A stretch of DNA of 64,000 nt from a bacterium (lineage in GTDB: Bacteria > Patescibacteriota > Minisyncoccia > Phycocordibacterales > UBA2100): assembly GCA_030647655.1 (NCBI GenBank), contig JAUSJH010000009.1, positions 18,196 through 82,195 on the forward strand, written 5' to 3'. A model generated the notes under the pieces. That model was given only the letters and a program-made list of their open reading frames with translations, searched no databases and was not told where the DNA came from. Below are positions 1 to 64,000 of the stretch, piece by piece; positions within the stretch are counted from its first letter, which is position 1, and each line of letters starts with the position of its first letter. The translations under genes and the position numbers were made by a program.

Positions 1-341
1 ATCGCCTTCTGCAGGGTTTTGTCGTCGGTGAACTTTTTGTGTTCCCGTATTTTCTTCAGCAATTCTATCTTCACGTTCCATCCGTACAAATCCTTGGAAA
101 AATCAAGTATGTGCGCTTCTAATACCTTTCTTTTCTGGTCGGCGTATGCGGCAGCTTCGTATTCCTCTTCCCTAAACCCTTCGGGTCGGGCGTCCGGCTC
201 CGCCGGATTAGCCCCCACTTTCACTTTCGCCGCATAAATCCCCGACACCGACGCATCGTCCAATGGAATATTAATCGTTGAAAATCCGAGCTCCGCCGCT
301 CGCTGTGTTCCTTTTCTAACAATGCCGGTGTAAGAGGTCAT
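1..341 (-). CDS. hypothetical protein, C-terminal part; ORF runs off window start, in-window start uncertain (ATG at 341, upstream GTG alternatives up to ~467)
   Basis: Manual reverse-strand translation gives an uninterrupted protein-like frame (…GFSTINIPLDDASVSGIYAAKVKVGANPAEPDARPEGFREEEYEAAAYADQKRKVLEAHILDFSKDLYGWNVKIELLKKIREHKKFTDDKTLQKA…) with no stop down to position 1. It is absent from the ORF track because no stop lies within the window. Confidence 0.4.
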   Translation of the reverse strand, partial: MTSYTGIVRKGTQRAAELGFSTINIPLDDASVSGIYAAKVKVGANPAEPDARPEGFREEEYEAAAYADQKRKVLEAHILDFSKDLYGWNVKIELLKKIREHKKFTDDKTLQKA

Positions 342-489
342 ATCGGAGGGGGTGAGATTCGAACTCACGACATCTTGCGATGTGACGGTTTTCAGGACCG
401 TTGCTTTAGACCGCTCAGCCACCCCTCCGGCATCGTTGTACCATGCTGAACGATTCCATGCATGCACAGAATGCTAGAATGGTTTTATC

Positions 490-960
490 ATGCCCCCACA
501 GAGGATCGTACTTCGCTGGAGCGCCTATGAACACGAGCACGTGCCGCGCGGAAGCGATTGGTTCTGGGCACTTGGTATCGTCGCGGTATCCGCGGCGCTT
601 ACGAGCATTCTTTTTCACGACGTTCTCTTTGCCATTCTCATACTCATTGCGGCTGGAATACTCGGGATGCTCGCCAACGTGCCGCCGGATTTGGTGCGGT
701 TCGAGGTTTCGGACCGCGGCATACGCACGGGCGACACCATGCACCGTTTTGAAGAGATAATCTCGTTCTGGGTGGAGGACGAGGATGGTGACCGGCCACT
801 GCTTCTCGTGGACACTACGAAATTCATGGCGCCGAATCTCATCATTCCTCTCGAGAACATAGATCCACACGTGGTACGCGTCTTCCTTCGAGAGCATGCG
901 GAAGAAATCCCGATGAAAGAACCGGTCGCTCACAAGATACTTGAATTTTTCGGACTCTAG
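490..960 (+). CDS. hypothetical membrane protein (2 predicted TM helices followed by a soluble domain)
   Basis: 156-aa ORF with hydrophobic stretches ALGIVAVSAALTSILF and AILILIAAGILGML. Preferred over the overlapping antisense ORF 415..933 because its composition is more protein-like. Confidence 0.45.
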   Translation: MPPQRIVLRWSAYEHEHVPRGSDWFWALGIVAVSAALTSILFHDVLFAILILIAAGILGMLANVPPDLVRFEVSDRGIRTGDTMHRFEEIISFWVEDEDGDRPLLLVDTTKFMAPNLIIPLENIDPHVVRVFLREHAEEIPMKEPVAHKILEFFGL

Positions 961-967
961 ACTCTAA

Positions 968-2959
968 CTACTGAGCGATACGCACAGTCGTCGTCGCGTC
1001 TTTTGTCCCGCCGGGGATTGTCTCGCAGTGGAGGAGGAACCGCGTGTCGGCTGTGATGGGAGAGGTCGTCGCCGTACCATTTACACTCGTGTTGGAAGAA
1101 TTACGCGCTGTGAAGTCAGGCTGGTCGGGGCTCGAGATGACGCAGGTTTGCATGCCGCTCGTAGTCCAGCCGATGAGTGATGTGCTGTTTTGCTGTACGC
1201 TACGCGGGTTTGCGACGAGGACAATACTCGGCCTGTTTACCTGCACGGAGCATTGCGCGCCGGCTGTGCGGTCTGGTCTACCTTGTCCTGGGGGAGCCTT
1301 TTCTGTGCACGTAAGCATGTAGGTCGCGGTGTTGGTGCCGGAAGGAGGATTTGCAACGGTCGTCGTTGCAGAGCCCGCGGGCTGGGTCGTCACCTTGAAA
1401 GACTTGCTGGAAGCGATGCCAGACGAACACGAGTAGGCAATGGCGATGGTCATGCCGACATCTGCGACCTTCGGCTGGCAGGATATCTCCGCTTTGAGCG
1501 TGGTGGAATTGTTCGGGACACATTGCCAGCCTACGATGCACGGACCGTTGTAGGTAGGTCGCCAAGAACCTACAGAACAATTCTCGGGATTTGGTGGTGG
1601 AGGTTGTGATTGGCACTGGCCTCCTGTAGAAGGCGTGCAGGGCACGGGCTGCGCGGGGGGCGGCATCATGGGGCTTTGCATACTATTGCCGCCCGTCTGC
1701 TGCATTTGCTGAACCTGTTGTTGGTACTGGTAGAGCTGGAGCTGGTAGTTATATTGCTGCATCTGCTGTTGGAATTGCTGTTGTTGTTGCTGATATTGAG
1801 CGGGGTCAGTAGGACAGGCTTGGGGAGGCATAGATGGCGGAGGAGGAGGGGTCGGGCGGAATGCATTCATAAGCCCGCTCAAGAAAGAAGCTAGTGGATT
1901 CGAACCGCCCGATTGAGAGCTCCGATTTCCGTCATTGAAGCCCGTGGTGTTACCGCCGCCGTACTTTGCATTATTTTCTGCCATCCGCCGCTGATATTCC
2001 GCATCAGCCCTCGCCTTAGCAGCAGCTTCAGCAGCCGCTTTTTTCGCCGCGTCGTCAGCTGACGGAGTAAGAGTCTTCCCATCTCCTAAGCCGGGATTAA
2101 GTTTGAGTGCGTCAGCCGTAACTTCTTTTGACGCCTTTGCGGCGTCTGAGTTAGGGTTCTCATCAGCGTATTTTCTTATTTGATCAATTGCCGGCTCTGG
2201 CAGACTGCCGTCAGGACTCAACTTAAAATCCGATGTGTCGGTTAGTTGTCTCCCTAACATGATGTTCAAATCAGATAGTGAAGTGCTGGGGATAGAACTT
2301 GATATCTTGGCCGTTCCTCCGCTACGCGCCAATAATTGGAAGTTCGAATTTTGATCTAATGAACTTTGCAAAGCTTTCGCTGCCAAATCATAATTTATGC
2401 CCTGCATTGTGGTAGCAGGAGCGCAGTCTACTGTGTCAGGGGCAATGCCTAATTTCTTGGACAGATTGCTACCTGGAGTGCTTTTGCAAACGATGGTCTT
2501 GCACAAGCCGGGTTTCATATTAGGGTCCGGTGCACCTTTAATGTTGATTGTGTTGTTGGTCAACAAACTCACGAAGACAGATTTTCCAACACATTTGAAT
2601 GGGGGGTTCTTCCCCGAATCCGGCGCTGCAGCAACGCAATCGTCCGTCGCTTTTTCTCCAGGCTTTGGGGGTGGTGTTTTTGTCTTTGCTTGCTTTATAG
2701 CAGCGTCACACTTTTGCGCAAGCGAATCGGCAGCTGCTTTCTGTGCTTTCTCCACATCAGTTAGCTGGGGAGCGGCGGCAGGTCGAGGCGGCGGAAGCGG
2801 GATTGCGGTAGCGGCAGGTGCCGCCAAAAGTGCTTGGTTATTCAATGCCACGTTCGCGGATTCAAATGCAATCGCGAATCCCCCGAGCACCACGGCGAGA
2901 ACGAATGCGGCAAGAATCGAAGCCCCGCGTGTGGAAATTCGCCGCTTGGGAGCTGTCAT
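968..2959 (-). CDS. large secreted/anchored protein, paralog A: N-terminal TM anchor, coiled-coil/Ala-Lys-rich region, poly-Pro, Gln-rich tract (QYQQQQQQFQQQMQQYNYQLQ) and a Cys-rich ~300-aa C-terminal domain
   Basis: 690-aa ORF (968..3040). The likely start is the internal Met of MTAPKRRISTRGASILAAFVLAVVLGG (2959). The C-terminal ~300 aa and the underlying DNA are highly similar to 3421..5664. Confidence 0.6.
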   Translation of the reverse strand: MTAPKRRISTRGASILAAFVLAVVLGGFAIAFESANVALNNQALLAAPAATAIPLPPPRPAAAPQLTDVEKAQKAAADSLAQKCDAAIKQAKTKTPPPKPGEKATDDCVAAAPDSGKNPPFKCVGKSVFVSLLTNNTINIKGAPDPNMKPGLCKTIVCKSTPGSNLSKKLGIAPDTVDCAPATTMQGINYDLAAKALQSSLDQNSNFQLLARSGGTAKISSSIPSTSLSDLNIMLGRQLTDTSDFKLSPDGSLPEPAIDQIRKYADENPNSDAAKASKEVTADALKLNPGLGDGKTLTPSADDAAKKAAAEAAAKARADAEYQRRMAENNAKYGGGNTTGFNDGNRSSQSGGSNPLASFLSGLMNAFRPTPPPPPSMPPQACPTDPAQYQQQQQQFQQQMQQYNYQLQLYQYQQQVQQMQQTGGNSMQSPMMPPPAQPVPCTPSTGGQCQSQPPPPNPENCSVGSWRPTYNGPCIVGWQCVPNNSTTLKAEISCQPKVADVGMTIAIAYSCSSGIASSKSFKVTTQPAGSATTTVANPPSGTNTATYMLTCTEKAPPGQGRPDRTAGAQCSVQVNRPSIVLVANPRSVQQNSTSLIGWTTSGMQTCVISSPDQPDFTARNSSNTSVNGTATTSPITADTRFLLHCETIPGGTKDATTTVRIAQ

Positions 2960-3050
2960 AGTGCAATCATGCGCCCCACATGCCCTGAACGCAATGCGCT
3001 TAGTCGAACAAATGTGGAAAAAAGCTAAAATATGATACATTTTCGGGAAC

Positions 3051-3122
3051 GCTCTCGTCGTTCAATGGATAGGATGCGACCTTGCGGAGGTTGTGATGTG
3101 GGTTCGATTCCCGCCGAGAGCA
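3051..3122 (+). tRNA. tRNA; my cloverleaf gives anticodon loop TTGCGGA, anticodon GCG (Arg), identity uncertain
   Basis: Acceptor stem GCTCTCG/CGAGAGC is perfectly complementary; the D-arm is GTTC..GGAT, using two G-U pairs. Anticodon stem CGACC/GGTTG. T-arm GTGGG-TTCGATT-CCCGC. Discriminator A; no CCA is encoded. Hand-folded only. Confidence 0.6.
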
Positions 3123-3299
3123 AAAAGAGTGAGACGATTTTGATCGAGAGTGTAGTGCCTGCGCACTGCGCGTGCGGGAATCGAACCGCAGGCTCCCGAT
3201 TTTCAGGCTGAGTATTCGAAGCTTAGAAAATCGCAGTCCTTTAGGGCCGCAGCTCCCGAAGAGGGAGCGAAGGTCTCGAGTTGTAGCAACAACGAGAGG

Positions 3300-3317
3300 C
3301 GATTCCCGCCGAGAGCA
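3300..3317 (+). repeat. 18-bp direct copy of the tRNA 3' end (CGATTCCCGCCGAGAGCA), att-like
   Basis: Identical 18-mer at 3105..3122 (tRNA 3' end) and 3300..3317. Between them on the opposite strand lies a degenerate tRNA-like T-arm (GGTTCGATTCCCGCA, 3163..3185). Confidence 0.5.
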
Positions 3318-3420
3318 TAGTGAATAATCTGCACGAGTGGCGCGACAGCGACGCGAGAGGTGAGGGAGATTCCTGCTTGCCCGTCCGTAGCTTTAGCGAA
3401 GGAGGGCCGAGAGCAAAGAA

Positions 3421-5664
3421 CTACGGCGCAATCAGCACCGTCGTCGTTGCGTCTTTCGTCACCCCTGCGAGAGTCTCACATCGCAGAAGGAATCGCGCGT
3501 CGGCCGTGATGGGGCTGGAGGTCGCGGCACCGTTCACGCTCGTGTTGGAAGAGTTGCGCGCGGTGAAGTCGGCCTGATCGGGGCTCGAGATGACGCAGGT
3601 TTGCATGCCGCTTGTCATCCAGCCGATGAGCGAGGTCTCGCCCGAGTGCGCAGTCTTCGGATTCGCGACGAGAATGATGCTCGGCTTGTTTACCTGCACG
3701 GAACACTGCGCGCCGGCGGTCTGGCCTTTGTCCTTGCACGTGAGCATGTAGGTCGCGGTGTTGGTGCCTGCGGGAGGCGAAGCTACCTTCAAGGTCGCAG
3801 AGCCGGCAGGCTGTTTCCCGACCTTGAATGAGTCGCTCGAGGCGGTGCCCGAGGAGCATGAGTAGGAAATAGCGAGCGTCATCCCGACGTCGGCGATCTT
3901 GGGCTCGCAGGATAGTTCGGCTGTGAGTGGGGTGGATGTCGCTTTAGGATTAGGGTTGGGTACACATCGCCAGCCGGTAATGCAGTTGCCGTTGTAGGTC
4001 GGACGCCATGATCCGGTGGAGCAACTTGCTGGATTCGGGAACGGAGGCTGGGATTGGCACTGGGTCTGGGTGGAAGGAGTGCATGGTGTGGGTTGGGCGG
4101 GAAGTGGTGCGGGGATGCTACTGCCACCCGTGAGCTGTCGTAACTGCTGTTGGTACTGGGACATTTGGAGCTGGTAGTTGTACTGCTGAAGCTGCTGCTG
4201 GTACTGCTGTTGCTGTTGGGCATATGCGTTCGGATCGGTCGAGCAAGCTTGCGCGGGCATGGGAGGTGGCGGCTGTGGAGCACCAAGCGCCTTCATAAGA
4301 CCTTCAAGCAATCCCGCAAGCGGATTTCCACCACCTCCTCCACCACCCGGCGGTGGGCTTCCTCCTGGCGGGCCGCCCGGTGGTCCGCCCGGTGGCGGAG
4401 TTGGAGGTTTTACCGGCGGCACAACCGGCGGTTTGGCATCCGGCGACGTCTCGGGCTTCGGTGGCGGACTAGCCGATTGACCGGGACTTGGGGCTTTGTA
4501 TTCGGCACCTGTCGGCCCAACTTCTTTATTGACCACGGTCGTCGTGTCTTTCAACTCGCCTCGAACGCACGCCTCGCTCGCACATCCTGTCTTCGTCCAC
4601 TCGGAATCCTTTGTCATCACAAAGCCCGTTTCATCTCCCGGAGAAGTTCCGGCCCAATGCGCTGCCGCTTCGTCAGGTCGCGGTACGTTTTGGGGTGACG
4701 GATCATTTACAACGGTACCGGGTGCCGAATTTCCGGGCTCAAAAGTGTTATTCCCAGTCGGATACTCATTAACTTTGGCATTTGGATTAAACTGGCTCAC
4801 ATAACCTGTGCTTGGGTTCGGGTTGAAACTTCCGGGGTCGAGCTTCACTGCGTTGGCACTAAGATCGTTTGAGGTTAAAAATGGATTGGGTTGCTGTGGC
4901 GGAGGTTGATTCATTGCCGTCACCCGTTCATCGAAAGCTTTTTGTGTGTCTGCATACTTTTGTATTTCCGCTTGCGTGTCTACCCTTTGTTGCTTGAGTT
5001 CATTCAGATAGGTCTCGTCTGGTGGTGTGACTCCGGCGCCGGCATTATATATTTTTTGCTCGTTTTCCAACCTGGTAGCCTCTCTATTAAACTCTGCATT
5101 TGTTCGTTCCAGAGATGCTTTCCAGTCCTCTTGGCTGGGCGGTGTTCCTCCTGTGTAGCTTCCCCCGCCAGATAGTTTTGTAAGATCCGCAGAACATTTT
5201 CCTTCGATTTCCTTCGGACACGAATTATTATGCTTCGGGCCACCCTTGCAACAACCGCCCGGCAAGAGCCCCGCAGCACCGGTTGCCGCTTCAGTACACG
5301 ACAACTCACAGTCGCGATCTTTCGGACACTGTTCGGGACCTACAGCCTTCTCTTTGTGAGTGCATTTATCTGTTACACATTTACGCCAGTTTGACTCACA
5401 CATCTCCCTAAGCACGTCCGATGCTGCGGTTTTCAAGCACGACTCGTATGCTGTCTGGCACTGGCCGTCTGATGTCGAAGTGGGAGCGGAGGGCGCGCCC
5501 GATTGCGCCAACATAGCTTGCGGATTCGCGGCATATGAAGGTTGTAAGAAAAAAGAATCGGCGAGGGAGACAACACCGGTCGTGCCGGCCAGGATGGCGA
5601 TAAATATGAGGGGGGTGGCAAACGAAAGTTGGCGCTCTTGATGGAGCGATTCGAAAAAGCCCAT
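3421..5664 (-). CDS. large secreted/anchored protein, paralog B: signal anchor, Cys-rich N-terminal region, G/P-rich linker (PPGGPPGGPPGG…GGGGGGG), Gln-rich tract, conserved Cys-rich C-terminal domain
   Basis: 747-aa ORF. The C-terminal region aligns nearly residue-for-residue with paralog A (CSTDP..YQQQQQ…SWRPTYNG.CI.GW.CVPN…TATYMLTC…AGAQCSVQVN.PSI.LVANP…LIGW.TSGMQTCVISSPDQ.DFTARNSSNTSVNG.AT.SPITAD.RFLL.CET). Confidence 0.65.
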   Translation of the reverse strand: MGFFESLHQERQLSFATPLIFIAILAGTTGVVSLADSFFLQPSYAANPQAMLAQSGAPSAPTSTSDGQCQTAYESCLKTAASDVLREMCESNWRKCVTDKCTHKEKAVGPEQCPKDRDCELSCTEAATGAAGLLPGGCCKGGPKHNNSCPKEIEGKCSADLTKLSGGGSYTGGTPPSQEDWKASLERTNAEFNREATRLENEQKIYNAGAGVTPPDETYLNELKQQRVDTQAEIQKYADTQKAFDERVTAMNQPPPQQPNPFLTSNDLSANAVKLDPGSFNPNPSTGYVSQFNPNAKVNEYPTGNNTFEPGNSAPGTVVNDPSPQNVPRPDEAAAHWAGTSPGDETGFVMTKDSEWTKTGCASEACVRGELKDTTTVVNKEVGPTGAEYKAPSPGQSASPPPKPETSPDAKPPVVPPVKPPTPPPGGPPGGPPGGSPPPGGGGGGGNPLAGLLEGLMKALGAPQPPPPMPAQACSTDPNAYAQQQQQYQQQLQQYNYQLQMSQYQQQLRQLTGGSSIPAPLPAQPTPCTPSTQTQCQSQPPFPNPASCSTGSWRPTYNGNCITGWRCVPNPNPKATSTPLTAELSCEPKIADVGMTLAISYSCSSGTASSDSFKVGKQPAGSATLKVASPPAGTNTATYMLTCKDKGQTAGAQCSVQVNKPSIILVANPKTAHSGETSLIGWMTSGMQTCVISSPDQADFTARNSSNTSVNGAATSSPITADARFLLRCETLAGVTKDATTTVLIAP

Positions 5665-5736
5665 GAGGGAATAATGGCGCGATTATGGTACATCTGCAAC
5701 AGTCGAAAGTGGAGAGGTTTATGCTATACTCGCGGC

Positions 5737-5952
5737 ATGGCAATCACGGTCTCAAAGGCGGAGGTGAAAAAAGGGGACGGTGTTGTTATTTTACCGCTCA
5801 AAGAATACCGGAGACTTTTGCAGCGCTCCGTGCCAGAATATTACCTTACCGGCAAAGCAGCCCGAGATTTGGACAAGCTCGTCGCACAGGGATTGCGCGA
5901 ACATCGAGAAGGAAAGACGCGCAAAATTCATTCGCTTGCAGACCTTGATTGA
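5737..5952 (+). CDS. putative type II antitoxin (partner of the downstream RelE/ParE toxin)
   Basis: 72-aa ORF MAITVSKAEVKKGDGVVILPLKEYRRLLQ… ending in an ATGA overlap with the toxin start. The longer 5629 ORF uses a TTG start and is less likely. Family not assigned. Confidence 0.5.
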   Translation: MAITVSKAEVKKGDGVVILPLKEYRRLLQRSVPEYYLTGKAARDLDKLVAQGLREHREGKTRKIHSLADLD

Positions 5953-6224
5953 CCGCTATGGCCATGGTTTCGATCGAAACGGGTCGCCAATTCGAGAAAC
6001 ATTATAGAAAATTGCCGAAGGCACTCAAAGAAGCGGCAAAACAAAAAGAAATTATTTTTCGCGAGAACCCGCTTCATCCGAGCCTCGGTACGCACAAACT
6101 CCACGGCAAAGATGCGGGCGCGTGGGCATTCTCGATTAATCGTAAGCTCCGAATTAAGTTTGTGTTTCTTACCAACGACAGCGTCCTGTTTTTAGACATC
6201 GGTACGCACGACATGTATTCGTAA
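5949..6224 (+). CDS. RelE/ParE-family type II toxin
   Basis: 91 aa. Motifs LHPSLGTHKLHGKDAGAWAFSI..R.KF…DIGTHD are typical of the RelE/ParE plasmid-stabilisation toxin fold. 4-nt overlap with the upstream antitoxin. Confidence 0.7.
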   Translation: MTAMAMVSIETGRQFEKHYRKLPKALKEAAKQKEIIFRENPLHPSLGTHKLHGKDAGAWAFSINRKLRIKFVFLTNDSVLFLDIGTHDMYS

Positions 6225-6236
6225 GCATTATTATGA

Positions 6237-6312
6237 AAGGGTACGGAGCGCTCGCGCCGCTTGAGATTTCATGCGCGCCGCTGTGTTCATTTTTATCGTG
6301 CCTTCGGCGCAA
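6237..6312 (-). pseudogene. duplicated 3' fragment of rpsT (S20 C-terminus EGTIK.NTAARMKSQAARALR.L) forming the left direct repeat of the hicBA cassette
   Basis: ~56-60 bp at 6249..6304 match 6869..6924 (~52/56 identical). The encoded peptide mirrors the S20 C-terminus. The surrounding ORF 6231..6566(-) is otherwise not protein-like. Confidence 0.5.
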
Positions 6313-6354
6313 CGCGTCATTGTGTACATAAAATGTTTCTGATACCATGAGGCT

Positions 6355-6600
6355 ATGTTGAGCGAATATCTTGATAAAAAACTACGGGCGGCTCGATACA
6401 AATTCCTAAAAGACGGAACGTATTTTGCGGAGATTCCCGGAGCTCGGGGGGTGTGGGCAAGTGCACGCAACCTAGAGGCATGCCGAAAGGAGCTACGCGA
6501 AGTCTTGGAAGATTGGCTGTTGATTAAAGTGCAGAGCAAAGAAAAAGTCCCGGGCCTTTCTATCAAAGTGGATCGCCGGTCGCTCGTGAGGCATGGCTAG
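6355..6600 (+). CDS. hicB: HicB-family antitoxin
   Basis: 81 aa; the YFAEIPGARGVWASARNLEACRKELREVLEDWL motif matches the HicB/UPF0150 antitoxin N-domain. It overlaps the downstream hicA. Confidence 0.65.
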   Translation: MLSEYLDKKLRAARYKFLKDGTYFAEIPGARGVWASARNLEACRKELREVLEDWLLIKVQSKEKVPGLSIKVDRRSLVRHG

Positions 6601-6805
6601 AAATATCTCCTGGCGGAAGCTTGTACAAAAATTTCGAAGACTCGGTTTTAATGGCCCCTATTCCGGAGGTCGCCATTTGTTCATGGTCCGTAGCACGCTC
6701 ACGGTTCGTATTCCAAACCCGCATCGCGGTGACATATCAGCTCATCTAGTCTCCGAGATATTGCGCCAAGCCGGAATCTCAAACGACGAGTGGAGCAACG
6801 CCTAG
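6593..6805 (+). CDS. hicA: HicA-family mRNA interferase toxin
   Basis: 70 aa; KLVQKFRRLGFNGPYSGGRHLFMV…VRIPNPHRGDISAHLVSEILRQAGIS is the canonical HicA (YcfA-like) signature. Confidence 0.7.
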   Translation: MARNISWRKLVQKFRRLGFNGPYSGGRHLFMVRSTLTVRIPNPHRGDISAHLVSEILRQAGISNDEWSNA

Positions 6806-6847
6806 AGTCGTCTGGGGCCGAAACACGCTGTCTCGTTTTGTAAACTC

Positions 6848-7114
6848 CTACGCGCCGAGAGCGCGAAGTGCTCGCGCCGCTTGCGATTTCATGCGCGCGG
6901 CGGTGTTCTTTTTTATCGTGCCTTCTTTGGCCGCTTTATCTATCGCTTTGTAGAGTTTCGGCAGCATCGCAGTCGCCTCTTTTGCATTCTTGCCCAAAAC
7001 TAGCTTGCCCATGTCTTTTACCGCGTCTTTCATGTTCTTCTTGCGACGCGAATTGATGACGCGACGGCGCTGTGCCGCGCGCTGTGCCTTCTTTGCCGAA
7101 CTTGTGTTTGCCAT
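6848..7114 (-). CDS. rpsT: 30S ribosomal protein S20
   Basis: 88 aa from the internal Met: MANTSSAKKAQRAAQRRRVINSRRKKNMKDAVK…KNTAARMKSQAARALRALGA. Confidence 0.8.
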   Translation of the reverse strand: MANTSSAKKAQRAAQRRRVINSRRKKNMKDAVKDMGKLVLGKNAKEATAMLPKLYKAIDKAAKEGTIKKNTAARMKSQAARALRALGA

Positions 7115-7169
7115 GTCGTGCGATGGTACACGAAGTGCTGTGGATATGCAATCGCGGTATGATACGGAG

Positions 7170-7742
7170 ATGATCGGTAACTTAAGCGGTACAGTCTTTG
7201 CGATAAGACCGGGCTTTGCAATAATCTCTGTGGGAGGTGTCGGGTACAAAGTGTTCGTCACACGCGAGATGCTTCTCACCCTGAAACCGAAAGAGGAGGC
7301 CGCGTTCTGGACACACCTTGCCGTACGAGAGAACGCGCTCGACCTCTACGGTTTTGGGGGCGAAGAAGAACTGCGACTTTTCGAGCTTCTCCTCACCGTT
7401 TCCGGCATCGGACCGAAATCCGCGCTCGCTATTCTGGATATCGCGTCCACCGAGACCCTGCGCAGTGCGATTTCGGGAGGGAATGCAACGTACCTCACCA
7501 AGGTCTCCGGCATCGGCAGGAAAACCGCCGAGAAAATCGTGCTTGAACTTAGAGACAAGGTAGGAGCATCGGCCGATGGAAGTGGCGCATCTCTCCACGG
7601 TGACGAAGAGGCGCTTGAGGCGCTCCGTTCGCTCGGATATTCGCAAGCGGAGGCGCGCGATGCCCTGCGCAAAGTGCCGCAAGAAATCGAAGGCGGAAGT
7701 GCGCGATTGCGCGAGGCCCTCAAAATAGTCGGGGGAAAGTAG
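7170..7742 (+). CDS. ruvA: Holliday junction DNA helicase RuvA
   Basis: 190 aa, MIGNLSGTV…GVGYKVFV…LLTVSGIGPKSALAIL…VSGIGRKTAEKIVLEL. It has the OB domain, two HhH motifs and the C-terminal domain. Confidence 0.85.
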   Translation: MIGNLSGTVFAIRPGFAIISVGGVGYKVFVTREMLLTLKPKEEAAFWTHLAVRENALDLYGFGGEEELRLFELLLTVSGIGPKSALAILDIASTETLRSAISGGNATYLTKVSGIGRKTAEKIVLELRDKVGASADGSGASLHGDEEALEALRSLGYSQAEARDALRKVPQEIEGGSARLREALKIVGGK

Positions 7743-7752
7743 CGGATACGTT

Positions 7753-9102
7753 ATGCGCATACGCTTAAAAGAGATAGTGCGGAAGATGCTGCCCTCGCCC
7801 CTGCTCTCGGTCTACCATCTCACGCTTGCGCATTTCGGAGCGATAGTTTCTGGTCATCCTTCGCGCAAGCTTCTCGTCATTGCGGTCACCGGCACAAAGG
7901 GGAAATCGTCGACTACCGAGATGTTGAACGCGATCTTCGAAGAAGCTGGTCACAAAACGGCACTCTTGAATTCTATCCGCATCAAAATAGCAGAGAGTAC
8001 AGATCCAAACATGATGCGCATGTCGATGCCGGGGAGATTCTTTATACAACGATTCCTGCGCGAGGCGGTGGGGAAAAAATGTTTCGTCGCAATCCTTGAA
8101 ATGACTTCCGAAGGGGCAGCACAACACCGCCATCGCGCGATTGAACTCGATGCGCTTGTGTTTACCAATCTGGCGCCCGAACACATCGAGTCGCACGGCT
8201 CATATAAAGCATACGCGGATGCGAAATTCGAGCTCGGGCGCCAGCTCGCGCGGTCGCGCAAGCGACCGCGCGTCGTGGTTGCCAACGCAGACGATCCGGA
8301 AAGCGCCCGCTATCTCGCGCTCAAGGTTGAGCGCGTACTTCCCTTCTCTCTTTCCGCACACGCACCGATGTATGCCGACGAGAAGGGCGGGTATTTCACG
8401 CTTGAGAACACAAAAATCCACGTGCGCCTTCCCGGTGAGTTCTCGCTCAAGAATGCGCTTGCGGCTGCGACACTCGCGCGCGCGCTTAATATTGCACCTG
8501 CTGTCATCGCGCACGCGCTCCAAAAACTAATGCACATTCCGGGACGCGCGGAGCGAATCGAAGAAGGCCAGAATTTCACGGTCGTTGTTGATTATGCACA
8601 CACGCCGGATTCACTCGAGGCGATATACAAAGCATACGGTGTCGCGCGAAAGATTTGCGTCCTCGGTTCGATGGGGGGAAGCCGTGACAGCTGGAACCGT
8701 CCGGTGAAAGGGCGTATTGCTAGCGAATATTGCGCGGAGGTGATACTCACGAATGAAGATCCGTGCGATGACGACCCCGCGGCGATTATCGAGCAAATGC
8801 GGAGCGGTGTCGTCGGTAAAGAGCCACTCATCTTCATTGACCGACGCGAGGCGATTTCGAAAGCTTTCGAAATCGCCCTGAGTTTGTCGAAAAGCATTCA
8901 TCAACCCCTCCAAAAAGCTCGGGGTAATCAAAACGACATAGTCGTTTTGATTACCGGCAAAGGAACCGACCCTTGGATCTACGGCGCCCGAGGCACAAAA
9001 ATTCAGTGGAGTGATGCCAGGGTTGCGCGTGAAGAACTCGCAAAACTAGCCGCCAGCAGAAAGGCCCGCCTCGGCGGCGAAACGGGTATAATGACCTCAT
9101 GA
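7753..9102 (+). CDS. Mur ligase family protein (MurE/MurF-like central and C-terminal domains, lacking the N-terminal UDP-binding domain)
   Basis: P-loop VTGTKGKSST, GEFSLKNALAAATLA, DYAHTPDSL, and a C-domain with GSMGGSRD…TNEDP. Confidence 0.7.
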   Translation: MRIRLKEIVRKMLPSPLLSVYHLTLAHFGAIVSGHPSRKLLVIAVTGTKGKSSTTEMLNAIFEEAGHKTALLNSIRIKIAESTDPNMMRMSMPGRFFIQRFLREAVGKKCFVAILEMTSEGAAQHRHRAIELDALVFTNLAPEHIESHGSYKAYADAKFELGRQLARSRKRPRVVVANADDPESARYLALKVERVLPFSLSAHAPMYADEKGGYFTLENTKIHVRLPGEFSLKNALAAATLARALNIAPAVIAHALQKLMHIPGRAERIEEGQNFTVVVDYAHTPDSLEAIYKAYGVARKICVLGSMGGSRDSWNRPVKGRIASEYCAEVILTNEDPCDDDPAAIIEQMRSGVVGKEPLIFIDRREAISKAFEIALSLSKSIHQPLQKARGNQNDIVVLITGKGTDPWIYGARGTKIQWSDARVAREELAKLAASRKARLGGETGIMTS

Positions 9103-10091
9103 TCAAACGCGTCCTCATCGTCTCCGTCATAATCTTTCTCATCGGGCTCATCGCTTTTTGGCTCATCAGCGGCGGGTGGGGCGCGGTTGGGCGGGTGGGA
9201 CAGACGCTCATGAACCCTTTTGATTTCTTTTTTGGGCAACGTCCTTCGGGAACATTTCTGCGCTTGCCGTGGCAGAAGGATTCTCCCGTACGCGGGCCCG
9301 ATATCTCCGATTATGCGACCGAGGCAAACCGACTCAATCAGAATGCGCAGGAAGAAGACCGTGCTGCGATAGAAGCGCAGTACGGACCGGATATAGCGCA
9401 AGTCCGTACATTAGGCAATCCTTCGCCATATGTGGGCAAAGCGAGAATCGTCGGGACAGCCCCGACCGAAAGCGATTCTGCCTATGAATACATCGAAATA
9501 GTCGCCGCCTCAAGCAATAGCGCGCCAATCTCTCTGACCAATTGGTCTCTGCAGAGTGCTGTATCTGGATTGCGCGCGCCCATCCCGCTCGGCGCACCGC
9601 TTTTTACCATAGGTGTCATCAACAGTGTGCAGGGGATATCTCTCGAGCCGGGGGCCTCCGCCGTTGTTACGACGAGCGCCTCCCCGGTCGGCACCTCATT
9701 TCGGGAAAATATCTGCAGTGGCTACCTTGGTGAACTCCAGACCTTTAGACCTGAAATGGGCAGTTCGTGCCCGCCCCCTTCAGAGGCCCTGCCAATGACC
9801 GCAGAGAATATACGCACCTATGGTGACGCGTGTTTTGATTACTTGAACGCGCTTCCCCAGTGCCACTTCCCGACCACTCTTCCATCGAACCTCTCGAGTA
9901 CGTGTCGCTCGTTTATAGCAAACACGATGTCATACAATGGCTGTGTAAATAGGTACCGCAACAGCGCGTCATTTGCACTTCCTTCGTGGCGCGTGTACCT
10001 CGCGCTACGCTCCGAAATTTGGCAAAACACTCACGACGTCATCCGCCTGCTCGACGGAGAAGGGCGGACAGTTGATGTACTAACGTACTGA
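9099..10091 (+). CDS. membrane-anchored lamin-tail-domain (LTD) protein
   Basis: N-terminal TM (VLIVSVIIFLIGLIAFWLI). The LTD-like segment is YEYIEIVAASSNSAPISLTNWSLQSAVSG…ISLEPGASAVVTT. The C-terminal part is Cys-rich. 4-nt overlap with the Mur-ligase gene. Confidence 0.6.
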   Translation: MIKRVLIVSVIIFLIGLIAFWLISGGWGAVGRVGQTLMNPFDFFFGQRPSGTFLRLPWQKDSPVRGPDISDYATEANRLNQNAQEEDRAAIEAQYGPDIAQVRTLGNPSPYVGKARIVGTAPTESDSAYEYIEIVAASSNSAPISLTNWSLQSAVSGLRAPIPLGAPLFTIGVINSVQGISLEPGASAVVTTSASPVGTSFRENICSGYLGELQTFRPEMGSSCPPPSEALPMTAENIRTYGDACFDYLNALPQCHFPTTLPSNLSSTCRSFIANTMSYNGCVNRYRNSASFALPSWRVYLALRSEIWQNTHDVIRLLDGEGRTVDVLTY

Positions 10092-10544
10092 AAACAAAAT
10101 AATCCCCGCCGCAACCGACACGTTGAGTGATTCTTTCCTGCCGTGCATCGGAATTTCGACGATTGAATCGCATGTTTTGAGAATGTTCTTTGGAACTCCT
10201 CGTACTTCATTGCCAAATACAAAGAGCGTCGGTTTTTTAATTTTTAACGAACGGTAGTCGCGCGCCCGCGCATCTTGCTCGACGCAAACTATTTTCCATC
10301 CATCTTTTTTTAGCTTTGAGAGCAGCCGCATCGGCGCCGTATGATGCTCCCACGGAACGTCTTTTTCCGCGCCGAGCGCGGTTTTTGCTATTTCTTTTTG
10401 AGAACGTCCGAATCTATCCCTCGGTGTCGGTGTATAACCCGAAAGATATATATGCGAAATCCCAGCCGCGTCCGCCGTGCGGAATATAGAGCCCACGTTG
10501 TGCGCACTACGAATATTGTGCAGTAATACCGTCACTTCTTTCAT
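10080..10544 (-). CDS. SpoU-class RNA 2'-O-methyltransferase (TrmH/TrmL-like)
   Basis: 154 aa; motifs NIRSAHNVGSIFRTADAAG, VFGNEVRGV, IPMHGRKESLNVSVAAGIIL. Confidence 0.75.
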   Translation of the reverse strand: MKEVTVLLHNIRSAHNVGSIFRTADAAGISHIYLSGYTPTPRDRFGRSQKEIAKTALGAEKDVPWEHHTAPMRLLSKLKKDGWKIVCVEQDARARDYRSLKIKKPTLFVFGNEVRGVPKNILKTCDSIVEIPMHGRKESLNVSVAAGIILFSVR

Positions 10545-10580
10545 GTCGGCACCATACCATGCAGATGTTATAATTGCGCC

Positions 10581-10979
10581 ATGCTTTCCCTCTTCCCCGA
10601 TATTCTTTTCCTAGCCCCAGTCTCGGCCACCATCCTGCGCATCGTGGCTGGCGTGGCTTTTCTATCTCTTGCATGGATACACTGGCAGAAGCGTGATGAA
10701 ATGAGCCAGATAGATTTTATAGTCGTCGGAAGAGGAATGTGGATTCCAATATTCGCGTCTGTGTTTGAGCTCATCATCGGGGTCGGTCTTATTATCGGAA
10801 TCTATGCGCAAGCGATGGCCCTCCTCGGCGCACTCGCAGCACTAAAATCTTTTATATGGAAACGCCGTTACAGCGGGCTGTTTCCACTATCCCGCACCGA
10901 AAGTGTACTTCTCTTTGTTATCTGTATCTCCGTTGTCCTCACCGGCGCTGGCGCCTTCGCATTCGACCTCCCACTTTAA
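10581..10979 (+). CDS. DoxX-family membrane protein
   Basis: 132 aa with 4 predicted TM helices and a typical DoxX layout (LRIVAGVAFLS…). Confidence 0.6.
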   Translation: MLSLFPDILFLAPVSATILRIVAGVAFLSLAWIHWQKRDEMSQIDFIVVGRGMWIPIFASVFELIIGVGLIIGIYAQAMALLGALAALKSFIWKRRYSGLFPLSRTESVLLFVICISVVLTGAGAFAFDLPL

Positions 10980-11029
10980 ATAATCTTTAGCTTTGAGCTT
11001 CTCGCCTCTAGGGGTTATAGTTTTGCATA

Positions 11030-11103
11030 CCCCTCGTAGCTCAGTGGCAGAGCAGCTCCCTTTTAAGGAGTTGATGTTGGTTCGATTCCAACCGGGGGGA
11101 CCA
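11030..11103 (+). tRNA. tRNA-Lys (anticodon TTT)
   Basis: CCCCTCG TA GCTC AGTGGCA GAGC A GCTCC CTTTTAA GGAGT TGAT GTTGG TTCGATT CCAAC CGGGGGG A CCA. Acceptor and T stems pair; anticodon loop is CT-TTT-AA. Hand-folded. Confidence 0.7.
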
Positions 11104-11186
11104 AACAGGAAATTGCAAGCCGGAGCCCGCCGCCTCGCTTCGCTCGGCGGTCAAAATGGACACGCTCAACAAAAGTCCCAAATGTT

Positions 11187-12854
11187 TTAGTACAGTTGTC
11201 TAAGCCGCTTTTGAAGTGCGGAATACGCAGGCTTGGCTTTTAGATTGGTGTCGAATAGCAAACTTGTGCCATAGACAGTTGGGTATCTGTCGGATCTCGT
11301 CGTAGAACCGTAGAGATCAGTAACACCCCAAGTGGAATACCCAGTACAATTCAAGGCTCGTAGACACACATCTAAGCCGACTACGTACTGATTAATCTGC
11401 GCTTCCGGATCATCTCCGGTGACATCTATTTCTGATATGCGGACCTTAAGCCCGAGTGTCGCGAGTGTTTGCATGTGCGCTCGAAGCGTAGACGCTTCAT
11501 TATAGTCACCATCCCCGTATACATGTGACTCAAACCCGATTCCATCGACGGGCACCCCGCGATTTTTGAGCCGCTTGACTAAACCAAGAAGAGCGTCCCA
11601 TCGTTCACCATCACGTTCCAATCCATAGTCGTTGAGGTACAGTTCTGCAGATGGATCGGCTTTGTGAGCAGTGCGAAATGCCAGATCTATATATTGTTCA
11701 CCCATCGCCTCGTACCATGTATTTCGGTCAAGACCGTGCCGCTCATCACGATACGGAGCTTTTTTGTTTGATAAAGGCTCGTTGACAACATCCCACTCGG
11801 CAACCCTCCCCTTGAAATGACCCACGACAGTCGCTACGTGATTGACCATAATTTCCTGGAGCTCTTCTTTTGGGGAATCTGTCATCCACTCAGGGCTGCT
11901 TTTTGCGTATACCAACGCATGTCCGTGTACGAGCATGTCATTCTGCAGTGCGATATTGACGAGCGTGTCCATTTCGATAAATGAATAGACGTCTTGTTGC
12001 GGATGTATGAATTGCGGCTTCATGCCATTTTCGGGCGTAATCATACTGAACTCACCGAGAGCAAGCTTCCGATACTCTGGATCGGTAACGAGGGCGCTGT
12101 ATACGACAGCGGCTCCCATCCGGAGTTTTCGTGGGTGTGCTGCTGCTAAATTACGCAGGGCATCCGGGTCGTCGTGCGCGACATCATATGAGGAGGGAGG
12201 AACGATTTCTATATGTCCGCTTGAGAGCGGCTCTACTTTTAACGCACCCAGTATCCAATCATCACCCTGTGCAGCGTCAGCTCCGAACCACACCTCTTTG
12301 CTATCAAAAATATGATGGTCGGGAATAGTTCCAAGCTCCTGCCCGTCCGCGCTCGCTATAAGAGTACCGGCCAGATGTTCGATAGAAATACTCACAGAGT
12401 TTTTTAATGCGAACGGATAGATTCTTTCATCGTTAGAATTTGAAGAACTGCCATCCCATATACGCATCGTAACGGTGCCCGTCGCTACATCAATTGCCAC
12501 ACTGCCGGTCTCAAACCGCCACTGGTCGTACACGACCGGAGGCTTTCCGTATAGCCTGAGTGTTCCTCTGGCGTCGATGTTTTCCATGCGCGCAGTTATT
12601 CTAAAATCACCAGATACCGCAAGGTGGACGCCCGCAAGATTCACCGGTGGACTTGGCTGCCCGAGAGATCCGTCCTGATGGATGATGACACGATCAAGCG
12701 ATTGTATGCGAAGGCCTTCCCTTGTAGTTGTTGCACCGGCAAATTGTTGCCAATTTTGATTGGTAACAAGATCCGCACTTTTATCACTGCCGTACGCGAC
12801 GAGGACGATGACTGCGGCAACGAGTACCACGACCCAAAACTTACTCACGAACAT
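11187..12854 (-). CDS. glycoside hydrolase family 10 endo-1,4-beta-xylanase with N-terminal TM anchor and a ~250-aa putative carbohydrate-binding domain
   Basis: GH10 motifs MITPENGMKP, GHALVYAKSSPEWM, WDVVNEPL (acid/base Glu) and ISEIDV (nucleophile Glu). Start taken at the internal Met MFVSKFWVVVLV (12854) to avoid an 80-nt overlap. Confidence 0.8.
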   Translation of the reverse strand: MFVSKFWVVVLVAAVIVLVAYGSDKSADLVTNQNWQQFAGATTTREGLRIQSLDRVIIHQDGSLGQPSPPVNLAGVHLAVSGDFRITARMENIDARGTLRLYGKPPVVYDQWRFETGSVAIDVATGTVTMRIWDGSSSNSNDERIYPFALKNSVSISIEHLAGTLIASADGQELGTIPDHHIFDSKEVWFGADAAQGDDWILGALKVEPLSSGHIEIVPPSSYDVAHDDPDALRNLAAAHPRKLRMGAAVVYSALVTDPEYRKLALGEFSMITPENGMKPQFIHPQQDVYSFIEMDTLVNIALQNDMLVHGHALVYAKSSPEWMTDSPKEELQEIMVNHVATVVGHFKGRVAEWDVVNEPLSNKKAPYRDERHGLDRNTWYEAMGEQYIDLAFRTAHKADPSAELYLNDYGLERDGERWDALLGLVKRLKNRGVPVDGIGFESHVYGDGDYNEASTLRAHMQTLATLGLKVRISEIDVTGDDPEAQINQYVVGLDVCLRALNCTGYSTWGVTDLYGSTTRSDRYPTVYGTSLLFDTNLKAKPAYSALQKRLRQLY

Positions 12855-13389
12855 AATCTGCCGCGACAACAGATTCTGGACCACTGCTCTTGAGCATTCC
12901 GGTGACCGTGACGGTATCACCTACCGCTATGTCTCCTATAGCTTGTCCCACGCCCTTTGAGGTCAAGAATTTCGTGCCGGAGTCTGTTGTTATAGTCCAT
13001 ATGAAATCCGCTGAACCCCACGTCATCCCCACACGGAGAGTGCCGCGAGCGTTTGAAATGACCGTGGCGCCCCGTAGAAGCATCAATCCGTTGTTCGCGA
13101 TATGCATCTCAAGCATCTGTGGTTTTAAGGTGGCGGCGTTCGCCACAGCCGGAGTGCCCAGGTAGACCTTGCCCGCAGTAAATTGTGGAGCTGCGGCGGC
13201 GACGCGTACCGAGAAGACTTCGGATACATACAAGAAAGCTATGAATACGGTGGCGATCGCAATGAGGGCTCCTATGAATACCCTGCGAGTGATTTTGGAG
13301 ATGAACGTGAACGCGGCGGTATTGAGGGCTCGCGCCATGCCGAGCACCACCGTAGTGCGAGCAGGAGTCTGGAGGAGGATGCGCATCAT
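12841..13389 (-). CDS. hypothetical membrane-anchored protein
   Basis: ORF 12841..13434. Start placed at MMRILLQ (13389), just downstream of the GlsB stop. Single TM FIGALIAIATVFIAFLYV. Confidence 0.45.
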   Translation of the reverse strand: MMRILLQTPARTTVVLGMARALNTAAFTFISKITRRVFIGALIAIATVFIAFLYVSEVFSVRVAAAAPQFTAGKVYLGTPAVANAATLKPQMLEMHIANNGLMLLRGATVISNARGTLRVGMTWGSADFIWTITTDSGTKFLTSKGVGQAIGDIAVGDTVTVTGMLKSSGPESVVAADYVRE

Positions 13390-13394
13390 AGGTC

Positions 13395-13643
13395 CTAACG
13401 TCGCAGAGCTCTCACGATCGCAATCAATGCACACGCTCCAAGGAGTGCTACGAGAAAACTGTACAGATTGAAGCCGCCGACGCCCGACTCTCCGAGCAGG
13501 CTCATGAGCCAGCCACCTATGACAGCGCCTACGACACCGACGATGACATTAAGCACGATCCCCTGTTCTGCGTCTGACTTCATAACGAGAGAAGCAACCC
13601 AACCGACAAGCCCACCAAATATGATCCAAAGAATGATGCCCAT
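13395..13643 (-). CDS. GlsB/YeaQ/YmgE-family stress-response membrane protein
   Basis: 82 aa, Gly-rich TM pattern WIIFGGLVGWVASLVM…VIVGVVGAVIGGWL. Confidence 0.65.
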   Translation of the reverse strand: MGIILWIIFGGLVGWVASLVMKSDAEQGIVLNVIVGVVGAVIGGWLMSLLGESGVGGFNLYSFLVALLGACALIAIVRALRR

Positions 13644-13660
13644 ATAATTGTTATATTTGT

Positions 13661-14020
13661 TTAATTATTTTCTTGAGCGTTTAATTTGACCGCGGCTTCT
13701 GGAGTCGAAACCGTCTTCCCCATCAGGAATAATCTGACGACGCCGTACGCCAACACGAGGTACACGAACATCGCCAGAAGTGTAGTCCATTCGAAGACGT
13801 TCCCCGCAACCTGACTAACACGAAAGACGTTCAGAAATGGAGCCGCGAACACATGCGTTACCCCATAGATGAAGCTGGTAAAACCTGCTGTGGCGTTTGC
13901 GCCTAATAGCTTGAGAACAAACCGAAACGCAAGCAACACTTCTACAAGACCCAGAATGTACCAAACGATTTGTGTGCCTCGATAAAGAGGCTTCGTACTT
14001 GGAGAATTGAACGAGTCCAT
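13661..14020 (-). CDS. YggT-family membrane protein
   Basis: 119 aa, two TM segments, with a YggT-like pattern (LLAFRFVLKLL…LLAMFVYLVLAYGVVRLFL). Confidence 0.55.
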   Translation of the reverse strand: MDSFNSPSTKPLYRGTQIVWYILGLVEVLLAFRFVLKLLGANATAGFTSFIYGVTHVFAAPFLNVFRVSQVAGNVFEWTTLLAMFVYLVLAYGVVRLFLMGKTVSTPEAAVKLNAQENN

Positions 14021-14027
14021 ATGATCT

Positions 14028-15104
14028 CTATTTTGTCTTGAACGTTACTCGCGAGCCGCGGACGATGTCTTGTGAGTTCTCCGCCACGATGCGGAAGTAG
14101 TACGTGGTCTTGGGTTTAAGGCCGGAGATGTCCGCGCTTTCCGAAAGCGCGCTCGTGCCAGACCCTGCTGATTTCTTTGGCGTCGTCTTGAGGAGCGTCG
14201 CGCTAAAGAGTGAATCGGTGCTGTACTCGAACCAGTAGGTGGTCTGCGCGCCGTTGGGGTCCACGGTGGCCCGCAGTGTAGCGCTCGAGGTGGCAACGAA
14301 TGCGGCACTTAGAGTTGAGACGGAGGGCGCGGCAACGGCGGGGCCCGCAGTTTTGAAGGTGAGTATTGCGCCGTTCACTGTGCCGAACTGATTCTGTGCG
14401 TTCATACGGAAATAGTAGGTCGTGGCTGGATCAAGATTGTCAATCGATGCTGAAGTGGTGACTTTGGCGCTCCCATCTCCCACGGAAACGAGGGCGGTAG
14501 TAGCCCCGAGATTCGCGGTTTTCCCGTACTCAAACCAATATTGGGTCGACGCCTTGTTTGGCGTGACTTCGCCCCGCAAAGTGGCGGCTGTTCGCGTTAC
14601 AGAGCTCGCGGCGAGCGTTTTTGTAGTCGGAGCACTTCCGGCAGGAGGTGGATTTCCCACTGTCGTACGGAATGTGTACGCGGTACCCGCAGTCCTGCCG
14701 TATTGATTTTCAGCAACAAGACGGAAGTAATACGTCGTATCTTTCGTGAGCCCAGTGATGTAGTCGGGTGCGGGGACGGAAGCGTATCCGGACCCGACCC
14801 CCTGATTGGAGGTCTTGCTTCCGAGATTGGGAGTCGTGCCATATTCGTACCAGTACATAGTTAGAGCGCCCTTGGGCGTGACCTTTCCGGAAACAACAGC
14901 TGTCGTGTCAGAAGGAGCGACGCTCGAATTAGTCGTCGCGACAGGCACTCCTGCCTGCGAAGGCTGAGGAGTTGGACCTGGGATTGTAGTCGGTGTCGAA
15001 GTGGCAGTACTGGATGGAGCCATATTCTGACTGGTAAAGAAGATCAGACCTCCTAAGGCAAGTAGCACGACAACCCCTCCCACCAATACTGTGTTCGCGT
15101 TCAT
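14028..15104 (-). CDS. secreted cell-surface protein with three fibronectin type III-like repeats
   Basis: Three ~90-aa repeats end in YYFR(L/M/I)(V/N)A(E/Q)NQ(Y/F)G…(T/V)F(R/K)T. Start taken at the internal Met MNANTVLVGGVVVLLALGGLIFF (15104), which is a signal anchor. Confidence 0.6.
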   Translation of the reverse strand: MNANTVLVGGVVVLLALGGLIFFTSQNMAPSSTATSTPTTIPGPTPQPSQAGVPVATTNSSVAPSDTTAVVSGKVTPKGALTMYWYEYGTTPNLGSKTSNQGVGSGYASVPAPDYITGLTKDTTYYFRLVAENQYGRTAGTAYTFRTTVGNPPPAGSAPTTKTLAASSVTRTAATLRGEVTPNKASTQYWFEYGKTANLGATTALVSVGDGSAKVTTSASIDNLDPATTYYFRMNAQNQFGTVNGAILTFKTAGPAVAAPSVSTLSAAFVATSSATLRATVDPNGAQTTYWFEYSTDSLFSATLLKTTPKKSAGSGTSALSESADISGLKPKTTYYFRIVAENSQDIVRGSRVTFKTK

Positions 15105-15448
15105 ATGATTGATATCTATTATTTCTAAGTGCCGTCCATCGTACTCTTCCCTTAATGAAGGCGAGGTGAACGTCGCACGTGCCAGATAATGTACGCCGGA
15201 GGCCGCATGCACCGTACGGTACTATGCGGCCTCCGGCTTACATGATTAATTTCCTGGACCTGCTCGATATCTCATCTCGCAACGCCAGAAGAGTTTTGTG
15301 CATACGCAACTCGGGTTGATTCTTGTAATAAAACTCGAGCGCATGCGGACCGTGCCGCAGCATCACCTCATCACGATGCACGCTCAAAGACCAACCTACA
15401 ACGCATATTACGCATGCGCCATGAATCTCGTATGAAATGTGGTGGACG

Positions 15449-16603
15449 TCAGGTGTTCCTGGGACTGTTGTGAGAGAAGTCAACTGCAATCTCGCTTGCA
15501 TTTTCATGTTGGCGCCGCGCATCCTCGAAGTCGGGATCCTGTCCCCCCGCGGGCAGAAGCACGGTAACTGTTGTCCCGCGCTTTTCTGCGCTCCGCACGG
15601 TGATTTTCCCGTTGTGTAACTTTACAAGCTCGGACACGATAGTGAGTCCGAGGCCACCCCCCCCCCAGCCACCACGTTTGCGGGAGGGATCACCACGATA
15701 GTAGGGCTCAAAAATGCGGAATAGGTCTTTGCGCGGGATACCCGAGCCGGAATCTCTTACCGTAAATTCCATGTGGTTGGGGTGTACAGGCTCTACGGTG
15801 ACGAGAATTCTTCCATTTCGCGGAGTGTGTGTGATGGCGTTCTTGACTATGTTCATCACTACTTGTTCGAGTGCAATGGCGTTCCCGTGCACTGTCCGAC
15901 GTTCGCTCATGCGAACCTCGATCTCGAGGTGTTTCGGCTCCGAGAGGCCCTCCATTTGTTGCATTACATGGCTCACCACCTCGCCAAAATCCACGTCTTT
16001 GAACTCCATACGTTCCGGCTTGATAGATGCGGAAAGCGAGAGGAGGTTGTTGATGATTTCAGAGGTGCGGTCCAACTCTTCTATCGTACTTTCAAGCGTC
16101 TTCTTCAGTTCAATACTCACGTCCGGCGACATGAGGGAAACTTCGGTGTTCGTCTTGATGATTGAGATTGGCGTGCGTAGTTCATGTGCGACATTGCCAA
16201 TAAAGAGCTTCTGTGATTCGAGTGCGTTGCGCACCGGCGCGAGCGCCATGCGTGTGACCACATATGATAGGAGGATTGTTGTGGTTATGATTGTCCCAGC
16301 GGCAAACATGAGCGTCCGAGAGCGCATCGCGGTGATCTGTGCGACGACCGACTCCACGATCGACGTGGCCGATGCATTCGGCGCCAGCGCGGCTTGTATT
16401 CCTTCAGAAACAGTAGTGGAGGTATCGTGATACAGGGTCGTAGCAGCGACACCGATGACGCCGAGAAGGAAGACCAAATTCAACAACTGCAGTCCGATGA
16501 TGTTTACTTCCGTCCGGAAGAATGGATCGAACCGATATTTATCCACGAAGCCGATAACCGATTCCCCGAACCGTTTCGAGTACACCTTCAGCATCTTTAC
16601 CAT
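15449..16603 (-). CDS. sensor histidine kinase (2 TM, HisKA, HATPase_c)
   Basis: H-box VAHELRTPISIIKTN; N/G boxes NAITHT…DSGSGIP…GGWGGGGLGLTIV. Start is uncertain: the ORF extends to 16660, but that would overlap the RR gene by 122 nt; the internal Met at 16603 is preferred. Confidence 0.75.
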   Translation of the reverse strand: MVKMLKVYSKRFGESVIGFVDKYRFDPFFRTEVNIIGLQLLNLVFLLGVIGVAATTLYHDTSTTVSEGIQAALAPNASATSIVESVVAQITAMRSRTLMFAAGTIITTTILLSYVVTRMALAPVRNALESQKLFIGNVAHELRTPISIIKTNTEVSLMSPDVSIELKKTLESTIEELDRTSEIINNLLSLSASIKPERMEFKDVDFGEVVSHVMQQMEGLSEPKHLEIEVRMSERRTVHGNAIALEQVVMNIVKNAITHTPRNGRILVTVEPVHPNHMEFTVRDSGSGIPRKDLFRIFEPYYRGDPSRKRGGWGGGGLGLTIVSELVKLHNGKITVRSAEKRGTTVTVLLPAGGQDPDFEDARRQHENASEIAVDFSHNSPRNT

Positions 16604-17213
16604 CAAGCTTTCTCCGAAGGTTTTTAACATGGACGTCGACGACGTTGCTGAATCCGGCATAATTGAAATCCCATAAGTGAGTAAGTAGATCCTCCCGATT
16701 TACGACCTGGTCTGGGTGGCGCATGAAGTATTCAAGGAGCCCGTATTCTTTTAAGGTAAGCGGCACCTCCTCTCCGCCGCGCGTAGCGCGGCGCGTTCTT
16801 GGGTCAAGTTCAATGTCACCCGAGCGCAAGACTTGCGGTAAGGTTTCGCTTGGCCGGCGCAAGAGCGCTTGGAGGCGCGCGTTCAGCTCGGCGAAGGAAA
16901 AGGGCTTTACGAGGTAGTCGTCGGCGCCGGAGCTTAAAAGCTGGACTTTCGTCTCTGTCTCGGCACGCGCGGTGAGAATAAGGATCGGTACCGTAATGTC
17001 TTTCGCCCGCATCTGCTTGCAGATCTCTTGCCCATCCATTGATGGAAGCATGAGGTCGAGAACGACGACATCATAATCACTACGGTGAAGCGAAATACGC
17101 GTGAGAGCTTTTGCGCCATCAGCAACGATATCCACGGTATACCCCTGAAGCTCGAGCCCGCGCTTGATAGCGTCGGCTAGCTTTTCCTCGTCTTCCACGA
17201 GAAGCACTTTCAT
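16539..17213 (-). CDS. OmpR-family response regulator (receiver + winged-helix)
   Basis: MKVLLVEDEEKLADAI…DLMLPSMDG…YLVKPF…TLKEYGLLEYFM…GYRL. Confidence 0.85.
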   Translation of the reverse strand: MKVLLVEDEEKLADAIKRGLELQGYTVDIVADGAKALTRISLHRSDYDVVVLDLMLPSMDGQEICKQMRAKDITVPILILTARAETETKVQLLSSGADDYLVKPFSFAELNARLQALLRRPSETLPQVLRSGDIELDPRTRRATRGGEEVPLTLKEYGLLEYFMRHPDQVVNREDLLTHLWDFNYAGFSNVVDVHVKNLRRKLDGKDAEGVLETVRGIGYRLRG

Positions 17214-17410
17214 ACTAAGGTTTCGGTGTTTAGGCTCGTAATGAGTGACAAACTGCTCCTAGAGTACCACTGTAAAACAGGACGGATGAACATTTCATGA
17301 AGCCATTAGTCCCTTGATAGCGCGGCCCTAACAATAGCTACGCAATCCCCAGGACCACTGGAAACAGACGCGGAGGGATGCGCTGGCTTACTGCTCCCGC
17401 AGGTATTTTC

Positions 17411-17626
17411 TTAGTTTGTTTTGGCACCGGAGCCCGTGGTCGGAGTGGGGATTGTGACGTTTATGTTAGTGGTATCTGCTGGCTGCGATGGATTGTTGAA
17501 GAAGCCGCGCTGGTACATAATGATGCCGCCCACAACAACGACCACGAGGACAATGAGCGCGATGATCATGCCCGCTGCGCCGCTATCACTTGCGCCCGGT
17601 GTATTTGTAACGATTGTGTCTGCCAT
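17411..17626 (-). CDS. small hypothetical membrane protein (71 aa, single TM, Thr/Pro-rich tail)
   Basis: MADTIVTN…GMIIALIVLVVVVVGGIIMY… No clear RBS; an overlapping plus-strand ORF exists. Confidence 0.35.
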   Translation of the reverse strand: MADTIVTNTPGASDSGAAGMIIALIVLVVVVVGGIIMYQRGFFNNPSQPADTTNINVTIPTPTTGSGAKTN

Positions 17627-17710
17627 AACGTGAATTTGAACGATTAATACCCAAACTATAATGCGCACCGGATGAAGAAAAGATGAATTGCCATCCGAGG
17701 CACAAAGCCT

Positions 17711-18262
17711 CTATGCGACGTCGTCCGTTTTCTCAAGCTGCTTGATGCGCAATTCAAGCTCATGGGTGCGCTCCCTAATGGCTCTCTTTAGTTTGACGGC
17801 ATAGTCGCGAAGGTTCTCCTCTGTCTCTTTTCTCCTAGTAATATCTTCCATAGCAAGCAATACTATGGGGCGCTTGGCTTTCGGAGCGTAAATCCTGCGC
17901 GCATTCAAGCAAATTATTTTCCGTCCTATCCTTGGGAAGTCATGATCAACCTCGTAATTAGCAAAAAACGTGCTCTTGGGAAGGATCTTGCCTAAAAGCT
18001 TACGCAAAGCCGGAATATTCCACTGACCATCACCGAGCTTGTATACAAGCGTATGCTCCGTTGCCTTCTTTGTAACGCGAAAAAATCTATAGAAGGTTTT
18101 ATTTGCCGAAAGTACCCGCAGATTCTCATCAAGGATGAGAAAGGGTTCACGAGCAGTATCTATGACGGTAGAAATGTATGCCCACGCGACACTCCACATC
18201 ACGTCTCCTTCAGGTAGGATGTCCGAGTGTTTTTTCGCTGTTTTCTTTGCCAAATGTTTCAT
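17711..18262 (-). CDS. standalone PAS-domain protein
   Basis: 183 aa. The PAS fold is similar to the PAS segment of HK 19675..21063 (…FLILDENLRVLSANKTFYRFF…NIPALRKLLGKILPKSTFFANYEV…ICLNARRI…LLAMEDITRRKE). Confidence 0.6.
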   Translation of the reverse strand: MKHLAKKTAKKHSDILPEGDVMWSVAWAYISTVIDTAREPFLILDENLRVLSANKTFYRFFRVTKKATEHTLVYKLGDGQWNIPALRKLLGKILPKSTFFANYEVDHDFPRIGRKIICLNARRIYAPKAKRPIVLLAMEDITRRKETEENLRDYAVKLKRAIRERTHELELRIKQLEKTDDVA

Positions 18263-18288
18263 GATGGAGCGAATCCATCATACGGACG

Positions 18289-19386
18289 CTATGATGAGGA
18301 TAGGGTGAAGGAGAAAGTGGTCCCTCGCCCGACGACGCTTTTCATGGTGAGCCTCTCGTGATGTCTTTTCATGATCTCTCTCGATATATAGAGTCCCAAT
18401 CCCGTTCCGGCGACATCTACCACAGCAGTATCATCTCCGCGGAAAAAGCGGGTGAATATCTTCCGTTGGTCTTTCTTCCCGATACCGGTACCGAAATCCT
18501 CTACAGAAATGATGCACTTATTCTTTCGAGCGCCGACGCGTACGAGTACCTTATTGGAACGAGGAGAATATTTGACGGCATTGGTAAGAAGGTTTATCAA
18601 CACTTGTACGATGCGCGCACGATCTGCGCGCACCTGAAACCCGAGCGTTCCTTTTTTGCAGATAATTTTGTGCGTTGGGGCGCTATTTTGAAAGTCTCGG
18701 ATGACCATTGTAACGAGCGCGCTTGGATTAAAGACTTCTTTACGAAGTTCCAATGTACCACTTTCTAATTTACTCACGACAAGCAAATCCTCGACAAGCC
18801 TCGTAAGCCGGGCCGTTTGAGTTTGCATGTCACGCAACATATGCAGATTCTTTTTATCACTTTCCAACTGCAGACCCTTTGCCAAGAGTTCTGAATAGAG
18901 GGCAAGCGTCGTGATCGGATTTTTCATCTCGTGGGATGCAATGCCAATGTATTCCTCACGCTTCTTCTCGCGCGCTTTTTGTTGCGTAATATCCTGTGTG
19001 ACCAAAACGAAAAATGTGGCGCCCCTCTTGCCCTCTCTGACGCGCGTAATAAAGACCCTGGCCCAAAAATGTGAGCCGTCTTTCCGTACACGGATACCCT
19101 CAGCAGTAAAGCCCCCTTTCTGCGCCGCCATTGCGAGAGCCTTTATGAATACCTCCTGGCGTATTTCTTCTTTTGAGAAAAAGATGGAATAATTTTTTCC
19201 TAGTACTTCTTTTGCACCATATCCCATCATTCTCTCCGCGCTCATATTCCAGCTGATGATACGGCCGGTATTATCGAGCATGCATATCCCATGCCCATTC
19301 GTATTATCAAAAAGTAGACGAAGTCGGCCACCGTCGCTTTCGTCGGCGATTTTTGTTGCGTATTTTCTTGCGTGAAGAGATTTCAT
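18289..19386 (-). CDS. cytoplasmic PAS-sensor histidine kinase
   Basis: PAS (ISWNMSAERMMGY…), H-box IASHEMKNPITTL, and HATPase N/G boxes (LTNAVKYS…VEDFGTGIG…GTGLGLYI). Confidence 0.8.
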   Translation of the reverse strand: MKSLHARKYATKIADESDGGRLRLLFDNTNGHGICMLDNTGRIISWNMSAERMMGYGAKEVLGKNYSIFFSKEEIRQEVFIKALAMAAQKGGFTAEGIRVRKDGSHFWARVFITRVREGKRGATFFVLVTQDITQQKAREKKREEYIGIASHEMKNPITTLALYSELLAKGLQLESDKKNLHMLRDMQTQTARLTRLVEDLLVVSKLESGTLELRKEVFNPSALVTMVIRDFQNSAPTHKIICKKGTLGFQVRADRARIVQVLINLLTNAVKYSPRSNKVLVRVGARKNKCIISVEDFGTGIGKKDQRKIFTRFFRGDDTAVVDVAGTGLGLYISREIMKRHHERLTMKSVVGRGTTFSFTLSSS

Positions 19387-19674
19387 ACGGCGAAGTTAGC
19401 GCCACATCGTGGACACTACTACCTCCGGACGACCCAAAAGAGCCTCCTCTCTAAGCGGTTTGGCTGCGCGTTCACGACATTAACATGTTCTTTTATTGGG
19501 ATGCACATATCTTTTCCTCGTCAAGAGGGTACAACTTGTGTAAAACCCTGTATAACTTGTGGACAGGGTCCTAAACAGTACCCTATCGTGCCGATATATC
19601 AAAGACACTTCATCAAAGCTTCATGGACTATGAGGTATAAGAGATAAGCACTCATCGAACCGACAGGGACATAG

Positions 19675-21063
19675 GTGCACTATAGAGGAGCTAGAAGAAG
19701 CTCCCATTTTGGGTTTTGGACAACATATATGGTTAACAAAACACAACCTAAGCCCAACGCAAAACGCATTCCACGGGCGGATGTTCGCTTTGGTGCAGCA
19801 GTGGTCGCAAGGGACATCGCCGAGCAAAAAAGGGCAGCGGATTTGGTGATTGCCAACAAAGAACTTGTCTTTCAAAACAAAGAGAAAGAAAAGCGCGCGG
19901 CAGAGTTAGTCATAGCCAACAAAGAACTTGCCTTTCAAAACAACGAAAAGGAGAAACGAGCTGCGGAGTTAGTGATTGCCAACAAAGAACTTGCCTTTCA
20001 GGCTAAACTAGAGCAATCCCTCTCGTATGCACAGGGTATTTTAGGCACGATGCGAGAACCTTTGCTGGTCTTGGATAAAGAATTGCGCATAAAGACCGCA
20101 AACGAGGCCTTTTACATGATGTTCGCTATTACTGAGAAAGATACCGAAGGAGCGCTCATTTACGAATTGAAGAACCGCCGGTGGGACACGCCGCGACTGC
20201 GAGAAGCACTTGAAAAGATCCTTCCCCAGAAATCATCTTTCCATGATCTTGAGATCACATTCGACTTCCCAGGGCTCGGGTCGAAAATCATGTTGTTCAA
20301 TGGACGCAGGCTTATTCAAAGTGAAGTGGGCGAAGAGCTCATCCTTCTTGCGATGCAAGATATCACCGAGCAAACACTCCTCCAAAAGCGTAACGACAGC
20401 TTCATGAGTATGGCAAGTCACGAGCTCAAAACGCCGGTGACCACAATTAAAACGCTCGTGCAAATACTTCAGAAGCAATATGAAAAAAGCGACGATAAGA
20501 CGCTTGTCGGATATCTCATGCGAATGGGACAGCAAATCGACCAGCTGACGAAACTCGTGACCGACCTCTTGGATGTCTCGAAGATCAAAGCCGATAAATT
20601 TGAGCTCGAGGAAAAGACCTTTGATTTCGACCCGCTTGCCTTAGAACTTGTTACCAGTTGCCAGTTCCTCTCACTCGACCATACGATCGTGCTTCGAGGC
20701 AAAACAAACGAAAAAGTCTGTGGGGATCGCAATGCGATAGGCAGAGTATTCACCAACATCATTGTGAATGCGATCAAGTATGCACCGAGCGCGGATGAGA
20801 TTATTGTTACGCTCTCTCATACCAAGAGGGACGTCTGTGTGAGTATCCAGGATTTTGGCATAGGTATTGCACAGGGTCATATAGATAAGATATTTCAGCG
20901 TTTCTTTCAGGTCGATAACGAAAGTGGACAGAACTTTTCTGGGCTTGGAATCGGGCTCTATATTACTCAAGCTATCGTGACGCAACACAAGGGTCGCATA
21001 TGGGTTGAGAGTAGGGAGGGCCAAGGCTCTACGTTCATCTTCACATTCCCAATAGCGGTGTAG
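19675..21063 (+). CDS. histidine kinase with N-terminal 20-aa tandem coiled-coil repeats, PAS, HisKA and HATPase_c domains
   Basis: H-box MASHELKTPVTTI; N/G boxes NAIKYAP…QDFGIGIA…GLGIGLYI. Alternative start at 19729 (MVNKTQ). Confidence 0.8.
   Translation: MHYRGARRSSHFGFWTTYMVNKTQPKPNAKRIPRADVRFGAAVVARDIAEQKRAADLVIANKELVFQNKEKEKRAAELVIANKELAFQNNEKEKRAAELVIANKELAFQAKLEQSLSYAQGILGTMREPLLVLDKELRIKTANEAFYMMFAITEKDTEGALIYELKNRRWDTPRLREALEKILPQKSSFHDLEITFDFPGLGSKIMLFNGRRLIQSEVGEELILLAMQDITEQTLLQKRNDSFMSMASHELKTPVTTIKTLVQILQKQYEKSDDKTLVGYLMRMGQQIDQLTKLVTDLLDVSKIKADKFELEEKTFDFDPLALELVTSCQFLSLDHTIVLRGKTNEKVCGDRNAIGRVFTNIIVNAIKYAPSADEIIVTLSHTKRDVCVSIQDFGIGIAQGHIDKIFQRFFQVDNESGQNFSGLGIGLYITQAIVTQHKGRIWVESREGQGSTFIFTFPIAV
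19826..20006 (+). repeat. ~2.7 tandem copies of a 60-bp repeat inside the HK gene (encodes EKRAAELVIANKELAFQNNEK units)
   Basis: Near-identical 60-mers are visible in the sequence (…gtgattgccaacaaagaacttg(t/c)ctttcaaaacaa…). Confidence 0.7.
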
Positions 21064-21075
21064 GAGGAAACGCAT

Positions 21076-21450
21076 ATGAACGCTGCTTCTGCCAAGAAGA
21101 AAAAGGTATTGGTCATCGACGACAATACGGGGATTTTGTTTGCCATGCAGCAAGCATTGGGACTAAAAGATTATGAGGTGCGTATTTCTGAAACATTCGT
21201 TGGGGTCGATGCGATAGTAAGAAACCCGCCCGACCTCATCTATCTTGATATATCTCTTGTCGGACAGGATGGACGTGAGGTCGCTCAAAAACTAAAAAGT
21301 GACGTGAGGACAAAAGATATTCCGATTATTATTCTTACCGCGTACCCAAACGCAGGCGAACTGGCAAAGGAAGCTGGAGCAGACGACTACCTTCCAAAAC
21401 CTTTTGAACTTGAACATCTCTGGGAAATGACGGCGAAGTACACGTCGTGA
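21076..21450 (+). CDS. single-domain CheY-like response regulator
   Basis: KKVLVIDDN…LIYLDISLVGQDG…DYLPKPF. Confidence 0.8.
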   Translation: MNAASAKKKKVLVIDDNTGILFAMQQALGLKDYEVRISETFVGVDAIVRNPPDLIYLDISLVGQDGREVAQKLKSDVRTKDIPIIILTAYPNAGELAKEAGADDYLPKPFELEHLWEMTAKYTS

Positions 21451-21463
21451 GATAAAACTCTCT

Positions 21464-22696
21464 TTACCTTCTTATAAACTGGCGCGACGCCTCTTCAAGC
21501 CTCTCGAGGGCAAGGGCGAATGCGGCGCGGCGGAGATCGGTCTTTAATTTCTTGCTTCGTTCCCACACGTTTTTCGCCTCGCGCTCCAAGAGCTCGCGGA
21601 GTTTATCGAGCACATCTTTTTCGCTCCAATGTTCGTTTTTGAGGTTCTGCTCCCACTCGTAAGTAGAAACAACGACCCCGCCGGCATTCGCGAGAATGTC
21701 GGGGACGACTACGACTCCGCGCTCAAACAAAATATCGTCCGCTTCGGTCGTGGTCGGGCCATTCGCAAGCTCGAGCACCACTTTTGCCTTAATATTCTTC
21801 GCATTTCCTTTCGTGATTTGGTTTTCAAGAGCTGCGGGAACCAATACATCGCACGATAATTCGAGAAGCTTTTCATTCGGGATTTGTTCTGCATTCGGGA
21901 ATCCTTTCAGGCTCCCGTTTTCTTTTTTGTACTTCTCAACCTCCGCTGGGTCCAGTCCACTCTCGGAATAAATCCCTCCTTTTGAGTCCGACATCGCGAC
22001 GACCGTGTGCCCGTGCTCCACAAAAATCTTGGCCGTGCCCCCACCCACGTTCCCCATCCCCTGCACCACTACTACAGTCTTGTCGGGCAATCCTATGCGC
22101 GAGCGCAGGGCTTCAAAAACATAAAAACCGCCGGCGCTTGTCGCCGCACCCCTGCCTTCGGAACCTCCGCAGATTAGTGCCTTGCCCGTGAAAGCGGCGT
22201 TGCGCGTGTCCCCTGTGAGCTTTGCATATTCTTCCGACATCCAGCACATGATCTCGGGTGTTGTATTTACATCGGGCGCCGGAATATCCTGATCGGGCCC
22301 CAGAAGCGTGTAAAACGCCCGCACCCAGCCTCGAGAAAGACGCTCCACTTCGGCCGCCGAAAGCTCACGCGGGTCAACGGTTATTCCCCCCTTGCCTCCG
22401 CCCATAGGGATGCCCGCAAGCGCGCACTTCATCGTCATCCAAAATGCGAGCGCGCGTACTTCGTTGATGTCGGTTTGCGAGTGGAAACGGACCCCGCCTT
22501 TGTACGGACCGCGGAGGGAGGAATACTGTACACGGTACCCCTCAAACATCCGGAGCGTGCCATCATCCATCGTGACGGGAATCGAGACGGTCACCTCTCT
22601 CTCCGGTTTTAAAAGCCTTTTGTGCAGATCCTCGGTAATGGGCGAGGCCGCGATCGCGCGATCGAGCTGTTTTTGTGCTTCGTCAAAAGCATTCAC
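21464..22696 (-). CDS. gdhA: Glu/Leu/Phe/Val-family glutamate dehydrogenase
   Basis: 410 aa; GGGKGGITVDP catalytic motif and a GMGNVGGGTAKIF NAD(P) Rossmann motif. Confidence 0.85.
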   Translation of the reverse strand: MNAFDEAQKQLDRAIAASPITEDLHKRLLKPEREVTVSIPVTMDDGTLRMFEGYRVQYSSLRGPYKGGVRFHSQTDINEVRALAFWMTMKCALAGIPMGGGKGGITVDPRELSAAEVERLSRGWVRAFYTLLGPDQDIPAPDVNTTPEIMCWMSEEYAKLTGDTRNAAFTGKALICGGSEGRGAATSAGGFYVFEALRSRIGLPDKTVVVVQGMGNVGGGTAKIFVEHGHTVVAMSDSKGGIYSESGLDPAEVEKYKKENGSLKGFPNAEQIPNEKLLELSCDVLVPAALENQITKGNAKNIKAKVVLELANGPTTTEADDILFERGVVVVPDILANAGGVVVSTYEWEQNLKNEHWSEKDVLDKLRELLEREAKNVWERSKKLKTDLRRAAFALALERLEEASRQFIRR

Positions 22697-22699
22697 GGT

Positions 22700-24049
22700 C
22701 TATATTTTCAAATTGACTGTGACGAACGCGGTTTGATGCGAACCGTCTGGGGCAATGCACGAAATGGTAAAGGTGGTCGCGGAGATGATAGGGACGGTCG
22801 CGGAACCGCCGGAGAGCGACGACTGGTTGAAACTGCCGTCGGGCGACGTTTCGGTGCAGTTCGTTACGCCCTGCGTGTTCCAGAAGATGGAGGTGCGCGA
22901 GCCGAGTGAGACCGTGGCCGGCACCGCCCAGATGTCTACCTTTGCTTGAATGGTCGGGGTCGTTGTTGCAGGTGTCGATGTGGAGACCACCGGTTTGGGC
23001 CGAGGGGTTTGTGTCAATACGGGCGCTTGCGAAGTTGCCGCCGGGGGTGTCCCTACAGGATAGCCGCGCCACGCGCAGAGACCGTCGAAAAATGAGGGGG
23101 CGACTATTTTCGAGAGGAAGTTGCTCGCCCACGGACGCGACTGACACCACTGGCCGACGAGCCCTTGGGGTACGTTTTCGCCGAACGTTTCGGTACCGTA
23201 GAAGCCGGCGACTTCGGTATTATTTTGTACATCACGCGTACCGGCGACAACGGTGGCACCCGTTCCTGTGACTTGTATGTCTCCGCGAGCGCCCCCCGGC
23301 GGAGTCGTAGCACTGATGGGGCTCGTGGTCGTTGCAAAAATGACGCGTCGAAACGGTACTAGTGGTGTGGTGGGCGTGGTTGCGGTCGTGGTCGTGCTGG
23401 TGGTCGCCCTTAAGATAGTGTTGATATTCTGGCTCGTATTTGTGTTTGTGTTCAGATTCGCACTGGTGGTGGTGTTCTGGTTCGTGGTGGTGCCGGTACA
23501 TAGACCAAGTACCTGATTGATAAGACTGCATCCTCCAGTGTTGTTAGCGGGAGGTAGTATATTATTTGAAGTCGGCGGCACATAACGCGCGCATGGGTTT
23601 GAGAGCTGTGACACGTCCGAGGTGTCGAAAGAGTTCCCGAGACAGCCACCCGTGTTGGTCTGAGAAGTCGGTGGTGGCATCGAGGATGGTGGTGTTGGAG
23701 GCGGTGGCGGCTGAGACATGAGCTTGCCAAAAAGTTCGCCAAGCGCCTTCATCACCTGATCGAGCCCGGTGCCACCTGATTGGCCCGCACCAGAGAACTT
23801 GTCGGCATGGCATTGTGTCAGCTCGCAGTGCCCTGTCGTAACGCCGTTGGTAGGGTCTGTGCATACCACTGGTTTACATGTGATATATGGATCTTTTTTT
23901 TGCGCAATAGCTTTCTGGACGCAGATATTACAGGTTATATTTGAAACAACGCTTGCGCCGCCTTGTGCATGAACGAACTTGGGAAGAGTTTCGAATGCCG
24001 CGACAGCAATCAGAAGCGCGCTAAATACAATACTGAGCGAAACACGCAT
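22700..24049 (-). CDS. secreted Cys-rich, Thr/Pro-rich low-complexity protein sharing a C-terminal Ig-like module with paralogs A/B
   Basis: Signal peptide MRVSLSIVFSALLIAVAAFE. N-terminal Cys cluster, poly-Pro, poly-Thr. The C-terminus SIFWNTQGVTNCTETSPDGSFNQSSLSGGSATVPIISATTFTISC resembles the last ~70 aa of 968..2959 and 3421..5664. Confidence 0.5.
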   Translation of the reverse strand: MRVSLSIVFSALLIAVAAFETLPKFVHAQGGASVVSNITCNICVQKAIAQKKDPYITCKPVVCTDPTNGVTTGHCELTQCHADKFSGAGQSGGTGLDQVMKALGELFGKLMSQPPPPPTPPSSMPPPTSQTNTGGCLGNSFDTSDVSQLSNPCARYVPPTSNNILPPANNTGGCSLINQVLGLCTGTTTNQNTTTSANLNTNTNTSQNINTILRATTSTTTTATTPTTPLVPFRRVIFATTTSPISATTPPGGARGDIQVTGTGATVVAGTRDVQNNTEVAGFYGTETFGENVPQGLVGQWCQSRPWASNFLSKIVAPSFFDGLCAWRGYPVGTPPAATSQAPVLTQTPRPKPVVSTSTPATTTPTIQAKVDIWAVPATVSLGSRTSIFWNTQGVTNCTETSPDGSFNQSSLSGGSATVPIISATTFTISCIAPDGSHQTAFVTVNLKI

Positions 24050-24061
24050 ACAGAAATACTA

Positions 24062-24721
24062 TCACACCCCCGAAAGTACGAAACGTTCTAGTGCATACTC
24101 CAGTTCCTCCCCGCGGCGGCGGGCTTCGTGCGGGAGCTCGGCAAGCTCGGCAATCAGCTTTTTAGCCCGATTGTGTGCGCCCGTCGCCTCCTGCCTGCCG
24201 GCAGGCAGGGACTTCATGAACAGGTCTTTCACCGCCCAGAAAAGCACGCCGTGTATCGCCTCCGGCGCCGTGCCTTTGGCAAGCTCACGCTGATACCCGA
24301 CCCAAAGCGCCTTCTTATCCTTTCGCGCGAGCGCATTTGAGAGCCCGAAGATACTGCCGTCTCTTTTTTTGCCCGCGGCGTCATACCGCTCCGTCTTTTC
24401 CGCATACTTCTCTATTTTCTTGCGCACATCCGCGAGAGGTTTCTCTTCCAAGATGAAAAAGGTTTCCGAAGATTTCTTCATCGCAGGAAGCGCACTTTCG
24501 GCGAGCGGCATCATTTCTTCGTTCGCGAATACTCCGTCGAGCACGACAACACGGGCTTCCCCGAACATTCCCGCACCTTGGAGAGTCGCGCGAAGGTCCT
24601 CGGAAGTATGCGCGTCGGAAATACGCACGACGCGCACATTCTCCTTCGGCAATTTCTTTATCGCCGCATCCATCGCCGCGCGAGTCTTTTCCCTGTCCGT
24701 TCCCACAAAAAAATACATCAT
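24062..24721 (-). CDS. putative DNA polymerase III delta subunit (HolA-like), short form
   Basis: 219 aa, weak HolA-like pattern (…FFILEEKPLADVRKK…ALARKDKKALWVGYQREL…EAIHGVLFWAVKDL). 4-nt overlap with polA. Assignment is tentative. Confidence 0.4.
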   Translation of the reverse strand: MMYFFVGTDREKTRAAMDAAIKKLPKENVRVVRISDAHTSEDLRATLQGAGMFGEARVVVLDGVFANEEMMPLAESALPAMKKSSETFFILEEKPLADVRKKIEKYAEKTERYDAAGKKRDGSIFGLSNALARKDKKALWVGYQRELAKGTAPEAIHGVLFWAVKDLFMKSLPAGRQEATGAHNRAKKLIAELAELPHEARRRGEELEYALERFVLSGV

Positions 24722-27165
24722 GAGTGTTTTATCCTCTCCATACTACCCCAATTTTGTCCGAGGCTCGCTTCGGCGACAATAGGTACGCCCCCCAATTCTT
24801 TTGCACCGACGACCGATTCCATCACACTGCGTATCGCTCGGGCCGCTTCTTCGGCAATTCTTTCATCAAGCTCATATACAAGTTCGTCGTGTACTTGGAG
24901 CACGAGTTTTGCTTTCTCCCTCCAGCCATTCTTTTCTATGAGTCTGTCGGCCTCAATCATCGCGAGCTTGATTATGTCGGCTTGCGTCCCCTGTATCGGC
25001 GCATTTATCGCCATGCGCTCGGCTTGTGCACGTAAGGAAGGGAGAGAGGATTTGAACTCTGGGAAATATCGGCGTCGCCCGAAGAGTGTTTCTGTATAGC
25101 CTTTGCGAGCCGCTTCCGCTTTAGCGTGCTCTATGTAGCGCGCAAGTCCTGAAAAATCCTTGAAATATTCGGATAGGAATTTTGCGGCTTCATCGCGCGA
25201 GACAGATTCGCCAAGGTTTACTCGAAGCGCATTGACTCCCATGCCGTACAAAATACCGAAGTTGATTACCTTTGCGCGTCGTCGCATCTCGTAATCCACC
25301 GATTCCGGCGGCACGTCGAAGACCTCGGCGGCGACGGCTGCGTGCACGTCGCCGCCGCTTTTGAATACGCGGATGAGCTTCTCGTCGCCGGAGAGCCCCG
25401 CCGCGATACGAAGCTCTATCTGCGAATAATCGAGTGCCGCGAGCACTTTCCCTTCGGGTGCCGAGAATGCGCCGCGGATGCGGCGCCCCAAATCGGATTT
25501 GATGGGGATGTTCTGAAGATTCGGATTTTGGCATCCCATGCGGCCCGTTGTGGTTCCAGTCTGCAGAAATTCCGCACGCAAACGGTTGTCCTCCCCAAGA
25601 AGCGCGGGCATTTTTTCGATGTAGGTCGAGAGAAGTTTTTGTAGCTCGCGATACGCGAGGATGTCGGCGATTATCGGATGAAGGTCGGAGAGTTTCTCGA
25701 GCTCACTCTCTTTTGTCGTTCGCGCCCCCGTCGGCGTTTTCTTCTGTTTCGCGGGATTTATCTTGAGTTCGTCGTAGAGAATGGTCGCGAGTTGTTTGGG
25801 TGAATTGATATTGAATTCATGCCCTGCATGCGAGTAGATCTTTCCCGCGAGACGCCCGAGCTCTTTCCCGTATTCCCGCGCAAGTTCTTTAAGGTGTGGG
25901 GCATCAATATAGACTCCCGTCTTATTCATACGTTGCACGATAGGGATGAGTGGTTTTTCTATTTTCTCGAATACTTCACGTAATCGGCCGGTTCCGCGCA
26001 GTTCTTCAAATATCTTTCCACGTGCTTTCTCAAAATCGTCTGTGTTCGCAGTGCTCAAAATATCGTCGAGTGTCGGGCTGGTCGTATCTGAATGCAGAAG
26101 CCACAGTGCAAGCGCTGTCTCGCGTAGAGCCTCCTCGTCCACGACAGGACGCTCTTCAGCTGACTTTGTAGCAATATCGCGTCCGCCCTGCGTCTGCCTG
26201 CTGGCAGGCAGGAATCGGCCTACGGAGGATACACGTTCTTTGAGCGAGCGAAATTCGAGCTTGTCGCACAGCGCCGAGATCCCGTCCGCGTGATCGCTAA
26301 TACGCCACGGGTGATCTGGCAACTCGAATTTCACCGGCGCATCGCGACGTATGGTCGCGAGATGCTTGGAGAAGAGTGCGGCCTCCTTTCCTTCTTCGAG
26401 AAGTCTTACCGTGCGCGATTTTATTCCTTTCTTCTCAAACTCTTTCGGACCTTTCTTTAGTGCTTTGTATATCTGCTCTATCGAGCCGAATGCTTGGATG
26501 AGCTCGGTCGCCGTCTTTTCTCCAATCCCTTTAATGCCTTTGATGTTGTCGGACTGGTCGCCGCACATGCCTTTGAAATCCGTCACGTGTTCCGGCCCGA
26601 AGCCGTAGCGCTCGCGCACGGCATCTTCATCATAGAATTTCATGTTGGAAATCCCCGTGAGAAGCCGGTAGACCGTTACGCGGCCGTCGACAATAAGCTG
26701 AAGCATGTCCATGTCGCCCGTGAGAATTACCGTCTCCAGATCTTTCCTGCCGGCAATTTGTGTCGCCACCGTGCCGACGACGTCGTCAGCCTCGAATCCG
26801 GCGGCATCCAATACCGGAATGCCAAAAGCATCAAACACATCGTTCGCGCGAGCAAGCTGTTGGACCAGTGCTTCTTCGGTCTTGGCGCGCGTGCCCTTGT
26901 AATCCTCGAACAATTCGTGTCGATGGGTTTTCTCGGCGCGATCGCGCGCGGCCACGATATAGTCGGGCTTCAGGTCGGCAATCGATTTGAGCAACATCGT
27001 CATGAGCCCGTAGAGAGCGCCCGTGGGAGCACCGTCGGAAGACGAAAGGTCGGGCAGCGCGTGGTACGCGCGATGCAGTATCGCGTGCGAATCAAGAAGC
27101 AGGAGGCGTTTGGGCTTTTCTCTCGTATTTTTTGTGTTGATTTTCTTCTTGGTCATGCAAGACAA
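24718..27165 (-). CDS. polA: DNA polymerase I
   Basis: 815 aa; 5'-3' exonuclease N-terminus (LLLDSHAILHRAYHAL…), polymerase motif A DYSQIELRI and motif C QVHDELVYE. Confidence 0.9.
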   Translation of the reverse strand: MSCMTKKKINTKNTREKPKRLLLLDSHAILHRAYHALPDLSSSDGAPTGALYGLMTMLLKSIADLKPDYIVAARDRAEKTHRHELFEDYKGTRAKTEEALVQQLARANDVFDAFGIPVLDAAGFEADDVVGTVATQIAGRKDLETVILTGDMDMLQLIVDGRVTVYRLLTGISNMKFYDEDAVRERYGFGPEHVTDFKGMCGDQSDNIKGIKGIGEKTATELIQAFGSIEQIYKALKKGPKEFEKKGIKSRTVRLLEEGKEAALFSKHLATIRRDAPVKFELPDHPWRISDHADGISALCDKLEFRSLKERVSSVGRFLPASRQTQGGRDIATKSAEERPVVDEEALRETALALWLLHSDTTSPTLDDILSTANTDDFEKARGKIFEELRGTGRLREVFEKIEKPLIPIVQRMNKTGVYIDAPHLKELAREYGKELGRLAGKIYSHAGHEFNINSPKQLATILYDELKINPAKQKKTPTGARTTKESELEKLSDLHPIIADILAYRELQKLLSTYIEKMPALLGEDNRLRAEFLQTGTTTGRMGCQNPNLQNIPIKSDLGRRIRGAFSAPEGKVLAALDYSQIELRIAAGLSGDEKLIRVFKSGGDVHAAVAAEVFDVPPESVDYEMRRRAKVINFGILYGMGVNALRVNLGESVSRDEAAKFLSEYFKDFSGLARYIEHAKAEAARKGYTETLFGRRRYFPEFKSSLPSLRAQAERMAINAPIQGTQADIIKLAMIEADRLIEKNGWREKAKLVLQVHDELVYELDERIAEEAARAIRSVMESVVGAKELGGVPIVAEASLGQNWGSMERIKHS

Positions 27166-27247
27166 GAATACGCCCTTCTACGTGTATCTCAAACGTGAGG
27201 TTTTTCACAGCGGTACTGTAGCGTCGGCTGTTTTCTGAGAGTACAAC

Positions 27248-27790
27248 CTAAATTTTCCGATCCGGCATTGTGGTGTCTAGGGCAGGCTCAGTGCCATAAG
27301 ACTCTTGCACATCAAGTATCGAGGCTTCATACCAGATATTTTTAAGGCTATCGATTACGCGATGCTCTTTTTCCCGTTCCTGTGCGTTAAAAATTGCAAA
27401 GGTAAGAGCTTGTACATCCAACGCTGCCGTACGAGAGTCTTCAGGAATGTTAAACGTCTTTACGTATTCATTTAGATACATCGAGGTGAGCTTGTTTATT
27501 TTCGCGACAATGTTCTCGGGAAGTTTTTCAGGCGCCAAAGTCTTGTCTCGAGAGAAAATTCCTTCTATGCCGTCAATAAACCTATCAAGAATCTCGCGTA
27601 TTTTACCTTCCGCTGATTCAGCCCCAAGTATCTTTGCGATTTGATCCTCCGCGGGTCTTTGTTGCTCGGGAATTTTGCCAGCAGCACTGGCGTTTCCTGT
27701 AAGAGTACCGATAGTAACTGCGCCCAGTGCGGCCGCGCCTGTTTTAACCATAAACTCTCTCCTGCCCATGTCCGGGATTTTCCCATCCAT
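27248..27790 (-). CDS. hypothetical exported protein with a twin-arginine (Tat) signal
   Basis: MDGKIPDMGRREFMVKTGAAALGAVTIGTLTGNASAAG has the RRxFMK Tat motif. The longer ORF to 28045 would overlap pilB. Confidence 0.5.
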   Translation of the reverse strand: MDGKIPDMGRREFMVKTGAAALGAVTIGTLTGNASAAGKIPEQQRPAEDQIAKILGAESAEGKIREILDRFIDGIEGIFSRDKTLAPEKLPENIVAKINKLTSMYLNEYVKTFNIPEDSRTAALDVQALTFAIFNAQEREKEHRVIDSLKNIWYEASILDVQESYGTEPALDTTMPDRKI

Positions 27791-27833
27791 ACAGTCCAGA
27801 ATATCACACCGCAAGTGCGCTACAATAGGGGGA

Positions 27834-29517
<1,684 letters not shown>

Positions 29518-29528
<11 letters not shown>

Positions 29529-29886
29529 TCTCCAATCCTACAAGACTTGCCAGATACTCCAGGTCTTTCAACTTTCCAGCATTCATCGTCTCGTCAGAAT
29601 CTGGCTTCTTCGGGTCTTTTGGTTGTAGTGCTCGAAGTATCTGTAACCGTTCGGCGAATCGTTCCTGAAATTTTCTTTTGTCCGTATCGTTCAGTCTTGT
29701 GTATGTCCTTTGAATTGCCCTTATTGTCGTCTCGTTGCGTATCCTTAATGCTTCATTGAGGTTGGTTATGTTCGCATCAATGCGAGCATCCCTCAATGAT
29801 GGTTGATTTTCGGTGACGAAACCAATCATCATTTTCAGAGTAGGAGAATCTTTTTCCTGCCGCGGGAGCCGCATCTGATTTCTCAT
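29518..29886 (-). CDS. hypothetical protein
   Basis: 122-aa ORF, charged/helical composition, no recognisable motif. Confidence 0.35.
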
Positions 29887-29954
29887 GCGCCAACTTTACA
29901 CCACAAAACCCTGTTGCGCAGAGGCGACGAGGTGCTATCGTTGAAGAAGTTGAC

Positions 29955-30092
29955 GAGGGGCTCGATTCTCTCAGCGACGCTTTCGGGAGAAAGTTGCAAC
30001 GCGGACCTAAGGATGGCGGAAGCAAGCTTCCGCAAGCGGAAGAACCGCCGCGTCCTTGGTAAAGTTACTATCGTTGAGAGAATCGTGACCCC
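29955..30092 (+). ncRNA. candidate structured RNA element in the divergent ruvB/upstream intergenic region (strand undetermined)
   Basis: Long-range helix GGGGCTCGATTCTCTCA (29957..29973) pairs with TGAGAGAATCGTGACCCC (30075..30092), enclosing hairpins CTTTC-GGGA-GAAAG, GCGGAAG-CAAG-CTTCCGC and GCGG-AAGAA-CCGC, closed by GGAC/GTCC. Found by eye only. Confidence 0.3.
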
Positions 30093-30202
30093 GTCACGAG
30101 ACATTAAACACTGGGCGAGAGTGTAGCATATAAAAATCAAAAGTCAATAGTGCCCTTGAGTCCTCGAAACCGCTCCCAATCGAGCGCAGAGAGCCAGCTC
30201 GT

Positions 30203-31216
30203 ATGACAAAAGACCAAAGCACAATAGAAAAAAGCCCCCGCTCGCTCGATCAGGCGCTGCGCCCTGAATCGTGGAAGGAATACGTGGGCCAATCCGGCAT
30301 CAAAGAGAACCTTCGCATCCTCCTCACGGCCGCCAAAGGCCGCAATCATCAGCCAGAGCACGTGCTTCTTTACGGCCCGCCGGGGCTTGGCAAGACTACG
30401 CTCGCGCACTTGATGACCAAAGAGATAGGGGCCAACATGCGCTCCACCTCCGGCCCCGCAATAGAGCGCGTGGGCGACCTCGCCGCCATCCTCACCAATC
30501 TCGCCTCCGGCGACGTCCTCTTTATAGACGAGATACATCGCCTCAACCGTACGATAGAGGAAGTGATGTACCCCGCGATGGAGGCGGGAGTCCTCGACAT
30601 TGTGATAGGCAAAGGGCCGAGCGCGCGCACGGTACAGCTGGAGCTCCCTCCATTCACGCTGATTGCCGCCACCACGCGCATTTCGATGCTCTCAGCTCCG
30701 CTTCGCTCGCGATTTTCCGGCGGCACGTTCCGTCTGCAATATTATTCTGATGACGAGATAGCAGAAATCTTGAAACGCTCCGCAAAAATACTAAAAATTG
30801 ATATCGACGCCGCGTCGCTGAAAGAAATCTCGACACGTAGCCGCGCGACACCGAGAACTGCCAACTACTTGCTGAAACGCGCGCGGGATTTTGCGGAGGT
30901 GAATGAAGAAAAATTAGATTTGAAGACAGTAAAAAAAGCGCTCGCGCTTTTGGAAATAGACGAAGGCGGGCTCAACCAAACCGACCGCGACATTCTCTCT
31001 ATCATCGTGGAGAAATTCAACGGCGGGCCTGTGGGACTCAAAACCATCGCGGCGTCACTTTCCGAAGAAGAGGCGACTATTGAGGAAGTGAACGAGCCAT
31101 ACCTTATGCAACTCGGCTTTCTGGAGCGCACCCCCCGAGGCCGCACCGTCACCGCAAAAGGCCGCGAGCACATCGGCGCCGACACACCTCGTTCGCAAGA
31201 AAAACTCATCTCATAG
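30203..31216 (+). CDS. ruvB: Holliday junction DNA helicase RuvB
   Basis: LLYGPPGLGKTTLAHLM Walker A, DEIHRL Walker B, sensor motifs, and a C-terminal winged helix. Confidence 0.9.
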   Translation: MTKDQSTIEKSPRSLDQALRPESWKEYVGQSGIKENLRILLTAAKGRNHQPEHVLLYGPPGLGKTTLAHLMTKEIGANMRSTSGPAIERVGDLAAILTNLASGDVLFIDEIHRLNRTIEEVMYPAMEAGVLDIVIGKGPSARTVQLELPPFTLIAATTRISMLSAPLRSRFSGGTFRLQYYSDDEIAEILKRSAKILKIDIDAASLKEISTRSRATPRTANYLLKRARDFAEVNEEKLDLKTVKKALALLEIDEGGLNQTDRDILSIIVEKFNGGPVGLKTIAASLSEEEATIEEVNEPYLMQLGFLERTPRGRTVTAKGREHIGADTPRSQEKLIS

Positions 31217-31265
31217 AAACAAAACGCCGCGAAACCGCGGCGTTTTGTTTTTAGTAATCAGTCCC

Positions 31266-32825
31266 CTAGCTAAGAAGGATCCGCAGATTGCTCGACAGCA
31301 CTGACCGAAGATTAATCAGTAGCTGTAGTTTATCTTCATCACTGGCCTCGCGTAGTTCCGCCACCGCAAAAGAGTAGATGAGGAAATCAACCGCTGATAT
31401 GATTGCGCGTTCGCCCGCATAGTCAGATAGAAAGCGCTCGTAGAATGGGTGATCTACATTCCATGCGATTACCGTTACCCGACCCTCTTGGTAGGGCTCA
31501 AACAGAACTCCAGCCGCGGTCATATGACGATGTTCGAAACGACAGATCGGCCCCGGCGTGCCTGGATGTCGAGGCTCTTTGGGCTTCTTATCGACATCCG
31601 GATGTTTCGACTTCTCCTTCGATTCTTTTTCGTCACCCTTAATCTTTGTTGAAGTAGGCTTAGCAAGTAGCGCCGCTTTTCCAGAGATTTGTTTCTCTGC
31701 CTCCGTGTGGCTAACCTTGATGTCCTCCCCAGTAGCCTGCTGCGCTTTTTTTGCACGCTGACGCACGCCGGTAAGCTGGGGCTCAAGTACGCGCTTGATC
31801 TGATCTACCGCTGATTGGGTGGGTTCAATACCGCGTTTTGAGAAGTTTACACCCATCACATCGTCAAGATCTGTTGAGAATATGATTTCGGCGCGGAAGC
31901 GGTTGAAGTCACCGTGCTTTCGCTCGCTGAATGGCCACCATCCTGCCGCAATCTCGCGGTTATTTCGAAGTACATAGACGCCCTGATTTGGAATGTTAAT
32001 TCCATACCCCTTATTCCCAGCTGCTCCAAAGTCTGGTATCAGAGCGACACGAAGAATTACTTTTTCCTTGCCCCCGGGCGTTTCTATGTCGAACCAATCA
32101 TCGATCCACATCTCGGTACCTTTGGTCTTGCGAAAAAGGGGGTCTTCCGCTACAACCGCGCTACCATTTACGACAAGCTTCAATCCATTCTCAATGAACT
32201 GTCGATATGTTTGCCCAAGCCGACCTTTGAGAATCGTCGCGAATACCGTTGTATTGCTGTTTTGAACTTGATCACAGAGCGAGAGATGAACAACAGTTCC
32301 ATGAGCCAGTTTCAACGCAATGTTGCCTTCTTTGAGAACACCGGCAACTTCGCGACTGTCGACAAGACCGAATGCGCGCACAAACCTATTTTTTGCAACA
32401 ATCTCATCTGTATCGATGACGCCTACGTGCCACTGGTTTTCGTTCTCAGGCTTTGAATAGACTGCTGTTCGGCGACACAGCGAGAGCGATGCCGTCGAGA
32501 GCCCCATCCCAAATTTACCAAGGCTACCAGACATTTTTTCGGTATCCGACCCTAGCCTAAGTGCTTGATTGAGCGTCTCAGACTCCATGCCTGAGCCGTC
32601 ATCGACAATGAGGAACTCTACCTCTTTGTTTCGATGATACACCGAGATTTCGACGGTGCCCGCGCCGGCATCGACCGAGTTGTCGACAATATCCATAAGC
32701 GCAGAATAATTGTCGTAACCTACCTTTCTAAGCGATGTGATGAACTTCCCCGCGTTTGGGGTGTTGTCATCGTTGAATTTCAATTCCATAACTTGTGTTG
32801 CCTGCACTCTATTCGCTATGAACAA
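31266..32825 (-). CDS. GHKL-superfamily ATPase (HATPase_c_3 / MORC-like) with a Lys/Glu-rich linker and C-terminal domain
   Basis: Bergerat-fold motifs MDIVDNSVDAGAGTVEI (N-box), LIVDDGSGM (G1), GKFGMGLSTASLSL (G2). The gene is visibly more AT-rich than ruvB/yebC. Confidence 0.65.
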   Translation of the reverse strand: MFIANRVQATQVMELKFNDDNTPNAGKFITSLRKVGYDNYSALMDIVDNSVDAGAGTVEISVYHRNKEVEFLIVDDGSGMESETLNQALRLGSDTEKMSGSLGKFGMGLSTASLSLCRRTAVYSKPENENQWHVGVIDTDEIVAKNRFVRAFGLVDSREVAGVLKEGNIALKLAHGTVVHLSLCDQVQNSNTTVFATILKGRLGQTYRQFIENGLKLVVNGSAVVAEDPLFRKTKGTEMWIDDWFDIETPGGKEKVILRVALIPDFGAAGNKGYGINIPNQGVYVLRNNREIAAGWWPFSERKHGDFNRFRAEIIFSTDLDDVMGVNFSKRGIEPTQSAVDQIKRVLEPQLTGVRQRAKKAQQATGEDIKVSHTEAEKQISGKAALLAKPTSTKIKGDEKESKEKSKHPDVDKKPKEPRHPGTPGPICRFEHRHMTAAGVLFEPYQEGRVTVIAWNVDHPFYERFLSDYAGERAIISAVDFLIYSFAVAELREASDEDKLQLLINLRSVLSSNLRILLS

Positions 32826-32850
32826 AGTGCTCGGCGAATTAACTAGCGAA

Positions 32851-32877
32851 CAAAATAAAAAGCACCTTCCAGGTGCT
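32851..32877 (-). terminator. intrinsic terminator on the minus strand just upstream of the GHKL ATPase start
   Basis: Perfect hairpin AGCACCT-tcc-AGGTGCT followed on the minus strand by a TTTTATTTTG run. Confidence 0.5.
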
Positions 32878-33130
32878 ACTCGAAAAAAATCATGTATTCA
32901 TATGGTTGTTTTGGGATCGGTGCGCTTTGCACCAAACCACTAGCTAGTTACTAACCGCTCGATGCGTTATGCATCAAACGTCATCTCATCCTAGCAAGGA
33001 GAATGCAAAAGTCAAACTCCTGTTGTGTACAAAAGATTTGTAATCGACACATTCACGACACGAGTGGGGATAAGAGCGATTGTGCTCAAACGAGCGTGTA
33101 CTATGTAGGTCACAGAGCGCACGGTAAGCA

Positions 33131-33165
33131 AGAGACCCTCCATTGCTGGAGGGTCTCTGCTTTTT
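33131..33165 (+). terminator. strong intrinsic terminator on the plus strand with no upstream plus-strand CDS (possible sRNA 3' end)
   Basis: 12-bp stem AGAGACCCTCCA-ttgc-TGGAGGGTCTCT followed by GCTTTTT. Confidence 0.55.
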
Positions 33166-33377
33166 CGGCCATTCAGGGGACCGCGTAACCTGCTCCACGT
33201 ATCTTGATACGATCTCCTACGCTTCGCACATTACCCGACTGCACTGACCGAACGATTCCTGCAACGTCTCGACACTTGCGCGTCAATAGATCCAAGGAAC
33301 TGTCATCTGTTCGTCGGGGATTACTCCCGTCCACTGGATGACGACCGACGCACGGTTAAGCACATCGATAGAGGAAA

Positions 33378-33460
33378 TACTACAATGTAGAAAAAGACGC
33401 GTGTAACGTGGCAAACCCCCAAAATAGTGGATTTCGAGTGGATAGAACTGTGGAAAACTA
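33378..33460 (+). promoter_or_regulatory. two copies of a 15-bp palindromic operator-like site upstream of yebC
   Basis: TACTACAATGTAGAA (33378..33392) and AACTACAGTGTAGAA (33446..33460). The second overlaps a TAGAAT -10-like hexamer ~18 bp before the yebC ATG. Confidence 0.4.
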
Positions 33461-33477
33461 CAGTGTAGAATGGCCTC

Positions 33478-34008
33478 ATGTCCGGACACAATAAATGGGC
33501 TCAAATTAAGCGCCAGAAAGGTGCAGCCGATGCGGCGAAAAGCAATCTCTGGGGTAAGCTCGGCAAGCGCATCGCGGTTGAGAGCAAAAAAGCCAATGGC
33601 GATGTAAATGCGGCGTCCCTGCGTGCCATCATAGAGACCGCAAAAAAGGCGAACATGCCCAAAGACACAATAGAACGGGCGGTCGCAAAAGGCACTTCGG
33701 CCGACGCGGCGGCACTCGAGGCAATCACCTATGAGACATACGGACCCGGCGGCGCGGCAATAATCATCGAAGCCTTGACCGACAGCCGTAATCGCACGGC
33801 GCAGGAAATAAAACATCTTTTAAACGAGCAGGGTCTGGCACTTGCCTCCCCAGGGAGCGCTCTTTGGGCATTCGAAAAAACCGCAGAGGGCTATACGCCC
33901 AAGACGTTTGTCCCGCTTTCTAATGAGGACGACGAAAAATTGATGAAAATTCTCGAAGCCATCGACGCCCACGACGATGTGGAGGAGGTGTACACGAACG
34001 CCGAATAA
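33478..34008 (+). CDS. yebC: YebC/PmpR-family transcriptional regulator (short form)
   Basis: MSGHNKWAQIKRQKGAADAAKS…GKLGKRIAVESK… is the canonical YebC N-terminus; 176 aa. Confidence 0.8.
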   Translation: MSGHNKWAQIKRQKGAADAAKSNLWGKLGKRIAVESKKANGDVNAASLRAIIETAKKANMPKDTIERAVAKGTSADAAALEAITYETYGPGGAAIIIEALTDSRNRTAQEIKHLLNEQGLALASPGSALWAFEKTAEGYTPKTFVPLSNEDDEKLMKILEAIDAHDDVEEVYTNAE

Positions 34009-34015
34009 GCGGTTC

Positions 34016-35185
34016 CTAAAACCAGAGGACTCGTAGCCAACTGACAACCCTATTAATGAACGGCTCGGGAGTCGCGATAATTGGAGTTGGGTGCATAAGC
34101 TCTGCATTCTCTTTCTGCATCTGTCGGCCCTGCGCGGCGACGGCGGGATCAAGAGACGGCATGGGTCCCTGATTCAACCTGTCTAGATAATCCTGTGACA
34201 AGCTGCCGAAATCATCCGTAATAAACGTTTTTTCGTTTGCATGTGGACCGAAAAAATTCACCGCGGGGCCAAGGAGGTAATCTCCAACAGCGCCCGCAAT
34301 CTTGCTCATGTCATCCGAAAACCCCAAGTCTCGCGCAGAATTCCACTCGTTCTGTACTGATAGCACGACCTGCTCCGCAAAAGTCTTCGGCTGAGCATTG
34401 ATTGTAACCTGGAAGGGAGCGTCGCCACCGAACGTCTGTAATACCTGCATCGGAGTTATAGGGGAAGGCTGGGCTGACGTTTCTTGCACCAATGTTTGTG
34501 CGCTTAGATTAACAGCCATCTTGTCGATTGCTTTGGAAAGAGGCTCGTTGTCTTCCGGTTTTTGGACTGCGGTAATTTCCGGTCGATCTTCGAACGTCTG
34601 TATCTGAGATAAAACATCCTGCGATGGAACTGGAGTTCCTTGCTGTGAGCTAGGCGCTTGATAGAGACTCGGAAACAGCTCCCCGAGCGTGCCGTTGCTC
34701 GATTGGAATTTCTGTTCCGCATAGCCCACCATGCGGGCAACGGCATCGTCGGCTTTTTGTGCAGTATTTGCGTCGCAATTGATGACTGTGGGGCACAGAG
34801 ACGGAATGTACCCCCAGTCCGCATGCTGACTGGCCGTGAACGCGGCACGTGAGCCTACCGGTTTGCAATTTTCTCCTCCAGAGTCGCAATACAAAACGAC
34901 ACATTTCGTGCTGTCATTGCCGCGCGAGATATCCACTTTCGTTTTCGAATTCTCACCCGGACTCACTTTGTATACATACCCGGGCAGGCACTGATATTTT
35001 TGCTCGTTCTTTTCCTCTTCCCCCGCGCCAGAATTTTGAGAAACTGCGCCGGCCGCCGCGTGGAGCCCGGAGTAATTGAGCGTACCGAAAATGGGAGTGA
35101 CGAGGGCTGCAACCCCAACCACGAACGCCGCTAGGCCCTCCATGTCCATGTTGAGATGATACCACGCACTGATATTGCGCCACAC
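34016..35185 (-). CDS. hypothetical secreted/membrane-anchored protein
   Basis: 389-aa ORF with N-terminal hydrophobic segment GLAAFVVGVAALVTPIFG; Ser/Gln/Pro-rich, several Cys; no motif recognised. Confidence 0.5.
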   Translation of the reverse strand: MWRNISAWYHLNMDMEGLAAFVVGVAALVTPIFGTLNYSGLHAAAGAVSQNSGAGEEEKNEQKYQCLPGYVYKVSPGENSKTKVDISRGNDSTKCVVLYCDSGGENCKPVGSRAAFTASQHADWGYIPSLCPTVINCDANTAQKADDAVARMVGYAEQKFQSSNGTLGELFPSLYQAPSSQQGTPVPSQDVLSQIQTFEDRPEITAVQKPEDNEPLSKAIDKMAVNLSAQTLVQETSAQPSPITPMQVLQTFGGDAPFQVTINAQPKTFAEQVVLSVQNEWNSARDLGFSDDMSKIAGAVGDYLLGPAVNFFGPHANEKTFITDDFGSLSQDYLDRLNQGPMPSLDPAVAAQGRQMQKENAELMHPTPIIATPEPFINRVVSWLRVLWF

Positions 35186-35261
35186 GAGAGCATGACGACT
35201 ACCCGGCCACCCTGCTCGGATTGTCTAATCTGGGGCTTTTTCTTTGGGATATACTCTTTGT

Positions 35262-36374
35262 ATGAAAGTGCTCGCGAGCCATACGAATAACTACAGAGCA
35301 GACATTATCGGCAGTATGCTTCGTCCTAAATATTTGTTGGATGCGCGGGGACTTTATGCAGCGGGCAAGACACCTGATGCCGAATTCAAAAAAATTGAAG
35401 ACCGTGCAGTGGACGAATGTCTGGCAATCCAAGAGCGTGCTGGCGTTGATGTTGTTACCGACGGCGAAATGCGCCGCGATCACTTCGCAAGTCAGCTTTT
35501 CCAATCGACAGAGGGTTTTAAAAGCATTAAAGAAAATATCGTAGACTGGTACGACAAGGATGAGCGCCTCGTAAAAGACAAAGCAAGCGTGGGGCTCGCC
35601 GGCACGATGAAACGCAAACGCCATCTTTCTACGGAAGAATTTGCATACATGCGCGGCAAAACAAAAAAACCCATAAAAGCCACTCTGCCGAGCCCGACGA
35701 TGTACGCCTACTATTGGGTCCCTGGCATATCGGAGGCTGCGTATCCATCTCCCAAAGAGTACCTTGCGGATGCGTGCAATATTCTGCGGGACGAGGTCGG
35801 CGAATTGGTACGCTTGGGGGCGACGTACATCCAATTCGACGCGCCAGAGTTGGGTATGTTGACCGATCCTCACCAACGAGAGTGGTTTGCATCCAAAGGT
35901 TTCGATCCCGACCAAATGGTTCGCGACGGAGCCGACATGATTAATCAGGTTATTGAGGGGTACAAAGACGTTACATTTGGACTTCACATTTGCCGCGGAA
36001 ATGATAGAAGCCGACACATGGCAAAGGGCTCTTACGCAAGCATCGCGCGCGAGGCTTTCCGCGCGAATGTGCAACGTTTGCTCCTCGAGTACGACGACGA
36101 GCGTTCCGGCGACTTCGAACCTCTAAAGGATGTGCCCGACGACAAAACTGTGGTCTTGGGGCTCATCACCACCAAGTGGCCACGTGAAGAGACCATAAAA
36201 GAGTTGACGGAGCGAATCCACGAAGCATCGCGTTATGTACCGCTCGAACGGCTTGCGCTCAGTACGCAATGTGGCTTCGCCTCCGCCGCGGCAGGTAACG
36301 CTATTCCGTTTGAGATACAGGAGCAAAAACTCAAGCTCGTGACCGAGGTCGCACGCAGAGTTTGGGACGATTAG
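35262..36374 (+). CDS. cobalamin-independent methionine synthase (MetE C-terminal-domain-like, archaeal-type short form)
   Basis: ~370 aa; UROD/MetE-like TIM-barrel pattern (IIGSMLRP…VDVVTDGEMRRDHF…LHICRGN…STQCGFAS). Confidence 0.65.
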   Translation: MKVLASHTNNYRADIIGSMLRPKYLLDARGLYAAGKTPDAEFKKIEDRAVDECLAIQERAGVDVVTDGEMRRDHFASQLFQSTEGFKSIKENIVDWYDKDERLVKDKASVGLAGTMKRKRHLSTEEFAYMRGKTKKPIKATLPSPTMYAYYWVPGISEAAYPSPKEYLADACNILRDEVGELVRLGATYIQFDAPELGMLTDPHQREWFASKGFDPDQMVRDGADMINQVIEGYKDVTFGLHICRGNDRSRHMAKGSYASIAREAFRANVQRLLLEYDDERSGDFEPLKDVPDDKTVVLGLITTKWPREETIKELTERIHEASRYVPLERLALSTQCGFASAAAGNAIPFEIQEQKLKLVTEVARRVWDD

Positions 36375-36395
36375 CAACATGATACATTACACCCT

Positions 36396-37079
36396 ATGAG
36401 AAGCCAAGATATGGACAGGAGGGCACGAGCCGTTGAAAAAGTCTGGGACAAAGAGATGCTCGAAAGTTACGACAAACACATGGGGAAGGTCGAGGGCAAA
36501 GAGCAACCCGAGACCCTTCACTACGTCGCGCAGGAAAAAATGTTTCATGCACTAAAAGAGAAGTTCGGACGGAATGTGGTGAGTATAGGTTCGGGACCTG
36601 GCAATCTAGATGGTGTACTTCTCGATAATGACCGCTTGGTAACGATGGTCGACGTCTCGAAGATCGCCGTACTTAAAGCGTATGAAAAATTTAATAAATA
36701 CGACGGGGCAACTTTTTCCCACCAAGACGCACTTACCATGCGCTTCCCTGGCGAGATTTTTGATACGATCCTATTCTGCAACGCTTTTTATTACTTCGAA
36801 GCCGACGAGCGGGATGCGCTGATACAAAACTGCAAGAATTTGCTTAATACAGGTGGAAAAGTAATTGTGATCGAAGAATTCCCGTTTAAAATAACGATGG
36901 AGAAAAAAGAGGCAGATGCCGTACTTGGAGTCCATTATAATGATATTAGTCCTGATAAAATAGCGGCAATATTTTCGCAGAATGGTTTTGTACTGGAAAC
37001 CCGGGAGAAGATCGTTATTGATAAAACGCCCGAACATGACCTGTATGGATCGGTCTTCGAACTAGCCGGCGCCTATTGA
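36396..37079 (+). CDS. class I SAM-dependent methyltransferase
   Basis: Motif I VVSIGSGPGN, motif II/III region (TMVDVS…FDTILFCNAFYYF), post-I acidic residue. Confidence 0.7.
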   Translation: MRSQDMDRRARAVEKVWDKEMLESYDKHMGKVEGKEQPETLHYVAQEKMFHALKEKFGRNVVSIGSGPGNLDGVLLDNDRLVTMVDVSKIAVLKAYEKFNKYDGATFSHQDALTMRFPGEIFDTILFCNAFYYFEADERDALIQNCKNLLNTGGKVIVIEEFPFKITMEKKEADAVLGVHYNDISPDKIAAIFSQNGFVLETREKIVIDKTPEHDLYGSVFELAGAY

Positions 37080-37120
37080 ATTTCTGTTCACTGCCTCCTG
37101 TTCACTGTAGACTTGTGGAT

Positions 37121-37594
37121 ATGAAGGTACTCGCGATAGATCCCGGATACGGCAGATGCGGAGTGGCGGTTGTGGAGAAGGGCGGCGGCGGAAAAGAGGT
37201 TCTTCTGTATTCGGAGTGCATCGAGACATCGGCGAAAATGGATTTCCCCGCGCGGCTTGCCGTGGTTGTCGATGAGTGTGCGCGACTCATCAAAAAACAC
37301 TCGCCTGACTGTGTCGCGCTTGAAAAATTGTATTTTCAGAATAACCAAAAGACCGCGATGCGTGTGGCCGAGGTGCGCGGCGCCCTCATCGGCGCCGCCT
37401 CAAATGCCGGTTTGAAAGTATTTGAATACACTCCCGGAGAAGTAAAGAGTGCGGCGGCAGGCTGGGGTGGGGCCGACAAAAAGGCCCTTGCACAAATGCT
37501 CCATGCGCTCGTAAACATAGAAAAGAAAATCGAGCGTGACGACGAGTATGATGCAATTGCGATAGCGGTAACACATCTGGCCCGTGCGCGGTAG
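37121..37594 (+). CDS. ruvC: Holliday junction resolvase RuvC
   Basis: MKVLAIDPGYGRCGVAVVE… with catalytic Asp/Glu pattern (…ALEKLYFQNNQKTAM…DEYDAIAIAVTH). Confidence 0.85.
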   Translation: MKVLAIDPGYGRCGVAVVEKGGGGKEVLLYSECIETSAKMDFPARLAVVVDECARLIKKHSPDCVALEKLYFQNNQKTAMRVAEVRGALIGAASNAGLKVFEYTPGEVKSAAAGWGGADKKALAQMLHALVNIEKKIERDDEYDAIAIAVTHLARAR

Positions 37595-37608
37595 CAGGTG
37601 GAGAAAGA

Positions 37609-40065
37609 TTGAGAAAAACGCTACAATGGTCGAATTATATGCTACATATCCGAAGTTTGTGGCGACATACCGTGCGTCTTTGGAAACGCATTCCCCCCTG
37701 GCTCGAGTTGAGTATAATCGGTGTTGTCGCCTTCTTTTTCATAGTCCTCGGCGCGACGGTCGTATGGGCTACCATCGCGCCGATCCCCGCCATAAACAAT
37801 TTCGAAAATCGCCAAGTGGCGCAATCGACCAAAATCTACGACCGGACCGGCAACATCGTTCTCTACGATGTGCACGGTTCGATGCGCCGTACCGCTGTCC
37901 CGATTGAAAAGATATCTCCCTACATCCAAAAAGCCGCGGTGGCGGTGGAAGATGAGACGTTTTATACCAACGCCGGCTTTCGCCCACTCTCCTTTTTGCG
38001 CGCTATCGGAGTGAACGTTCTTCAGGGAAAACCTCTCAGCGGTCAGGGCGGCTCGACCATCACGCAGCAGGTCGTGAAAAATTCGCTCCTCACGCAGGAC
38101 AAAACCATCGCGCGCAAAATAAAAGAGATAATCTTGGCACTCCGGCTCACACGGGTCTATACCAAAGACCAGATACTAAACACGTACCTGAATGAGAGTC
38201 CGTACGGCGGCACGATCTACGGAGTGCAGGAAGCGAGCCAATACTTCTTCGGCGTGGATGCCAAGGACGTGGATTTGGCGCAGGCCGCCTACCTAGCCGC
38301 TCTCCCACAAGCACCGACCTACTATTCCCCATATGGCAACCATCGCGAAGCACTTGATGAGCGCAAGAGCTTCGTGCTGTTCCGTATGAAGGAAAGTGGC
38401 TTCATCACGGATGAGGAATATGCGCAGGCAGAGAACGAGAAGGTGGAGTTTCGCGATGAGGCAGAGGCGGGTATCAAGGCACCACATTTCGTCTTTTATA
38501 TCCGCGAGTATCTCGAGCAGAAATACGGGGCCGACGTGGTCTCGAACACCGGCCTCCACGTGGTCACAACCCTTGATTATGATTTGCAGAAAAAAGCTGA
38601 AGAAACGGTCGCAAAATGGGCGCCTGATATGCAAAAGAATTTCAATGCTGAGAACGAGGGTGTCGTCGCGATTGATCCAAAATCGGGCCAAATCCTTGCA
38701 ATGGTTGGCTCGCGTGGCTACTTTGACGAGACAATAGATGGAAAAGTGAACATCGCGCTCGCGAACCGCCAGCCCGGCTCCTCATTCAAACCATTCGTCT
38801 ACGCGGCCGCCTTCGAAAAAGGCTACACACCAGAAACCGTGGTCTTCGACCTGAAGACACAATTTTCCACGCGCTGTGCGCCGAGCAATATGTCGGACAC
38901 ACCGCCCTGCTACTCGCCCGAGAATTTCGATAACACTTTCAAGGGCCCGATAACCTTGCGCAACGCACTCGCACAATCAGTGAACGTGCCCTCGGTGAAA
39001 ACGCTCTACCTCACGGGGATATCGAACGCACTAAAAATGGCGAAAGACCTCGGTATTACGACGCTGAAAGACGCGAACACGTACGGACTGACGCTCGTCC
39101 TCGGAGGCGGTGAAGTTAATCTGCTCGAGATGACGGGTGCGTACGGTGTTTTCGCAAATGACGGCGTGCGCAATCCACCTACAGGAATCTTGCGCGTGGA
39201 GGATAGTACCGGAAATGTGCTTGAGAGTTACCGAGAGGAAAGCGCGCGGGTGCTCGACCAGCAGATCGCACGACTCATCAATGGCGTGCTTTCCGACAAC
39301 GTCGCTCGTACGCCGGAATTCGGCGCCAATTCGCCGCTGAATTTCCCCGGCTGGGGCGTAGCGGACAAAACAGGAACGACTAACGACTTCCGTGATGTGT
39401 GGATTTTGGGGTACACTCCGTCGATCGCTGTCGGCGCGTGGGCCGGCAACAATGACAACAGCCAGATGGTGAAGAAAATCGCCGCGTTCATCATCGCGCC
39501 GATGTGGCACGAGTTTATGGCTCTCGCACTCGAAAAGTATTCTTCACAGTCCGATACTTTCCCAGCTCCATCTCCCGATCCAGACGTCGCGGGCCTGCCA
39601 CAGGTACTCTCCGGTAATTGGAACACCGATCCATCGCAAGGCGTGCACGACATTTTGTATTGGATAGATAAAAATAATCCGCGCGGGGGTAAGCCGAGTA
39701 ACCCAGCGAGCGACCCGCAGTTCGCGTATTGGGATTATTCTGTGTCGTTGTGGGCGGGCCAGCAGGCCGCTGTGGGGCAACCAGTGGTCCCCAACGCCTC
39801 GCCTACCGGTTTCCATATTGCCTCGCCGCAAGCAGGCGCTGTCGTTGTATTCGGTCAACCCCTGATCTTCAGCGCAAGTGCGCAAATGGGAACCATTGTG
39901 GGCGTTTCTTACTTCGTGAACGGTGGCCTAATCGGCACCACAGGACAATCGCCGTACTCAATCGCCTACATTCCAAATACGCGCGGCCCGGCGACTCTAC
40001 GCGCCGTCGCCCAGCACCCCGACTCTTCGGTCGAGGAACAAACAATTACATTTACGGTCCAATGA
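37609..40065 (+). CDS. class A penicillin-binding protein (PBP1A: GT51 transglycosylase + transpeptidase) with a C-terminal extension
   Basis: GT51 motifs EDETFYTNAGF, GGSTITQQVVKN, RKIKE. Transpeptidase motifs SSFKPF, SVN, KTGT. N-terminal TM anchor. Confidence 0.85.
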   Translation: MRKTLQWSNYMLHIRSLWRHTVRLWKRIPPWLELSIIGVVAFFFIVLGATVVWATIAPIPAINNFENRQVAQSTKIYDRTGNIVLYDVHGSMRRTAVPIEKISPYIQKAAVAVEDETFYTNAGFRPLSFLRAIGVNVLQGKPLSGQGGSTITQQVVKNSLLTQDKTIARKIKEIILALRLTRVYTKDQILNTYLNESPYGGTIYGVQEASQYFFGVDAKDVDLAQAAYLAALPQAPTYYSPYGNHREALDERKSFVLFRMKESGFITDEEYAQAENEKVEFRDEAEAGIKAPHFVFYIREYLEQKYGADVVSNTGLHVVTTLDYDLQKKAEETVAKWAPDMQKNFNAENEGVVAIDPKSGQILAMVGSRGYFDETIDGKVNIALANRQPGSSFKPFVYAAAFEKGYTPETVVFDLKTQFSTRCAPSNMSDTPPCYSPENFDNTFKGPITLRNALAQSVNVPSVKTLYLTGISNALKMAKDLGITTLKDANTYGLTLVLGGGEVNLLEMTGAYGVFANDGVRNPPTGILRVEDSTGNVLESYREESARVLDQQIARLINGVLSDNVARTPEFGANSPLNFPGWGVADKTGTTNDFRDVWILGYTPSIAVGAWAGNNDNSQMVKKIAAFIIAPMWHEFMALALEKYSSQSDTFPAPSPDPDVAGLPQVLSGNWNTDPSQGVHDILYWIDKNNPRGGKPSNPASDPQFAYWDYSVSLWAGQQAAVGQPVVPNASPTGFHIASPQAGAVVVFGQPLIFSASAQMGTIVGVSYFVNGGLIGTTGQSPYSIAYIPNTRGPATLRAVAQHPDSSVEEQTITFTVQ

Positions 40066-40082
40066 TTTATTCCCGAAGTTCC

Positions 40083-41180
40083 CTAGCGGTTCAAAGGCAT
40101 GACGAGATACGTGAACGAAGGGTCGGAGACGCCGCGGATGACTAGGGGCTTACCGGCACCGGAAAAGCCCATGATTATTGAATCGGATTCGATGGTTGGG
40201 AGGCAGTCTGCCAAGTAGCCGATGTGGAAATTGATGTCGAGGTCTTCGCCGGAGAGCGCCGCGTCGATAGAGTCGGACATCTCACCAACCTCTGCGCTTC
40301 GCGCCGTCGCGCTGAAAATCTTTCTCTTCGGATACGCGTGAAACCCCACGTGCTGATCATTGCCGGAAAAGACTCGCGCCTTGCGCAGAGTCTCGGCGAG
40401 ATCGTTTTTGAGAACAGTAGCCTCGGTCGCAAAATTCTTCGGCATGATCTCTTTGTAATTCGGGAAGGTGCCGTCCACAACGCGCGATATGTAGCACACC
40501 CCCGGGGCCGCAATCGACATTTGTGATTCGTCCGCCGAAAGTTCGACTTCGCCCACATTGACGTGCTCTAGCACGTGTACGAGTTCGAGCGCATGCTTGA
40601 GGGGAACAAGAAGCTCTACACTTTGTTTCCCCGCTACACCGGAAATTGTTTTTTCCGCTAGTCTGAAAGAGTCGGTCGCGACACAGAGGATGGCTCCTGG
40701 CTTGATAGATACATACACACTACCCAACTCCGGGCGAATCATTGATGGTGACGCGGCATACGACACGGCGGAAATGCCTCGCATTAATTCTTCTCGTGAG
40801 ACGTTTACCCCATGCAAATCCTTAGTTGTATTAAGTGCGGGGAATTCGTCGTGTGGGATTGACTTTATAAGTGTTTTCGTCCCACGTGATTCAATAACAA
40901 GATTCCCCTCTTCCGTCTTAAGTGTTACCTTTTCGCTTGATATTGAGTGTAGTGTTTGGGAAAGAACATTTGCCGGTATCGCTATAATTCCCTTATCCTC
41001 CACCTCCGACGCCACATGTATCTCTATTCCTGCCTCTAAATTAGTTGCTCGTACAGTAATATCCTTCCCTATATCAAGTAAAATACATGAAAGTATTGGA
41101 AGGGATTCTTTTTTACCAACAATACGCTCAGCCAGAACAACAGCATTTAAAATACCTTCCTTTTTTGTTCGAGTCTTCAT
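40083..41180 (-). CDS. dnaN: DNA polymerase III beta sliding clamp
   Basis: 365 aa, three-domain clamp pattern; adjacent to dnaA. Confidence 0.85.
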   Translation of the reverse strand: MKTRTKKEGILNAVVLAERIVGKKESLPILSCILLDIGKDITVRATNLEAGIEIHVASEVEDKGIIAIPANVLSQTLHSISSEKVTLKTEEGNLVIESRGTKTLIKSIPHDEFPALNTTKDLHGVNVSREELMRGISAVSYAASPSMIRPELGSVYVSIKPGAILCVATDSFRLAEKTISGVAGKQSVELLVPLKHALELVHVLEHVNVGEVELSADESQMSIAAPGVCYISRVVDGTFPNYKEIMPKNFATEATVLKNDLAETLRKARVFSGNDQHVGFHAYPKRKIFSATARSAEVGEMSDSIDAALSGEDLDINFHIGYLADCLPTIESDSIIMGFSGAGKPLVIRGVSDPSFTYLVMPLNR

Positions 41181-41394
41181 ATATTTCTATATATAAATAC
41201 TATTACTATTATTAGTGGTGGGGATAGTGTGGAGAAGGTGATTCCCCTGCGCACTCTGTGGATTATTTAATGACTGGTATCTGTTGAAAACCTCAGTCAA
41301 TAATTCTAGCAACATGTGGAGAGCTCGTCTCATAAGTTTTTGTTGTGCATAAGTGCCATGTTGTACGTGATGGGTTCACAGACTATACACATAG
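41181..41394. promoter_or_regulatory. dnaA-dnaN intergenic region with DnaA-box-like motifs and an AT-rich stretch (candidate oriC/DUE)
   Basis: ATATTTCTATATATAAATACTATTACTATTATTAG (AT-rich). GTGGTGGGGATAGTGTGGAG at 41215..41234. TGTGGATTA (one mismatch to TGTGGATAA) at 41257..41265. TGTGGAGAG near 41316. Confidence 0.55.
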
Positions 41395-42744
41395 TTATGC
41401 ATGTATGAGCGTGCGGATATGATCGAGCTCCTGCTCGAGCGAGGTGTTGGATTTAATTTCCTCTTTTATTTTTTCGCACGAGTGAATAACTGTCGTATGG
41501 TCACGACCGCCAAGCTTTTCCCCTATCGAGGGATACGAGACGCTGAATTCCTCGCGCAACATGTACATGATAATCTGGCGCGGCTTCACAACTTCTTTCT
41601 TACGGGTCTTCTCGTAGATACTTTTTTCGGGGATATCGTAGTATTGGGCGATGCGGCGCACCACTTCGTCCACCGAGACTCCGCGGTTGGGCTTCACGTT
41701 GTGTTTGATGAGCGCGCGAACGTCCGCGTGTGACACCGCCTTGCCTTTGAGCTGTGATTTACACACAATCATGTTAAGGACCCCCTCAAGTTCGCGGATA
41801 TTTCCACGCAGGCTTTCTGCGATGTATTGGACGATGTCTTCGGGGATCGAGAATCCATGCTGCTCGATCTTGGCTTTGATGATGGCGACACGGGACTCCA
41901 TATCCGGCTCGGGGATTTCTGCGATCATTCCTGCGGCGAATCGTCCCCTCAAGCGATCTTCAAGCCCCGGCAGGAGCGCGGGGTGCTTGTCGGATGAGAA
42001 TACGATTTGTTTGTTGTTGTCCCGCATCGCATTGAAAAGGTGGAACAGTTCTTCCTGCGTCTTTTCCGTGTTCGCGATGAATTGGACATCGTCCATGATG
42101 AGGACGTCGTACTGGCGGTACTGATCCTTGAAATTGTTGGCATGACCCGCGCGCACCGCATTGATGTAATCGATTGCGAAGCGTTCAGAAGTCACATAGA
42201 GAACTTTCTTGTTCGTGTGTGCTTTCTTGAAATAATTCCCGACCGCCTGTATTAGGTGAGTTTTGCCGTGCCCCGTCTGACCGTAGATGAACAGCGGGTT
42301 GTATGCAAGCCCCGGCCGCTCAAGGACTGCGCGCGCCGCAGCATGCGCAAGCTCGTTGAAAGGACCGACCACGAACGTTTCAAAAGTGTAGCGCGGATTC
42401 AGGTTGTCACGTTTGTCTATGTAGAGACTCCCGAGGTCGAGTGAGGTGTTCTCGCCCACCTGCGGCCGTGCCGGCTTGCGCTCCGCCGGGGCTGCCGTGG
42501 AGCGGTGAACTGCGTATTCGACAGTACGAACGGAGCTGTCGAGTCCGCGTAAAGCCTTCATTATGAGCTTGTGGTGCTTTTCCATGAGCCACTCTTTAAC
42601 GATTTTCGAGGGAACGGCCACGTGGACGAGTCCTCCATCGCGGCTTGCGATATCGGTATTCCTAAACCACGTGCGAAATGATGCTTCAGAAGTTCCAAGC
42701 TCGATTTGCACGAGCGCGTTCTGCCATAATTCACGGTTACTCAT
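41395..42744 (-). CDS. dnaA: chromosomal replication initiator DnaA
   Basis: AAA+ Walker A GQTGHGKTHL, Walker B VLIMDDVQF, sensor motifs, and the C-terminal DNA-binding domain. Confidence 0.9.
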   Translation of the reverse strand: MSNRELWQNALVQIELGTSEASFRTWFRNTDIASRDGGLVHVAVPSKIVKEWLMEKHHKLIMKALRGLDSSVRTVEYAVHRSTAAPAERKPARPQVGENTSLDLGSLYIDKRDNLNPRYTFETFVVGPFNELAHAAARAVLERPGLAYNPLFIYGQTGHGKTHLIQAVGNYFKKAHTNKKVLYVTSERFAIDYINAVRAGHANNFKDQYRQYDVLIMDDVQFIANTEKTQEELFHLFNAMRDNNKQIVFSSDKHPALLPGLEDRLRGRFAAGMIAEIPEPDMESRVAIIKAKIEQHGFSIPEDIVQYIAESLRGNIRELEGVLNMIVCKSQLKGKAVSHADVRALIKHNVKPNRGVSVDEVVRRIAQYYDIPEKSIYEKTRKKEVVKPRQIIMYMLREEFSVSYPSIGEKLGGRDHTTVIHSCEKIKEEIKSNTSLEQELDHIRTLIHA

Positions 42745-43028
42745 AGAAATATTCGCTATGCGCGGGAGGCCGGTCTATTATACGCGCGGATATCAAGAGG
42801 GAAAGCAGGGATATTTTCAAAGGCCGGGTGCATAACGTGGGGATAGTGTGTGGATGGAGAAATCCCGAAGATACCGCTCCATCGAATTTACTGTTTGTAG
42901 TATTTTGTCCCGTATCACCGCTACGGGGCGCCGTTGTTACCTGAATAATTGTTGCTCAAGGTTCTATGTGCGGTATCGGCGTGATTTCTCGGGGTTGTGT
43001 TGGTTGAGAAAATCAGTATAGTGCTTGG
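42745..43028. promoter_or_regulatory. rpmH-dnaA intergenic region with DnaA-box-like motifs (second candidate oriC segment)
   Basis: GTGGGGATAGTGTGTGGATGG at 42836..42856 repeats the GTGGGGATAGTGTG motif seen at 41217. TGTGGATGG box-like. Confidence 0.5.
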
Positions 43029-43163
43029 ATGAAACGAACGTGGCAACCGAAAAAGCGCAAACGCGCAAAGACGCACGGCTTCCGTGAGCGCTCCTCGAGC
43101 ACTTCAGGCCGCAACGTCTTGCGCCGCAGGCGCCGAAAGGGCCGCGCGCGCCTTTCAGTGTAA
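43029..43163 (+). CDS. rpmH: 50S ribosomal protein L34
   Basis: [44 protein letters not shown], 44 aa; not in the ORF track because it is <60 aa. Confidence 0.85.
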
Positions 43164-43166
43164 CGA

Positions 43167-43517
43167 ATGCCCAAAAAATACCGGCTCTCGCGTGCCGATT
43201 TTGCCCGTCTCGTGCGGAGTAAGTCCACTCGCGTGCACGGAACACTTTTTTCTCTTACAATCACACACCTACCCGATGCTGCCGGTGTAAAAGCAGTCTG
43301 TGTCGTCTCTAAAAAAGTGTCCGCGCGCGCAGTCGATCGCAACAGGGTCGAGCGCCGATGCCGCGAGAGCATCCGCCCAATACTTCCTCGCATCCAAAAA
43401 CCTGTTGCCTTAGTTTTCCACGCCAAGCGCGAAGCGAGAGTTGCCTCTTTTGCAGAGATATCACGCGATGTTGGAGAATTATTGAGAGAAGCGTACGCAC
43501 GCGGTGCACCACGTTAG
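43167..43517 (+). CDS. rnpA: ribonuclease P protein component
   Basis: 116 aa, basic, immediately downstream of rpmH; RNR-like motif region (…KKVSARAVDRNRVERRCRE…). Confidence 0.85.
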   Translation: MPKKYRLSRADFARLVRSKSTRVHGTLFSLTITHLPDAAGVKAVCVVSKKVSARAVDRNRVERRCRESIRPILPRIQKPVALVFHAKREARVASFAEISRDVGELLREAYARGAPR

Positions 43518-43559
43518 AGGCTTCGTGAAATTGGTTTCGGTGGCCGCGCTATCTTTCCG

Positions 43560-44327
43560 ATGCCTTTGCGTTCGGTGCCTCCAACGAGGTACAATCCGGA
43601 CACAATGATCTCGTACGTTTTTCACGCCGCGATATACGACCCATTGTACAATGGGCTTGTCTTTCTCGTCGACGTCATACCGACGCACGATATGGGGCTT
43701 GCGGTTATTGCATTGACAATCATTGCGCGCATCGTCATCTACCCTCTTTCGAAGCGTGCTATTGCAACACAGATGGCGATGAAAAAGATCGCGCCGGAAG
43801 TAGAGAGGGTTAAGGTGAAACACAAAGATGATCGTGAAGCCCAGAGTAAGGCAATTTTCGCACTCTATCGAGAACGAGGGGTGCACCCTTTCGCGAGTTT
43901 CGGACTCGTACTCATCCAATTCCCGGTCCTCATCGGACTTTACTGGGTATTTTATGCGGGCGGTCTTCCGGCGGTCGACGCCTCGCTCCTCTACGGGTTC
44001 GTCCATGCGCCCGCTGCGATAAACATGTCTTTTCTTGGTTTCGTCGATATGGGAGGGCGCAATATCCTCATCGCCGCGCTCGCTGGGATAACCCAGCTCA
44101 TCTACAGCAGGCTTTCTATGGGGCCGCGCGGCTCGCAAACGCCGACCGAAGCAACGCTGTCGAGTGACATGGCGAGGAGCTTTGATATGCAGGCGCGCTA
44201 TGTATTGCCGGTCATTATCGGTGTTATCGGATACACCATTCCGGCCGCAGCTCCTCTTTACTGGACGACGAGCAACATATTCATGATCGGGCAGGAATAT
44301 CTCGCTGGCCGGCGGTTTAAAGGATAG
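43560..44327 (+). CDS. yidC: membrane protein insertase YidC (short Oxa1-like form)
   Basis: Conserved YidC core (LAVIALTIIARIVIYPLSKRA…MKKIAPEVERVK…LYRERGVHPFASFGLVLIQFPVLIGLYW). Alternative start at 43605. Confidence 0.8.
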   Translation: MPLRSVPPTRYNPDTMISYVFHAAIYDPLYNGLVFLVDVIPTHDMGLAVIALTIIARIVIYPLSKRAIATQMAMKKIAPEVERVKVKHKDDREAQSKAIFALYRERGVHPFASFGLVLIQFPVLIGLYWVFYAGGLPAVDASLLYGFVHAPAAINMSFLGFVDMGGRNILIAALAGITQLIYSRLSMGPRGSQTPTEATLSSDMARSFDMQARYVLPVIIGVIGYTIPAAAPLYWTTSNIFMIGQEYLAGRRFKG

Positions 44328-44335
44328 GTCTGTGT

Positions 44336-44878
44336 TTGCTCAGCGGTGGGCTGGGGGGTATAGTGCCCCGCATGGAATCAGTCGGGGCAATCCTTAAAGA
44401 ACTTCTTTCCGTGATAGGTGTGCCGTACACAAGCATCGAACAGACCTCTGCCGCCGGACAGGAAATTTTCTCTATTCACACTGATGGAGACGCCCGCGCC
44501 CTCATCGGGGCACACGGGGACACCATCTATGCAATTGATATGCTGGTAAAGAAGATCTACGAAAAGCGCATGCCCGCTCCTCTTTCGGGCGAAGGGCCGG
44601 CCGAAGGAGACCATTCTGTGCAGGGAACGCGCGCGCCGATGTTTCTCATAGATGTAAACGATTACCGCGCAAAGCAGATAAAGGACTTACAAGCGAAAGT
44701 TCTCATGATGGCCGAACGTGCCCGCTCGCTCCAGTACGATGTCGAGCTATCCCCCATGACTTCCTACGAACGTTTGATCGTACACACCACACTTCAAGGA
44801 GCACCGAACGTGAAAACAGAATCACAAGGAGAGGGGCGCGGTCGCAGAGTGGTAATCAAATACTCTGCCAGTGTTTGA
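44336..44878 (+). CDS. Jag/KhpB-type RNA-binding protein (KH + R3H)
   Basis: A C-terminal R3H-like motif (…LSPMTSYERLIVHTTLQGAPNVKTESQGEGRGRRVVIKY) and the classic position after yidC. Confidence 0.7.
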   Translation: MLSGGLGGIVPRMESVGAILKELLSVIGVPYTSIEQTSAAGQEIFSIHTDGDARALIGAHGDTIYAIDMLVKKIYEKRMPAPLSGEGPAEGDHSVQGTRAPMFLIDVNDYRAKQIKDLQAKVLMMAERARSLQYDVELSPMTSYERLIVHTTLQGAPNVKTESQGEGRGRRVVIKYSASV

Positions 44879-44883
44879 TATTC

Positions 44884-45273
44884 CTATAATGCCGGCCTGA
44901 CGTTCTTGAACGCATTCAACTGCAAGATGTCCGGATTAATCTGGTAGAGGATGAGATAAATAGCAAGAAGAAGAAGAAGGCCAAGCGTGACTTCGCCCAG
45001 GATTCTTTTCGCCTCGGCTTTCGTGCTCCACATATCGGCAGCTCCCATATAGAGATACCCAGCGTAGGCTATTCTCAATACGGCGACTATCGCGCCGATT
45101 GCAATAGCGAATTTAAAAAGCCCGTTAACAAAATTCGAGAGATCGCCGTTCGAAGTATAAAGCTGGCCAAGCTTCGAGCCAGCCGGGGTCTCCGCAAGAG
45201 GCACGAACGTCGCGAAAAGAGCATTTTTTGCCCGAGCACGTGACCACACGATCAATCGCCTGAACATAGTCAT
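44884..45273 (-). CDS. VirB2/TrbC-like putative pilin (last gene of the T4SS-like operon)
   Basis: 129 aa with an N-terminal leader and two hydrophobic helices (LFKFAIAIGAIVAVLRIAYAGYLYM; VTLGLLLLLAIYLILYQI) separated by a short loop. Assigned from topology only. Confidence 0.4.
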   Translation of the reverse strand: MTMFRRLIVWSRARAKNALFATFVPLAETPAGSKLGQLYTSNGDLSNFVNGLFKFAIAIGAIVAVLRIAYAGYLYMGAADMWSTKAEAKRILGEVTLGLLLLLAIYLILYQINPDILQLNAFKNVRPAL

Positions 45274-46670
45274 GGGGCGAGGCGCAAGAGCCAGAGCGAC
45301 CGATCGGTCGCGTTTATGAATGAAATATAATTTCCACTACCGTCGATGATCGGATCCATGACGTCAACTGGTGCTCCCGCGTCCGGTGTATACACGAGCT
45401 CCGAACTGCCCGCACTCACATCAATACGCCAAATGGCGTCGGACGAATGCGCGGCGCCTCGGTACCATTCATCAAGGAAATCTCGCGATACGACCCCTTG
45501 AGGCGCCGCGCAATAGACAACGGCAGTCGTGCCTAGAGACCAGACACACTTGTCTGCAATTGTCCGAAGCGGAACCTCGACCGCGCTCGTGTTCGCGCTC
45601 AACCGCGTGAAGAGAGTGAGCGCCCCGTCCTCCGAACGTCCCCACACGAGGGCGCTTGAGGAGGCCCGAGGGAGGATTGTCAGGCCGGGGATAATCCGCA
45701 GAAGCGGGACGAGCGTGCCGTCGCCTTTGAGCTCGTAGGAGTATCCAGACACACTGTCGGCAGCTGCCTGCGTGAGAATGATACGTCCATCGGAAAGCCA
45801 AAGCGGGCGCCAATGCACGATTGGGGAAGAGAAAACCTGTTTCGGCTTTTCGCCGTTCCATTGCGCTCGAAAACCCGCTGTCCCTGCCTCGTTGCGTGTG
45901 AGGTAAAATAACTCACCGGATTTTGGATTGACAACGAGACTCAGGATATTCTTCGCAAGCATGACGCCAGAAAGCGGCGAAACAGCATCCCGCGCGCCAC
46001 CACCGGTCGAAGATGCCACCTGTATAGATCCTGCGAATGTGGCAATGTCCCCACTCCCGTCAATCGAACGCTCGTAGACGTGCCCACTTCCCATCACAAG
46101 CGCTTCGTATATTTTTGGCATGAGCGTGTTCGTCATGCGGATTACTGTCCCGGTTTCTGGGTCGGCCTCGAATACATAGCCGTTAGAGCGCTCAACATAG
46201 CGCAAAACCGGGCGCGCTGAATTTTTCGAGAACGCGATACCCGCGACGGGGGCACTAACCACATGCCACAATTGAGGCGGACGGTTTTTTGGTGGAGGTG
46301 CAGTCGACGTACGCGCCTGCACAGAAGTATCAGTACCAAGCAGTTTGCCGAAATCTCCACCAAATGATCCGCTGGTCGACAGCGCAGGCACGATTGCAGA
46401 TTCTCCGGTGAGAACATTCCAGACTCTAGACAAAAATCCAACGTTTGTCGGAGCAGGAGATGATTCGGGGGCAGGCGACAGTAACTGTGATGCATTTCCC
46501 CCCGCGTCCCCGAGAGGGGCCTCTACTCCGTATCCTCGCGCCTCGTCTTGCGACAGGCTCGTTTGTGATTGTGTGCGTAGGAAAAAGTACCATCCAGAAA
46601 GTCCTCCAAGCATGAGGACAATAAGCGCCGCAAGAATATACTCGATGATCGTTCGCGTATTCATATTCAC
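45270..46670 (-). CDS. hypothetical membrane-anchored extracytoplasmic protein (T4SS-like operon)
   Basis: 466 aa, N-terminal TM IIEYILAALIVLMLGGLSGWYFFL, then a large soluble domain. 4-nt overlaps with both neighbouring genes. Confidence 0.5.
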   Translation of the reverse strand: MNMNTRTIIEYILAALIVLMLGGLSGWYFFLRTQSQTSLSQDEARGYGVEAPLGDAGGNASQLLSPAPESSPAPTNVGFLSRVWNVLTGESAIVPALSTSGSFGGDFGKLLGTDTSVQARTSTAPPPKNRPPQLWHVVSAPVAGIAFSKNSARPVLRYVERSNGYVFEADPETGTVIRMTNTLMPKIYEALVMGSGHVYERSIDGSGDIATFAGSIQVASSTGGGARDAVSPLSGVMLAKNILSLVVNPKSGELFYLTRNEAGTAGFRAQWNGEKPKQVFSSPIVHWRPLWLSDGRIILTQAAADSVSGYSYELKGDGTLVPLLRIIPGLTILPRASSSALVWGRSEDGALTLFTRLSANTSAVEVPLRTIADKCVWSLGTTAVVYCAAPQGVVSRDFLDEWYRGAAHSSDAIWRIDVSAGSSELVYTPDAGAPVDVMDPIIDGSGNYISFINATDRSLWLLRLAP

Positions 46671-47731
46671 TGTGTAGTGTTACGGAACTGGTCTTGGAGT
46701 GGCTCACTTGACGATAGCATGATGTTCCACACACGCTTCACGTCCGTGTAGAAATTGCTCGTGTGCGTTAGCTCGAGCTCGATAAGCGCGATTCCGTTCG
46801 AGTTCGTGGCATTTATGGTGATTTCGCTCGGAGCACTCGCGCTTCGTGGGACCAAGGCACCGTTGACCCGCCATCCATACATAAGAGTGGGGTCGTTGAC
46901 GCTCCGCGCTTGCGAGAAATACGGAACGGCCGCGAATGTCATCTCGGACTCTGGGATGAAGGTAGAAGCGCCGAGTGAGCGGTGGTAGAGAATTCCGTAG
47001 AGCGGATGGTCCTCGTAGAGGGCGAGCATTGGCTCGACCGATTGCGCGGCGACACGCGCTTCTCCCGAGAGCACTCCGTCTTGGGTGCGGACCTCGACCG
47101 AGAAGTTGTCGGCTCCGTACAGATGAAGAAAAGGAATATGAACGCTCGATTTCCCGCGCCCCGAAATACTGCCGAGTACTTCGCCATTTCTGCGCCACGT
47201 ATAGATGAGGTCGGAGGCTGCGATCAGCGGCCCGCTCGGGCGCTTAAAGCGCGGGATGACTGAAAGCTCTAGGGTCGTTCCGGCCGAGACGAGCGCTCTT
47301 CCGCGATAGAAAGGCGGAATATAGGAATCCGAGTCAATAAGTAGGTCAAGCTCGGTTGGAATAATAATCGCCCGTCCGGAAGCCGAGACCCAGTCCGGAG
47401 CGATTACGCCGACTTCGATGTCAGTCTCTACTCCTAGAGCCCCTGCAGTCACTTGCGCTGAGTCAACGCCGACTCCCTGCGCGATTGTTTTGCCGTTCGC
47501 GCGCCAGAGTATCGTGCTTGTCCCAAGGTCGAGCACGGAGCTCTTCACGGCGAGTTCCACGGTTTCTCCAGGGCTCGGGTGAAGTGGAGAGAGGCTGATA
47601 GAAAGTGCGCGCTCTATTCCGAGAAGGCCGAGCTGTGCGTGGGCACGCAAAGGAAGAAGGATTGTGCATAAAAATATTACACTGCCTGTAATTATCAGAT
47701 ACCTTACTGTGACGCCCCGCAACGTACTCAT
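46667..47731 (-). CDS. hypothetical secreted protein (T4SS-like operon)
   Basis: 354 aa, signal peptide LIITGSVIFLCTILLPLRAHAQ; 4-nt overlaps with neighbours. Confidence 0.5.
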   Translation of the reverse strand: MSTLRGVTVRYLIITGSVIFLCTILLPLRAHAQLGLLGIERALSISLSPLHPSPGETVELAVKSSVLDLGTSTILWRANGKTIAQGVGVDSAQVTAGALGVETDIEVGVIAPDWVSASGRAIIIPTELDLLIDSDSYIPPFYRGRALVSAGTTLELSVIPRFKRPSGPLIAASDLIYTWRRNGEVLGSISGRGKSSVHIPFLHLYGADNFSVEVRTQDGVLSGEARVAAQSVEPMLALYEDHPLYGILYHRSLGASTFIPESEMTFAAVPYFSQARSVNDPTLMYGWRVNGALVPRSASAPSEITINATNSNGIALIELELTHTSNFYTDVKRVWNIMLSSSEPLQDQFRNTTQ

Positions 47732-49665
47732 TGTTTCGATGCTGTGGACGCTTCCTGCGCCGCGTTGAAATTTATCGGCGACGATTGGATCTGCCCCGCC
47801 TGTGTACTCGCACTGGCCGCAACTTTAGACACGGCCTCAGGCGATGTGCCGCCCGCGTTAGCGAGGTCCTGTTTCGCCTTTTTGATCGCGAGTATCTGGG
47901 ATGGATCCGACGTGATTATTTGATCTTCGGTGTACGAAGCGATGACCTTGATTGCGACGTGTTTCAGACCGGCGAAGAAAATTCCCTCTCCCACGTCGGA
48001 TTCAAGAAGCAAATATTTTTCTTCGTCGGAAAGCTTGAAGGTTTGTTGCACAAGGTCGACGGAGGTCGGAGATTGCCGTAGAAGCATCTGAATGGAAGAG
48101 TTGGTAATCATCGGAATGCCGTAGGGAGAATTCAAGAAGTCGGAGACGTCCTGCGTAATCGTCGAGATGCCGAGGAAGTATTTGCGTCCGCGCTTTGCGA
48201 TAGAGAAGAGAAACGATGCGGTGTCTTCGCTACGCATCATCCACCACGCTTCATCAATGACCAAGAGGCGCTTGCGGAGTTCTTTTCTGACTGCGTTCCA
48301 GATATGGTGCGTGATAATGTACATCGCGACCGGCTTCAGGTCATCTTCCATGTCGCGCACCGAGAATACGATGAGCTTTTTGTTCATGTCTACATTGGTC
48401 GGCCTGTTCATGAATCCCGCCCACGTTCCCTTGGTGTATTTCGAGAGGCGCGCGACAAGCGATTCCGACCCCTCCATGCCCGAAAGCACGAGCTCGAAGT
48501 CGGAGAGAAGTGGTGGTTCAACCAGAGCAAAGTTGGCATCTGCTGTGATGTCTTTCAAGGCGTAAGTCTCGGTGATTGCCCTGTCGATGACGGCGTCCTC
48601 CTCCGGGGTGAGCCCGCCAAGCATGATGCGAAAGAGCCCCACCAGAGTGATGATGTTGTTGCGCAACACGTCAGACGGGTTCTCGTCCTCTCTCGGGATG
48701 GCAAGGTCGAACGGATTTATATGGTGCTCCGATGAGAGCGAGATATTGAAATAGCGGCCGCCCACCGTCTCTGCTAGGTATTCATACTCGCGCTCCGGGT
48801 CGATGACGATAACCTCGGTGTCGAACATGAGTGAGCGCAGGATCTCCAATTTTGTCGTGTATGATTTTCCGGCGCCGGATTTGGCGAAGGTCACGGAATT
48901 GTAGTTCTCCAAACTAAAGCGGTCGAATAGAATGAGTGAGGAATTATGTCTGTTGATGCCATAGAGGATTCCGCGATCCGAAGTAAGATCGAAGGAAATA
49001 AATGGGAAGATAGAGGAAAGCGGCGCGGAATTCAGTTTGGTGTGCACATTAATCTCGTCGGTCGCAATCGGAAGCACGGAGCGGAAGCCCTGCTCCTGCT
49101 GGAAGAGCGCGGGCCGGATGTAGACCAAGCGCGATTCGAGGATCGAGCGCACTTCGGTCTCCACTTTGTCTATTTCTTCTCGCGTATTGCCGTAAATTGT
49201 TAGGTAGAGTCCTACCTCAAAAATGCGCTCCTGCGCTTGCTGGAGAGAATCACGCAGTTGCTCGAGGTCGGAATAGGCGGTGTCGAGCATCGGGTCGCGC
49301 ACCATACCTTTTTGTTCACGTGTCGATATCTGACTTTGTACCTCGGCAACTTTCTTCTGGAATTTGCGGAGCATATCGTTGGTATCCATGGGGTGAACGA
49401 ATATAGAGATATCGATGACCTTGTCCATGTTGATGATAGGTGCAAACCACCCCGTCGTGAGGAAGCGCGGATACGAGATAACGAAGAACGTACGCGCTAT
49501 CTTCTCCCCCAAATCGAGCTCGCGCGAGTTGACGCGGAGAGCATGCGGCGCGATGACGTCTTGGAGGTCGAGCACGCCCGACTTGTATATCTCTTCTGGC
49601 AGTACGGGGAGAACGTTCGGCCCTTCTTCCGCTTTCTTTTTTTTAAACAGGTCCAAGAGTGCCAT
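47728..49665 (-). CDS. VirB4/TrbE/PrgJ-family conjugation-type ATPase, C-terminal 645 aa (ATPase domain)
   Basis: Walker A TFAKSGAGKSYTTK and Walker B LLVIDEAWWMM. The upstream region RTFFVISYPRFLTTGWFAPIINMD matches the VirB4 N-domain core. Confidence 0.8.
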   Translation of the reverse strand: MALLDLFKKKKAEEGPNVLPVLPEEIYKSGVLDLQDVIAPHALRVNSRELDLGEKIARTFFVISYPRFLTTGWFAPIINMDKVIDISIFVHPMDTNDMLRKFQKKVAEVQSQISTREQKGMVRDPMLDTAYSDLEQLRDSLQQAQERIFEVGLYLTIYGNTREEIDKVETEVRSILESRLVYIRPALFQQEQGFRSVLPIATDEINVHTKLNSAPLSSIFPFISFDLTSDRGILYGINRHNSSLILFDRFSLENYNSVTFAKSGAGKSYTTKLEILRSLMFDTEVIVIDPEREYEYLAETVGGRYFNISLSSEHHINPFDLAIPREDENPSDVLRNNIITLVGLFRIMLGGLTPEEDAVIDRAITETYALKDITADANFALVEPPLLSDFELVLSGMEGSESLVARLSKYTKGTWAGFMNRPTNVDMNKKLIVFSVRDMEDDLKPVAMYIITHHIWNAVRKELRKRLLVIDEAWWMMRSEDTASFLFSIAKRGRKYFLGISTITQDVSDFLNSPYGIPMITNSSIQMLLRQSPTSVDLVQQTFKLSDEEKYLLLESDVGEGIFFAGLKHVAIKVIASYTEDQIITSDPSQILAIKKAKQDLANAGGTSPEAVSKVAASASTQAGQIQSSPINFNAAQEASTASKQ

Positions 49666-49667
49666 AA

Positions 49668-50330
49668 TTATTTTTGCAGTGGCATCGGCTTTCCTTCTTC
49701 ACCGGGGTTGAACATCTTATAGAGGAGTTCTATCGCTTCTTCGGTGCCGAGCTGCACGGTGCGCACGCCGGTGCGTACCAATCCCTGCTGTACTATGGCG
49801 ACGCGCTGCTCCAACTGTGTAACCTGCTCTTCGAATGTTCTGTTCGCGTCTTCAGTACTGGCATTTTTCTTTCCGAAGGGCAACATCGAAAGCATCCCTT
49901 TTTTATTGATGGCAATCGAGGGAGAATATGGCACGGCGACAAAGAAATTCTTCGTCATGATGTTCGCGGCCTCGGTGAAGCTTTTCACGAACTCGATGTA
50001 TTCGCGGATCTGGATACGCATGAGGTCGTCGAGCTGTTCTTTGTATGCGGCCTCAAGAGTCGCGACATAGGGGCGGATGTCGAGCATGCGCGATTGCACG
50101 AATATTTGCACGGAGAAGTCGAGTGAGTTGAGGAAATTTTGGAACTGCATGATGAATGCGGTTTGTTCATCCTCGCTCTTGAGCGCGAAGTTGAGTGAAG
50201 AAGCGAGAAGGATCGCACGCAGGCCACCGTCTTTGAGTACAACAACGCCGTCGCGCACTTCAGAAACTGGCAAAAACTCCTGTGTCGAGCGAGCGGAAGC
50301 GCGGGGGCCTTTGTCTGCTGTTGTAGGCAT
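49668..50330 (-). CDS. VirB4 N-terminal segment encoded as a separate ORF (frame-shifted relative to the ATPase ORF)
   Basis: FLPVSEVRDGVVVLKDGGLRAILLASSLNFALKSEDEQTAFIMQF resembles the extreme N-terminus of Gram-positive VirB4 homologues (from memory). The ORF ends PLQK-TAA 2 nt before the ATPase ATG. Start taken at MPTTADK (50330). Confidence 0.55.
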   Translation of the reverse strand: MPTTADKGPRASARSTQEFLPVSEVRDGVVVLKDGGLRAILLASSLNFALKSEDEQTAFIMQFQNFLNSLDFSVQIFVQSRMLDIRPYVATLEAAYKEQLDDLMRIQIREYIEFVKSFTEAANIMTKNFFVAVPYSPSIAINKKGMLSMLPFGKKNASTEDANRTFEEQVTQLEQRVAIVQQGLVRTGVRTVQLGTEEAIELLYKMFNPGEEGKPMPLQK

Positions 50331-50334
50331 AGGT

Positions 50335-50853
50335 CTAATTATCTTTGGGGAGGCGAGCCATCGCCTGTTGGGGGGTGCGGATAGGAACGACAATATCCTC
50401 CGATGTCCGCACAATGTGCTTTTCTTCATCGTTTGCCACTCCGGCCGCAATACGTTCTTTGATGTCCAAGCTCCACGCAAGTTCATGGAGCTTGCTTCCC
50501 GAGAGCTTGGGGACGTAGATTTCCGAACTACCTAGCGCGAGCTTGCCAATCACAGGCTGGGCAGTCTTCTTTTTGCGTGTATTGTTCCAGAGATACAGCT
50601 TGCTTCGCACAAGGAAAAAGAAGCCATTCTCAAGGCCTACTATGAACGGCCGGCCGTTGAACTGGAAAAAAGCAAGGCCAGCGGCAAGCCCTCCGACCAC
50701 TGCTATCAAAGGTCCGGCAAAGTAGATAGGTAATATACGCCAGAAAATGTAGCAGGCTCCGAAGCCACCCATAACGTAGATAAATTGCTTGAAGGTCAGA
50801 GGGCCAAAAATCTTGTCCTCGACCTCGATGAATTGCGGGACTTGGAATTGCAT
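50335..50853 (-). CDS. PrgI-family (VirB3-like) membrane protein
   Basis: MQFQVPQFIEVEDKIFGPLTFKQFIYVMGGFGACYIFWRILP… matches the N-terminal pattern of PrgI/Orf17-type proteins, which precede VirB4 in Gram-positive conjugation loci. Confidence 0.55.
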   Translation of the reverse strand: MQFQVPQFIEVEDKIFGPLTFKQFIYVMGGFGACYIFWRILPIYFAGPLIAVVGGLAAGLAFFQFNGRPFIVGLENGFFFLVRSKLYLWNNTRKKKTAQPVIGKLALGSSEIYVPKLSGSKLHELAWSLDIKERIAAGVANDEEKHIVRTSEDIVVPIRTPQQAMARLPKDN

Positions 50854-50958
50854 GGCTCCATTATATCAGTGTACGGGGCTCTCCCCCGCCACTGTTCACC
50901 CCGTGAGAGAACAAATCGTGTGTCCAAAGACTAGCTTGACCGCATTCTCTCATGGGGT

Positions 50959-51531
50959 TCACGCTGGCGGCTCGCGATAGGGGTCGTCGTGTACAGACTT
51001 GCGTGCGACACTCGTTTCGCCTGCTTTGTACGACTCGGAGACAGGCGCGCGCACGATTCTCCCCTCCGGCGGCGGCGCAGGCGGGGTCGCTGGCTGGACT
51101 ACGGGGGTTGCGAGCACCGGGCGCATAGGAGCATCACTCAAGACTTGCGTACGCATGCCCTCGACCCCGCTTACCTCTGCCGCTTTTGCATCCGGATGCT
51201 CAAGCTCCCGCTCCAGCTCTTCGCGTATAGGCTGGAATACGATGCGCGAAATATCCGCAGCGAGCGAGATTGCCATTTCCTTCGAAATATCAAGGTCGGT
51301 TTTCAGACTATCGGCAAGTTCTTCCGGCATCTGGAAGCCCAAGAGCGTCATCATGACTTCGTTCTCGAGAAGTTGCCACTGGTCGAGATGAAGTTTATTG
51401 GTATCGGCCAGTGCCCGTAACTGCTTTTGTATGTCCGCTGATGTAATAGCGTTTTGTAGCACTTTTGGCAACTCCTTAAAGCGTTCGCGCAACTTTGTGT
51501 TCAACTCGTCCTGCGGGGTATCTACATCCAT
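50959..51531 (-). CDS. hypothetical protein (T4SS-like operon)
   Basis: 190-aa ORF, acidic/helical N-terminal half, Pro/Ala-rich C-terminal half. Confidence 0.45.
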   Translation of the reverse strand: MDVDTPQDELNTKLRERFKELPKVLQNAITSADIQKQLRALADTNKLHLDQWQLLENEVMMTLLGFQMPEELADSLKTDLDISKEMAISLAADISRIVFQPIREELERELEHPDAKAAEVSGVEGMRTQVLSDAPMRPVLATPVVQPATPPAPPPEGRIVRAPVSESYKAGETSVARKSVHDDPYREPPA

Positions 51532-51534
51532 ATA

Positions 51535-53859
51535 TTAAGGCGTGGCCGGCGGCGGAGTTGCGGCCGGAGAATCGGCTTGTATGTCTGCCATAACATCGCG
51601 CAAACTTTTGGTCCTTATTTTATTTTTGTAGAGCTTCTTTGTTTCCTGGCCGATCACCTCGTTTGCTCCGGTGGCGCGGCCGAGTGCTCGCTCAAATATG
51701 TTGCCCGATTTTTGCCCGATCTTCTCGGCAATGTTCTCACCGCTTTTTCCCATAGCGGCAACAATTGTCTCTGCGGCTCCTTCGGCCAGCCTTTTCGTTT
51801 CTTCCTCGTAATCTTTCAACTGCCTCTCCGCCTCCTTCCAAGGCCTCTCCGCCTCCGCTACTCCATTTTCAATGATTTTTACATTCGCCTGTGCTTCTTT
51901 TATGCGATTATCTTCGTCACGCATTTGCGACTTCTGTTGGTCAGGAGTTAGGCTGGTATTGGCTGCGATCCTTATTTTCTCTTGCGAGACGCGATCTTTG
52001 ACAATATCAGCGTTTTGTTGAGCCGCGGCTAGTTTCTGCGGAAGCTGTTGCATCTGTTTTATGTTTTCCGCGTTCGTTTTTTCAGATCGCCGCGCTGCTT
52101 CTAGCTGTTGAAGTCCGAGTTCACGCTTCTGCTGTTCAATTCGTCGAGCCTTTTCACGTGCGTTCTCGTTATCATCTGCCGATGGAGCAACTTTTGCTGC
52201 TAGTTTTTCAGCAGCCTCCGTACGAGCTTTAACTTGGCTATCGTAACCTTTTGTATCTCTTGTCGATTCTCCCGCCACAAATCCGCTAATACCAGCCGCT
52301 TTTGTCGCCGCTTTCATGGCTGTTGTATCCATGAGATTCATCTTGCTGTCCGCAATTTTCCCAATTCCGAAACGAGTTGCTTGTTTGAGTTTAAGAGCAG
52401 CCGATTCTTCCAGTTTGCGCGCTTCTGCCCCATATTTTGCAGCCATCGGGCTCATTTCGTCGAAAGCCCTCGCTTCCTGAGCGCGTTTCAACGAGGCAAG
52501 CTTGTTTATCTCTTTAGCCTGTCCTATGCGGGTGTTCCGGTACTTGCTTGCCACGAATCCAGCGGTCTGACGCAAGAGCGGTGCGGCGATGAAGCGTGCG
52601 CCCATGGTGAACGGCAATGCCGTTGCCATTTGTGAAATATTGAATCCGCCGATTTTGCCGGCCCAGATGCTCGAGAACTTGAACGAAGCAAAAAGTAGCC
52701 CGAGCACCATTAGATATATGAAAAGAGATTCAAGATTGACCGCCTTTGTAGGCTCGCTCAGGAGTCCGCCGAGCGTTCCGCCATGCGGCCGCATGGCTTT
52801 TGCGATAGAGACGGTGACCCAGAGGAAGAGCATCAAAAGCGGAGCGAAGACCGCGCTCCGTAGGAGCGAACTCCACCACGTTTTCCACCCGTAGCTACTC
52901 GTCTCCCACGCAGGGATGAGGTACGAAGCGAAGGCTGCGGACGCAGTGATCATCAGGAAGATTATTAGTACCGCGCGTGAGATGAGTAGGAAAGAGCCGT
53001 ACAAAAGGACAAGTGCGGCGGCTAGGAAAAGCGTCGATGAGAAAATGCCGTGCAAGAATGCCATCCACCCGTTGTTCAGTGCATCAGCGCCAGCGTCGAG
53101 TGTCTTGAACGTCTGGGCCCCGCTTGTGACGCCCATGAGACTGATGAACGAACCGGCTACGCCCGCGTTCGTGAATTTGTACGAAACATCCTCCGCTCCC
53201 AATGTGGCTCCTATGGCAGCCACCTGACTGTTCTGCGTGTTCCCCCCGATCCCCGTGGCCTCGTACAACTGCTTGGCGGTGAAGTTTGAAGCATCGATTA
53301 TCATCTTCGTGAAGAGAAGACTGAAGTTGATGAGTACGGCAATAATAAGCACGCGCGCTATCATCTTTTTTTGACCGAATTCCTTTAGTCCGATGATGAT
53401 GGATATCGCGATGAAGGTGAATATACCGATGATGAGGATGTTGGCAATATCGCGGAATACGGTCCACGCAATTTCAACGCCCTGCTTGACGCCGCCGCTA
53501 AAGAAAGTACCGAACTCGACGACGGTGTAGTTCATGATCCAGTTAAAAAGAAGTCCCGATACTTCAAGAAGCCATGCGGTAAGTTGGATTAATAGAGTTG
53601 CGATGACGACTCCGATCAGTCTACCGGTGCATATTACAGGGCTGTACCAGTAATTCGTGAATCCGCTACAGGAGATCTGGTTTGCGGCGCTTGCCGCAGG
53701 AGTCGTTTGTGCGGATGCTACAGTGGCGTGCATGGTAAAGGCGGTTTCTGTAAATGACATCGACAACGGAACGCACACAAGCAATATCGCAAGAATTATT
53801 ATTACTTGCTTGAATCGTGTGCGATGTTTTGTCAGCGTGTACATATTTATTTCCTCCAC
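51535..53859 (-). CDS. VirB6/TrbL-like polytopic membrane protein with a long Lys/Glu/Ala-rich coiled-coil C-terminal tail
   Basis: 774 aa; the N-terminal ~450 aa has ≥6 TM helices and a periplasmic signal region. The C-terminal 300 aa is a charged coiled coil. Assigned from architecture and operon context. Confidence 0.55.
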   Translation of the reverse strand: MEEINMYTLTKHRTRFKQVIIILAILLVCVPLSMSFTETAFTMHATVASAQTTPAASAANQISCSGFTNYWYSPVICTGRLIGVVIATLLIQLTAWLLEVSGLLFNWIMNYTVVEFGTFFSGGVKQGVEIAWTVFRDIANILIIGIFTFIAISIIIGLKEFGQKKMIARVLIIAVLINFSLLFTKMIIDASNFTAKQLYEATGIGGNTQNSQVAAIGATLGAEDVSYKFTNAGVAGSFISLMGVTSGAQTFKTLDAGADALNNGWMAFLHGIFSSTLFLAAALVLLYGSFLLISRAVLIIFLMITASAAFASYLIPAWETSSYGWKTWWSSLLRSAVFAPLLMLFLWVTVSIAKAMRPHGGTLGGLLSEPTKAVNLESLFIYLMVLGLLFASFKFSSIWAGKIGGFNISQMATALPFTMGARFIAAPLLRQTAGFVASKYRNTRIGQAKEINKLASLKRAQEARAFDEMSPMAAKYGAEARKLEESAALKLKQATRFGIGKIADSKMNLMDTTAMKAATKAAGISGFVAGESTRDTKGYDSQVKARTEAAEKLAAKVAPSADDNENAREKARRIEQQKRELGLQQLEAARRSEKTNAENIKQMQQLPQKLAAAQQNADIVKDRVSQEKIRIAANTSLTPDQQKSQMRDEDNRIKEAQANVKIIENGVAEAERPWKEAERQLKDYEEETKRLAEGAAETIVAAMGKSGENIAEKIGQKSGNIFERALGRATGANEVIGQETKKLYKNKIRTKSLRDVMADIQADSPAATPPPATP

Positions 53860-55427
53860 TTGTCTTTCCAGCCCTGTATGACAGCTGGATTATTGACGTT
53901 GCACCAGCCGACAGCAGGGTTCGCGTTGTCGGCCCACGCTTGTACAGTGTTGGTAACGAGCGTACTCATCACATCTCTCACGTTGGTGAGTTGCTGGAGG
54001 ACGCCGGTGGGGCCGTCCACGTCCGGTCTTTTATGAATCAGGTCCCGTGCAATCAGTGCGTCGAGTTGTTCGATAGCTCTGCGCTGCGCGTCCGGCGAGG
54101 TCGTATTTGTGACGCCTTGGATGAGCTCTTCAATGAGCCGCAGAGCGTTCTCGGACTTCTCTATGTTGGTAATCATGGTCGATGCGAGCTCCGCGATCTG
54201 CGCGTCTATGACATTCTGCGCGAATTTCTCGGTCGAGGTCGCGATTTCGTATGTCGTGCCACTTGCTACACACGTATTATCACGAGTGACTGGTGCATTT
54301 TCACACACTCTCGGGACGACAAGGTTCCAGCACTGCTCCTCCGCGCTCCGCAACTGCGCAATCGTTTGTGTCAGGACCGCGCCAATGGCATTGACCGCTT
54401 GTAAGTACGTGGCCTCCACCTGCCGTGCTGCCGCGAGGAGATTAAGTGCGGCGTTGACGACGGCATTGCGGAGTCCTTGCGAGGATTGCTGTGTGATTTG
54501 GTCGAGATACGAAGGCTGGCCGCCGATACCTTGCGTGATGCCCGCAAGACCTCCGTCGTTGGTGATGATTTGCGTCGTCATTCCTGCATAAAGGGCGCCT
54601 ATCATCTGTCCGATGTCATTGGCACTCTCAAGTTGGTACACGGGGCTGTCGAGGATTCTCTGGAACGATTCTTGCACCGTGGCCGCCGGAGTGACCACAT
54701 TGCCCTCACTATCGGTAACGGGATAGTAACCACGGCCCCAAGTCCACTGGTCTTGCTGGTACTGCTCAGCGCGGGCGATGCTGGCGCCAGCGAGTTCTTC
54801 TGACAGGTAGAACGCGGAGAGTGGATCGCACGGAGCGGAACCTGCAGCGGCGACAGCATCCCATATATTTACACCCGTCGGAAGCAGTCCGCTGTGTACG
54901 AGCAAAAGATTCCCCTGATATGGGCAGGTAAGTATTTTCTGTGGGGCACGTGTCCTTACGTCGTAGTTGCGCACGAGCGTGCGTGTTATTGGTCCTTGAA
55001 GGGATGTGTTGAGACTTTTAAGCTTTTCTCCCTGAAGAAATCCCAGCATTGTCGAGTCTATTGCCCCCGTGAGTATTTCTTGTCCCTCATTAACGACATA
55101 GAGCGGTTTCCCGTCGCGACCAGTTGTGACCCCTACAATCGCTCTCTTGCCGAAAGCGGAGGTTGCCGCCTCGCGTTGACGGTCAATCACTTCGCGCAAG
55201 ATGCATTCTTTGTAGACAAGGATTCCGGTATTAAGTTCGACAGTGGCATCAGCGACGGGCACGTAGACCCCGCCGGTCGCTGCCATAGAACCGATTGACA
55301 TCGCGTAGGCGCCGTTCAAATTGCAGTCAAAAATCCCCTTCCGCGCGTATTGGTATGGGGGGTCTGTTTGCGCCAGAGCCGGTAGGGGTAAAAGTGCGAA
55401 CACGAGAATGAAGAGGAGTTTTCTCAT
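53847..55427 (-). CDS. hypothetical secreted protein (T4SS-like operon)
   Basis: 526 aa, clear signal peptide MRKLLFILVFALLPLPALAQ. Confidence 0.5.
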   Translation of the reverse strand: MRKLLFILVFALLPLPALAQTDPPYQYARKGIFDCNLNGAYAMSIGSMAATGGVYVPVADATVELNTGILVYKECILREVIDRQREAATSAFGKRAIVGVTTGRDGKPLYVVNEGQEILTGAIDSTMLGFLQGEKLKSLNTSLQGPITRTLVRNYDVRTRAPQKILTCPYQGNLLLVHSGLLPTGVNIWDAVAAAGSAPCDPLSAFYLSEELAGASIARAEQYQQDQWTWGRGYYPVTDSEGNVVTPAATVQESFQRILDSPVYQLESANDIGQMIGALYAGMTTQIITNDGGLAGITQGIGGQPSYLDQITQQSSQGLRNAVVNAALNLLAAARQVEATYLQAVNAIGAVLTQTIAQLRSAEEQCWNLVVPRVCENAPVTRDNTCVASGTTYEIATSTEKFAQNVIDAQIAELASTMITNIEKSENALRLIEELIQGVTNTTSPDAQRRAIEQLDALIARDLIHKRPDVDGPTGVLQQLTNVRDVMSTLVTNTVQAWADNANPAVGWCNVNNPAVIQGWKDKWRK

Positions 55428-56266
55428 GACTTTTTCTGCTTCTGGTACGTCACAAGCGCTTGGAAGGATGCGAGCACATCGGATTCAGCCTGATTGTATG
55501 AGCGCAGAAGCGCAACGGAGGCGAATGGATCGTTTGCATTGTCTGCAAGCATCGTCAATACCGTACCGAATTCCTGCAATGCGTTCAGAATGGCGATGTG
55601 GCGCGATGCGGCGTCAGTCGGCACGATTATTTTTGCTCCAGCATCTGCCGATGCGAAATAGTTTTTCGCGGCACCCTTTAATTTTTCGAGATACACAGGG
55701 TCTTTTGTATCTGTGTAGCGCGCGAAAGTCTCGAATTCAAGCTCGGTATTCTTGAGGAGAGGAGCAAGTGCATCTTGCATGCTCTCGCGATAGACGAGCA
55801 TGCGCGCATATGAGGTATCAAGGTCCGTCTTGACGTCAGTAAGCGTGTACGTCTTATGCGATATGGGCACCTGCAGGTTCACCGCCATTCTTTCCGCAAT
55901 TTTCTGACCAACCTCGGGGGTATAGAGCCCCTGTTCTTGTAGCGCTGCGTATGTGTTCACGAGACCACCCAGTATCGCCGAGCCAATTGGAGAGCTCCCA
56001 TCATCCGATGACGTGGCGAGTTGCGCCCCAGCTTCGTAAGTATCAACTTTGTGTGCAGATACAGGGTCCGTGGAAGCAACGAACGATGTTGCTGCGCGCT
56101 TGGCTTCTATCGCGTTGTACGCTTGCCACCCTAAAGCAGTGACGAAAAGCAGAGCCGAAACTGCGGCGGTAACGAAAATTGCTGAAAACCCATACTCGTT
56201 GGTATACGCCAAAAAACTCACGCTGCTGTTTGCGCGCTCTTTTTCCACACGATAAGTATAGCGCAA
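55424..56266 (-). CDS. hypothetical membrane-anchored protein (T4SS-like operon)
   Basis: 280 aa, single N-terminal TM FSAIFVTAAVSALLFVTALGW. Confidence 0.45.
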   Translation of the reverse strand: MRYTYRVEKERANSSVSFLAYTNEYGFSAIFVTAAVSALLFVTALGWQAYNAIEAKRAATSFVASTDPVSAHKVDTYEAGAQLATSSDDGSSPIGSAILGGLVNTYAALQEQGLYTPEVGQKIAERMAVNLQVPISHKTYTLTDVKTDLDTSYARMLVYRESMQDALAPLLKNTELEFETFARYTDTKDPVYLEKLKGAAKNYFASADAGAKIIVPTDAASRHIAILNALQEFGTVLTMLADNANDPFASVALLRSYNQAESDVLASFQALVTYQKQKKS

Positions 56267-56328
56267 GAAAGAGGGCTCTTAGCTCCCCGGATAGCATTTT
56301 TAGGGGAAAATTCCTATGTCGAGCAGGA

Positions 56329-57240
56329 TTAGAGACCCATCGGAGTAAACGTGAAGACACTACCCGCGTCACTCGAAGAAAAGGCGACGCCGTAGGCGCC
56401 GAAAAGCGAAGCGAGCGCGATGTAGTTCTTGGTGAAAGTATCGGCCGAAGCGTTGTATTTTTCTATCGCATGAATAAAATCGCTATCGCGCTCCGCTTTG
56501 GGAACAAGCGCAAGATTCGTCCCGATCTCGATGTAACTTTGTGTAAGCGCCTTGTGCGTTCCTGCCACTTTAAGCGGCACGTTGTCCATGCCGGCGAGAT
56601 TATTGCCCAGATTTTGGAAAGAATGGGCGAGATTTACCACCGCCTCGGCTTTGCCCTGATCGGTGCGGTCCTCGACCTGCCCCTTGAGTATTTGCATCAT
56701 ATTTGAGTGCTGTTGTTCGAACGATTCGATGCTTGAGCCAATGTCGTTGCCGTAGCTGTAGAGCTCCTGCTGAAGATCGGTCCGCGCAGAAGTCGATGTT
56801 GTAGTACTCACAAGACCGCTCGGTATGAATGCGTATGCGCTCGGGATGTCCCCGCTTGCCGGAGCCGTGTTCAGCCTCGCTCCTTCGCGGACGAGCATCG
56901 CAACGAAATCATCAAAATTAAATGAATCACTGGCTAAAACATTCTGCGAAGCAGAATGTTCGCCCGATGCTCCGCTTCGCGGAGCGTTTAGGGGCGGTGT
57001 GTATGTGTAGGGCGGACCGCTCTTAACCCGTTGCATGATGTCCTCAGCATACGGAGATGCGCCAGAAGTTGGTACGTAGGAGGCGGGGTCAAGATACGCG
57101 TTTCCAGCTCCCCCCCATGCGGTTATTTGTGTTGCGGGGAGCGCAACTTTTTGTCTCTCAACAATGAATGCGCCGACGACGAGCAATATTCCTGCTCCGC
57201 AGAGCGCGGAAACATACGGATGCGTGCGGGTCCAGTCCAT
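56329..57240 (-). CDS. hypothetical membrane-anchored protein (T4SS-like operon)
   Basis: 303 aa, N-terminal TM VSALCGAGILLVVGAFIV. It has the same overall architecture as 55424..56266. Confidence 0.45.
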   Translation of the reverse strand: MDWTRTHPYVSALCGAGILLVVGAFIVERQKVALPATQITAWGGAGNAYLDPASYVPTSGASPYAEDIMQRVKSGPPYTYTPPLNAPRSGASGEHSASQNVLASDSFNFDDFVAMLVREGARLNTAPASGDIPSAYAFIPSGLVSTTTSTSARTDLQQELYSYGNDIGSSIESFEQQHSNMMQILKGQVEDRTDQGKAEAVVNLAHSFQNLGNNLAGMDNVPLKVAGTHKALTQSYIEIGTNLALVPKAERDSDFIHAIEKYNASADTFTKNYIALASLFGAYGVAFSSSDAGSVFTFTPMGL

Positions 57241-57241
57241 A

Positions 57242-57574
57242 TTACTGACTACTCCCCATCATAGTTATGTAGGTCCCAGGCCAGACGATGACCGGCTGAA
57301 TCGAGACAATGCAATAGTAGGGAGCACCCGCAAGTCCCAAGAGCCATTGGCCCCCATGGGTTGGTGGACCGAATTGATAGGTCTTTGTAGACGGTGTCCA
57401 GATATAGGGTCCGCCGCGCGGGGGCCCGAGATTTGCGTAAATCGCTTGGTTGTAGCAGGGGATGACCATGCTTGCCTGTCCTCCAAAAGGAAATGCGAGC
57501 GCCCATGCTGGGAAGAGAAGCGCAAGAATACCTGAGACGGCACACACGACGCGCATACATGTATTATACGGCAT
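57242..57574 (-). CDS. small secreted Cys-containing protein (first gene of the T4SS-like operon)
   Basis: 110 aa, signal peptide MRVVCAVSGILALLFPAWALA. Its stop abuts the next gene's start. Confidence 0.4.
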   Translation of the reverse strand: MPYNTCMRVVCAVSGILALLFPAWALAFPFGGQASMVIPCYNQAIYANLGPPRGGPYIWTPSTKTYQFGPPTHGGQWLLGLAGAPYYCIVSIQPVIVWPGTYITMMGSSQ

Positions 57575-57598
57575 ACGGCAAGCAGAAACCTGCGACGT

Positions 57599-58393
57599 TC
57601 ACAGTAACTCTTGTGCAATCTTGCCCCACTTTTCAAGGGGCACATCTTCAGCGCGTGCTTTTTCACCCATGCCGGAGAGGGCGAGTGCTGCACGTGCCTC
57701 CTCTTTTCCGAATACAGCGGCAAGATTATTCGCAAGAAACTTTCGTTTCGATGCGAACCCCGCCCGTACCACCTTGAAAAACACCTTTTCGCTTACATTT
57801 AAGAAAAATACTTTTGATATATTGTCGACGAGCAGTATTGCGGAATCGACCGAGGGTGGCGGAGAAAAGTTGCCCCGCGACACTTTTGCGACGACCTTTG
57901 GCGTGCCATACGCTTTGACAGAAAGTGAAAGAATACTTTCTTTGCCGTTTCGAGCGATGATGCGCTCGGCGACCTCTTTTTGCACGAGAAGTGCCATCGC
58001 GCGCGGCTGCACCTTGGCTTCGAGAAACTGCCTGATTATTTCTCCTGTAATGTAGTACGGAATGTTCGCGGCCACGACATATTTTTTCAAACCCAACGTT
58101 TCCGCCGTGACGTCACGAATGTCTTCGAGAACGACTTTCAGCTTACCCGCGCGTATTTTTTCGGAAAATGTCCTTTGTAGTTGCTCGACGAGCTTCTCGT
58201 CTTTCTCGATCGCGACAACGTTCGATCCCGTCGCCAGGAGCTCCTTGGTGAGCGCGCCCTTTCCCGGGCCTATCTCAAGAATCTTTTCATCTGGCTGCAC
58301 ACAGACGGCTTCCGAGAGTTTTCGCGCGGCCCAGGGCCCCGTCAAAAAGTGCTGCCCGAGCCGCACCCCTTTCTTTTTTCTAGCGGATTTCAT
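57599..58393 (-). CDS. rsmA: 16S rRNA (adenine1518/1519-N6)-dimethyltransferase RsmA/KsgA
   Basis: LGQHFL, ILEIGPGKGALT (SAM motif I), NIPYYIT. Confidence 0.85.
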   Translation of the reverse strand: MKSARKKKGVRLGQHFLTGPWAARKLSEAVCVQPDEKILEIGPGKGALTKELLATGSNVVAIEKDEKLVEQLQRTFSEKIRAGKLKVVLEDIRDVTAETLGLKKYVVAANIPYYITGEIIRQFLEAKVQPRAMALLVQKEVAERIIARNGKESILSLSVKAYGTPKVVAKVSRGNFSPPPSVDSAILLVDNISKVFFLNVSEKVFFKVVRAGFASKRKFLANNLAAVFGKEEARAALALSGMGEKARAEDVPLEKWGKIAQELL

Positions 58394-60344
58394 AGAAGTC
58401 ATCGAGAAGTCCGCTTTTTTTCTGCGCGGGCGTGCTCGTCACGTCGGCGAGTAGCCGCGCGTCAATGTCGGATAGAAATTCAGAAGGAAGCGCACGTTCG
58501 CGTGTGCCATATTTTGAGCGCTCACAGGCATAGCTCAAGAATAAATATTTGCGCGCCCGCGTGAGCGCGACATAGAAAAGTCGGCGCTCTTCTTCCGGAT
58601 CGAGCGCTTCCTCATTGCGTATCGAAGGAAAGAGTCCTTGCTCGAGACCGACCACAAAGACCGCGTCAAATTCTAATCCTTTCGCGGCATGTACTGTCAT
58701 GAGCGATATCGCACCTTTGTCGCGATTCATATCGAGCTCATCTTGCTCGCTCTGCAGAGCCGCTTCTTCCAAAAGCCGCTCGATACCGAGAGGCGGCTCG
58801 TCGCTCTCGTATTTTGAGGCGAGATTCGCAAGCTCGCGCACGTTGCCGAGGTGCTCCGCATCTTCCTCGGTATTCCCTCCATACATTTTTTGTATCCCGC
58901 TCGCTTCAATACAGAAGCGTACAGCCTCTGATGTGGGCAATGTATTCAGCGCGTGCCTAATTACCGCCAGTGTTTCTTTGAAGGCCGCAACTTTTGTGCT
59001 CGTTGCTCCGAGCGGTTGCCCCGAGAGCATTTTATCGAGCGTCACCTTCCCAATACCGCGTGGCGGCACTCCGACAATGCGCACAAAATCGCTCTTAGCT
59101 TTCGGATTAAGCGCCACGCGCAGATACGAAAGAACATCTTTCACCTCTTTTCGCTCGAAGAATCGAGTGCCCAAGACACGGTACGGAAGTCCTGCATGCA
59201 AAAGAGCCTCTTCTAGTACGCGCGATTGTGCATTTTCGCGATAGAGCACCGCGATCTCATGCGCAGGCACGCCCTTGTCGATAAGGGTAGCGGCTTGTTC
59301 TACGACGAACCACGCTTCGTACCGCTCATCAAGAGCTCCATACATGGTAATCGGGTCTCCAGTTTCATTTTCGCTGAAGAGTGTCTTAGGAATTCTGTTC
59401 GTATTTTTCTCGATGACCGCATTTGCAGCGGCGACAATCGTGCGTGTGGAGCGATAATTTTGCTCGAGCCGCACGACCTTCACTTTAGGGAACACGCGCT
59501 CGAAGGAAAGCAAATTTCCGATCTCCGCTTGTCGCCACGTATAGATACATTGATCCAAATCTCCTACAACGCACATATTGCCACGCTCGCCGCAGAGAAG
59601 TTTCATAAGCTCGTACTGCACACCGCTCGTATCTTGGTACTCATCGACGATGAGGTAGCGCCACCGATTTTGCAAAAGCGAGAGTATTTTCGGGGACTCG
59701 CGCACGAGTGTAAGCGTGCGCACCAAGAGATCATCGAAGTCTAGGCTATCTTCCGCTTTGAGCGCCTGCTCGTAGCGCTCCCATACTTGTGCCACCATTC
59801 TTTCGCGGCGGGTCGATGCGCGCTCACCATACTCTTCGAGCGATTTACCTCCGCCTTTCTCGCGCGAGATGGCCCCGAGTATTTGTCGCGGTGTCCACTC
59901 CTCGGTATCGAGCCGCTTGAGCTCGGATTTCACGGTCCGCAGGCTATCATCGCGGTCCCAGATGCTAAAACTGCGAGAAATGCCAGCTTCCTTATGGAAC
60001 TCGCGCAAGAGCCGCACGCCAAGCGAGTGGAAAGTGGCGACGAGCGGTGTCCCCTGAGCTTGTCGAAGGGCGTTACCAAGCAATTTCTGCACTCTTTCGC
60101 GCATTTCCCCCGCGGCCTTATTCGTAAACGTGACCGCAAGTATTGACGAGGCCGGAACACCTTCTTCTATTAGGTGCGCGATGCGGTGCACGATAGTTTT
60201 CGTCTTGCCGGCTCCAGCTCCAGCCACTATCAAAAGCGGGCCATCGATGTGTAAAACAGCAGCTTTTTGTCGGTCGTTCAAGCCTTTGAGATACGAAACC
60301 TCGCTAGAAACCATAAAATCTTGGGGGAAAGGTAAGAGTGTCAT
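58380..60344 (-). CDS. UvrD/PcrA-family ATP-dependent DNA helicase
   Basis: SF1 motifs: I GAGAGKTKT, Ia, II DEYQDT, III, IV, V, VI (VALTRAR). Confidence 0.85.
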   Translation of the reverse strand: MTLLPFPQDFMVSSEVSYLKGLNDRQKAAVLHIDGPLLIVAGAGAGKTKTIVHRIAHLIEEGVPASSILAVTFTNKAAGEMRERVQKLLGNALRQAQGTPLVATFHSLGVRLLREFHKEAGISRSFSIWDRDDSLRTVKSELKRLDTEEWTPRQILGAISREKGGGKSLEEYGERASTRRERMVAQVWERYEQALKAEDSLDFDDLLVRTLTLVRESPKILSLLQNRWRYLIVDEYQDTSGVQYELMKLLCGERGNMCVVGDLDQCIYTWRQAEIGNLLSFERVFPKVKVVRLEQNYRSTRTIVAAANAVIEKNTNRIPKTLFSENETGDPITMYGALDERYEAWFVVEQAATLIDKGVPAHEIAVLYRENAQSRVLEEALLHAGLPYRVLGTRFFERKEVKDVLSYLRVALNPKAKSDFVRIVGVPPRGIGKVTLDKMLSGQPLGATSTKVAAFKETLAVIRHALNTLPTSEAVRFCIEASGIQKMYGGNTEEDAEHLGNVRELANLASKYESDEPPLGIERLLEEAALQSEQDELDMNRDKGAISLMTVHAAKGLEFDAVFVVGLEQGLFPSIRNEEALDPEEERRLFYVALTRARKYLFLSYACERSKYGTRERALPSEFLSDIDARLLADVTSTPAQKKSGLLDDFYEIR

Positions 60345-60750
60345 TCGGAGAGTTGAAACGAGAAGATTCTGGTGGGAACATGCGCGGACTATAGCACGTG
60401 ACGGCGCCCCTGTTTAGAGAATGGCTTGAAATAAGACTATAAATGGCTGCTAACACGTTATCCACCGTTGTTATCGAATATGAATTGACTGTGAACCCCT
60501 GTAAAGGTAGAGTGGACCGAGCGGCACCAACTGACCTTCCGGCTCATCTTAAAAGAGTGAGATTTAGAGCCAAATTTCCAGACATCCGCACGTGCCGTGG
60601 CTCAAATTAGGCTTATTATCTAGCGCAGCGAGGGAAGACAAGAGGCTTGCTTCTGTATGTACCTTGCCAGCGATGATGAAAAGCCGATGAAATCGGCTTA
60701 TATCAGAGAAACAAAGTGATCCTCGCGCGGATTTTGCAATTCCGCGAGCG

Positions 60751-61788
60751 GTGAAATATCGATCGTTAAAATCCGTTCGCTCGGCGGCCACTCTCATATC
60801 CCTCCTTCTCGTACTTGGAACACTCATGCCGGTGGCCGCTCGGGCAAGCGTTTTGAGCGACTTTGTGGCTTCTGTCATGCGAAATCCGGAGAAGCAGACC
60901 AACTCTGTTTCTGGCGGAGGCAATGTTCAGACAATGCCGCTACCCAAGCCCGCGATGAATGCTGACCCGATGGCCGGCAAGGGCGGTGGCGACATCAAGA
61001 TTGTTGACGACAGCGCGCTCGTTCCCGATGAGGGACCTTCCGGGACGCCCGTCGAATATGAAAGACCGAAGAACTCCAAGATCAGTCTCTACGTTGTGCG
61101 CGAAGGAGACGCGCTCTCTTCGATAGGGAAACTTTTCGGCGTCTCGCCCAATACCATCCTCTGGGCGAACGATTTGCCACGAGGGTCTGTCATACAAGTG
61201 GGTCAGGAGCTCACCATCCTTCCCGTCACGGGGGTCAAACACACAGTCAAGAAAGGAGACACCCTGGCATCGATTGCCAAGCAATACGGAGGCAATGCGA
61301 ATGAAATTGCGAGTTTTAACGGCCTCGATGGTCCACTTGCTGTCGGAACCAACATCTTGATACCGGATGGTGAGATTGCGGCGGCTCCTGCAACAAAGGT
61401 ATCAGCCGGGATTGCGACTCCGAAAGGCACACCCACACAGATTGGGTACTACCTGCGGCCCATCGTTGGGGGTACGAGGACGCAAGGTATTCACGGATAC
61501 AACGGCGTTGACCTCGCCGCCCCAATAGGCACGCCGATTCTCGCTTCTGCGGATGGCAACGTCATTATCGCGAAAGAGACGGGATGGAACGGTGGTTACG
61601 GAAGCTACATTGTTATCCAACATAACAATGGGACTCAGACGCTCTACAGCCACGCATCCAAGGTCGGTGTCTCTGTAGGTCAACATGTAAATCGAGGCGT
61701 AGTCATCGGAGCGGTAGGGAGGAGCGGTAAGGCGACGGGGCCACACGTTCACTTCGAGATACGTGACGGGATTAAAAATCCGTTCTAA
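60751..61788 (+). CDS. M23 (LytM) metallopeptidase with two LysM domains
   Basis: LysM: YVVREGDALSSIGKLFGVSPNTILWANDL and HTVKKGDTLASIAKQYGGNANEIASFNGL. M23: HGYNGVDLAAPIGTPI…HVHFE. Confidence 0.85.
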   Translation: MKYRSLKSVRSAATLISLLLVLGTLMPVAARASVLSDFVASVMRNPEKQTNSVSGGGNVQTMPLPKPAMNADPMAGKGGGDIKIVDDSALVPDEGPSGTPVEYERPKNSKISLYVVREGDALSSIGKLFGVSPNTILWANDLPRGSVIQVGQELTILPVTGVKHTVKKGDTLASIAKQYGGNANEIASFNGLDGPLAVGTNILIPDGEIAAAPATKVSAGIATPKGTPTQIGYYLRPIVGGTRTQGIHGYNGVDLAAPIGTPILASADGNVIIAKETGWNGGYGSYIVIQHNNGTQTLYSHASKVGVSVGQHVNRGVVIGAVGRSGKATGPHVHFEIRDGIKNPF

Positions 61789-61902
61789 TACATCGCTATG
61801 AACAACCTACTCATAACGCTCAGTTACCTCATCCGTTTCCTTGTGTAGGAACAGCCGATTTTACTTGCGCGAGACGGGAAGAAATGCTACTTTAGGGTAG
61901 CT

Positions 61903-62910
61903 GTGTTAACGATGGATGTCATAGTTGATCTCCAGTATGGAGATTGCGGGAAAGGCAAAGTTGCCCACTATTTAAGCCACAAATACTCCTATACGCACGT
62001 GCTCCGTTACAACGGCGGTTGCAACGCGGGACACACCATTTTCCATAAGGGAAAGAAATTCGTCACCCACCACATTCCGGCGGGCGTTTTTTTTGGCGTG
62101 AAGTCCATCATCGGCTCCGGATGCGTGCTCGACCCCGACCAATTCTTCCGAGAGATAGTTATGCTCGAAAAAGGCGGCGTACGCACAAAAGGAAAGATAT
62201 TCATTGCCGATAATACGCACGTCATCACGGATGCGCACAAGAATGAAGACAAGCAGAAAGGCGGCAAGATAGGTACGACGGGTCGTGGCAACGGCCCCGC
62301 GTATCGCGACAAGTACGGCCGCACGGGCGTCCGCGCGCTTGAGATTCCGAAACTTAGGCCTTACCTAATCAATCTCTACAAGGAATGGTATGAGAATAAA
62401 AAAGATGTGCATATCCTCGCGGAGGGTGCGCAGGGATTCGGTCTCGATATTGATTGGGGCGATTATCCATTCGTTACTTCGAGCCACTGCACAGCAGCCG
62501 GCGCACTTTTGAATGGACTTCCGGCGAGCGCAATTCGTGATGTGTGGGGCGTTGCAAAAATCTATGAGACATACGTCGGCAGTAAGAAATTCCAGCCGAA
62601 AGGTGAAGTGTTCAAAAAAATAGCCGAGCTTGGGGAGGAATTTGGCTCGACAACCGGCCGCCGCCGCCAGACCAATTGGATGAACATGCAAACCCTTGAA
62701 CGTGCTATTCGGATGAACGGAGTCACGCACATTGTCTTCAGCAAGACCGACGTCTTGCGCGCGGTGGGAGAGTGGGCGGTGATAGATAAAAATAAAGTTG
62801 TGTCGTTCAAAAGCGAAAAAGCGATGCAGGATTTCATCCTCAAGCGCCTCAAATCATTCGGTATCGCAAAAAACAAAGTGTATTTTTCGGATAGCAAGGA
62901 GACGATTTGA
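61903..62910 (+). CDS. purA: adenylosuccinate synthetase (short archaeal-type form)
   Basis: QYGDCGKGK P-loop, GTTGRGNGPAY; 335 aa. Confidence 0.75.
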   Translation: MLTMDVIVDLQYGDCGKGKVAHYLSHKYSYTHVLRYNGGCNAGHTIFHKGKKFVTHHIPAGVFFGVKSIIGSGCVLDPDQFFREIVMLEKGGVRTKGKIFIADNTHVITDAHKNEDKQKGGKIGTTGRGNGPAYRDKYGRTGVRALEIPKLRPYLINLYKEWYENKKDVHILAEGAQGFGLDIDWGDYPFVTSSHCTAAGALLNGLPASAIRDVWGVAKIYETYVGSKKFQPKGEVFKKIAELGEEFGSTTGRRRQTNWMNMQTLERAIRMNGVTHIVFSKTDVLRAVGEWAVIDKNKVVSFKSEKAMQDFILKRLKSFGIAKNKVYFSDSKETI

Positions 62911-62928
62911 GGAACTGCTCAGGCCATT

Positions 62929-64000
62929 TCACATCTCTCTGGCTCGATACTGTAATGCCTCCAACATATGTCCCGGTTCTATTGTTTCGTTTTCTGCGAG
63001 GTCGGCGATGGTGCGCGCGAGTTTGATGGTGCGATGATACCCGCGCGGGGAAAGTTTCATCGAGCGAGCGGCGCCTTGGAGCGTTTCCTCCGCTTTCGGC
63101 GTAAGCACCGCGAACGACTCTATCTCTTTTGGCCCCATATCCGAGTTCGTCGAGATCCCTTTCGCCTCTTTGAATCGCTCGCTTTGGCGCGCACGAGCGC
63201 GAGCGATGAGCTCGCGCGCGCGGGCCGTCTCGCCCGAAGCCCGCTTTGCTTTCATCGAGAGTGATTCCGGCGGCATCTCGCCCACAGAAACCCACATGTC
63301 GATGCGATCGGCTATCGGTCCCGAGAGCTTTCTGCGATATTTCTCGACGAGGTGCGGCATACATTTGCACCGCTGAGTGCCCCAAAATCCACAAGGGCAC
63401 GGATTGAGCGCGGCTATGAGCATGAAATTAGCGGGAAATATCACTGAGCCTTTTGCGCGCGCAATAGAGACCACCCGATCTTCAAGTGGCTGGCGTAGCG
63501 CATTGATTACATCACGGTGGAACTCTGGGAATTCATCAGCAAAAAGGACGCCGCGATGCGCGAGCGTTGCCTCGCCGGGGCGAATTCCACTTGAGCCACC
63601 GCCGATGAGCGCTGCATACGATGATGTGTGATGTGGAGCGCGGAAGGGTGGGCGGAACATTGCATTCCCGCGGAGTGTTCCCGCGAGCGAATGAATTGTC
63701 GTCACCTCTATCATCTCTTCTTCGGAAAGATCTGGAAGTATCGAAGCGGCCGCACGGGCAAGCAAAGTTTTTCCTGTGCCGGGAGGGCCATACAGCGCGA
63801 TGTTGTGCCCGCCAGCGGCGGCGATGATGAGCCCGCGCTTGGCGCTTTCCTGCCCGCGGATCTCGTCGAGCGCGGCAATGTCGTCCTCTCGCGCCAACTT
63901 TTGGCGTGCCGGCATATCTCGCGGCTTCGCGTCGGGATTTTGCAATTGCTCAAGCGCGTCCGCGAGGGACGAAACTGGACGCACACACAATTCTGAAATC
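62929..64000 (-). CDS. Mg-chelatase-like AAA+ protein YifB/ComM, partial (N-terminal part beyond window end)
   Basis: Walker A LYGPPGTGKTLLA, Walker B VLFADEFPEF, Cys-rich NPCPCGFWGTQRCKC. The frame stays open past the apparent TTG at 63990 to the window edge. Confidence 0.8.
   Translation of the reverse strand, partial: ISELCVRPVSSLADALEQLQNPDAKPRDMPARQKLAREDDIAALDEIRGQESAKRGLIIAAAGGHNIALYGPPGTGKTLLARAAASILPDLSEEEMIEVTTIHSLAGTLRGNAMFRPPFRAPHHTSSYAALIGGGSSGIRPGEATLAHRGVLFADEFPEFHRDVINALRQPLEDRVVSIARAKGSVIFPANFMLIAALNPCPCGFWGTQRCKCMPHLVEKYRRKLSGPIADRIDMWVSVGEMPPESLSMKAKRASGETARARELIARARARQSERFKEAKGISTNSDMGPKEIESFAVLTPKAEETLQGAARSMKLSPRGYHRTIKLARTIADLAENETIEPGHMLEALQYRAREM

What the first reader, a model, noticed from the sequence alone, without database searches (positions are those of the whole stretch)
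5737..7114. Toxin-antitoxin islet downstream of rpsT: RelE/ParE pair plus a hicBA cassette bracketed by ~60-bp direct repeats from the rpsT 3' end
Two type II TA modules sit back to back. The hicB-hicA cassette (about 6305..6868) is flanked by two copies of the last ~60 bp of rpsT: 6249..6304 versus 6869..6924, ~93% identical. The right copy is the true rpsT C-terminal coding end. The left copy is a decayed pseudo-fragment. A duplication of this length at the exact end of a conserved gene suggests site-specific insertion of a mobile TA cassette that uses the rpsT 3' end as its attachment site, by analogy to tRNA/tmRNA att sites. This would be an unusual integration target. The adjacent RelE/ParE pair may have arrived the same way.
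Basis: seen in the sequence. Interest (0 to 1): 0.6.

Follow-up and report, generated by a model that had tools for sequence, protein, structure and literature searches.

The report
Stacked toxin-antitoxin cassettes behind rpsT
In this groundwater Kaiserbacteria genome, a hicBA toxin-antitoxin cassette arrived with a fresh copy of the end of the ribosomal gene rpsT and pushed the old 75-bp end and an older RelE-type module downstream, most likely by ordinary rather than site-specific recombination.

Summary
The repeat is real: window 6244-6305 and 6864-6925 match at 90% over 62 nt (93% over a 56-nt core), with none expected by chance. The right copy is the 3' end of an intact rpsT (6848-7114, minus strand). 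The left copy (6231-6305) is an in-frame fragment covering codons 64-86 plus a stop codon.

Close relatives show every intermediate state of this gap:
- Empty: rpsT, 54-55 nt, then a large secreted-protein gene.
- RelE pair only, abutting rpsT. This arrangement is collinear with the window's left copy.
- RelE pair plus a ParE pair.
- Another ParE-like toxin.

So the gap is a strain-variable toxin-antitoxin slot. HicBA is the newcomer and the left copy is the displaced ancestral rpsT end. Eight of the ten differences between the copies fall at third codon positions, and the copies are about as far apart as orthologues. That points to two alleles rather than decay in place.

A fixed att site is not supported:
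- No recombinase lies within window 1-19,400.
- The ParE stacking event broke rpsT at codon 77, not 64, and also duplicated the intergenic region.
- HicBA relatives elsewhere have no flanking repeats.

The best reading is recombination between diverged alleles with one illegitimate junction. This is a known kind of process seen in a new setting. Interest is moderate.

The parts
3421..5664 (-). Large secreted low-complexity protein gene ('big'). It is the conserved neighbour that bounds the slot on the far side.
   Evidence: Homologues follow rpsT within 29-70 nt in close relatives L002, L003, L004, L009, L082-L085 and L187-L193 (phmmer E 1e-111 to 1e-154). It has no Pfam family.
5665..5721 (.). 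Native rpsT-big intergenic region, retained whole. It now also lies upstream of the RelE-pair antitoxin.
   Evidence: It aligns by eye with the 54-55-nt intergenic region of empty-site relatives (..GTTGCAG..GCGCCATTATT..ATG). A promoter-like site lies at 5703-5730 on the + strand: TCGAAA-16-TATACT with an upstream TG. The outer coordinate is approximate.
5737..5952 (+). Putative antitoxin (71 aa) of the RelE-type module; family unknown.
   Evidence: It lies immediately upstream of the toxin. It is conserved together with the toxin in L182-L185 and L196. No Pfam, NCBIfam or PDB match was found.
5958..6224 (+). RelE/YafQ-like toxin (88 aa). This is the older, resident module.
   Evidence: YafQ_toxin 1e-4, TIGR02385 5e-4 and phrog_1213 1e-4, all full length but below the curated cut-offs. 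13 of 34 homologues match YafQ_toxin. Orthologues at 90-94% identity sit next to rpsT in L182-L185.
6231..6305 (-). Displaced ancestral rpsT 3' end (codons 64-86 plus stop). This is the left repeat copy.
   Evidence: It reads in frame as EGTIKMNTAARMKSQAARALRTLS*. Window 5931-6305 is collinear with L184 3-377 (84%), where this stretch is the end of an intact rpsT. Its tail RTLS* matches the L184 tail RTLSA* with only synonymous differences.
6306..6354 (.). Junction and hicB upstream region. The first 11 nt (GGCGCAACGCG) resemble the central motif of the native intergenic region.
   Evidence: Homology between the two repeat copies stops at 6305|6306. The motif matches the L187 and L083 intergenic regions in 8-16 of 1000 shuffles, uncorrected, so the signal is weak.
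6355..6600 (+). hicB antitoxin (81 aa); part of the newcomer module.
   Evidence: PF21748 UPF0150 1.6e-24, 86 bits against a cut-off of 27.3. 226 homologues at 63-77% identity occur across Patescibacteria.
6593..6805 (+). hicA toxin (70 aa), overlapping hicB by 8 nt.
   Evidence: PF07927 HicA_toxin 2.4e-9, 37.6 bits against a cut-off of 27. The same 81-aa plus 70-aa overlapping pair occurs in L171-L181 and L200.
6806..6847 (.). Spacer between the convergent hicA and rpsT stop codons.
   Evidence: It has no similarity to the sequence after the left copy. No terminator-like site was scored here.
6848..7114 (-). Functional rpsT (S20, 88 aa). Its 3' end, 6864-6925, is the right repeat copy.
   Evidence: Ribosomal_S20p 1.1e-17; TIGR00029 7.4e-19. 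Its tail ALRALGA matches the closest orthologue, L186 (ALRALGV; 97% amino-acid and 88% nucleotide identity).

Best explanation
**What it is.** In this clade of Candidatus Kaiserbacteria, the short gap between rpsT and the next gene ('big') is a strain-variable slot for small type II toxin-antitoxin (TA) cassettes.

**Starting state (shown).** The window's lineage first carried only the RelE-type pair, placed exactly between the rpsT stop codon and the native intergenic region.

**The event (inferred).** DNA from a related strain then recombined with the chromosome. That strain's allele of the same locus carried hicBA behind its own rpsT.
- One crossover was homologous, on the rpsT/ruvA side.
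- The other was illegitimate. It joined the sequence upstream of hicB to the resident rpsT at codon 64.
- This is homology-facilitated illegitimate recombination or unequal crossover. A RecA-mediated single crossover of a circularised fragment would give the same product.

**Result (shown).** The order is now:
- rpsT, intact, with an incoming 3' end
- hicA-hicB
- the displaced resident rpsT 3' end (75 nt)
- the RelE pair
- the intergenic region
- 'big'

The 'direct repeats' are therefore two orthologous rpsT ends, not an att core.

**Why stacking rather than replacement (inferred).** A clean allelic replacement would delete the resident antitoxin gene while its toxin persists. Only recombinants that keep the old module survive. 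Only junctions that leave the essential rpsT whole are viable.
For: **1. States of the slot**
- Empty site: rpsT stop, 54-55 nt, then the 'big' ATG, in L003, L082-L084 and L187-L193, against 1,183 nt in the window.
- RelE pair only: L184 and L185 have the RelE toxin stop 3-4 nt from the stop of a complete rpsT.
- L184 3-377 aligns without a break to window 5931-6305 and stops there.
- Stacked with different cargo: L182, L183, L196 and L197 carry a ParE pair instead of hicBA.

**2. The two copies look like orthologues**
- They differ at 10 sites in 69 nt, 8 of them third-codon positions.
- That excess has P=0.003 against uniform decay. It has P=0.037 against a model in which one copy stays constrained while the other decays.
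- Left-right distance is 10/69. Right-L186 is 7/69 and left-L186 is 8/69. The copies are thus as far apart as orthologues from different organisms.
- The left tail RTLS* differs from the L184 tail RTLSA* only synonymously.

**3. An independent parallel event has different breakpoints**
- In L182, L183, L196 and L197 a ParE pair sits between the RelE pair and rpsT.
- It comes with a 38-nt rpsT remnant, RVTKALHAISA*, broken at codon 77.
- Next to that lies a 56-nt, 93% copy of the native intergenic region.
- The two are joined at a 4-nt CGCG microhomology.

**4. No site-specific machinery or conserved cassette ends**
- No recombinase lies in window 1-19,400.
- HicBA relatives in 12 other contexts lack flanking repeats.
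- DNA homology to the nearest relative is confined to the coding region, 6355-6784.

**5. Opportunity**
- Different alleles co-occur in one sample: L184 and L197 in ERZ27254845, and L186 and L190 in ERZ27254767.
- ruvA is adjacent to the locus. Pfam matches to RuvB_N, RuvC and T2SSE (type II/IV secretion ATPase) occur elsewhere in the window.
- Competence and pilus genes are reported as common in Patescibacteria (PMC12455944).

**6. Precedent**
- The same logic was proposed for orphan arrays at T6SS effector-immunity and Rhs loci (PMC5361080).
Against: - The predicted donor allele (rpsT-hicAB-intergenic-big without the RelE pair) was not found. The closest HicB relatives are only 75-77% identical and sit in unrelated contexts.
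- Microhomology at the window's own junction cannot be assessed without the donor sequence.
- The intergenic-like motif at 6306-6316 is only weakly significant.
- The window's rpsT shows no mosaic signal against L186: about 10% divergence in the 3' part and about 13% in the 5' part.
- Homology-facilitated illegitimate recombination is rare where it has been measured (PMC5361080).
- Transformation has not been shown for Kaiserbacteria.
- The final topology is identical to that left by an integrase, so the anatomy alone cannot exclude a trans-acting recombinase.
Confidence: 0.55

Rival explanations
1. Site-specific integration. HicBA is a small mobilisable cassette whose attP mimics the last ~75 nt of rpsT. 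A recombinase encoded elsewhere inserts it into the rpsT 3' end, as tRNA- and tmRNA-targeting islands do.
For: - A direct repeat flanks the cargo, with a sharp inner boundary and a restored essential gene.
- An empty site exists and cargo varies in relatives.
- An rpsT tail remnant recurs in a second lineage.
Against: - No recombinase lies in the cassette or within window 1-19,400.
- Breakpoints differ between events, codon 64 versus codon 77, and the L183-type insert also carries a copy of the locus's own intergenic region.
- The longest identical run between the copies is 16 nt, and mismatches are spread along the whole repeat.
- None of about 66 Patescibacteria rpsT loci has a second rpsT fragment.
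- HicBA homologues elsewhere have no repeats.
- No rpsT-end mimic was found on viral contigs.
- No paper in the searched library links rpsT to an integration site.
Confidence: 0.12
2. In-place duplication. A tandem duplication of the segment from rpsT codon 64 to the intergenic region arose within one genome, and one TA copy was later swapped for hicBA. The left copy has since decayed.
For: - Both copies share the derived AARAL motif. They are closer to each other (10/69) than to L184 or L185 (14-19/69).
- The L183-type structure looks like two tandem units, each of rpsT end, TA pair and intergenic region.
Against: - The differences are mostly synonymous, and there are no indels or frame breaks in the copy that should be unconstrained.
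- The copies are as divergent as window versus L186 orthologues.
- The tails differ in the way orthologues differ, and the left tail matches L184.
- This route needs an extra cassette-replacement step.
Confidence: 0.15
3. Assembly chimera of two co-occurring strains, one with hicBA and one with the RelE pair behind rpsT, joined through the shared rpsT end.
For: Related strains with different alleles do co-occur in single samples. The repeat is long enough to confuse a short-k-mer graph.
Against: - A chimera through the repeat would swap flanks. It would not create a tandem order with a novel junction at 6305|6306.
- A Logan contig from SRR13727527 is 100% identical to window 3583-11078, and proteins identical to the window's are on record on a 155,854-nt NCBI contig.
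- The analogous stacked structure occurs in four independent samples.
Confidence: 0.03

Closest known systems
Orphan or displacement arrays at Rhs, CDI and T6SS effector-immunity loci, proposed to arise by homology-facilitated illegitimate recombination (PMC5361080 and references there)
   Same: - A conserved anchor gene stays intact by taking the incoming 3' part.
- The resident 3' fragment and its protective partner gene are pushed downstream and kept.
- Relatives show simpler intermediate forms.
- No integrase is involved.
- Keeping the old module has a selective reason: immunity there, antitoxin here.
   Different: - The anchor here is an essential ribosomal protein gene that is not part of the toxin system.
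- The modules are convergent type II TA operons, not toxin C-termini fused to the anchor.
- Only one displacement step is seen per genome.
- The mechanism is inferred, not shown, in either system.
Integrative islands that target the 3' end of a gene and carry a replacement end (tRNA and tmRNA att sites; from my own knowledge, also protein genes such as rplL, rpsI, rpmG and guaA in streptococcal ICEs and IMEs)
   Same: - The insertion falls inside the 3' end of a conserved gene.
- The gene is restored by incoming sequence.
- The displaced end is left as a direct repeat at the far side.
- Related strains have empty and occupied sites.
   Different: - There is no integrase.
- The cargo is 0.5 kb.
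- Breakpoints vary between events.
- The other flank of the locus is co-duplicated in the parallel event.
- The repeats differ mainly at synonymous sites, as orthologues do, and share no long identical core.
HicAB and RelE/YafQ type II toxin-antitoxin modules
   Same: - HicA and HicB (UPF0150) domains score above Pfam cut-offs, and the two genes overlap in one operon.
- The RelE-like toxin has a small upstream partner gene.
- Both families are widespread in Patescibacteria.
   Different: - The gene order is hicB then hicA.
- The RelE-like toxin is below curated thresholds.
- Its 71-aa partner has no recognised family.
- Activity is untested.

Membership tests
Integrase-mediated gene-3'-end (tRNA-type) integrative element | A tyrosine or serine recombinase encoded in or next to the element | tested here: not met
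   The cassette holds only hicB and hicA. The ORFs of 100 aa or more scanned across window 1-19,400 (plus one of 91 aa) give no recombinase or transposase family. The whole-window summary lists none among its top 25 of 67 families, but that list is truncated.
Integrase-mediated gene-3'-end (tRNA-type) integrative element | attL and attR direct repeats with an identical core at the crossover | tested here: inconclusive
   The repeat is 62 nt at 90%. The longest identical run is 16 nt, and mismatches are spread along the repeat.
Integrase-mediated gene-3'-end (tRNA-type) integrative element | The same target position reused by independent insertions | tested here: not met
   The window breakpoint is at rpsT codon 64. 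The L182/L183/L196/L197 breakpoint is at codon 77.
Integrase-mediated gene-3'-end (tRNA-type) integrative element | An empty site in related genomes | tested here: met
   L184 and L185 have RelE|rpsT without hicBA. L187-L193, L003 and L082-L084 have no TA genes at all.
Displacement array by homologous plus illegitimate recombination | The anchor gene is intact, and a displaced 3' fragment plus the older module lie downstream of the newcomer | tested here: met
   The order is rpsT, hicAB, rpsT codons 64-86, RelE pair. The left copy is collinear with the L184 rpsT end plus RelE toxin gene.
Displacement array by homologous plus illegitimate recombination | The displaced and functional ends derive from different alleles | tested here: met
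   8 of 10 differences fall at third codon positions. The left-right distance equals the distance to the L186 orthologue.
Displacement array by homologous plus illegitimate recombination | An illegitimate junction at no homology or microhomology, variable between events | tested here: inconclusive
   The L183 junction shows a 4-nt CGCG microhomology between rpsT and the intergenic region. The window junction cannot be judged because the donor allele is unknown.
Displacement array by homologous plus illegitimate recombination | DNA uptake and recombination capacity in the organism | not testable with these tools
   Only indirect evidence exists: ruvA at the locus, Pfam RuvB_N, RuvC and T2SSE matches elsewhere in the window, and a literature statement that competence and pilus genes are common in Patescibacteria (PMC12455944).
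HicAB type II TA | A HicA toxin domain and a HicB (UPF0150/RNase H-like) antitoxin domain in one operon | tested here: met
   PF07927 scores 37.6 bits against a cut-off of 27. PF21748 scores 86 bits against 27.3. The genes overlap by 8 nt.
RelE/ParE-superfamily type II TA | The toxin matches a RelE-superfamily model above its curated threshold | tested here: inconclusive
   YafQ_toxin scores 22.8 bits against 30. TIGR02385 scores 20.4 against 27.9. 13 of 34 homologues match YafQ_toxin and 6 of 34 match HigB-like. A profile search found no PDB relative.
RelE/ParE-superfamily type II TA | A recognisable cognate antitoxin | tested here: inconclusive
   A 71-aa gene lies directly upstream and is co-conserved in relatives. 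It has no family or structure match.
Integron gene cassette | An IntI integrase and an attC site at the cassette end | tested here: not met
   No integrase was found. No inverted repeat was reported in 6806-6847 or 6306-6354. A formal attC model was not run.

The most novel reading that the evidence does not exclude
These are integrase-less mini-cassettes specialised for the rpsT 3' end. Each small TA operon would travel with a copy of the end of an essential ribosomal gene. A host or trans-acting recombinase would insert it there, making rpsT a dedicated landing pad for addiction modules in ultra-small CPR (Candidate Phyla Radiation) genomes. Alternatively, and more modestly, TA addiction itself forces allelic exchange to be additive. 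That would be a general rule for how TA arrays grow next to essential genes.
Probability: 0.12. Interest if true: 0.6.

Novelty: new variant of a known kind. Interest (0 to 1): 0.35.

Why it matters
- It is a compact natural record of how a streamlined, uncultured bacterium gains TA modules. The empty, single and stacked states of one locus are all recoverable from related aquifer populations.
- The case suggests a testable rule. Next to an essential gene, and with an addictive resident module, only additive recombinants survive. Those recombinants rebuild the essential gene and keep the old antitoxin. That would explain TA arrays and short pseudo-fragments of housekeeping genes without any dedicated mobility enzyme.
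- It is also a caution for island-finding methods. A direct repeat at a gene's 3' end is not by itself an att site.

Tried and rejected
- **Second rpsT fragments in other loci.** I searched 24 genome-derived and 42 metagenome-derived Patescibacteria rpsT loci with tblastn, using N- and C-terminal pieces. Only the window has one. The informative relatives came from RelE-toxin homologues instead.
- **TA homologues in those loci.** phmmer of the four TA proteins against every ORF of those loci found none.
- **Flanking repeats around other hicBA cassettes.** None in 12 contexts. The nearest HicB relative, L200, sits in an unrelated context.
- **A suspected 'empty' allele.** L198 and L199 carry the L183-type S20 and looked empty, but they have the same ParE arrangement with a spurious gene call.
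- **hicB upstream versus the window's own intergenic region.** The similarity is not significant (1617 of 5000 shuffles). Only an 11-nt motif matches the intergenic regions of relatives, and weakly.
- **Viral contigs.** No rpsT-end mimic and no close HicB relative.
- **PDB searches.** Sequence and profile searches for the RelE-like toxin and its partner found nothing.
- **Whole-window Pfam survey through a dummy alignment.** It shows only 25 of 67 families, so it cannot exclude a distant recombinase.
- **Literature.** No paper in the library links rpsT to an integration site.
- **Integron idea.** Rejected for lack of an integrase and of attC-like palindromes.
Full report
**Observation**

The repeat finder gives one family, 6244-6305 versus 6864-6925: 62 nt, 90% identical, 620 nt apart. 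The 56-nt core has four mismatches. A degenerate pattern for it matches twice in the window and never in 100 shuffles.

rpsT is 6848-7114 on the minus strand (Ribosomal_S20p 1e-17; TIGR00029 7e-19), so the right copy is its real 3' end. The region between the copies holds two genes, both above Pfam's cut-offs and overlapping by 8 nt:
- hicB, 6355-6600, UPF0150, 86 bits
- hicA, 6593-6805, 37.6 bits

To the left lie an 88-aa toxin (5958-6224) and a 71-aa upstream partner (5737-5952).
- The toxin gives three full-length but sub-threshold RelE-superfamily matches.
- Of 34 homologues, 13 hit YafQ_toxin.
- The partner has no family match.

**Anatomy of the copies**

Read on the minus strand, the left copy is still in frame. 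It reads EGTIKMNTAARMKSQAARALRTLS* with its stop at 6231-6233, only 6 nt from the RelE toxin's stop. The functional end reads EGTIKKNTAARMKSQAARALRALGA*. Similarity starts abruptly at codon 64 (6305|6306 equals 6925|6926). It fades in the variable C-terminal tail and disappears after the stop codons.

Over 23 codons the copies differ at 10 sites, 8 of them third positions. That excess has P=0.003 if differences fell at random. It has P=0.037 if one copy were constrained while the other decayed.

The left-right distance (10/69) is about the same as each copy's distance to the rpsT of another organism, L186 (7/69 and 8/69). These look like two orthologous gene ends, not a duplication decaying in place.

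**Organism and the empty site**

S20 relatives place the window in Candidatus Kaiserbacteria, in the Patescibacteria/CPR.

In species-level relatives (L002, L003, L004, L009, L082-L085) rpsT is followed after 28-69 nt by the homologue of the large secreted protein at window 3421-5664. In the seven contigs L187-L193, whose S20 is 90% identical to the window's, the gap is 54 nt. In the window that gap is 1,183 nt. The whole TA islet is therefore an insertion.

The native intergenic sequence is still recognisable at about 5665-5721. The RelE pair sits exactly between the old rpsT stop codon and that intergenic region, with no duplication.

**Intermediates**

Close homologues of the RelE-like toxin (94% and 90%) led to short groundwater contigs that show other states of the locus.
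- L184 and L185 have the RelE toxin gene directly against a complete rpsT (3-4 nt between the stops) and no hicBA.
- L184 3-377 aligns without interruption to window 5931-6305 at 84% and stops at 6305. From there L184 continues into the rest of rpsT, which aligns to window 6857-7132.
- The left copy is therefore the ancestral rpsT end of a RelE|rpsT arrangement. Its tail RTLS* matches the L184 tail RTLSA* apart from synonymous changes and one missing codon.
- HicBA, together with the rpsT end now in use, is the newcomer.

**A parallel event with different breakpoints**

In L182, L183, L196 and L197, from four samples, the slot between the RelE pair and rpsT holds a different module: a 72-aa gene plus a 98-aa ParE toxin (PF05016 4e-8). 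Three features mark the junction there.
- Right after the RelE toxin's stop lies a 38-nt remnant encoding RVTKALHAISA*. This is an rpsT tail broken at codon 77.
- The remnant is fused to a 56-57-nt, 91-93% copy of the native intergenic region (L183 1355-1410 versus 1936-1991).
- The junction falls at a 4-nt CGCG shared by rpsT and the intergenic region.

The second unit therefore carries a piece of the same locus, so it came from another allele of this locus rather than from a foreign element with its own ends.

L186 has the S20 closest to the window (97% amino-acid, 88% nucleotide identity, tail ALRALGV). It has yet another ParE-like toxin converging on rpsT.

Different alleles co-occur in single samples: L184 and L197 in ERZ27254845, and L186 and L190 in ERZ27254767.

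**Tests of the att-site reading**

- The cassette has no recombinase, and none was found among the ORFs scanned in window 1-19,400.
- About 66 other Patescibacteria rpsT loci have no second rpsT fragment.
- The 81-aa/70-aa hicBA pair is common across Patescibacteria, behind genes for RNase Y, adenylosuccinate synthase, a redoxin and others. None of 12 contexts has flanking repeats.
- DNA similarity to the nearest relative is confined to the coding region.
- No rpsT-end mimic occurs on viral contigs.
- Breakpoints differ on both sides between the two stacking events.

**Mechanism**

The most economical account is recombination between diverged alleles of one locus. One crossover is homologous, on the rpsT side. 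The other is illegitimate and falls inside the resident rpsT.

This is the logic proposed for orphan arrays at T6SS effector-immunity and Rhs loci (PMC5361080). It fits a phylum in which DNA-uptake genes are reported to be common (PMC12455944).

Shown here:
- the order of events
- the allelic origin of the two copies
- variation in both cargo and breakpoints

Inferred:
- the recombination pathway
- the donor allele, which was not found
- the idea that TA addiction and the essentiality of rpsT filter recombinants towards stacking

A trans-acting recombinase cannot be excluded from anatomy alone. I give it about 0.12.

An in-place tandem duplication followed by a cassette swap is less parsimonious. 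It also fits the synonymous pattern poorly. I give it about 0.15.

An assembly chimera is unlikely, at about 0.03. A Logan contig from SRR13727527 is 100% identical to window 3583-11078, and proteins identical to the window's are on record on a 155,854-nt NCBI contig. The analogous structure also recurs in four samples.

**Verdict**

It is wrong on mechanism, because there is no evidence for a dedicated att site.

The TA modules are ordinary members of known families. The stacking behind an essential ribosomal gene is a new variant of a known displacement process. Interest is moderate.

Noticed in passing
L183 1355-1410 vs 1936-1991, and 1905-1942; the same structure in L182, L196 and L197: A second, independent TA-stacking event (ParE pair). 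It has a 56-nt duplicate of the native rpsT-big intergenic region fused to a 38-nt rpsT tail remnant (RVTKALHAISA*) at a CGCG microhomology.
   Followed up: yes
L002 6268-6336; L194 6268-6411; L183 2511-2537: Directly after the rpsT stop lies a 31-nt unit, CGyCTGwGTTAGGCACCTGTAGACGGCCTAA, that ends with a copy of the last 7-9 nt of rpsT. L194 has two units and L002 has a 26-nt insert in one. The hairpin GCCTAAC..GTTAGGC includes the stop codon. It may be a terminator or a scar of earlier insertions.
   Followed up: partly
L006 2023-2718, L097 705-1601, L100 1065-1775, L015 5359-6108, L108 6297-7019: In more distant Paceibacteria the same rpsT-big gap holds a 231-298-aa gene on the opposite strand. 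It has an N-terminal HTH (weak HTH_SB match, 3e-4) and a conserved YWAEG[ST]K motif. Some of these stretches translate to the peptide PAGIEPT. The gap therefore seems to be a general insertion hot spot.
   Followed up: partly
L094 6443-7054 (similar genes in L007 and L012): Another occupant of the rpsT-big gap: a ~200-aa protein with a PaaX central Cas2-like domain (PF20803, 2e-18).
   Followed up: partly
window 968-3037 and 3421-5664 (minus strand); tRNA-Arg 3051-3122: Two tandem paralogues of a large secreted, proline/glutamine-rich protein with no Pfam family. They share 72-81% nucleotide identity in blocks and are separated by tRNA-Arg(gcg). The same pair is conserved after rpsT across Paceibacteria.
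   Followed up: partly
L186 47-514 and 638-904: In the closest S20 relative, a SpoU methylase gene lies upstream of rpsT instead of ruvA. This is either a local rearrangement relative to the window or a chimeric short contig.
   Followed up: no
window 19826-20014: Three in-frame tandem copies of a 63-nt unit (73-79% identity) lie inside the ORF 19675-21060.
   Followed up: no
window 6231-6566 (minus strand): A 111-aa ORF antisense to hicB ends in the displaced S20 C-terminus. It is probably spurious, but it keeps the fragment inside an open frame.
   Followed up: no
L183 1041-1354 versus L182 2060-2100: L182 has the 'big' start codon directly after the intergenic region. L183 has about 310 nt of unrelated sequence there. 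The far side of the slot therefore also varies between near-identical strains.
   Followed up: no

Follow-up and report, generated by a model that had tools for sequence, protein, structure and literature searches.

What is the gene that lies on the minus strand between ruvB and yebC in this Candidatus Kaiserbacteria genome, and does the non-coding DNA beside it belong to the same unit? The flanking genes were identified for context from Pfam and NCBIfam matches: ruvB occupies 30203..31216 and a yebC-family gene of 176 aa, a short form common to relatives, occupies 33478..34008, both on the plus strand. All positions refer to the window, i.e. the whole 64-kb stretch of DNA that was analyzed. 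An earlier note on this DNA had described an AT-rich island, composed of an ATPase gene and a non-coding unit delimited by two terminators. We read the region 31217..33015 as a self-contained, horizontally mobile cassette that holds one gene on the minus strand and in which a factor recognizing a recurrent RNA hairpin would exert feedback control on the ATPase, and we hold this reading as a whole with moderate confidence.

The ATPase gene and its insertion site

The open reading frame at 31266..32825 on the minus strand matched HATPase_c_3 (PF13589) with an E value of 1.2e-24, and searches of Pfam, NCBIfam, and PADLOC identified nothing further in the protein than the GHKL domain. Among solved structures in the PDB, MORC2, MORC3, and MORC4 gave the best sequence matches, and the best fold match was MORC4 (7k7t; E 2e-15, TM 0.60). 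About 390 columns of an AF2 model (pLDDT 80.5) were aligned to the ATPase modules of MORC4, MORC3, and MORC2, with TM scores to the target of 0.5-0.6. The gene product is a MORC-like GHKL ATPase, as had been proposed. The length of 519 aa given at that time had to be corrected: translation starts at ATG 32789, in agreement with the deposited protein P0001 and the N-termini of the family, so that the gene (31266..32789) encodes 507 aa. TTG 32825 falls inside a conserved RNA hairpin.

Residues 1 to ~375 form a module of a GHKL domain and an S5-like transducer, residues 381-412 a disordered Lys/Glu-rich linker, and residues 416-507 a C-terminal domain with a WNxDHPFY motif. ATP-binding motifs I-IV of the GHKL class (ExxxNxxD, DxGxG, GxxGxG, and GT) were present, and alignment of the AF2 model to the MORC modules placed an S5-fold transducer after the GHKL domain. 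The residues D33xxD36N37xxD40, D63xG65xG67, G91..G94xG96, and G164T165 were invariant in 30 homologues. K318, also invariant among homologues, is probably the counterpart of the S5 lysine. Asp33 occupies the catalytic-base position, where Glu is usual; we assume that the protein is active as an ATPase. The C-terminal domain was found only at the C-terminus of this ATPase family (364 clusters); searched against the PDB, its model gave no fold match better than E=1 and no recognizable RNA-binding fold. The protein is not a housekeeping MutL, an identity that the earlier note had considered: it scored 24.9 bits against a cut-off of 180 (TIGR00585/PRK00095), MutL_C was not matched, and the gene was absent from close relatives. 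Identity with BbrUII was likewise rejected, the match being far below cut-off.

The ATPase cassette is an insertion, as the earlier note had suspected, because close Kaiserbacteria relatives hold other cargo or none at the same place. The interval from the 3' end of ruvB to a host element beginning at 33064 is a cargo hot spot in Candidatus Kaiserbacteria genomes. In relatives, genes for Fic, SLFN_AlbA_2 plus HATPase_c_4, TIR_2, NB-ARC plus TPR, or SDH protease were found between ruvB and the element; further relatives carried an HTH protein with a Doc-like protein or no cargo. Compared with the closest relative (L124), the window differed exactly over 31183..33063; homology stopped at 31182, and the last ~11 codons of ruvB belong to the differing region. 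The closest homologues of the cassette, L001 (82% protein identity) and L002 (56%), lay elsewhere, with large serine recombinases and tRNA genes as neighbors in otherwise unrelated surroundings, and in both the leader and the downstream terminator were kept together with the gene. A 28-nt direct repeat (31282-31309 and 33225-33252) was rejected as a pair of att sites because its host copy pre-exists in relatives without the ATPase; the ATPase-side copy is constrained coding sequence, and the repeat is probably due to chance. The cargo classes of the hot spot in relatives were TIR, STAND, Fic/Doc, and Schlafen-like.

The cassette measures 1.85 kb and consists of a putative promoter, a leader of ~190 nt with predicted structure, the 507-aa MORC-like GHKL ATPase gene, and a bidirectional terminator. 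The latter (31217..31253, both strands; AAACAAAACGCCGCG-AAAC-CGCGGCGTTTTGTTT), an 18-nt inverted repeat with 94% complementarity, is the 3' end of the cassette and now directly abuts the ruvB stop codon; the same hairpin is also located 3' of the ATPase gene of L001. At the other end, similarity to the L001 and L002 cassettes stops at a promoter-like site (32988..33015). The GC content of 0.485 was indeed below the window mean of 0.526 (sd 0.024), but 6.6% of equal-sized windows were as low, so that the label of an AT-rich island was overstated; the tetranucleotide distance fell within the top 5.5%.

The stand-alone ATPase family comprised ~360 clusters at 50% identity and extended over many phyla; one carrier in culture is Pseudaquidulcibacter saccharophilus SZ9 (L028). 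Across 100 ATPase loci, no protein-coding neighbor was conserved; a minority had DNA methylases, MutH-like nucleases, or integrases nearby (Dcm methylase at 9 loci, N6/N4 methylase at 6, and MutH-like nuclease at 5). Relatives of the ATPase occurred on 23 viral contigs of IMG/VR, with about ten matches reaching near the protein C-terminus, whereas the plasmid and phage collections held only ~25%-identical proteins named "ATP-binding protein." A literature search retrieved no description of this ATPase family or its leader.

Host element, leader RNA, and a recurrent hairpin

About 690 nt without a credible ORF separate the ATPase start from yebC, close to the ~650 bp of non-coding DNA noted before. 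A small protein gene in this gap was rejected because the ORFs were short, had no conserved reading frame in relatives, and overlapped conserved RNA or host elements. The strong plus-strand terminator without a plus-strand CDS upstream, likewise noted before, was recovered at 33131..33165 as a 12-bp stem (33131..33158) followed by a T-tract. It is host DNA outside the ATPase cassette, because it is conserved after ruvB in relatives without the ATPase. There it forms part of a conserved non-coding Kaiserbacteria element (33064..33452, plus strand) with 70-82% identity to these relatives. Within the element, a DnaA-box-like TGGGGATAAG is followed by CGTGTACTAT..CGCACGGTAA and then by the terminator; the 3' part, ~290 nt long, is conserved and has TAGTGGATTTCGAGTGGATAGAACTGTG at its end, immediately ahead of yebC. 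The element might serve as a terminator of ruvB or a 3'UTR sRNA, as an attenuator acting on the yebC-ruvC operon, or as a site of recombination. Thirty-five further loci carried the element, and the order was always ruvB, element, yebC. At loci without cargo, the element started 45-140 nt and the terminator about 100-190 nt past the ruvB stop. Compensatory changes in the terminator stem were read straight from the alignment; RNAalifold missed the terminator in this alignment because MAFFT had misaligned the variable stems. A replication origin at this site was rejected in view of the weak GC skew of the window and a better cluster of DnaA boxes between dnaA and dnaN (41.2-41.4 kb).

The minus-strand terminator reported upstream of the ATPase gene was also recovered, as a hairpin (32877..32861) followed by a T-tract; it is conserved in L001 and L002 and lies inside the leader. 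Because a simple scan of 30000..35000 returned 6 terminator-like sites where 5.6 were expected, i.e. no excess, the reality of both terminators rests on their conservation in other genomes. They do not delimit one unit, as had been thought. The DNA up to ~33015 is the promoter and leader of the ATPase and travels with the gene, and host DNA begins at 33064. A plus-strand sRNA of ~250 nt (32880..33170), ending at the plus-strand terminator and serving as a partner of the ATPase, had been envisaged from the real terminator and the lack of a plus-strand CDS upstream of it in the window. Such an RNA hardly deserves belief, since two unrelated units meet within the interval: 32880..33015 lies antisense to the ATPase leader, the stretch 33016..33063 was conserved in none of the compared sequences, and the terminator with its flanks (33064 onwards) recurred at at least 35 Kaiserbacteria loci that had other or no cargo and no ATPase. 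In addition, a scan of 32880..33130 revealed no promoter-like site on the plus strand.

On the minus strand, the leader begins behind a sigma-70-like promoter site (TTGACT, 16 nt, TG-TAGGAT); TTGAC was invariant in alignment A1, and TTGACA..TAnnnT occurred at the equivalent place in other leader types. One hairpin, UUGGU-stem-AUCGA, occurs three times in the leader. Its core pairs are U-A, U.G, G-C, G.U, and U-A, the two wobbles being fixed, and the stem varies toward its top. HP1 (32959..32977, UUGAUGC-AUAAC-GCAUCGA) and HP2 (32917..32935, UUGGUGC-AAAGC-GCACCGA) are located near the 5' end. HP3 (32804..32830, GCACUUUGUUC-AUAGC-GAAUAGAGUGC), supported in addition by its predicted fold, ends 14 nt ahead of the ATPase ATG. 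A mini-ORF and the terminator lie in between. The mini-ORF, ATG AAT ACA TGA (MNT*; 32890..32901), starts 15 nt past HP2, and its stop (32892..32890) is 12 nt ahead of the terminator stem, within the ribosome footprint. The terminator or attenuator (32852..32877) reads AGCACCU-GGA-AGGUGCU, then UUUUUAUUUU. The succession of promoter-like site (33015..32988), terminator (32877..32852), and ATG (32789) is that of an attenuator, and the same order was seen at other loci. HP2 has in its 3' arm the sequence GCACC, identical to that of the 5' terminator arm, so that an alternative pairing might form, but the match is short and not general.

A covariance model built without the window had its three best window matches all in the leader (E 0.002-0.02), and the next match had an E value of 0.93. 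HP2 was the best in the 64-kb window (18.4 bits, E 0.002), followed by HP3 (match 32832..32802, 15.9 bits, E 0.013) and HP1 (15.3 bits, E 0.022). HP1 showed compensatory changes in the alignment with L001 and L002, and the folding z score of the leader was -4.6. Searches of Rfam 15 yielded tRNAs only in the 64-kb window at the gathering threshold, only weak terminator-like matches below gathering score in 32700..33500 at E<=10, and no match for the leaders of ten homologous loci. The leader is thus predicted to be a previously undescribed structured RNA, absent from Rfam and lying in cis on the ATPase strand. The pairing of a GHKL ATPase with a non-coding RNA, put forward in the earlier note, therefore has support, in view of the family-wide hairpin, but is altered as to the form of the RNA, that of a cis leader.

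With the window leader as query, BLASTN retrieved only L001 and L002 from ~100 homologous loci. The element common to the family is so short and variable that it escapes sequence search; it was detected by structure-aware patterns. The same hairpin was present upstream of about half of the ~100 homologous ATPase genes, in many phyla, with an enrichment of 87-106-fold; about half of the family loci had no canonical hairpin. A regular expression gave 66 matches in 31 kb of sense-strand upstream DNA versus 58 in 2.38 Mb elsewhere (87-fold), with 64 in the -250..0 sense bin and at most 3 in every other bin. When only the anchors were prescribed, at least two further pairs were formed by 62 of the 75 upstream matches (shuffle mean 14, maximum 25) and by 5 of 54 elsewhere. 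The covariance model, applied to 1.17 Mb, placed 56 of its 57 matches with E<0.65 on the sense strand directly upstream of an ATPase start. In the hairpin alignment, which was fitted to the model and had training sequences in 15 of its 78 rows, 98% of cells were paired, 6 of 8 pairs showed double changes, and the covariation score was 0.379 versus 0.158 for shuffles, a value reached by none of 500 shuffles. The U.G and G.U wobbles were conserved in 74 and 70 of 77 sequences, respectively.

Proximal hairpins ended 9-22 nt ahead of the ATG, with a Shine-Dalgarno sequence in between. At nine loci, a hairpin was followed after 12-17 nt by ATG-x-ACN-stop and then, within about 15 nt, by a terminator; the offsets from mini-ORF to stem (2-15 nt) are approximate, as the script took the longest stem with G.U allowed. 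Seven of the nine kept a recognizable proximal hairpin, and the arrangement spanned at least three leader lineages. Analogous terminators were present in many family members. Among the leaders without the canonical hairpin, one of Clostridia type had a different 5' hairpin. Leaders of Patescibacteria type (b) had hairpins and a terminator without a mini-ORF.

Proposed control of the ATPase and competing explanations

We consider it most likely that a hairpin-binding factor, probably the ATPase itself, controls both translation and transcription attenuation. The factor would block ribosome loading beside each hairpin. The most economical candidate would be the ATPase, acting via the C-terminal domain private to its family, since the cassette is accompanied by no other gene in the different phyla. 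Bound at the mini-ORF, the factor would permit the terminator to form, since no ribosome would then cover the stop codon 12 nt upstream, and transcription would be attenuated. Bound at the proximal hairpin, it would repress translation of the ATPase directly. The outcome would be a tight feedback repression of a DNA-manipulating and potentially harmful ATPase, presumably of the conflict or defense type; the defense role is suggested by context, and PADLOC yielded a weak partial MzaB match. The mini-ORF step is not universal, given the type (b) leaders without a mini-ORF.

An alternative use of the same RNA resembles type III toxin-antitoxin or abortive-infection modules. In the ToxIN design, a promoter is followed by repeated RNA elements, a terminator, and then the protein gene. 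In the window, the ~130-nt leader RNA 32981..32852 (HP1, HP2, mini-ORF, and terminator) would by analogy accumulate as a small RNA of its own and bind and neutralize the ATPase, which would be freed when the RNA is lost upon phage infection. The layout matches, two hairpin copies stand 42 nt apart ahead of the terminator, the mobile cassette sits in a hot spot with toxin-antitoxin and defense-type cargo in relatives, and the family-private C-terminal domain co-occurs with the hairpin. However, the fold is GHKL/MORC and not that of an endoribonuclease of the ToxN/AbiQ kind, the two hairpins are dispersed and not in a tandem array, and past the terminator a third hairpin stands immediately by the ribosome-binding site. 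Many family members have only this proximal hairpin, with no terminator detected, which points to cis control of translation. We therefore regard neutralization by the leader RNA as improbable. A similarly small chance is given to the combined view that a dimeric MORC-like ATPase binds the wobble hairpin through its C-terminal domain and that the ~130-nt leader RNA is both decoy or antitoxin and cis operator. If this were true, the cassette would be an RNA-gated single-gene module of MORC type for abortive infection or DNA surveillance, spreading between phyla and into the small genomes of Patescibacteria.

A riboswitch-like leader that senses a small molecule or ion, or a leader that relies on a universal host factor (a ribosomal protein or an RNase, for example), would be independent of the ATPase. 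Riboswitches typically show this succession of a promoter, a structured leader, a terminator, and an ORF. Portability across phyla would also follow from a universal ligand or host factor, and type (b) leaders have a 5' CCUUGG that is able to pair with the CCAAGG of the terminator loop in the manner of an antiterminator. The only element conserved across leader types is, however, a simple hairpin of 7-11 bp with variable top and loop, repeated two to three times; neither a conserved multi-helix junction or pocket nor an Rfam match was seen, and we judge such a leader to be unlikely. Still less probable, indeed very unlikely, are inverted repeats that serve as DNA operators for a dimeric DNA-binding repressor and not as RNA structures. 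They do lie where operators are often found, near the start codon and at the promoter or slightly past it, but the half-sites are never identical as DNA (TTGGT versus TCGAT) and pair only via the U.G and G.U wobbles, the motif occurs on the sense strand only, and the conserved halves are 5 to about 16 nt apart while the intervening bases covary. Control through a hairpin-binding factor remains our preferred reading.

Eukaryotic MORC chromatin silencers are presumed to descend from bacterial MORC-like or paraMORC ATPases. In the literature consulted here, these bacterial proteins are known mainly from gene-neighborhood analysis, with an inferred role in restriction-modification; a GHKL-nuclease fusion, VcSduA, has been tested against phage (PMC12137116). 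The present analysis defines a discrete, widespread family of stand-alone ATPases with a private C-terminal domain and a covarying hairpin that is not in Rfam. The hairpin leader gives testable access to the control of a MORC-like ATPase and perhaps to its binding targets. Kaiserbacteria, moreover, keep a cassette-like hot spot by ruvB, anchored by a conserved non-coding element, which is useful for finding accessory or defense genes in genomes of the Candidate Phyla Radiation (CPR).

Comparison with known systems

The family resembles prokaryotic MORC and paraMORC proteins as characterized in those parts of Iyer, Abhiman & Aravind (2008; PMC2292703) that are used here: a GHKL domain with all ATP-binding motifs precedes an S5-like transducer that has a conserved Lys, the distribution is patchy and laterally mobile, and some loci adjoin DNA methylases or MutH-like nucleases. 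It differs in being mostly stand-alone, with no conserved SFII helicase or endonuclease partner, in having its own C-terminal domain without a fold match, and in the Asp that replaces Glu at the catalytic-base position. It also has a dedicated leader RNA, and these parts of the article mention none. The gene set of a paraMORC restriction-modification operon (SFII helicase, endonuclease, or DNA methylase) had no member in the window cassette.

The best named match was MzaB of the MZA anti-phage system (PADLOC PDLC02204, NCBIfam NF041932), which shares the GHKL domain and transducer over residues ~22-374. The score was 98.6 bits against a cut-off of 850 (NCBIfam equivalog), the PADLOC match covered only residues 22-297, and the C-terminal part of the ATPase was unmatched; no genes for MzaA, MzaC, MzaD, or MzaE were located near the ATPase gene. 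VcSduA, a Shedu type I-D single-protein defense system combining a GHKL ATPase with a DUF4263 nuclease (PMC12137116), is similar in its architecture, in which one polypeptide runs from an N-terminal GHKL ATPase through a middle domain to an effector-like domain at the C-terminus, and in its mobile, defense-island context. The C-terminal domain of the ATPase described here, in contrast, matched neither DUF4263 nor PD-(D/E)xK.

With the type III toxin-antitoxin systems ToxIN and AbiQ/AntiQ, the cassette shares its location in mobile DNA and a lone protein gene that is preceded by repeated RNA elements and by a terminator. Its protein is a GHKL ATPase and not an endoRNase, and two dispersed hairpins, with a further copy at the ribosome-binding site, stand in place of a tandem array. 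Attenuation leaders and autogenous operators (the pyrBI leader peptide, PyrR, ribosomal-protein leaders, and phage coat-protein operators) are alike in their promoter-proximal leader, their short ORF ending within the ribosome footprint of an intrinsic terminator, and their protein-sized hairpin at the edge of the ribosome-binding site. Neither the wobble core UUGGU/AUCGA nor its association with a MORC-like ATPase, on the other hand, has a match in Rfam 15, and the window leader is set apart from these systems by the use of the same hairpin at both control points.

Gene limits and spread of the cassette

Between ruvB (30203..31216, plus strand) and a short YebC-family gene (33478..34008, plus strand), both assigned with Pfam and NCBIfam, a minus-strand ORF spanning 31266..32825 matched HATPase_c_3 (E 1.2e-24). 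The identical deposited protein P0001 (507 aa, "MAG: ATP-binding protein [bacterium]") begins with ATG 32789, 30 aligned homologues have N-termini consistent with this start, and TTG 32825, the upstream start candidate, falls within a conserved RNA hairpin. The MORC-like GHKL ATPase gene was therefore placed at 31266..32789 on the minus strand.

When the upstream regions of the window and of the two closest homologue loci, L001 (82% protein identity) and L002 (56%), were aligned, conservation ran from a TTGAC -35 box to the ATG, with none past the box. A hairpin (AAAACGCCGCG..CGCGGCGTTTTGTTT) follows the ATPase stop codon in the window and L001, and in the window it lies immediately next to the ruvB stop codon. 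The conserved upstream region and the shared downstream hairpin delimit a cassette of 31217..33015. In L001 and L002 the cassette neighbors large serine recombinases that adjoin tRNA genes. Homologues of 35-45% identity were found in Patescibacteria, Acidobacteriota, Verrucomicrobiota, Planctomycetota, Proteobacteria, Bacteroidota, and Clostridia, and relatives of the ATPase in 23 viral contigs. No neighbor gene was conserved across 100 loci; those recorded were a serine recombinase (10 of 100), Dcm methylase (9), tyrosine integrase (8), N6/N4 methylase (6), MutH-like nuclease (5), and second GHKL ATPase (5). LOOT RNA (RF03000) matches were seen on the minus strand of L021 (5620-5745, ~240 nt upstream of the ATPase, opposite strand) and of L001 (9934-10056, ~1.7 kb downstream), and a tmRNA gene lies directly 3' of the ATPase in L010.

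Variable cargo and conserved host DNA between ruvB and yebC

RuvB of the window shares 85-93% identity with Candidatus Kaiserbacteria proteins (Patescibacteria). In these relatives the gene order is ruvB, variable cargo, a conserved non-coding element, in some cases a small gene, yebC, and ruvC. The cargo is a Fic protein in L107 and an SLFN_AlbA_2+HATPase_c_4 protein in L109 and L110, and L111 carries none. A metagenome scan with a motif from the conserved element yielded 35 further loci (L113-L147), and the order was identical at every one with a recognizable ruvB or yebC. The element begins 45-140 nt after the ruvB stop where there is no cargo and 0.5-4.5 kb after it at loci that carry cargo; the cargo here included a TIR_2 protein, an NB-ARC+TPR STAND NTPase, an SDH-type (ClpP-like) protease, a BTLCP peptidase, Fic proteins, and a beta-lactamase-like protein. 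In the nearest relative (L124/L129, RuvB 94.6% identical), similarity to the window ends at 31182 and restarts at 33064, and a 0.83-kb HTH + Doc-like pair takes the place of the ATPase. Because relatives carry other cargo or none at this place, the ATPase is, as judged from gene order, cargo of an insertion hot spot. The earlier note had described an AT-rich island; the insertion holds, but the compositional claim is weak (GC of the inserted segment 0.485 versus 0.526, sd 0.024, in equal-sized windows, 6.6% of which are as low; tetranucleotide distance in the top 5.5%).

No integrase was seen near the ruvB-proximal hot spot in L107-L111 or L113-L147. A duplicated ruvB 3'-end fragment lies just past ruvB in L110, the carrier of Schlafen-like cargo (7130-7181, ORF 7023-7214), and L131 encodes a second RuvB C-terminal fragment; these fragments suggest that cargo may be exchanged by recombination within the last ruvB codons. 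A second insertion relative to relatives, at 34016-37079 between yebC and ruvC (37076-37594), holds a 389-aa protein without Pfam match (minus strand), a Meth_synt_2 (MetE-like) protein, and a SAM methyltransferase. The yebC-ruvC gap varies from 0 to 3 kb among relatives, and ruvC directly follows yebC in several. YebC has 176-182 aa in these Kaiserbacteria versus ~240 aa in typical YebC/PmpR; the short form matched the family profile in two stretches, with 179.8 against an NCBIfam cut-off of 243. Just upstream of yebC, relatives encode small proteins consisting of the DnaA C-terminal domain alone (134-172 aa). In the window, dnaN and dnaA lie at 40083-42744, ~8 kb from the cassette; their 214-nt spacer has three DnaA-box-like sites (41228-41352) and so probably contains the replication origin region. 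The lowest GC of the window (0.46) is at 17700-21100, which encodes two PAS-domain histidine kinases and a small PAS protein.

The conserved element occupies 33064..33452 (plus strand, ~390 nt) and is 70-82% identical to non-coding DNA of relatives, where its counterpart follows ruvB directly in L111 (7029-7256) and the Fic cargo in L107 (8266-8620). Conserved in Kaiserbacteria, it is invariably located between ruvB and yebC, where it forms the far edge of the hot spot. Its 5' end reads TGGGGATAAG, and TGTGGATAAG, perfect DnaA box included, stands at the same place in five relatives. A DnaA-box-like TG(T/G)GGATAAG is followed by CGTGTACTAT..ACGCACGGTAA, a terminator, and a second block ending in TAGTGGATTTCGAGTGGATAGAACTGTG. 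No Rfam family matched the element. The terminator stem shows compensatory substitutions between genomes with constant flanks (GGCTCCC/GGGAGCC, GACCTCC/GGAGGTC, ATGCCCCGG/CGGGGCAT, and ACGGCCC/GGGCCGT). This hairpin is intact even where 4.5 kb separate it from ruvB, and so has a role in its own right. It may terminate ruvB or belong to a 3'-derived sRNA, attenuate or insulate the yebC-ruvC operon, or serve as a recombination anchor, all independent of the ATPase.

Both terminators of the earlier note are present, and, by its conservation in relatives, the plus-strand one (33131..33165) is host DNA. A plus-strand sRNA of ~250 nt, proposed for 32880..33170, was rejected as a unit because this interval straddles the cassette-host junction. 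The earlier observation is partly confirmed and its interpretation partly supported. A 28-nt direct repeat (24 of 28 identical) links the 3' coding end of the ATPase (31282-31309) to the host element (33225-33252), and plus-strand RNA from the latter would be able to pair with the ATPase mRNA at its 3' end; the repeat may be due to chance, since the host copy already exists in relatives (21 of 28 in L124).

The leader and its hairpin family

Along the minus strand of the window, a promoter-like site with a -35 box (TTGACT, 33015..33010) and a -10 box (TAGGAT, 32993..32988) is followed by hairpins HP1 (32977..32959) and HP2 (32935..32917), a mini-ORF (ATG AAT ACA TGA, MNT*; 32901..32890), a terminator (32877..32852), hairpin HP3 (32830..32804), and the ATPase ATG (32789). 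The predicted fold of the entire leader has -68.3 kcal/mol (z = -4.6).

Upstream regions of distant homologues fell into sequence groups that cross phylum borders and share a hairpin, 5'-UUGGU-[variable stem and loop]-AUCGA-3'. A pairing-aware pattern found 66 copies across 31 kb of sense-strand upstream DNA versus 58 across 2.38 Mb elsewhere; 64 fell in the -250..0 sense bin and at most three in any other bin or strand. When matches were selected by the two 5-nt anchors alone and inner contiguous pairs counted, at least two further pairs were present in 62 of 75 upstream matches (shuffle mean 14, maximum 25) and in 5 of 54 elsewhere. The first inner pair in the anchor-only set was G-C (30), A-U (26), or G.U (12), and the second U-A (29), C-G (17), G-C (8), or G.U (7).

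A covariance model was trained on 15 hairpins from phyla other than that of the window and run over all 64 kb, both strands, with filters off. Its three best matches all lay in the ATPase leader on the minus strand: HP2 (32941..32911, 18.4 bits, E 0.002), HP3 (32832..32802, 15.9 bits, E 0.013), and HP1 (32978..32958, 15.3 bits, E 0.022); the next best, elsewhere in the window, reached 10.4 bits (E 0.93). In 1.17 Mb of homologous loci, 56 of 57 matches with E<0.65 were sense-strand and just upstream of the ATPase start, covering 47 of 100 loci, 14 of which had supplied training hairpins. In a covariation alignment that was itself fitted to the model, 98.1% of cells pair, double changes occur in 6 of 8 pairs, and the score (0.379 versus 0.158 for shuffles) was reached by 0 of 500 shuffles. 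The core is near-invariant: U-A, U.G (74 of 77), G-C, G.U (70 of 77), U-A. These wobble pairs speak for an RNA element rather than a DNA operator, as do the confinement of the motif to the sense strand and the varying spacing of its conserved halves. The motif has no match among Rfam 15 families, nor did targeted searches of the literature turn up a description.

The mini-ORF occurs at nine loci in at least three leader lineages: the window with L001 and L002; L025 (from a Pseudomonadales MAG), whose AGGAG is strong; and L036, L041, L042, L052, and L061. The layout at all nine is hairpin, 12-17 nt, ATG-x-ACN-stop (3-4 codons), and a terminator within about 15 nt; seven keep a recognizable proximal hairpin. 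Patescibacteria type (b) leaders have hairpins and terminator without a mini-ORF. The Acidobacteriota type combines a canonical proximal hairpin with a different upstream hairpin, and no terminator was detectable in it. In Clostridia-type leaders (L034, L037, L040, L043, L054-L059, L064, L065, L069, L074, L079-L081), a divergent, wobble-rich conserved 5' hairpin (GAUUGGGU-AUAGN-ACCUGGUC), ~250 nt upstream of the ATPase, precedes a long variable middle and a terminator (GUCUAUCU..AGAUAGAC) right before the Shine-Dalgarno sequence; this hairpin may be related to the canonical one by divergence.

The ATPase and its proposed autogenous repression

Profile comparison with solved structures ranked MORC2/3/4 best (E 1e-10), then MutL and Mlh1, and the AlphaFold model (pLDDT 80.5) matched the ATPase modules of MORC4, MORC3, and MORC2, SMCHD1, and Hsp90 (E down to 2e-15). 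The ATP-binding motifs are invariant among 30 homologues, with Asp33 where the catalytic Glu is usual; K318 is a candidate for the S5 lysine. A disordered Lys/Glu-rich linker (residues 381-412) leads to a small domain predicted to have three strands and three helices (residues 416-507, pLDDT 87.6), for which the PDB gave no fold match. A search of 1.84 billion representatives with its profile gave 364 clusters, each match lying at the very C-terminal end of a protein of ~480-565 aa or of a truncated fragment; on this distribution, the domain is private to the ATPase family.

Proximal hairpin copies are separated from the downstream ATG by 9-22 nt that contain the Shine-Dalgarno sequence; translational operators are classically hairpins placed like this, at the 5' edge of the ribosome-binding site. 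A ribosome stopping at the three-codon ORF, 12 nt before the terminator, would sit on the terminator 5' arm, so that translation of the mini-ORF should suppress termination. Because the identical hairpin type precedes both mini-ORF and ATPase ORF, a single hairpin-binding factor would lower transcription read-through and translation alike. The most economical proposal is that the ATPase itself represses its own expression via the hairpin, since no other gene accompanies the cassette across phyla, the C-terminal domain and the hairpin are both private to the family and occur together, and GHKL ATPases are dimers and the hairpins occur in twos and threes. That the terminated leader RNA acts as a decoy or antitoxin appears less likely than such autogenous repression.

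The genomic context suggests a possible role of the ATPase in defense or conflict. MzaB, BbrUII-type, and MutL models all scored far under their cut-offs, and the ATPase constitutes a new family within a known kind, MORC/paraMORC.

Follow-up and report, generated by a model that had tools for sequence, protein, structure and literature searches.

Almost all ultrasmall members of the CPR/Patescibacteria have been reported, in studies published between 2023 and 2025, to carry a chromosomal, relaxase-free type IV secretion system (T4SS) cluster beside the replication origin. Quinonero-Coronel et al. 2025 (Microb Genom, PMC12102498) describe an MPF-FATA-derived VirB4 clade, a separate TrsD, PrgI, VirB6 and VirB2-like pilins, place this set, without a relaxase, near dnaA/rnpA/ksgA, raise the hypothesis of DNA or macromolecule import, and record VirD4-like matches elsewhere in most Patescibacteria genomes. 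In Southlakia epibionticum, both the T4SS and its pilins have been shown to be essential (Wang et al. 2023, Cell, PMC10633639; PMC12857230; PMC11665869), an organism that is a saccharibacterium and not a member of the Paceibacteria (PMC10633639). Moreover, tubules at a parasite-host interface have tentatively been named T4SS pili in a 2026 preprint.

The window analysed here, a 64-kb stretch of a contig some 156 kb long, contains at 44884-57574 on the minus strand a compact run of 12 ORFs (numbered g1 to g12 from the high-coordinate end), which encode a PrgI/VirB3 protein, a two-gene VirB4, an extended VirB6-like protein and a VirB2-like pilin together with seven unannotated envelope or cytoplasmic proteins. 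This single tight gene run agrees with the compact operon proposed in an earlier note on the same DNA, except that 13 genes had been announced there; the note's own component list also totals 12. The 4-nt stop/start overlaps that it described throughout occur at only four of the 11 junctions (g3/g4, g9/g10, g10/g11 and g11/g12), the remaining junctions showing one overlap of 13 nt, spacers of 1-4 nt or, in two cases, longer spacers of 62 and 105 nt. Upstream lie the co-oriented minus-strand genes uvrD/pcrA (58380-60344) and ksgA/rsmA (57599-58402), both identified by Pfam, with only 24 nt between the ksgA stop and the start of g1. On the other side, the pilin gene g12 converges with jag (R3H; 44336-44878, plus strand), the two stops being 5 nt apart (44879-44883) rather than the 6 bp given previously. 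There follow yidC (43560-44327) and rnpA (43167-43517), assigned like jag by Pfam, and rpmH (43029-43163), read from the sequence, all on the plus strand; then dnaA (41395-42744) and dnaN (40083-41180) on the minus strand, identified from their own sequence and conserved tblastn matches and separated by a spacer with three DnaA-box-like sites. The origin-locus genes named in the earlier note are confirmed; its wording "abutting oriC" is loose, since rpmH-rnpA-yidC-jag (~1.9 kb) intervene between the operon and the dnaA upstream region.

Profile searches bear out the component assignments of the earlier note, namely a split VirB4, a PrgI protein, a VirB6-like protein and a two-helix VirB2-like pilin. 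The ATPase g9 (47728-49665, minus strand; 645 aa) is of the MPF-FATA/CD1110 type, with a Walker A motif AKSGAGKS and a Walker B motif LLVIDE at position 467 located by sequence search. It matches the NCBIfam model NF045971 ("VirB4-like conjugal transfer ATPase, CD1110 family") over positions 180-733 of 752 with 363.8 bits, above the curated cut-off of 325, as well as PF19044 (5e-24), the solved VirB4 C-terminal domain PDB 4ag5 (E=1e-40) and TrwK (1e-7). Among more than 8000 cluster representatives homologous to g9, the best 120 are 88-98% identical and carry the names Kaiserbacteria, Paceibacterota or Patescibacteria; the genome belongs to a Kaiserbacteria-like organism within the Paceibacteria (Patescibacteria/CPR). 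The remainder of VirB4 is supplied by g8 (49668-50330, minus strand; 220 aa from the ATG at 50330), whose longest ORF extends to 50486, into the PrgI gene, but for which an independent gene call begins 4 nt past PrgI. Its NCBIfam matches all fall under curated cut-offs and include TrsD (2.9e-5), VirB4_plasma (1.1e-7), the CD1110 model at positions 11-116 and TIGR00929 at positions 2-179. Because this upstream ORF matches both VirB4 N-termini and TrsD, VirB4 is encoded in two genes, which tile one model at positions 11-116 and 180-733. Decay of a formerly continuous gene was rejected as an explanation, as a separate TrsD-like ORF of 209-232 aa ends just 5' of virB4 in 76 of 76 relatives.

The PrgI/VirB3-like membrane protein g7 (50335-50853, minus strand; 172 aa) matches PF12666 at E=9.8e-9 and 36.1 bits, over the 27-bit cut-off, and was detected at 76 of the 80 loci. 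The extended VirB6/TrbL-like polytopic protein g5 (51535-53859, minus strand; 774 aa, or 769 aa from the ATG at 53844) has about 7 transmembrane (TM) helices predicted by a TM scan, followed by a ~330-aa charged, coiled-coil-like C-terminal tail that matches coiled-coil proteins only. Whereas the window copy has no Pfam match, 7 of 44 orthologues match PF04610 TrbL/VirB6 (best E=7.7e-5). A similar situation holds for the pilin g12 (44884-45273, minus strand; 129 aa), in whose alignment a leader, an FVPL motif, hydrophobic helices at 45-68 and 91-109 and a QINP motif can be recognised: the window copy matches PF18895 (T4SS_pilin) at 3e-4 and 21.3 bits, under the 26.6-bit cut-off, and TrbC at 0.01, whereas PF18895 is matched by 29 of 30 orthologues (best 7e-11) and TrbC/VirB2 by five.

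Downstream of VirB4 are two membrane-anchored extracytoplasmic proteins. The first, g10 (46667-47731, minus strand; 354 aa), lies directly 3' of virB4 in 78 of 80 loci and is modelled by AF2 (pLDDT 89.9, pTM 0.76) as an N-terminal TM helix followed by three tandem Ig-like β-sandwich domains, each bearing a W..NG motif. In Foldseek the model retrieves tandem-Ig arrays (Hoc, NCAM, SbsB and SiiE, with E around 1e-8) and no NTF2/VirB8/TcpC fold, so that g10 is, on its predicted structure, a triple Ig-like protein and its candidacy as a VirB8-like component is rejected. The second, g11 (45270-46670, minus strand; 466 aa; present in 68 loci), combines a TM helix and a ~110-aa low-complexity linker with what is probably a TolB-like β-propeller, judging from 12 TolB entries matched by its orthologue profile (E=0.007-0.05) and from the detection of PD40 in 3 and DPPIV_N in 1 of 36 orthologues.

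The other accessory genes precede the ATPase. The small secreted protein g1 (57242-57574, minus strand; 110 aa, or 104 aa in an independent gene call) has a signal peptide and, after it, an FPFGGQ motif, a pair of invariant Cys and a C-terminal MMGSSQ, with 22 orthologues at 35-82% identity and no match in Pfam, NCBIfam or PDB; it is opposite-stranded in 20 of the 22 relatives that have it and has therefore probably joined the operon recently. Bitopic membrane proteins are encoded by g2 (56329-57240, minus strand; 303 aa, TM 9-27, an extracytoplasmic helical C-terminal domain and 17 orthologues) and g3 (55424-56266, minus strand; at most 280 aa, 274 aa in an independent call, TM 27-45). Neither matches a known family, and by profile alignment they are distant paralogues, the C-terminal ~140 aa of g2 aligning with g3 (hhalign 96.6%, E=6e-10). 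The secreted all-α protein g4 (53847-55427, minus strand; 526 aa), for which a structural match was not found, has seven conserved Cys, six of them invariant and one nearly so, and long helices at 307-374 and 401-440, and an additional FN3 domain is present in some homologues. Finally, g6 (50959-51531, minus strand; 190 aa), presumably cytoplasmic since it has no TM helix, consists of a helical N-terminal region of ~110 aa, a Pro/Ala-rich linker and a conserved C-terminal DPYRE motif; it has neither a family nor a PDB match, and in its 53 orthologues it always sits between VirB6 and PrgI.

The synteny comparison for which the earlier note had called finds the operon at the same position in 80 relatives, each representing a species: their genes run uvrD-ksgA-[operon]-jag-yidC-rnpA-dnaA-dnaN, an agreement far beyond chance, with the uvrD-ksgA flank preserved in most relatives. 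VirB4 divergence follows that of neighbouring housekeeping genes, and in 57 of 59 loci VirB4 exceeds DnaA in conservation (median identity in the distant set 76.7% versus 54.4%). This shared order and conservation indicate a vertically inherited core machine rather than an integrated conjugative element. An ordinary Firmicutes-type ICE or its remnant, with relaxase, coupling protein (T4CP) and integrase decayed or beyond the window, could be imagined given that the VirB4/PrgI/TrsD set is homologous to MPF-FATA conjugation modules, that the window covers part of the contig only, and that, of the 3035 genomes in PMC12102498, 103 were found to contain relaxases and distant VirD4-like matches were numerous. 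It is, however, highly improbable, being largely refuted by the constant housekeeping neighbours and opposed by the conservation of VirB4 over DnaA. In addition, the GC content of the cluster (0.51-0.55) is flank-like (0.47-0.57 across the window), no relaxase, T4CP or integrase family occurs among the ORFs scanned in the 64 kb, and even the nearest VirB4s from plasmids share only 29-37% identity with g9. The best explanation, in which we have high confidence, is thus a relaxase-free chromosomal patescibacterial T4SS of MPF-FATA (CD1110-type) descent, maintained beside the origin as a vertically inherited core operon. The earlier description of a chromosomal, non-mobilising, Gram-positive-type apparatus with undescribed accessory components and no mobilisation genes in the window is accordingly supported, although a relaxase or T4CP may lie farther off in the genome. 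The role suggested in the note, other than conjugation, would be DNA uptake or cell-cell interaction.

Set against the Patescibacteria-clade T4SS as documented in PMC12102498 and PMC10633639 (Southlakia SEML1_0006-0019), the locus shows no system-level difference: both combine an MPF-FATA VirB4 and an adjoining separate TrsD with PrgI/VirB3, VirB6 and a VirB2-like pilin, neither has a relaxase or a coupling protein close by, and both lie on the chromosome near dnaA, dnaN, rnpA, rpmH and ksgA, a location reported notably for Paceibacteria. Unlike the systems in these sources, the operon contains no VirB1-like hydrolase, and it has a single pilin gene where Saccharimonadia and Microgenomatia often have arrays of 2-11. 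With monoderm MPF-FATA conjugative systems it shares a VirB4 over the CD1110-family equivalog cut-off (C. difficile CTn2), a PrgI family protein and a polytopic VirB6/PrgH-like protein (pCF10 PrgH/I/J/K/L), a separate TrsD-like N-terminal fragment (pGO1 TrsC/D/E) and the absence of an outer-membrane core (VirB7/9/10). It differs from them in lacking a recognised relaxase, T4CP, VirB1-like hydrolase and VirB8-like (NTF2) protein, in having a VirB2-like pilin, which the Gram-positive systems do not, and in being chromosomal, vertically inherited and off mobile elements.

By analogy with T4SS biology, TrsD and VirB4, docked by PrgI/VirB3 on the extended VirB6, would form a cytoplasmic-membrane translocon with its ATPase motor, and this motor would assemble a VirB2-type pilus. 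VirB8, VirB1 and an adhesin layer are missing, and their place across the wall may be taken by lineage-specific extracytoplasmic proteins, namely the triple-Ig g10, propeller-like g11, secreted helical g4 and paralogous bitopic g2/g3; conserved co-location and predicted topology suggest structural roles for g1-g4, g6, g10 and g11. We speculate that the apparatus serves host-cell contact and the exchange of macromolecules with the host. Uptake of nucleic acid or other macromolecules from the host, or export of effectors, is judged likelier than conjugation.

A DNA-uptake (competence) machine, which would obtain nucleotides by importing DNA from the host or the environment, would recall Helicobacter pylori ComB and archaeal Ced (CedA/CedB), which likewise pair a VirB4-family ATPase with the absence of a relaxase and for which inward transport has been proposed. 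This reading, which suits a window without relaxase or T4CP and the absence of nucleotide synthesis in Patescibacteria (PMC11665869, PMC12857230), is favoured in PMC12102498 and PMC11665869, but we regard it as only a tentative possibility. ComB has a diderm VirB7-10 core and Ced has CedA/A1/A2, neither of which is found here; the weak local match of g9 to CedB (E=1.8e-9) reaches 36.8 bits where the cut-off is 700 and is limited to the P-loop region; and the operon proteins include no DNA-binding or nuclease component recognised by Pfam or NCBIfam. In Southlakia, moreover, natural transformation needs ComEC and T4P, the T4SS being essential independently of comEC (PMC12857230). Effector or protein export into a host bacterium, comparable to that by the T4CP-less Brucella VirB and Bordetella Ptl, or a pure pilus/adhesion organelle that anchors to the host, is also only a tentative possibility. 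Retention of the pilin and co-encoded secreted or surface proteins (g1, g4, Ig-like g10, propeller-like g11) are consistent with it, and the literature describes protein-secreting T4SSs without a T4CP (PMC12102498, PMC12857230) and suggests effector delivery for Saccharibacteria (PMC11665869, PMC10633639). However, Pfam and NCBIfam recognise no effector or toxin domain in the operon proteins, the Sec-type signal peptides of g1 and g4 mean that these do not need the T4SS to leave the cytoplasm, and conservation above that of DnaA is unusual in host-range-specific effector systems.

In summary, the interpretation of the cluster as a T4SS is correct, yet its gene set, location and lack of a relaxase have already been published, as PMC12102498 attests. 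No individual description of the Paceibacteria-specific g10, g11, g4, g2/g3, g6 and g1 was found in the accessible text of PMC12102498 and PMC10633639, and the novelty is modest: a g10 predicted to be triple-Ig rather than VirB8-like, a probably TolB-propeller-like g11, an all-α Cys-rich g4, and g2/g3 as distant paralogues by alignment. The T4SS cluster itself is real and biologically important.

Twelve consecutive ORFs on the minus strand span positions 44884-57574 of the window and make up the operon: g1 (57242-57574, 110 aa), g2 (56329-57240, 303 aa), g3 (55424-56266, 280 aa), g4 (53847-55427, 526 aa), g5 (51535-53859, 774 aa), g6 (50959-51531, 190 aa), g7 (50335-50853, 172 aa), g8 (49668-50330, 220 aa; its longest ORF, up to 50486, would overlap g7 by 152 nt), g9 (47728-49665, 645 aa), g10 (46667-47731, 354 aa), g11 (45270-46670, 466 aa) and g12 (44884-45273, 129 aa). 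An earlier note had counted thirteen genes, and the components that it named also add up to twelve; the 4-nt overlaps that it reported hold at the g3/g4, g9/g10, g10/g11 and g11/g12 junctions only, the others consisting of one 13-nt overlap, gaps of 1-4 nt and two larger gaps of 62 and 105 nt. In an independent gene call made on a Logan assembly of this organism, g1-g7 are 104, 303, 274, 526, 769, 190 and 172 aa long and g8 starts 4 nt past g7. g4 and g10 are 100% identical to proteins Q7S50_02930 and Q7S50_02900 of an NCBI MAG. Promoter and terminator consensus scans of 44000-61000 returned 14 and 23 matches, no excess over shuffled expectation (11.5 and 18.8), and gave no transcription-unit boundaries; an Rfam scan of the window found three tRNAs only, none of them close to the operon.

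The ATPase of the system is encoded by g9, which scores 363.8 bits against NCBIfam NF045971 ("VirB4-like conjugal transfer ATPase, CD1110 family"; cut-off 325), aligns to positions 180-733 of the 752 in that model and has an intact P-loop (AKSGAGKS) and Walker B motif (LLVIDE). A PDB search aligned it with 4ag5, the solved structure of a VirB4 C-terminal domain (1e-40), and with R388 TrwK (1e-7), and by these matches g9 is a bona fide VirB4 with MPF-FATA affinity. Its nearest homologues are all 626-692 aa long; a search for VirB4 yielded over 8000 cluster representatives, and the top 120 of them are 88-98% identical to g9 and, where a lineage name is given, belong to Candidatus Kaiserbacteria, Paceibacterota, Pacebacteria or Patescibacteria. 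The nearest plasmid-borne VirB4s, CD1110-family proteins from Clostridium, Bacillus and Streptomyces, share 29-37% identity with it.

The preceding gene, g8, matches TrsD (NF041427, 2.9e-5, below the curated cut-off) as well as the N-terminal ~180 positions of several VirB4 models, all below their curated cut-offs, and covers positions 11-116 of the CD1110 model that g9 also matches. With g8 on the N-terminal part of the VirB4 model and g9 on the rest, the two together tile one VirB4. A separate ORF of 209-232 aa ends just ahead of virB4 in 76 of 76 relatives; the split VirB4 described in the earlier note, here resolved into a TrsD-like g8 and g9, is thus universal among the relatives examined and not an assembly artefact. 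A frameshifted pseudogene, considered as a reading of the 272-aa ORF upstream of virB4, was rejected on the same count.

The protein encoded by g7, near virB4, exceeds the cut-off of PF12666 (PrgI/VirB3; 36.1 bits against 27) and is assigned as a PrgI/VirB3 protein. About seven transmembrane (TM) helices, followed by a charged tail of ~330 aa, were found by TM scan in g5, whose window copy has no Pfam, NCBIfam or PDB match; PF04610 (TrbL/VirB6) is matched by 7 of its 44 orthologues (best E=7.7e-5), and its profile hits coiled-coil proteins only among PDB sequences, by way of the tail. These orthologue matches indirectly support g5 as a candidate "extended VirB6". Likewise, the window copy of g12 falls just under the cut-off of PF18895 (21.3 against 26.6 bits), 29 of 30 orthologues match this family (best 7e-11) and five match TrbC/VirB2; the alignment runs through a leader, an FVPL motif, a helix, a YM..D...K..AK loop, a second helix and a QINP motif, with a visible two-helix hairpin, and g12 is classified as a VirB2-like pilin. 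The VirB4, PrgI and pilin calls of the earlier note are thereby borne out by NF045971, PF12666 and the orthologue matches to PF18895. The leader of g12 in the window copy (MTMFRRLIVWSRARAKNALFA, followed by TFVPL) falls about 10 residues short of that in relatives, for instance L001, the closest one, and has its hydrophobic core broken by Arg and Lys; the other reading frames show no evident frameshift.

The remaining seven genes (g1-g4, g6, g10 and g11) lack annotation. g10 had the appearance of a TcpC/VirB8-like protein (354 aa, a TM helix and repeated domains of ~105 aa), a candidate assignment that structure prediction rejected: its AlphaFold2 (AF2) model (pLDDT 89.9, pTM 0.76) has one TM helix at the N-terminus and, after it, three Ig-like domains of all-beta structure, Foldseek matches it to the tandem-Ig arrays of Hoc, NCAM, the SbsB S-layer protein, SiiE and GhpA, and neither the model nor Foldseek revealed an NTF2/VirB8/TcpC fold. 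The gene that follows virB4 thus does not encode a disguised VirB8. No VirB8-like (NTF2-fold) bitopic protein of the PrgL/TcpC/TraM kind was found by the model of g10, the best positional candidate, or by searches of PDB sequences with the g2 and g3 profiles. In g11, a TM helix and a low-complexity linker precede a domain whose orthologue profile matches TolB beta-propellers weakly but consistently (12 entries, E=0.007-0.05), and a few orthologues match PD40 or DPPIV_N, so that its fold is likely TolB-propeller-like.

g2 and g3 are bitopic proteins, distantly paralogous to each other over their C-terminal ~140 residues (hhalign 96.6%, E=6e-10); g6, without a TM helix, starts with a helical domain, continues through a Pro-rich linker and ends in a conserved DPYRE motif; g1 is a small secreted protein with two Cys, and g4 is Cys-rich, all-alpha and secreted. 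g1, g2, g3 and g6 matched no known family and no solved structure, and the profiles of these four and of g4 retrieved nothing meaningful from PDB sequences (hits such as designed coiled coils or a fragment of Dicer). No hydrolase domain is present in g1-g12, and hence no VirB1-like cell-wall hydrolase of the PrgK/TcpG/CD419 kind. LysM and M23 domains occur in some of the VirB1-like candidates described in a survey of Patescibacteria T4SSs (PMC12102498), and a LysM-LysM-Peptidase_M23 protein is encoded at 60751-61788 on the plus strand, divergent from uvrD and 3 kb away from the upstream end of the operon; a homologue turned up in just 3 of 80 relatives' loci, anywhere in the locus, which makes a link to the T4SS doubtful.

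The operon is embedded in the origin neighbourhood. Downstream and convergent with it are jag (R3H), whose stop is 5 nt from that of the pilin gene, yidC, rnpA and rpmH (43029-43163), past which come the minus-strand genes dnaA and dnaN, the spacer between them containing three DnaA-box-like sites; upstream and co-oriented are ksgA, only 24 nt from g1, and uvrD. Comparison by tblastn of every window protein with 80 relatives' loci (one genome per species, labelled as Kaiser-, Nomura-, Taylor-, Campbell-, Wolfe- or Adlerbacteria or Paceibacterota, with ~20 loci labelled generically "uncultured Candidatus Saccharibacteria") recovered the order uvrD-ksgA-[g1..g12]-jag-yidC-rnpA-dnaA-dnaN essentially throughout, the synteny comparison that the earlier note had proposed as a check. 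Almost all 80 loci have a detectable g5-g12 core, and g1-g4 are detectable in a Kaiserbacteria-like subset only; in more distant genomes, a bitopic protein of ~300 aa and a secreted protein of 500-670 aa occupy the analogous position ahead of VirB6.

The conservation of VirB4 exceeds that of the replication initiator DnaA. Over the 59 more distant loci, median identities are 76.7% for VirB4, 60.7% for TrsD and 47.4% for PrgI, compared with 54.4% for DnaA, 38.0% for DnaN, 39.9% for YidC and 48.2% for KsgA; VirB4 surpasses DnaA in 57 of the 59 and stands far above DnaN, YidC and KsgA. Judged from these identities, the constraint on VirB4 is unusually strong for a secretion ATPase, and the protein evolves more slowly than DnaA.

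The upstream end of the operon has been rearranged. Only in the window and in L001 is g1 co-stranded with the operon, 1 nt from g2; its orientation is reversed in the remaining 20 species with a detected copy, so that it faces ksgA convergently and points away from g2 (comparison referring to loci L002-L024, L039, L045, L049 and L066), pointing to a single-gene inversion in the window lineage. No flanking inverted repeat brackets the gene in the window. The divergent g1/g2 spacer is the expected site of the T4SS promoter in most relatives.

Among the scanned ORFs of the 64-kb window, no Pfam or NCBIfam relaxase (MOB) family, no integrase or recombinase family and, apart from VirB4 itself, no T4CP (VirD4/TcpA), FtsK or TraG-like family was found, in agreement with the absence of these functions reported in the earlier note. 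The other scanned ORFs are housekeeping or typical CPR genes, or match no family; they include those for a Mur ligase, GH10, histidine kinases, GDH, PolA, PilB, RuvABC, PBP1, a ComM-like Mg-chelatase, a toxin-antitoxin toxin and an MzaB-like ATPase. The GC content of the operon (0.51-0.55) is similar to that of the remainder of the window. Synteny, VirB4 conservation and the remoteness of the plasmid homologues together exclude an ordinary ICE and show that the locus is a core operon, transmitted vertically and very strongly constrained.

Several features elsewhere in the window were also recorded. A PilB/GspE-type T2SSE ATPase with an MshEN domain (27675-29528, plus strand; E=2e-113) is the type IV pilus extension motor and is encoded away from the T4SS. 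A 519-aa GHKL ATPase (HATPase_c_3; 31266-32825, minus strand), weakly like MzaB of the MZA anti-phage system (98.6 bits, cut-off 850) and like a BbrUII-type restriction enzyme, has small ORFs without family on either side; this region (29518-33816), bordered by pilB and ruvB at one end and by housekeeping genes at the other, is possibly a small island of defence genes. A two-gene cassette at 5629-6224 (plus strand), whose second gene encodes a YafQ-like toxin (PF15738, 1.3e-4), is probably a type II toxin-antitoxin pair, with a UPF0150/HicB-like gene nearby in the independent gene call. Four proteins of 389-747 aa, two of them above 650 aa (968-3040, 3421-5664, 22700-24049 and 34016-35185), carry hydrophobic segments at the N-terminus, match nothing in Pfam or NCBIfam and are typical unannotated CPR surface proteins. 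Between 18001 and 22000, where GC drops to 0.47-0.48 from ~0.53 elsewhere, lie three PAS/HisKA/HATPase histidine kinases and, by sequence appearance, a putative response regulator.

The operon corresponds to a system already on record. The same survey (Quinonero-Coronel et al. 2025) describes VirB4 in 2417 of 3035 Patescibacteria genomes, as a monophyletic clade nested in MPF-FATA, with TrsD as the most abundant companion component and PrgI/VirB3, VirB6 and VirB2-like pilins near virB4; in its account VirB8 and VirB1 are seldom detected, only 103 genomes carry relaxases, T4CPs are seldom adjacent, and the T4SS of Paceibacteria and Microgenomatia lies near dnaA, dnaN, rnpA, rpmH and ksgA (PMC12102498). 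The window shares with these systems an MPF-FATA-type VirB4, an adjacent TrsD-like gene, PrgI, a pilin, the lack of a relaxase and the same dnaA/dnaN/rnpA/rpmH/ksgA neighbourhood, kept in 80 loci. Unlike in conjugative MPF-FATA systems and ICEs, no relaxase, T4CP or integrase was found among its scanned ORFs and no VirB8-like protein or VirB1-like hydrolase was recognised in the operon, and its locus is syntenic in 80 species rather than patchy. It also differs from Ced, as g9 reaches only 36.8 bits over 71 residues against CedB (NF041017, cut-off 700), and from both Ced and ComB in that no VirB7/9/10 or CedA-like protein was recognised in the operon. The locus is real, well delimited and a typical case of the published system, not a new kind of system, and as such counts as already known. 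The non-conjugative interpretation put forward in the earlier note is right and had already been proposed in the survey, whose hypothesis is a non-conjugative, possibly importing function (PMC12102498).

The analysis establishes the parts list and ancestry of the system, its chromosomal and vertical nature and the absence of a DNA-processing module from the 64 kb. By analogy with other T4SSs, TrsD and VirB4, PrgI-anchored on VirB6, would form a membrane translocon and pilus-assembly motor and the VirB2-like pilin would build a filament, with an extracytoplasmic layer of g10, g11, g4, g2 and g3 in place of VirB8, VirB1 and adhesins. On a bolder and rather improbable reading, the triple-Ig g10 and the putative propeller of g11 may span the wall or contact a host, g4 could be a VirB5-like pilus-tip factor and the paralogous g2 and g3 may be further structural parts; the cytoplasmic g6 could substitute for the absent coupling protein.

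What such a machine would transport, and in which direction, is a matter of speculation, where import of nucleic acids or macromolecules and protein export or contact are weighted about equally and conjugation is given very little weight. Tn-seq described for Southlakia epibionticum found the T4SS cluster and pilins essential for epibiotic growth, in a system reported there to have no recognisable coupling protein or relaxase (Wang et al. 2023, PMC10633639); reviews call the T4SS role "completely unknown", list effector delivery and nutrient or nucleic-acid import as proposals, and treat its essentiality as independent of ComEC (PMC11665869, PMC12857230), and a 2026 preprint describes tubular structures at a parasite-host interface that may be T4SS pili. 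The bolder reading, which we consider rather improbable, is that the seven unannotated genes, co-inherited with virB4 across Paceibacteria, are undescribed T4SS parts of a housekeeping macromolecule-import organelle, not of an accessory secretion system; the accessory parts and a VirB4 constraint above that of DnaA would together point in this direction.

In summary, the increments over the published system are modest, comprising the fold of g10, the likely fold of g11, g4 as a structural orphan, the g2/g3 paralogy, the g1 inversion in the window lineage and a VirB4 more conserved than DnaA. The locus provides a clean, complete Paceibacteria example of the T4SS operon with defined gene boundaries, and a conserved accessory protein set is now on hand for interaction modelling and cryo-ET interpretation, and for genetics once Paceibacteria co-cultures become tractable. 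The Patescibacteria, a radiation accounting for a large part of bacterial diversity, have few conserved envelope machines, of which the T4SS is one; in Saccharibacteria it is essential.
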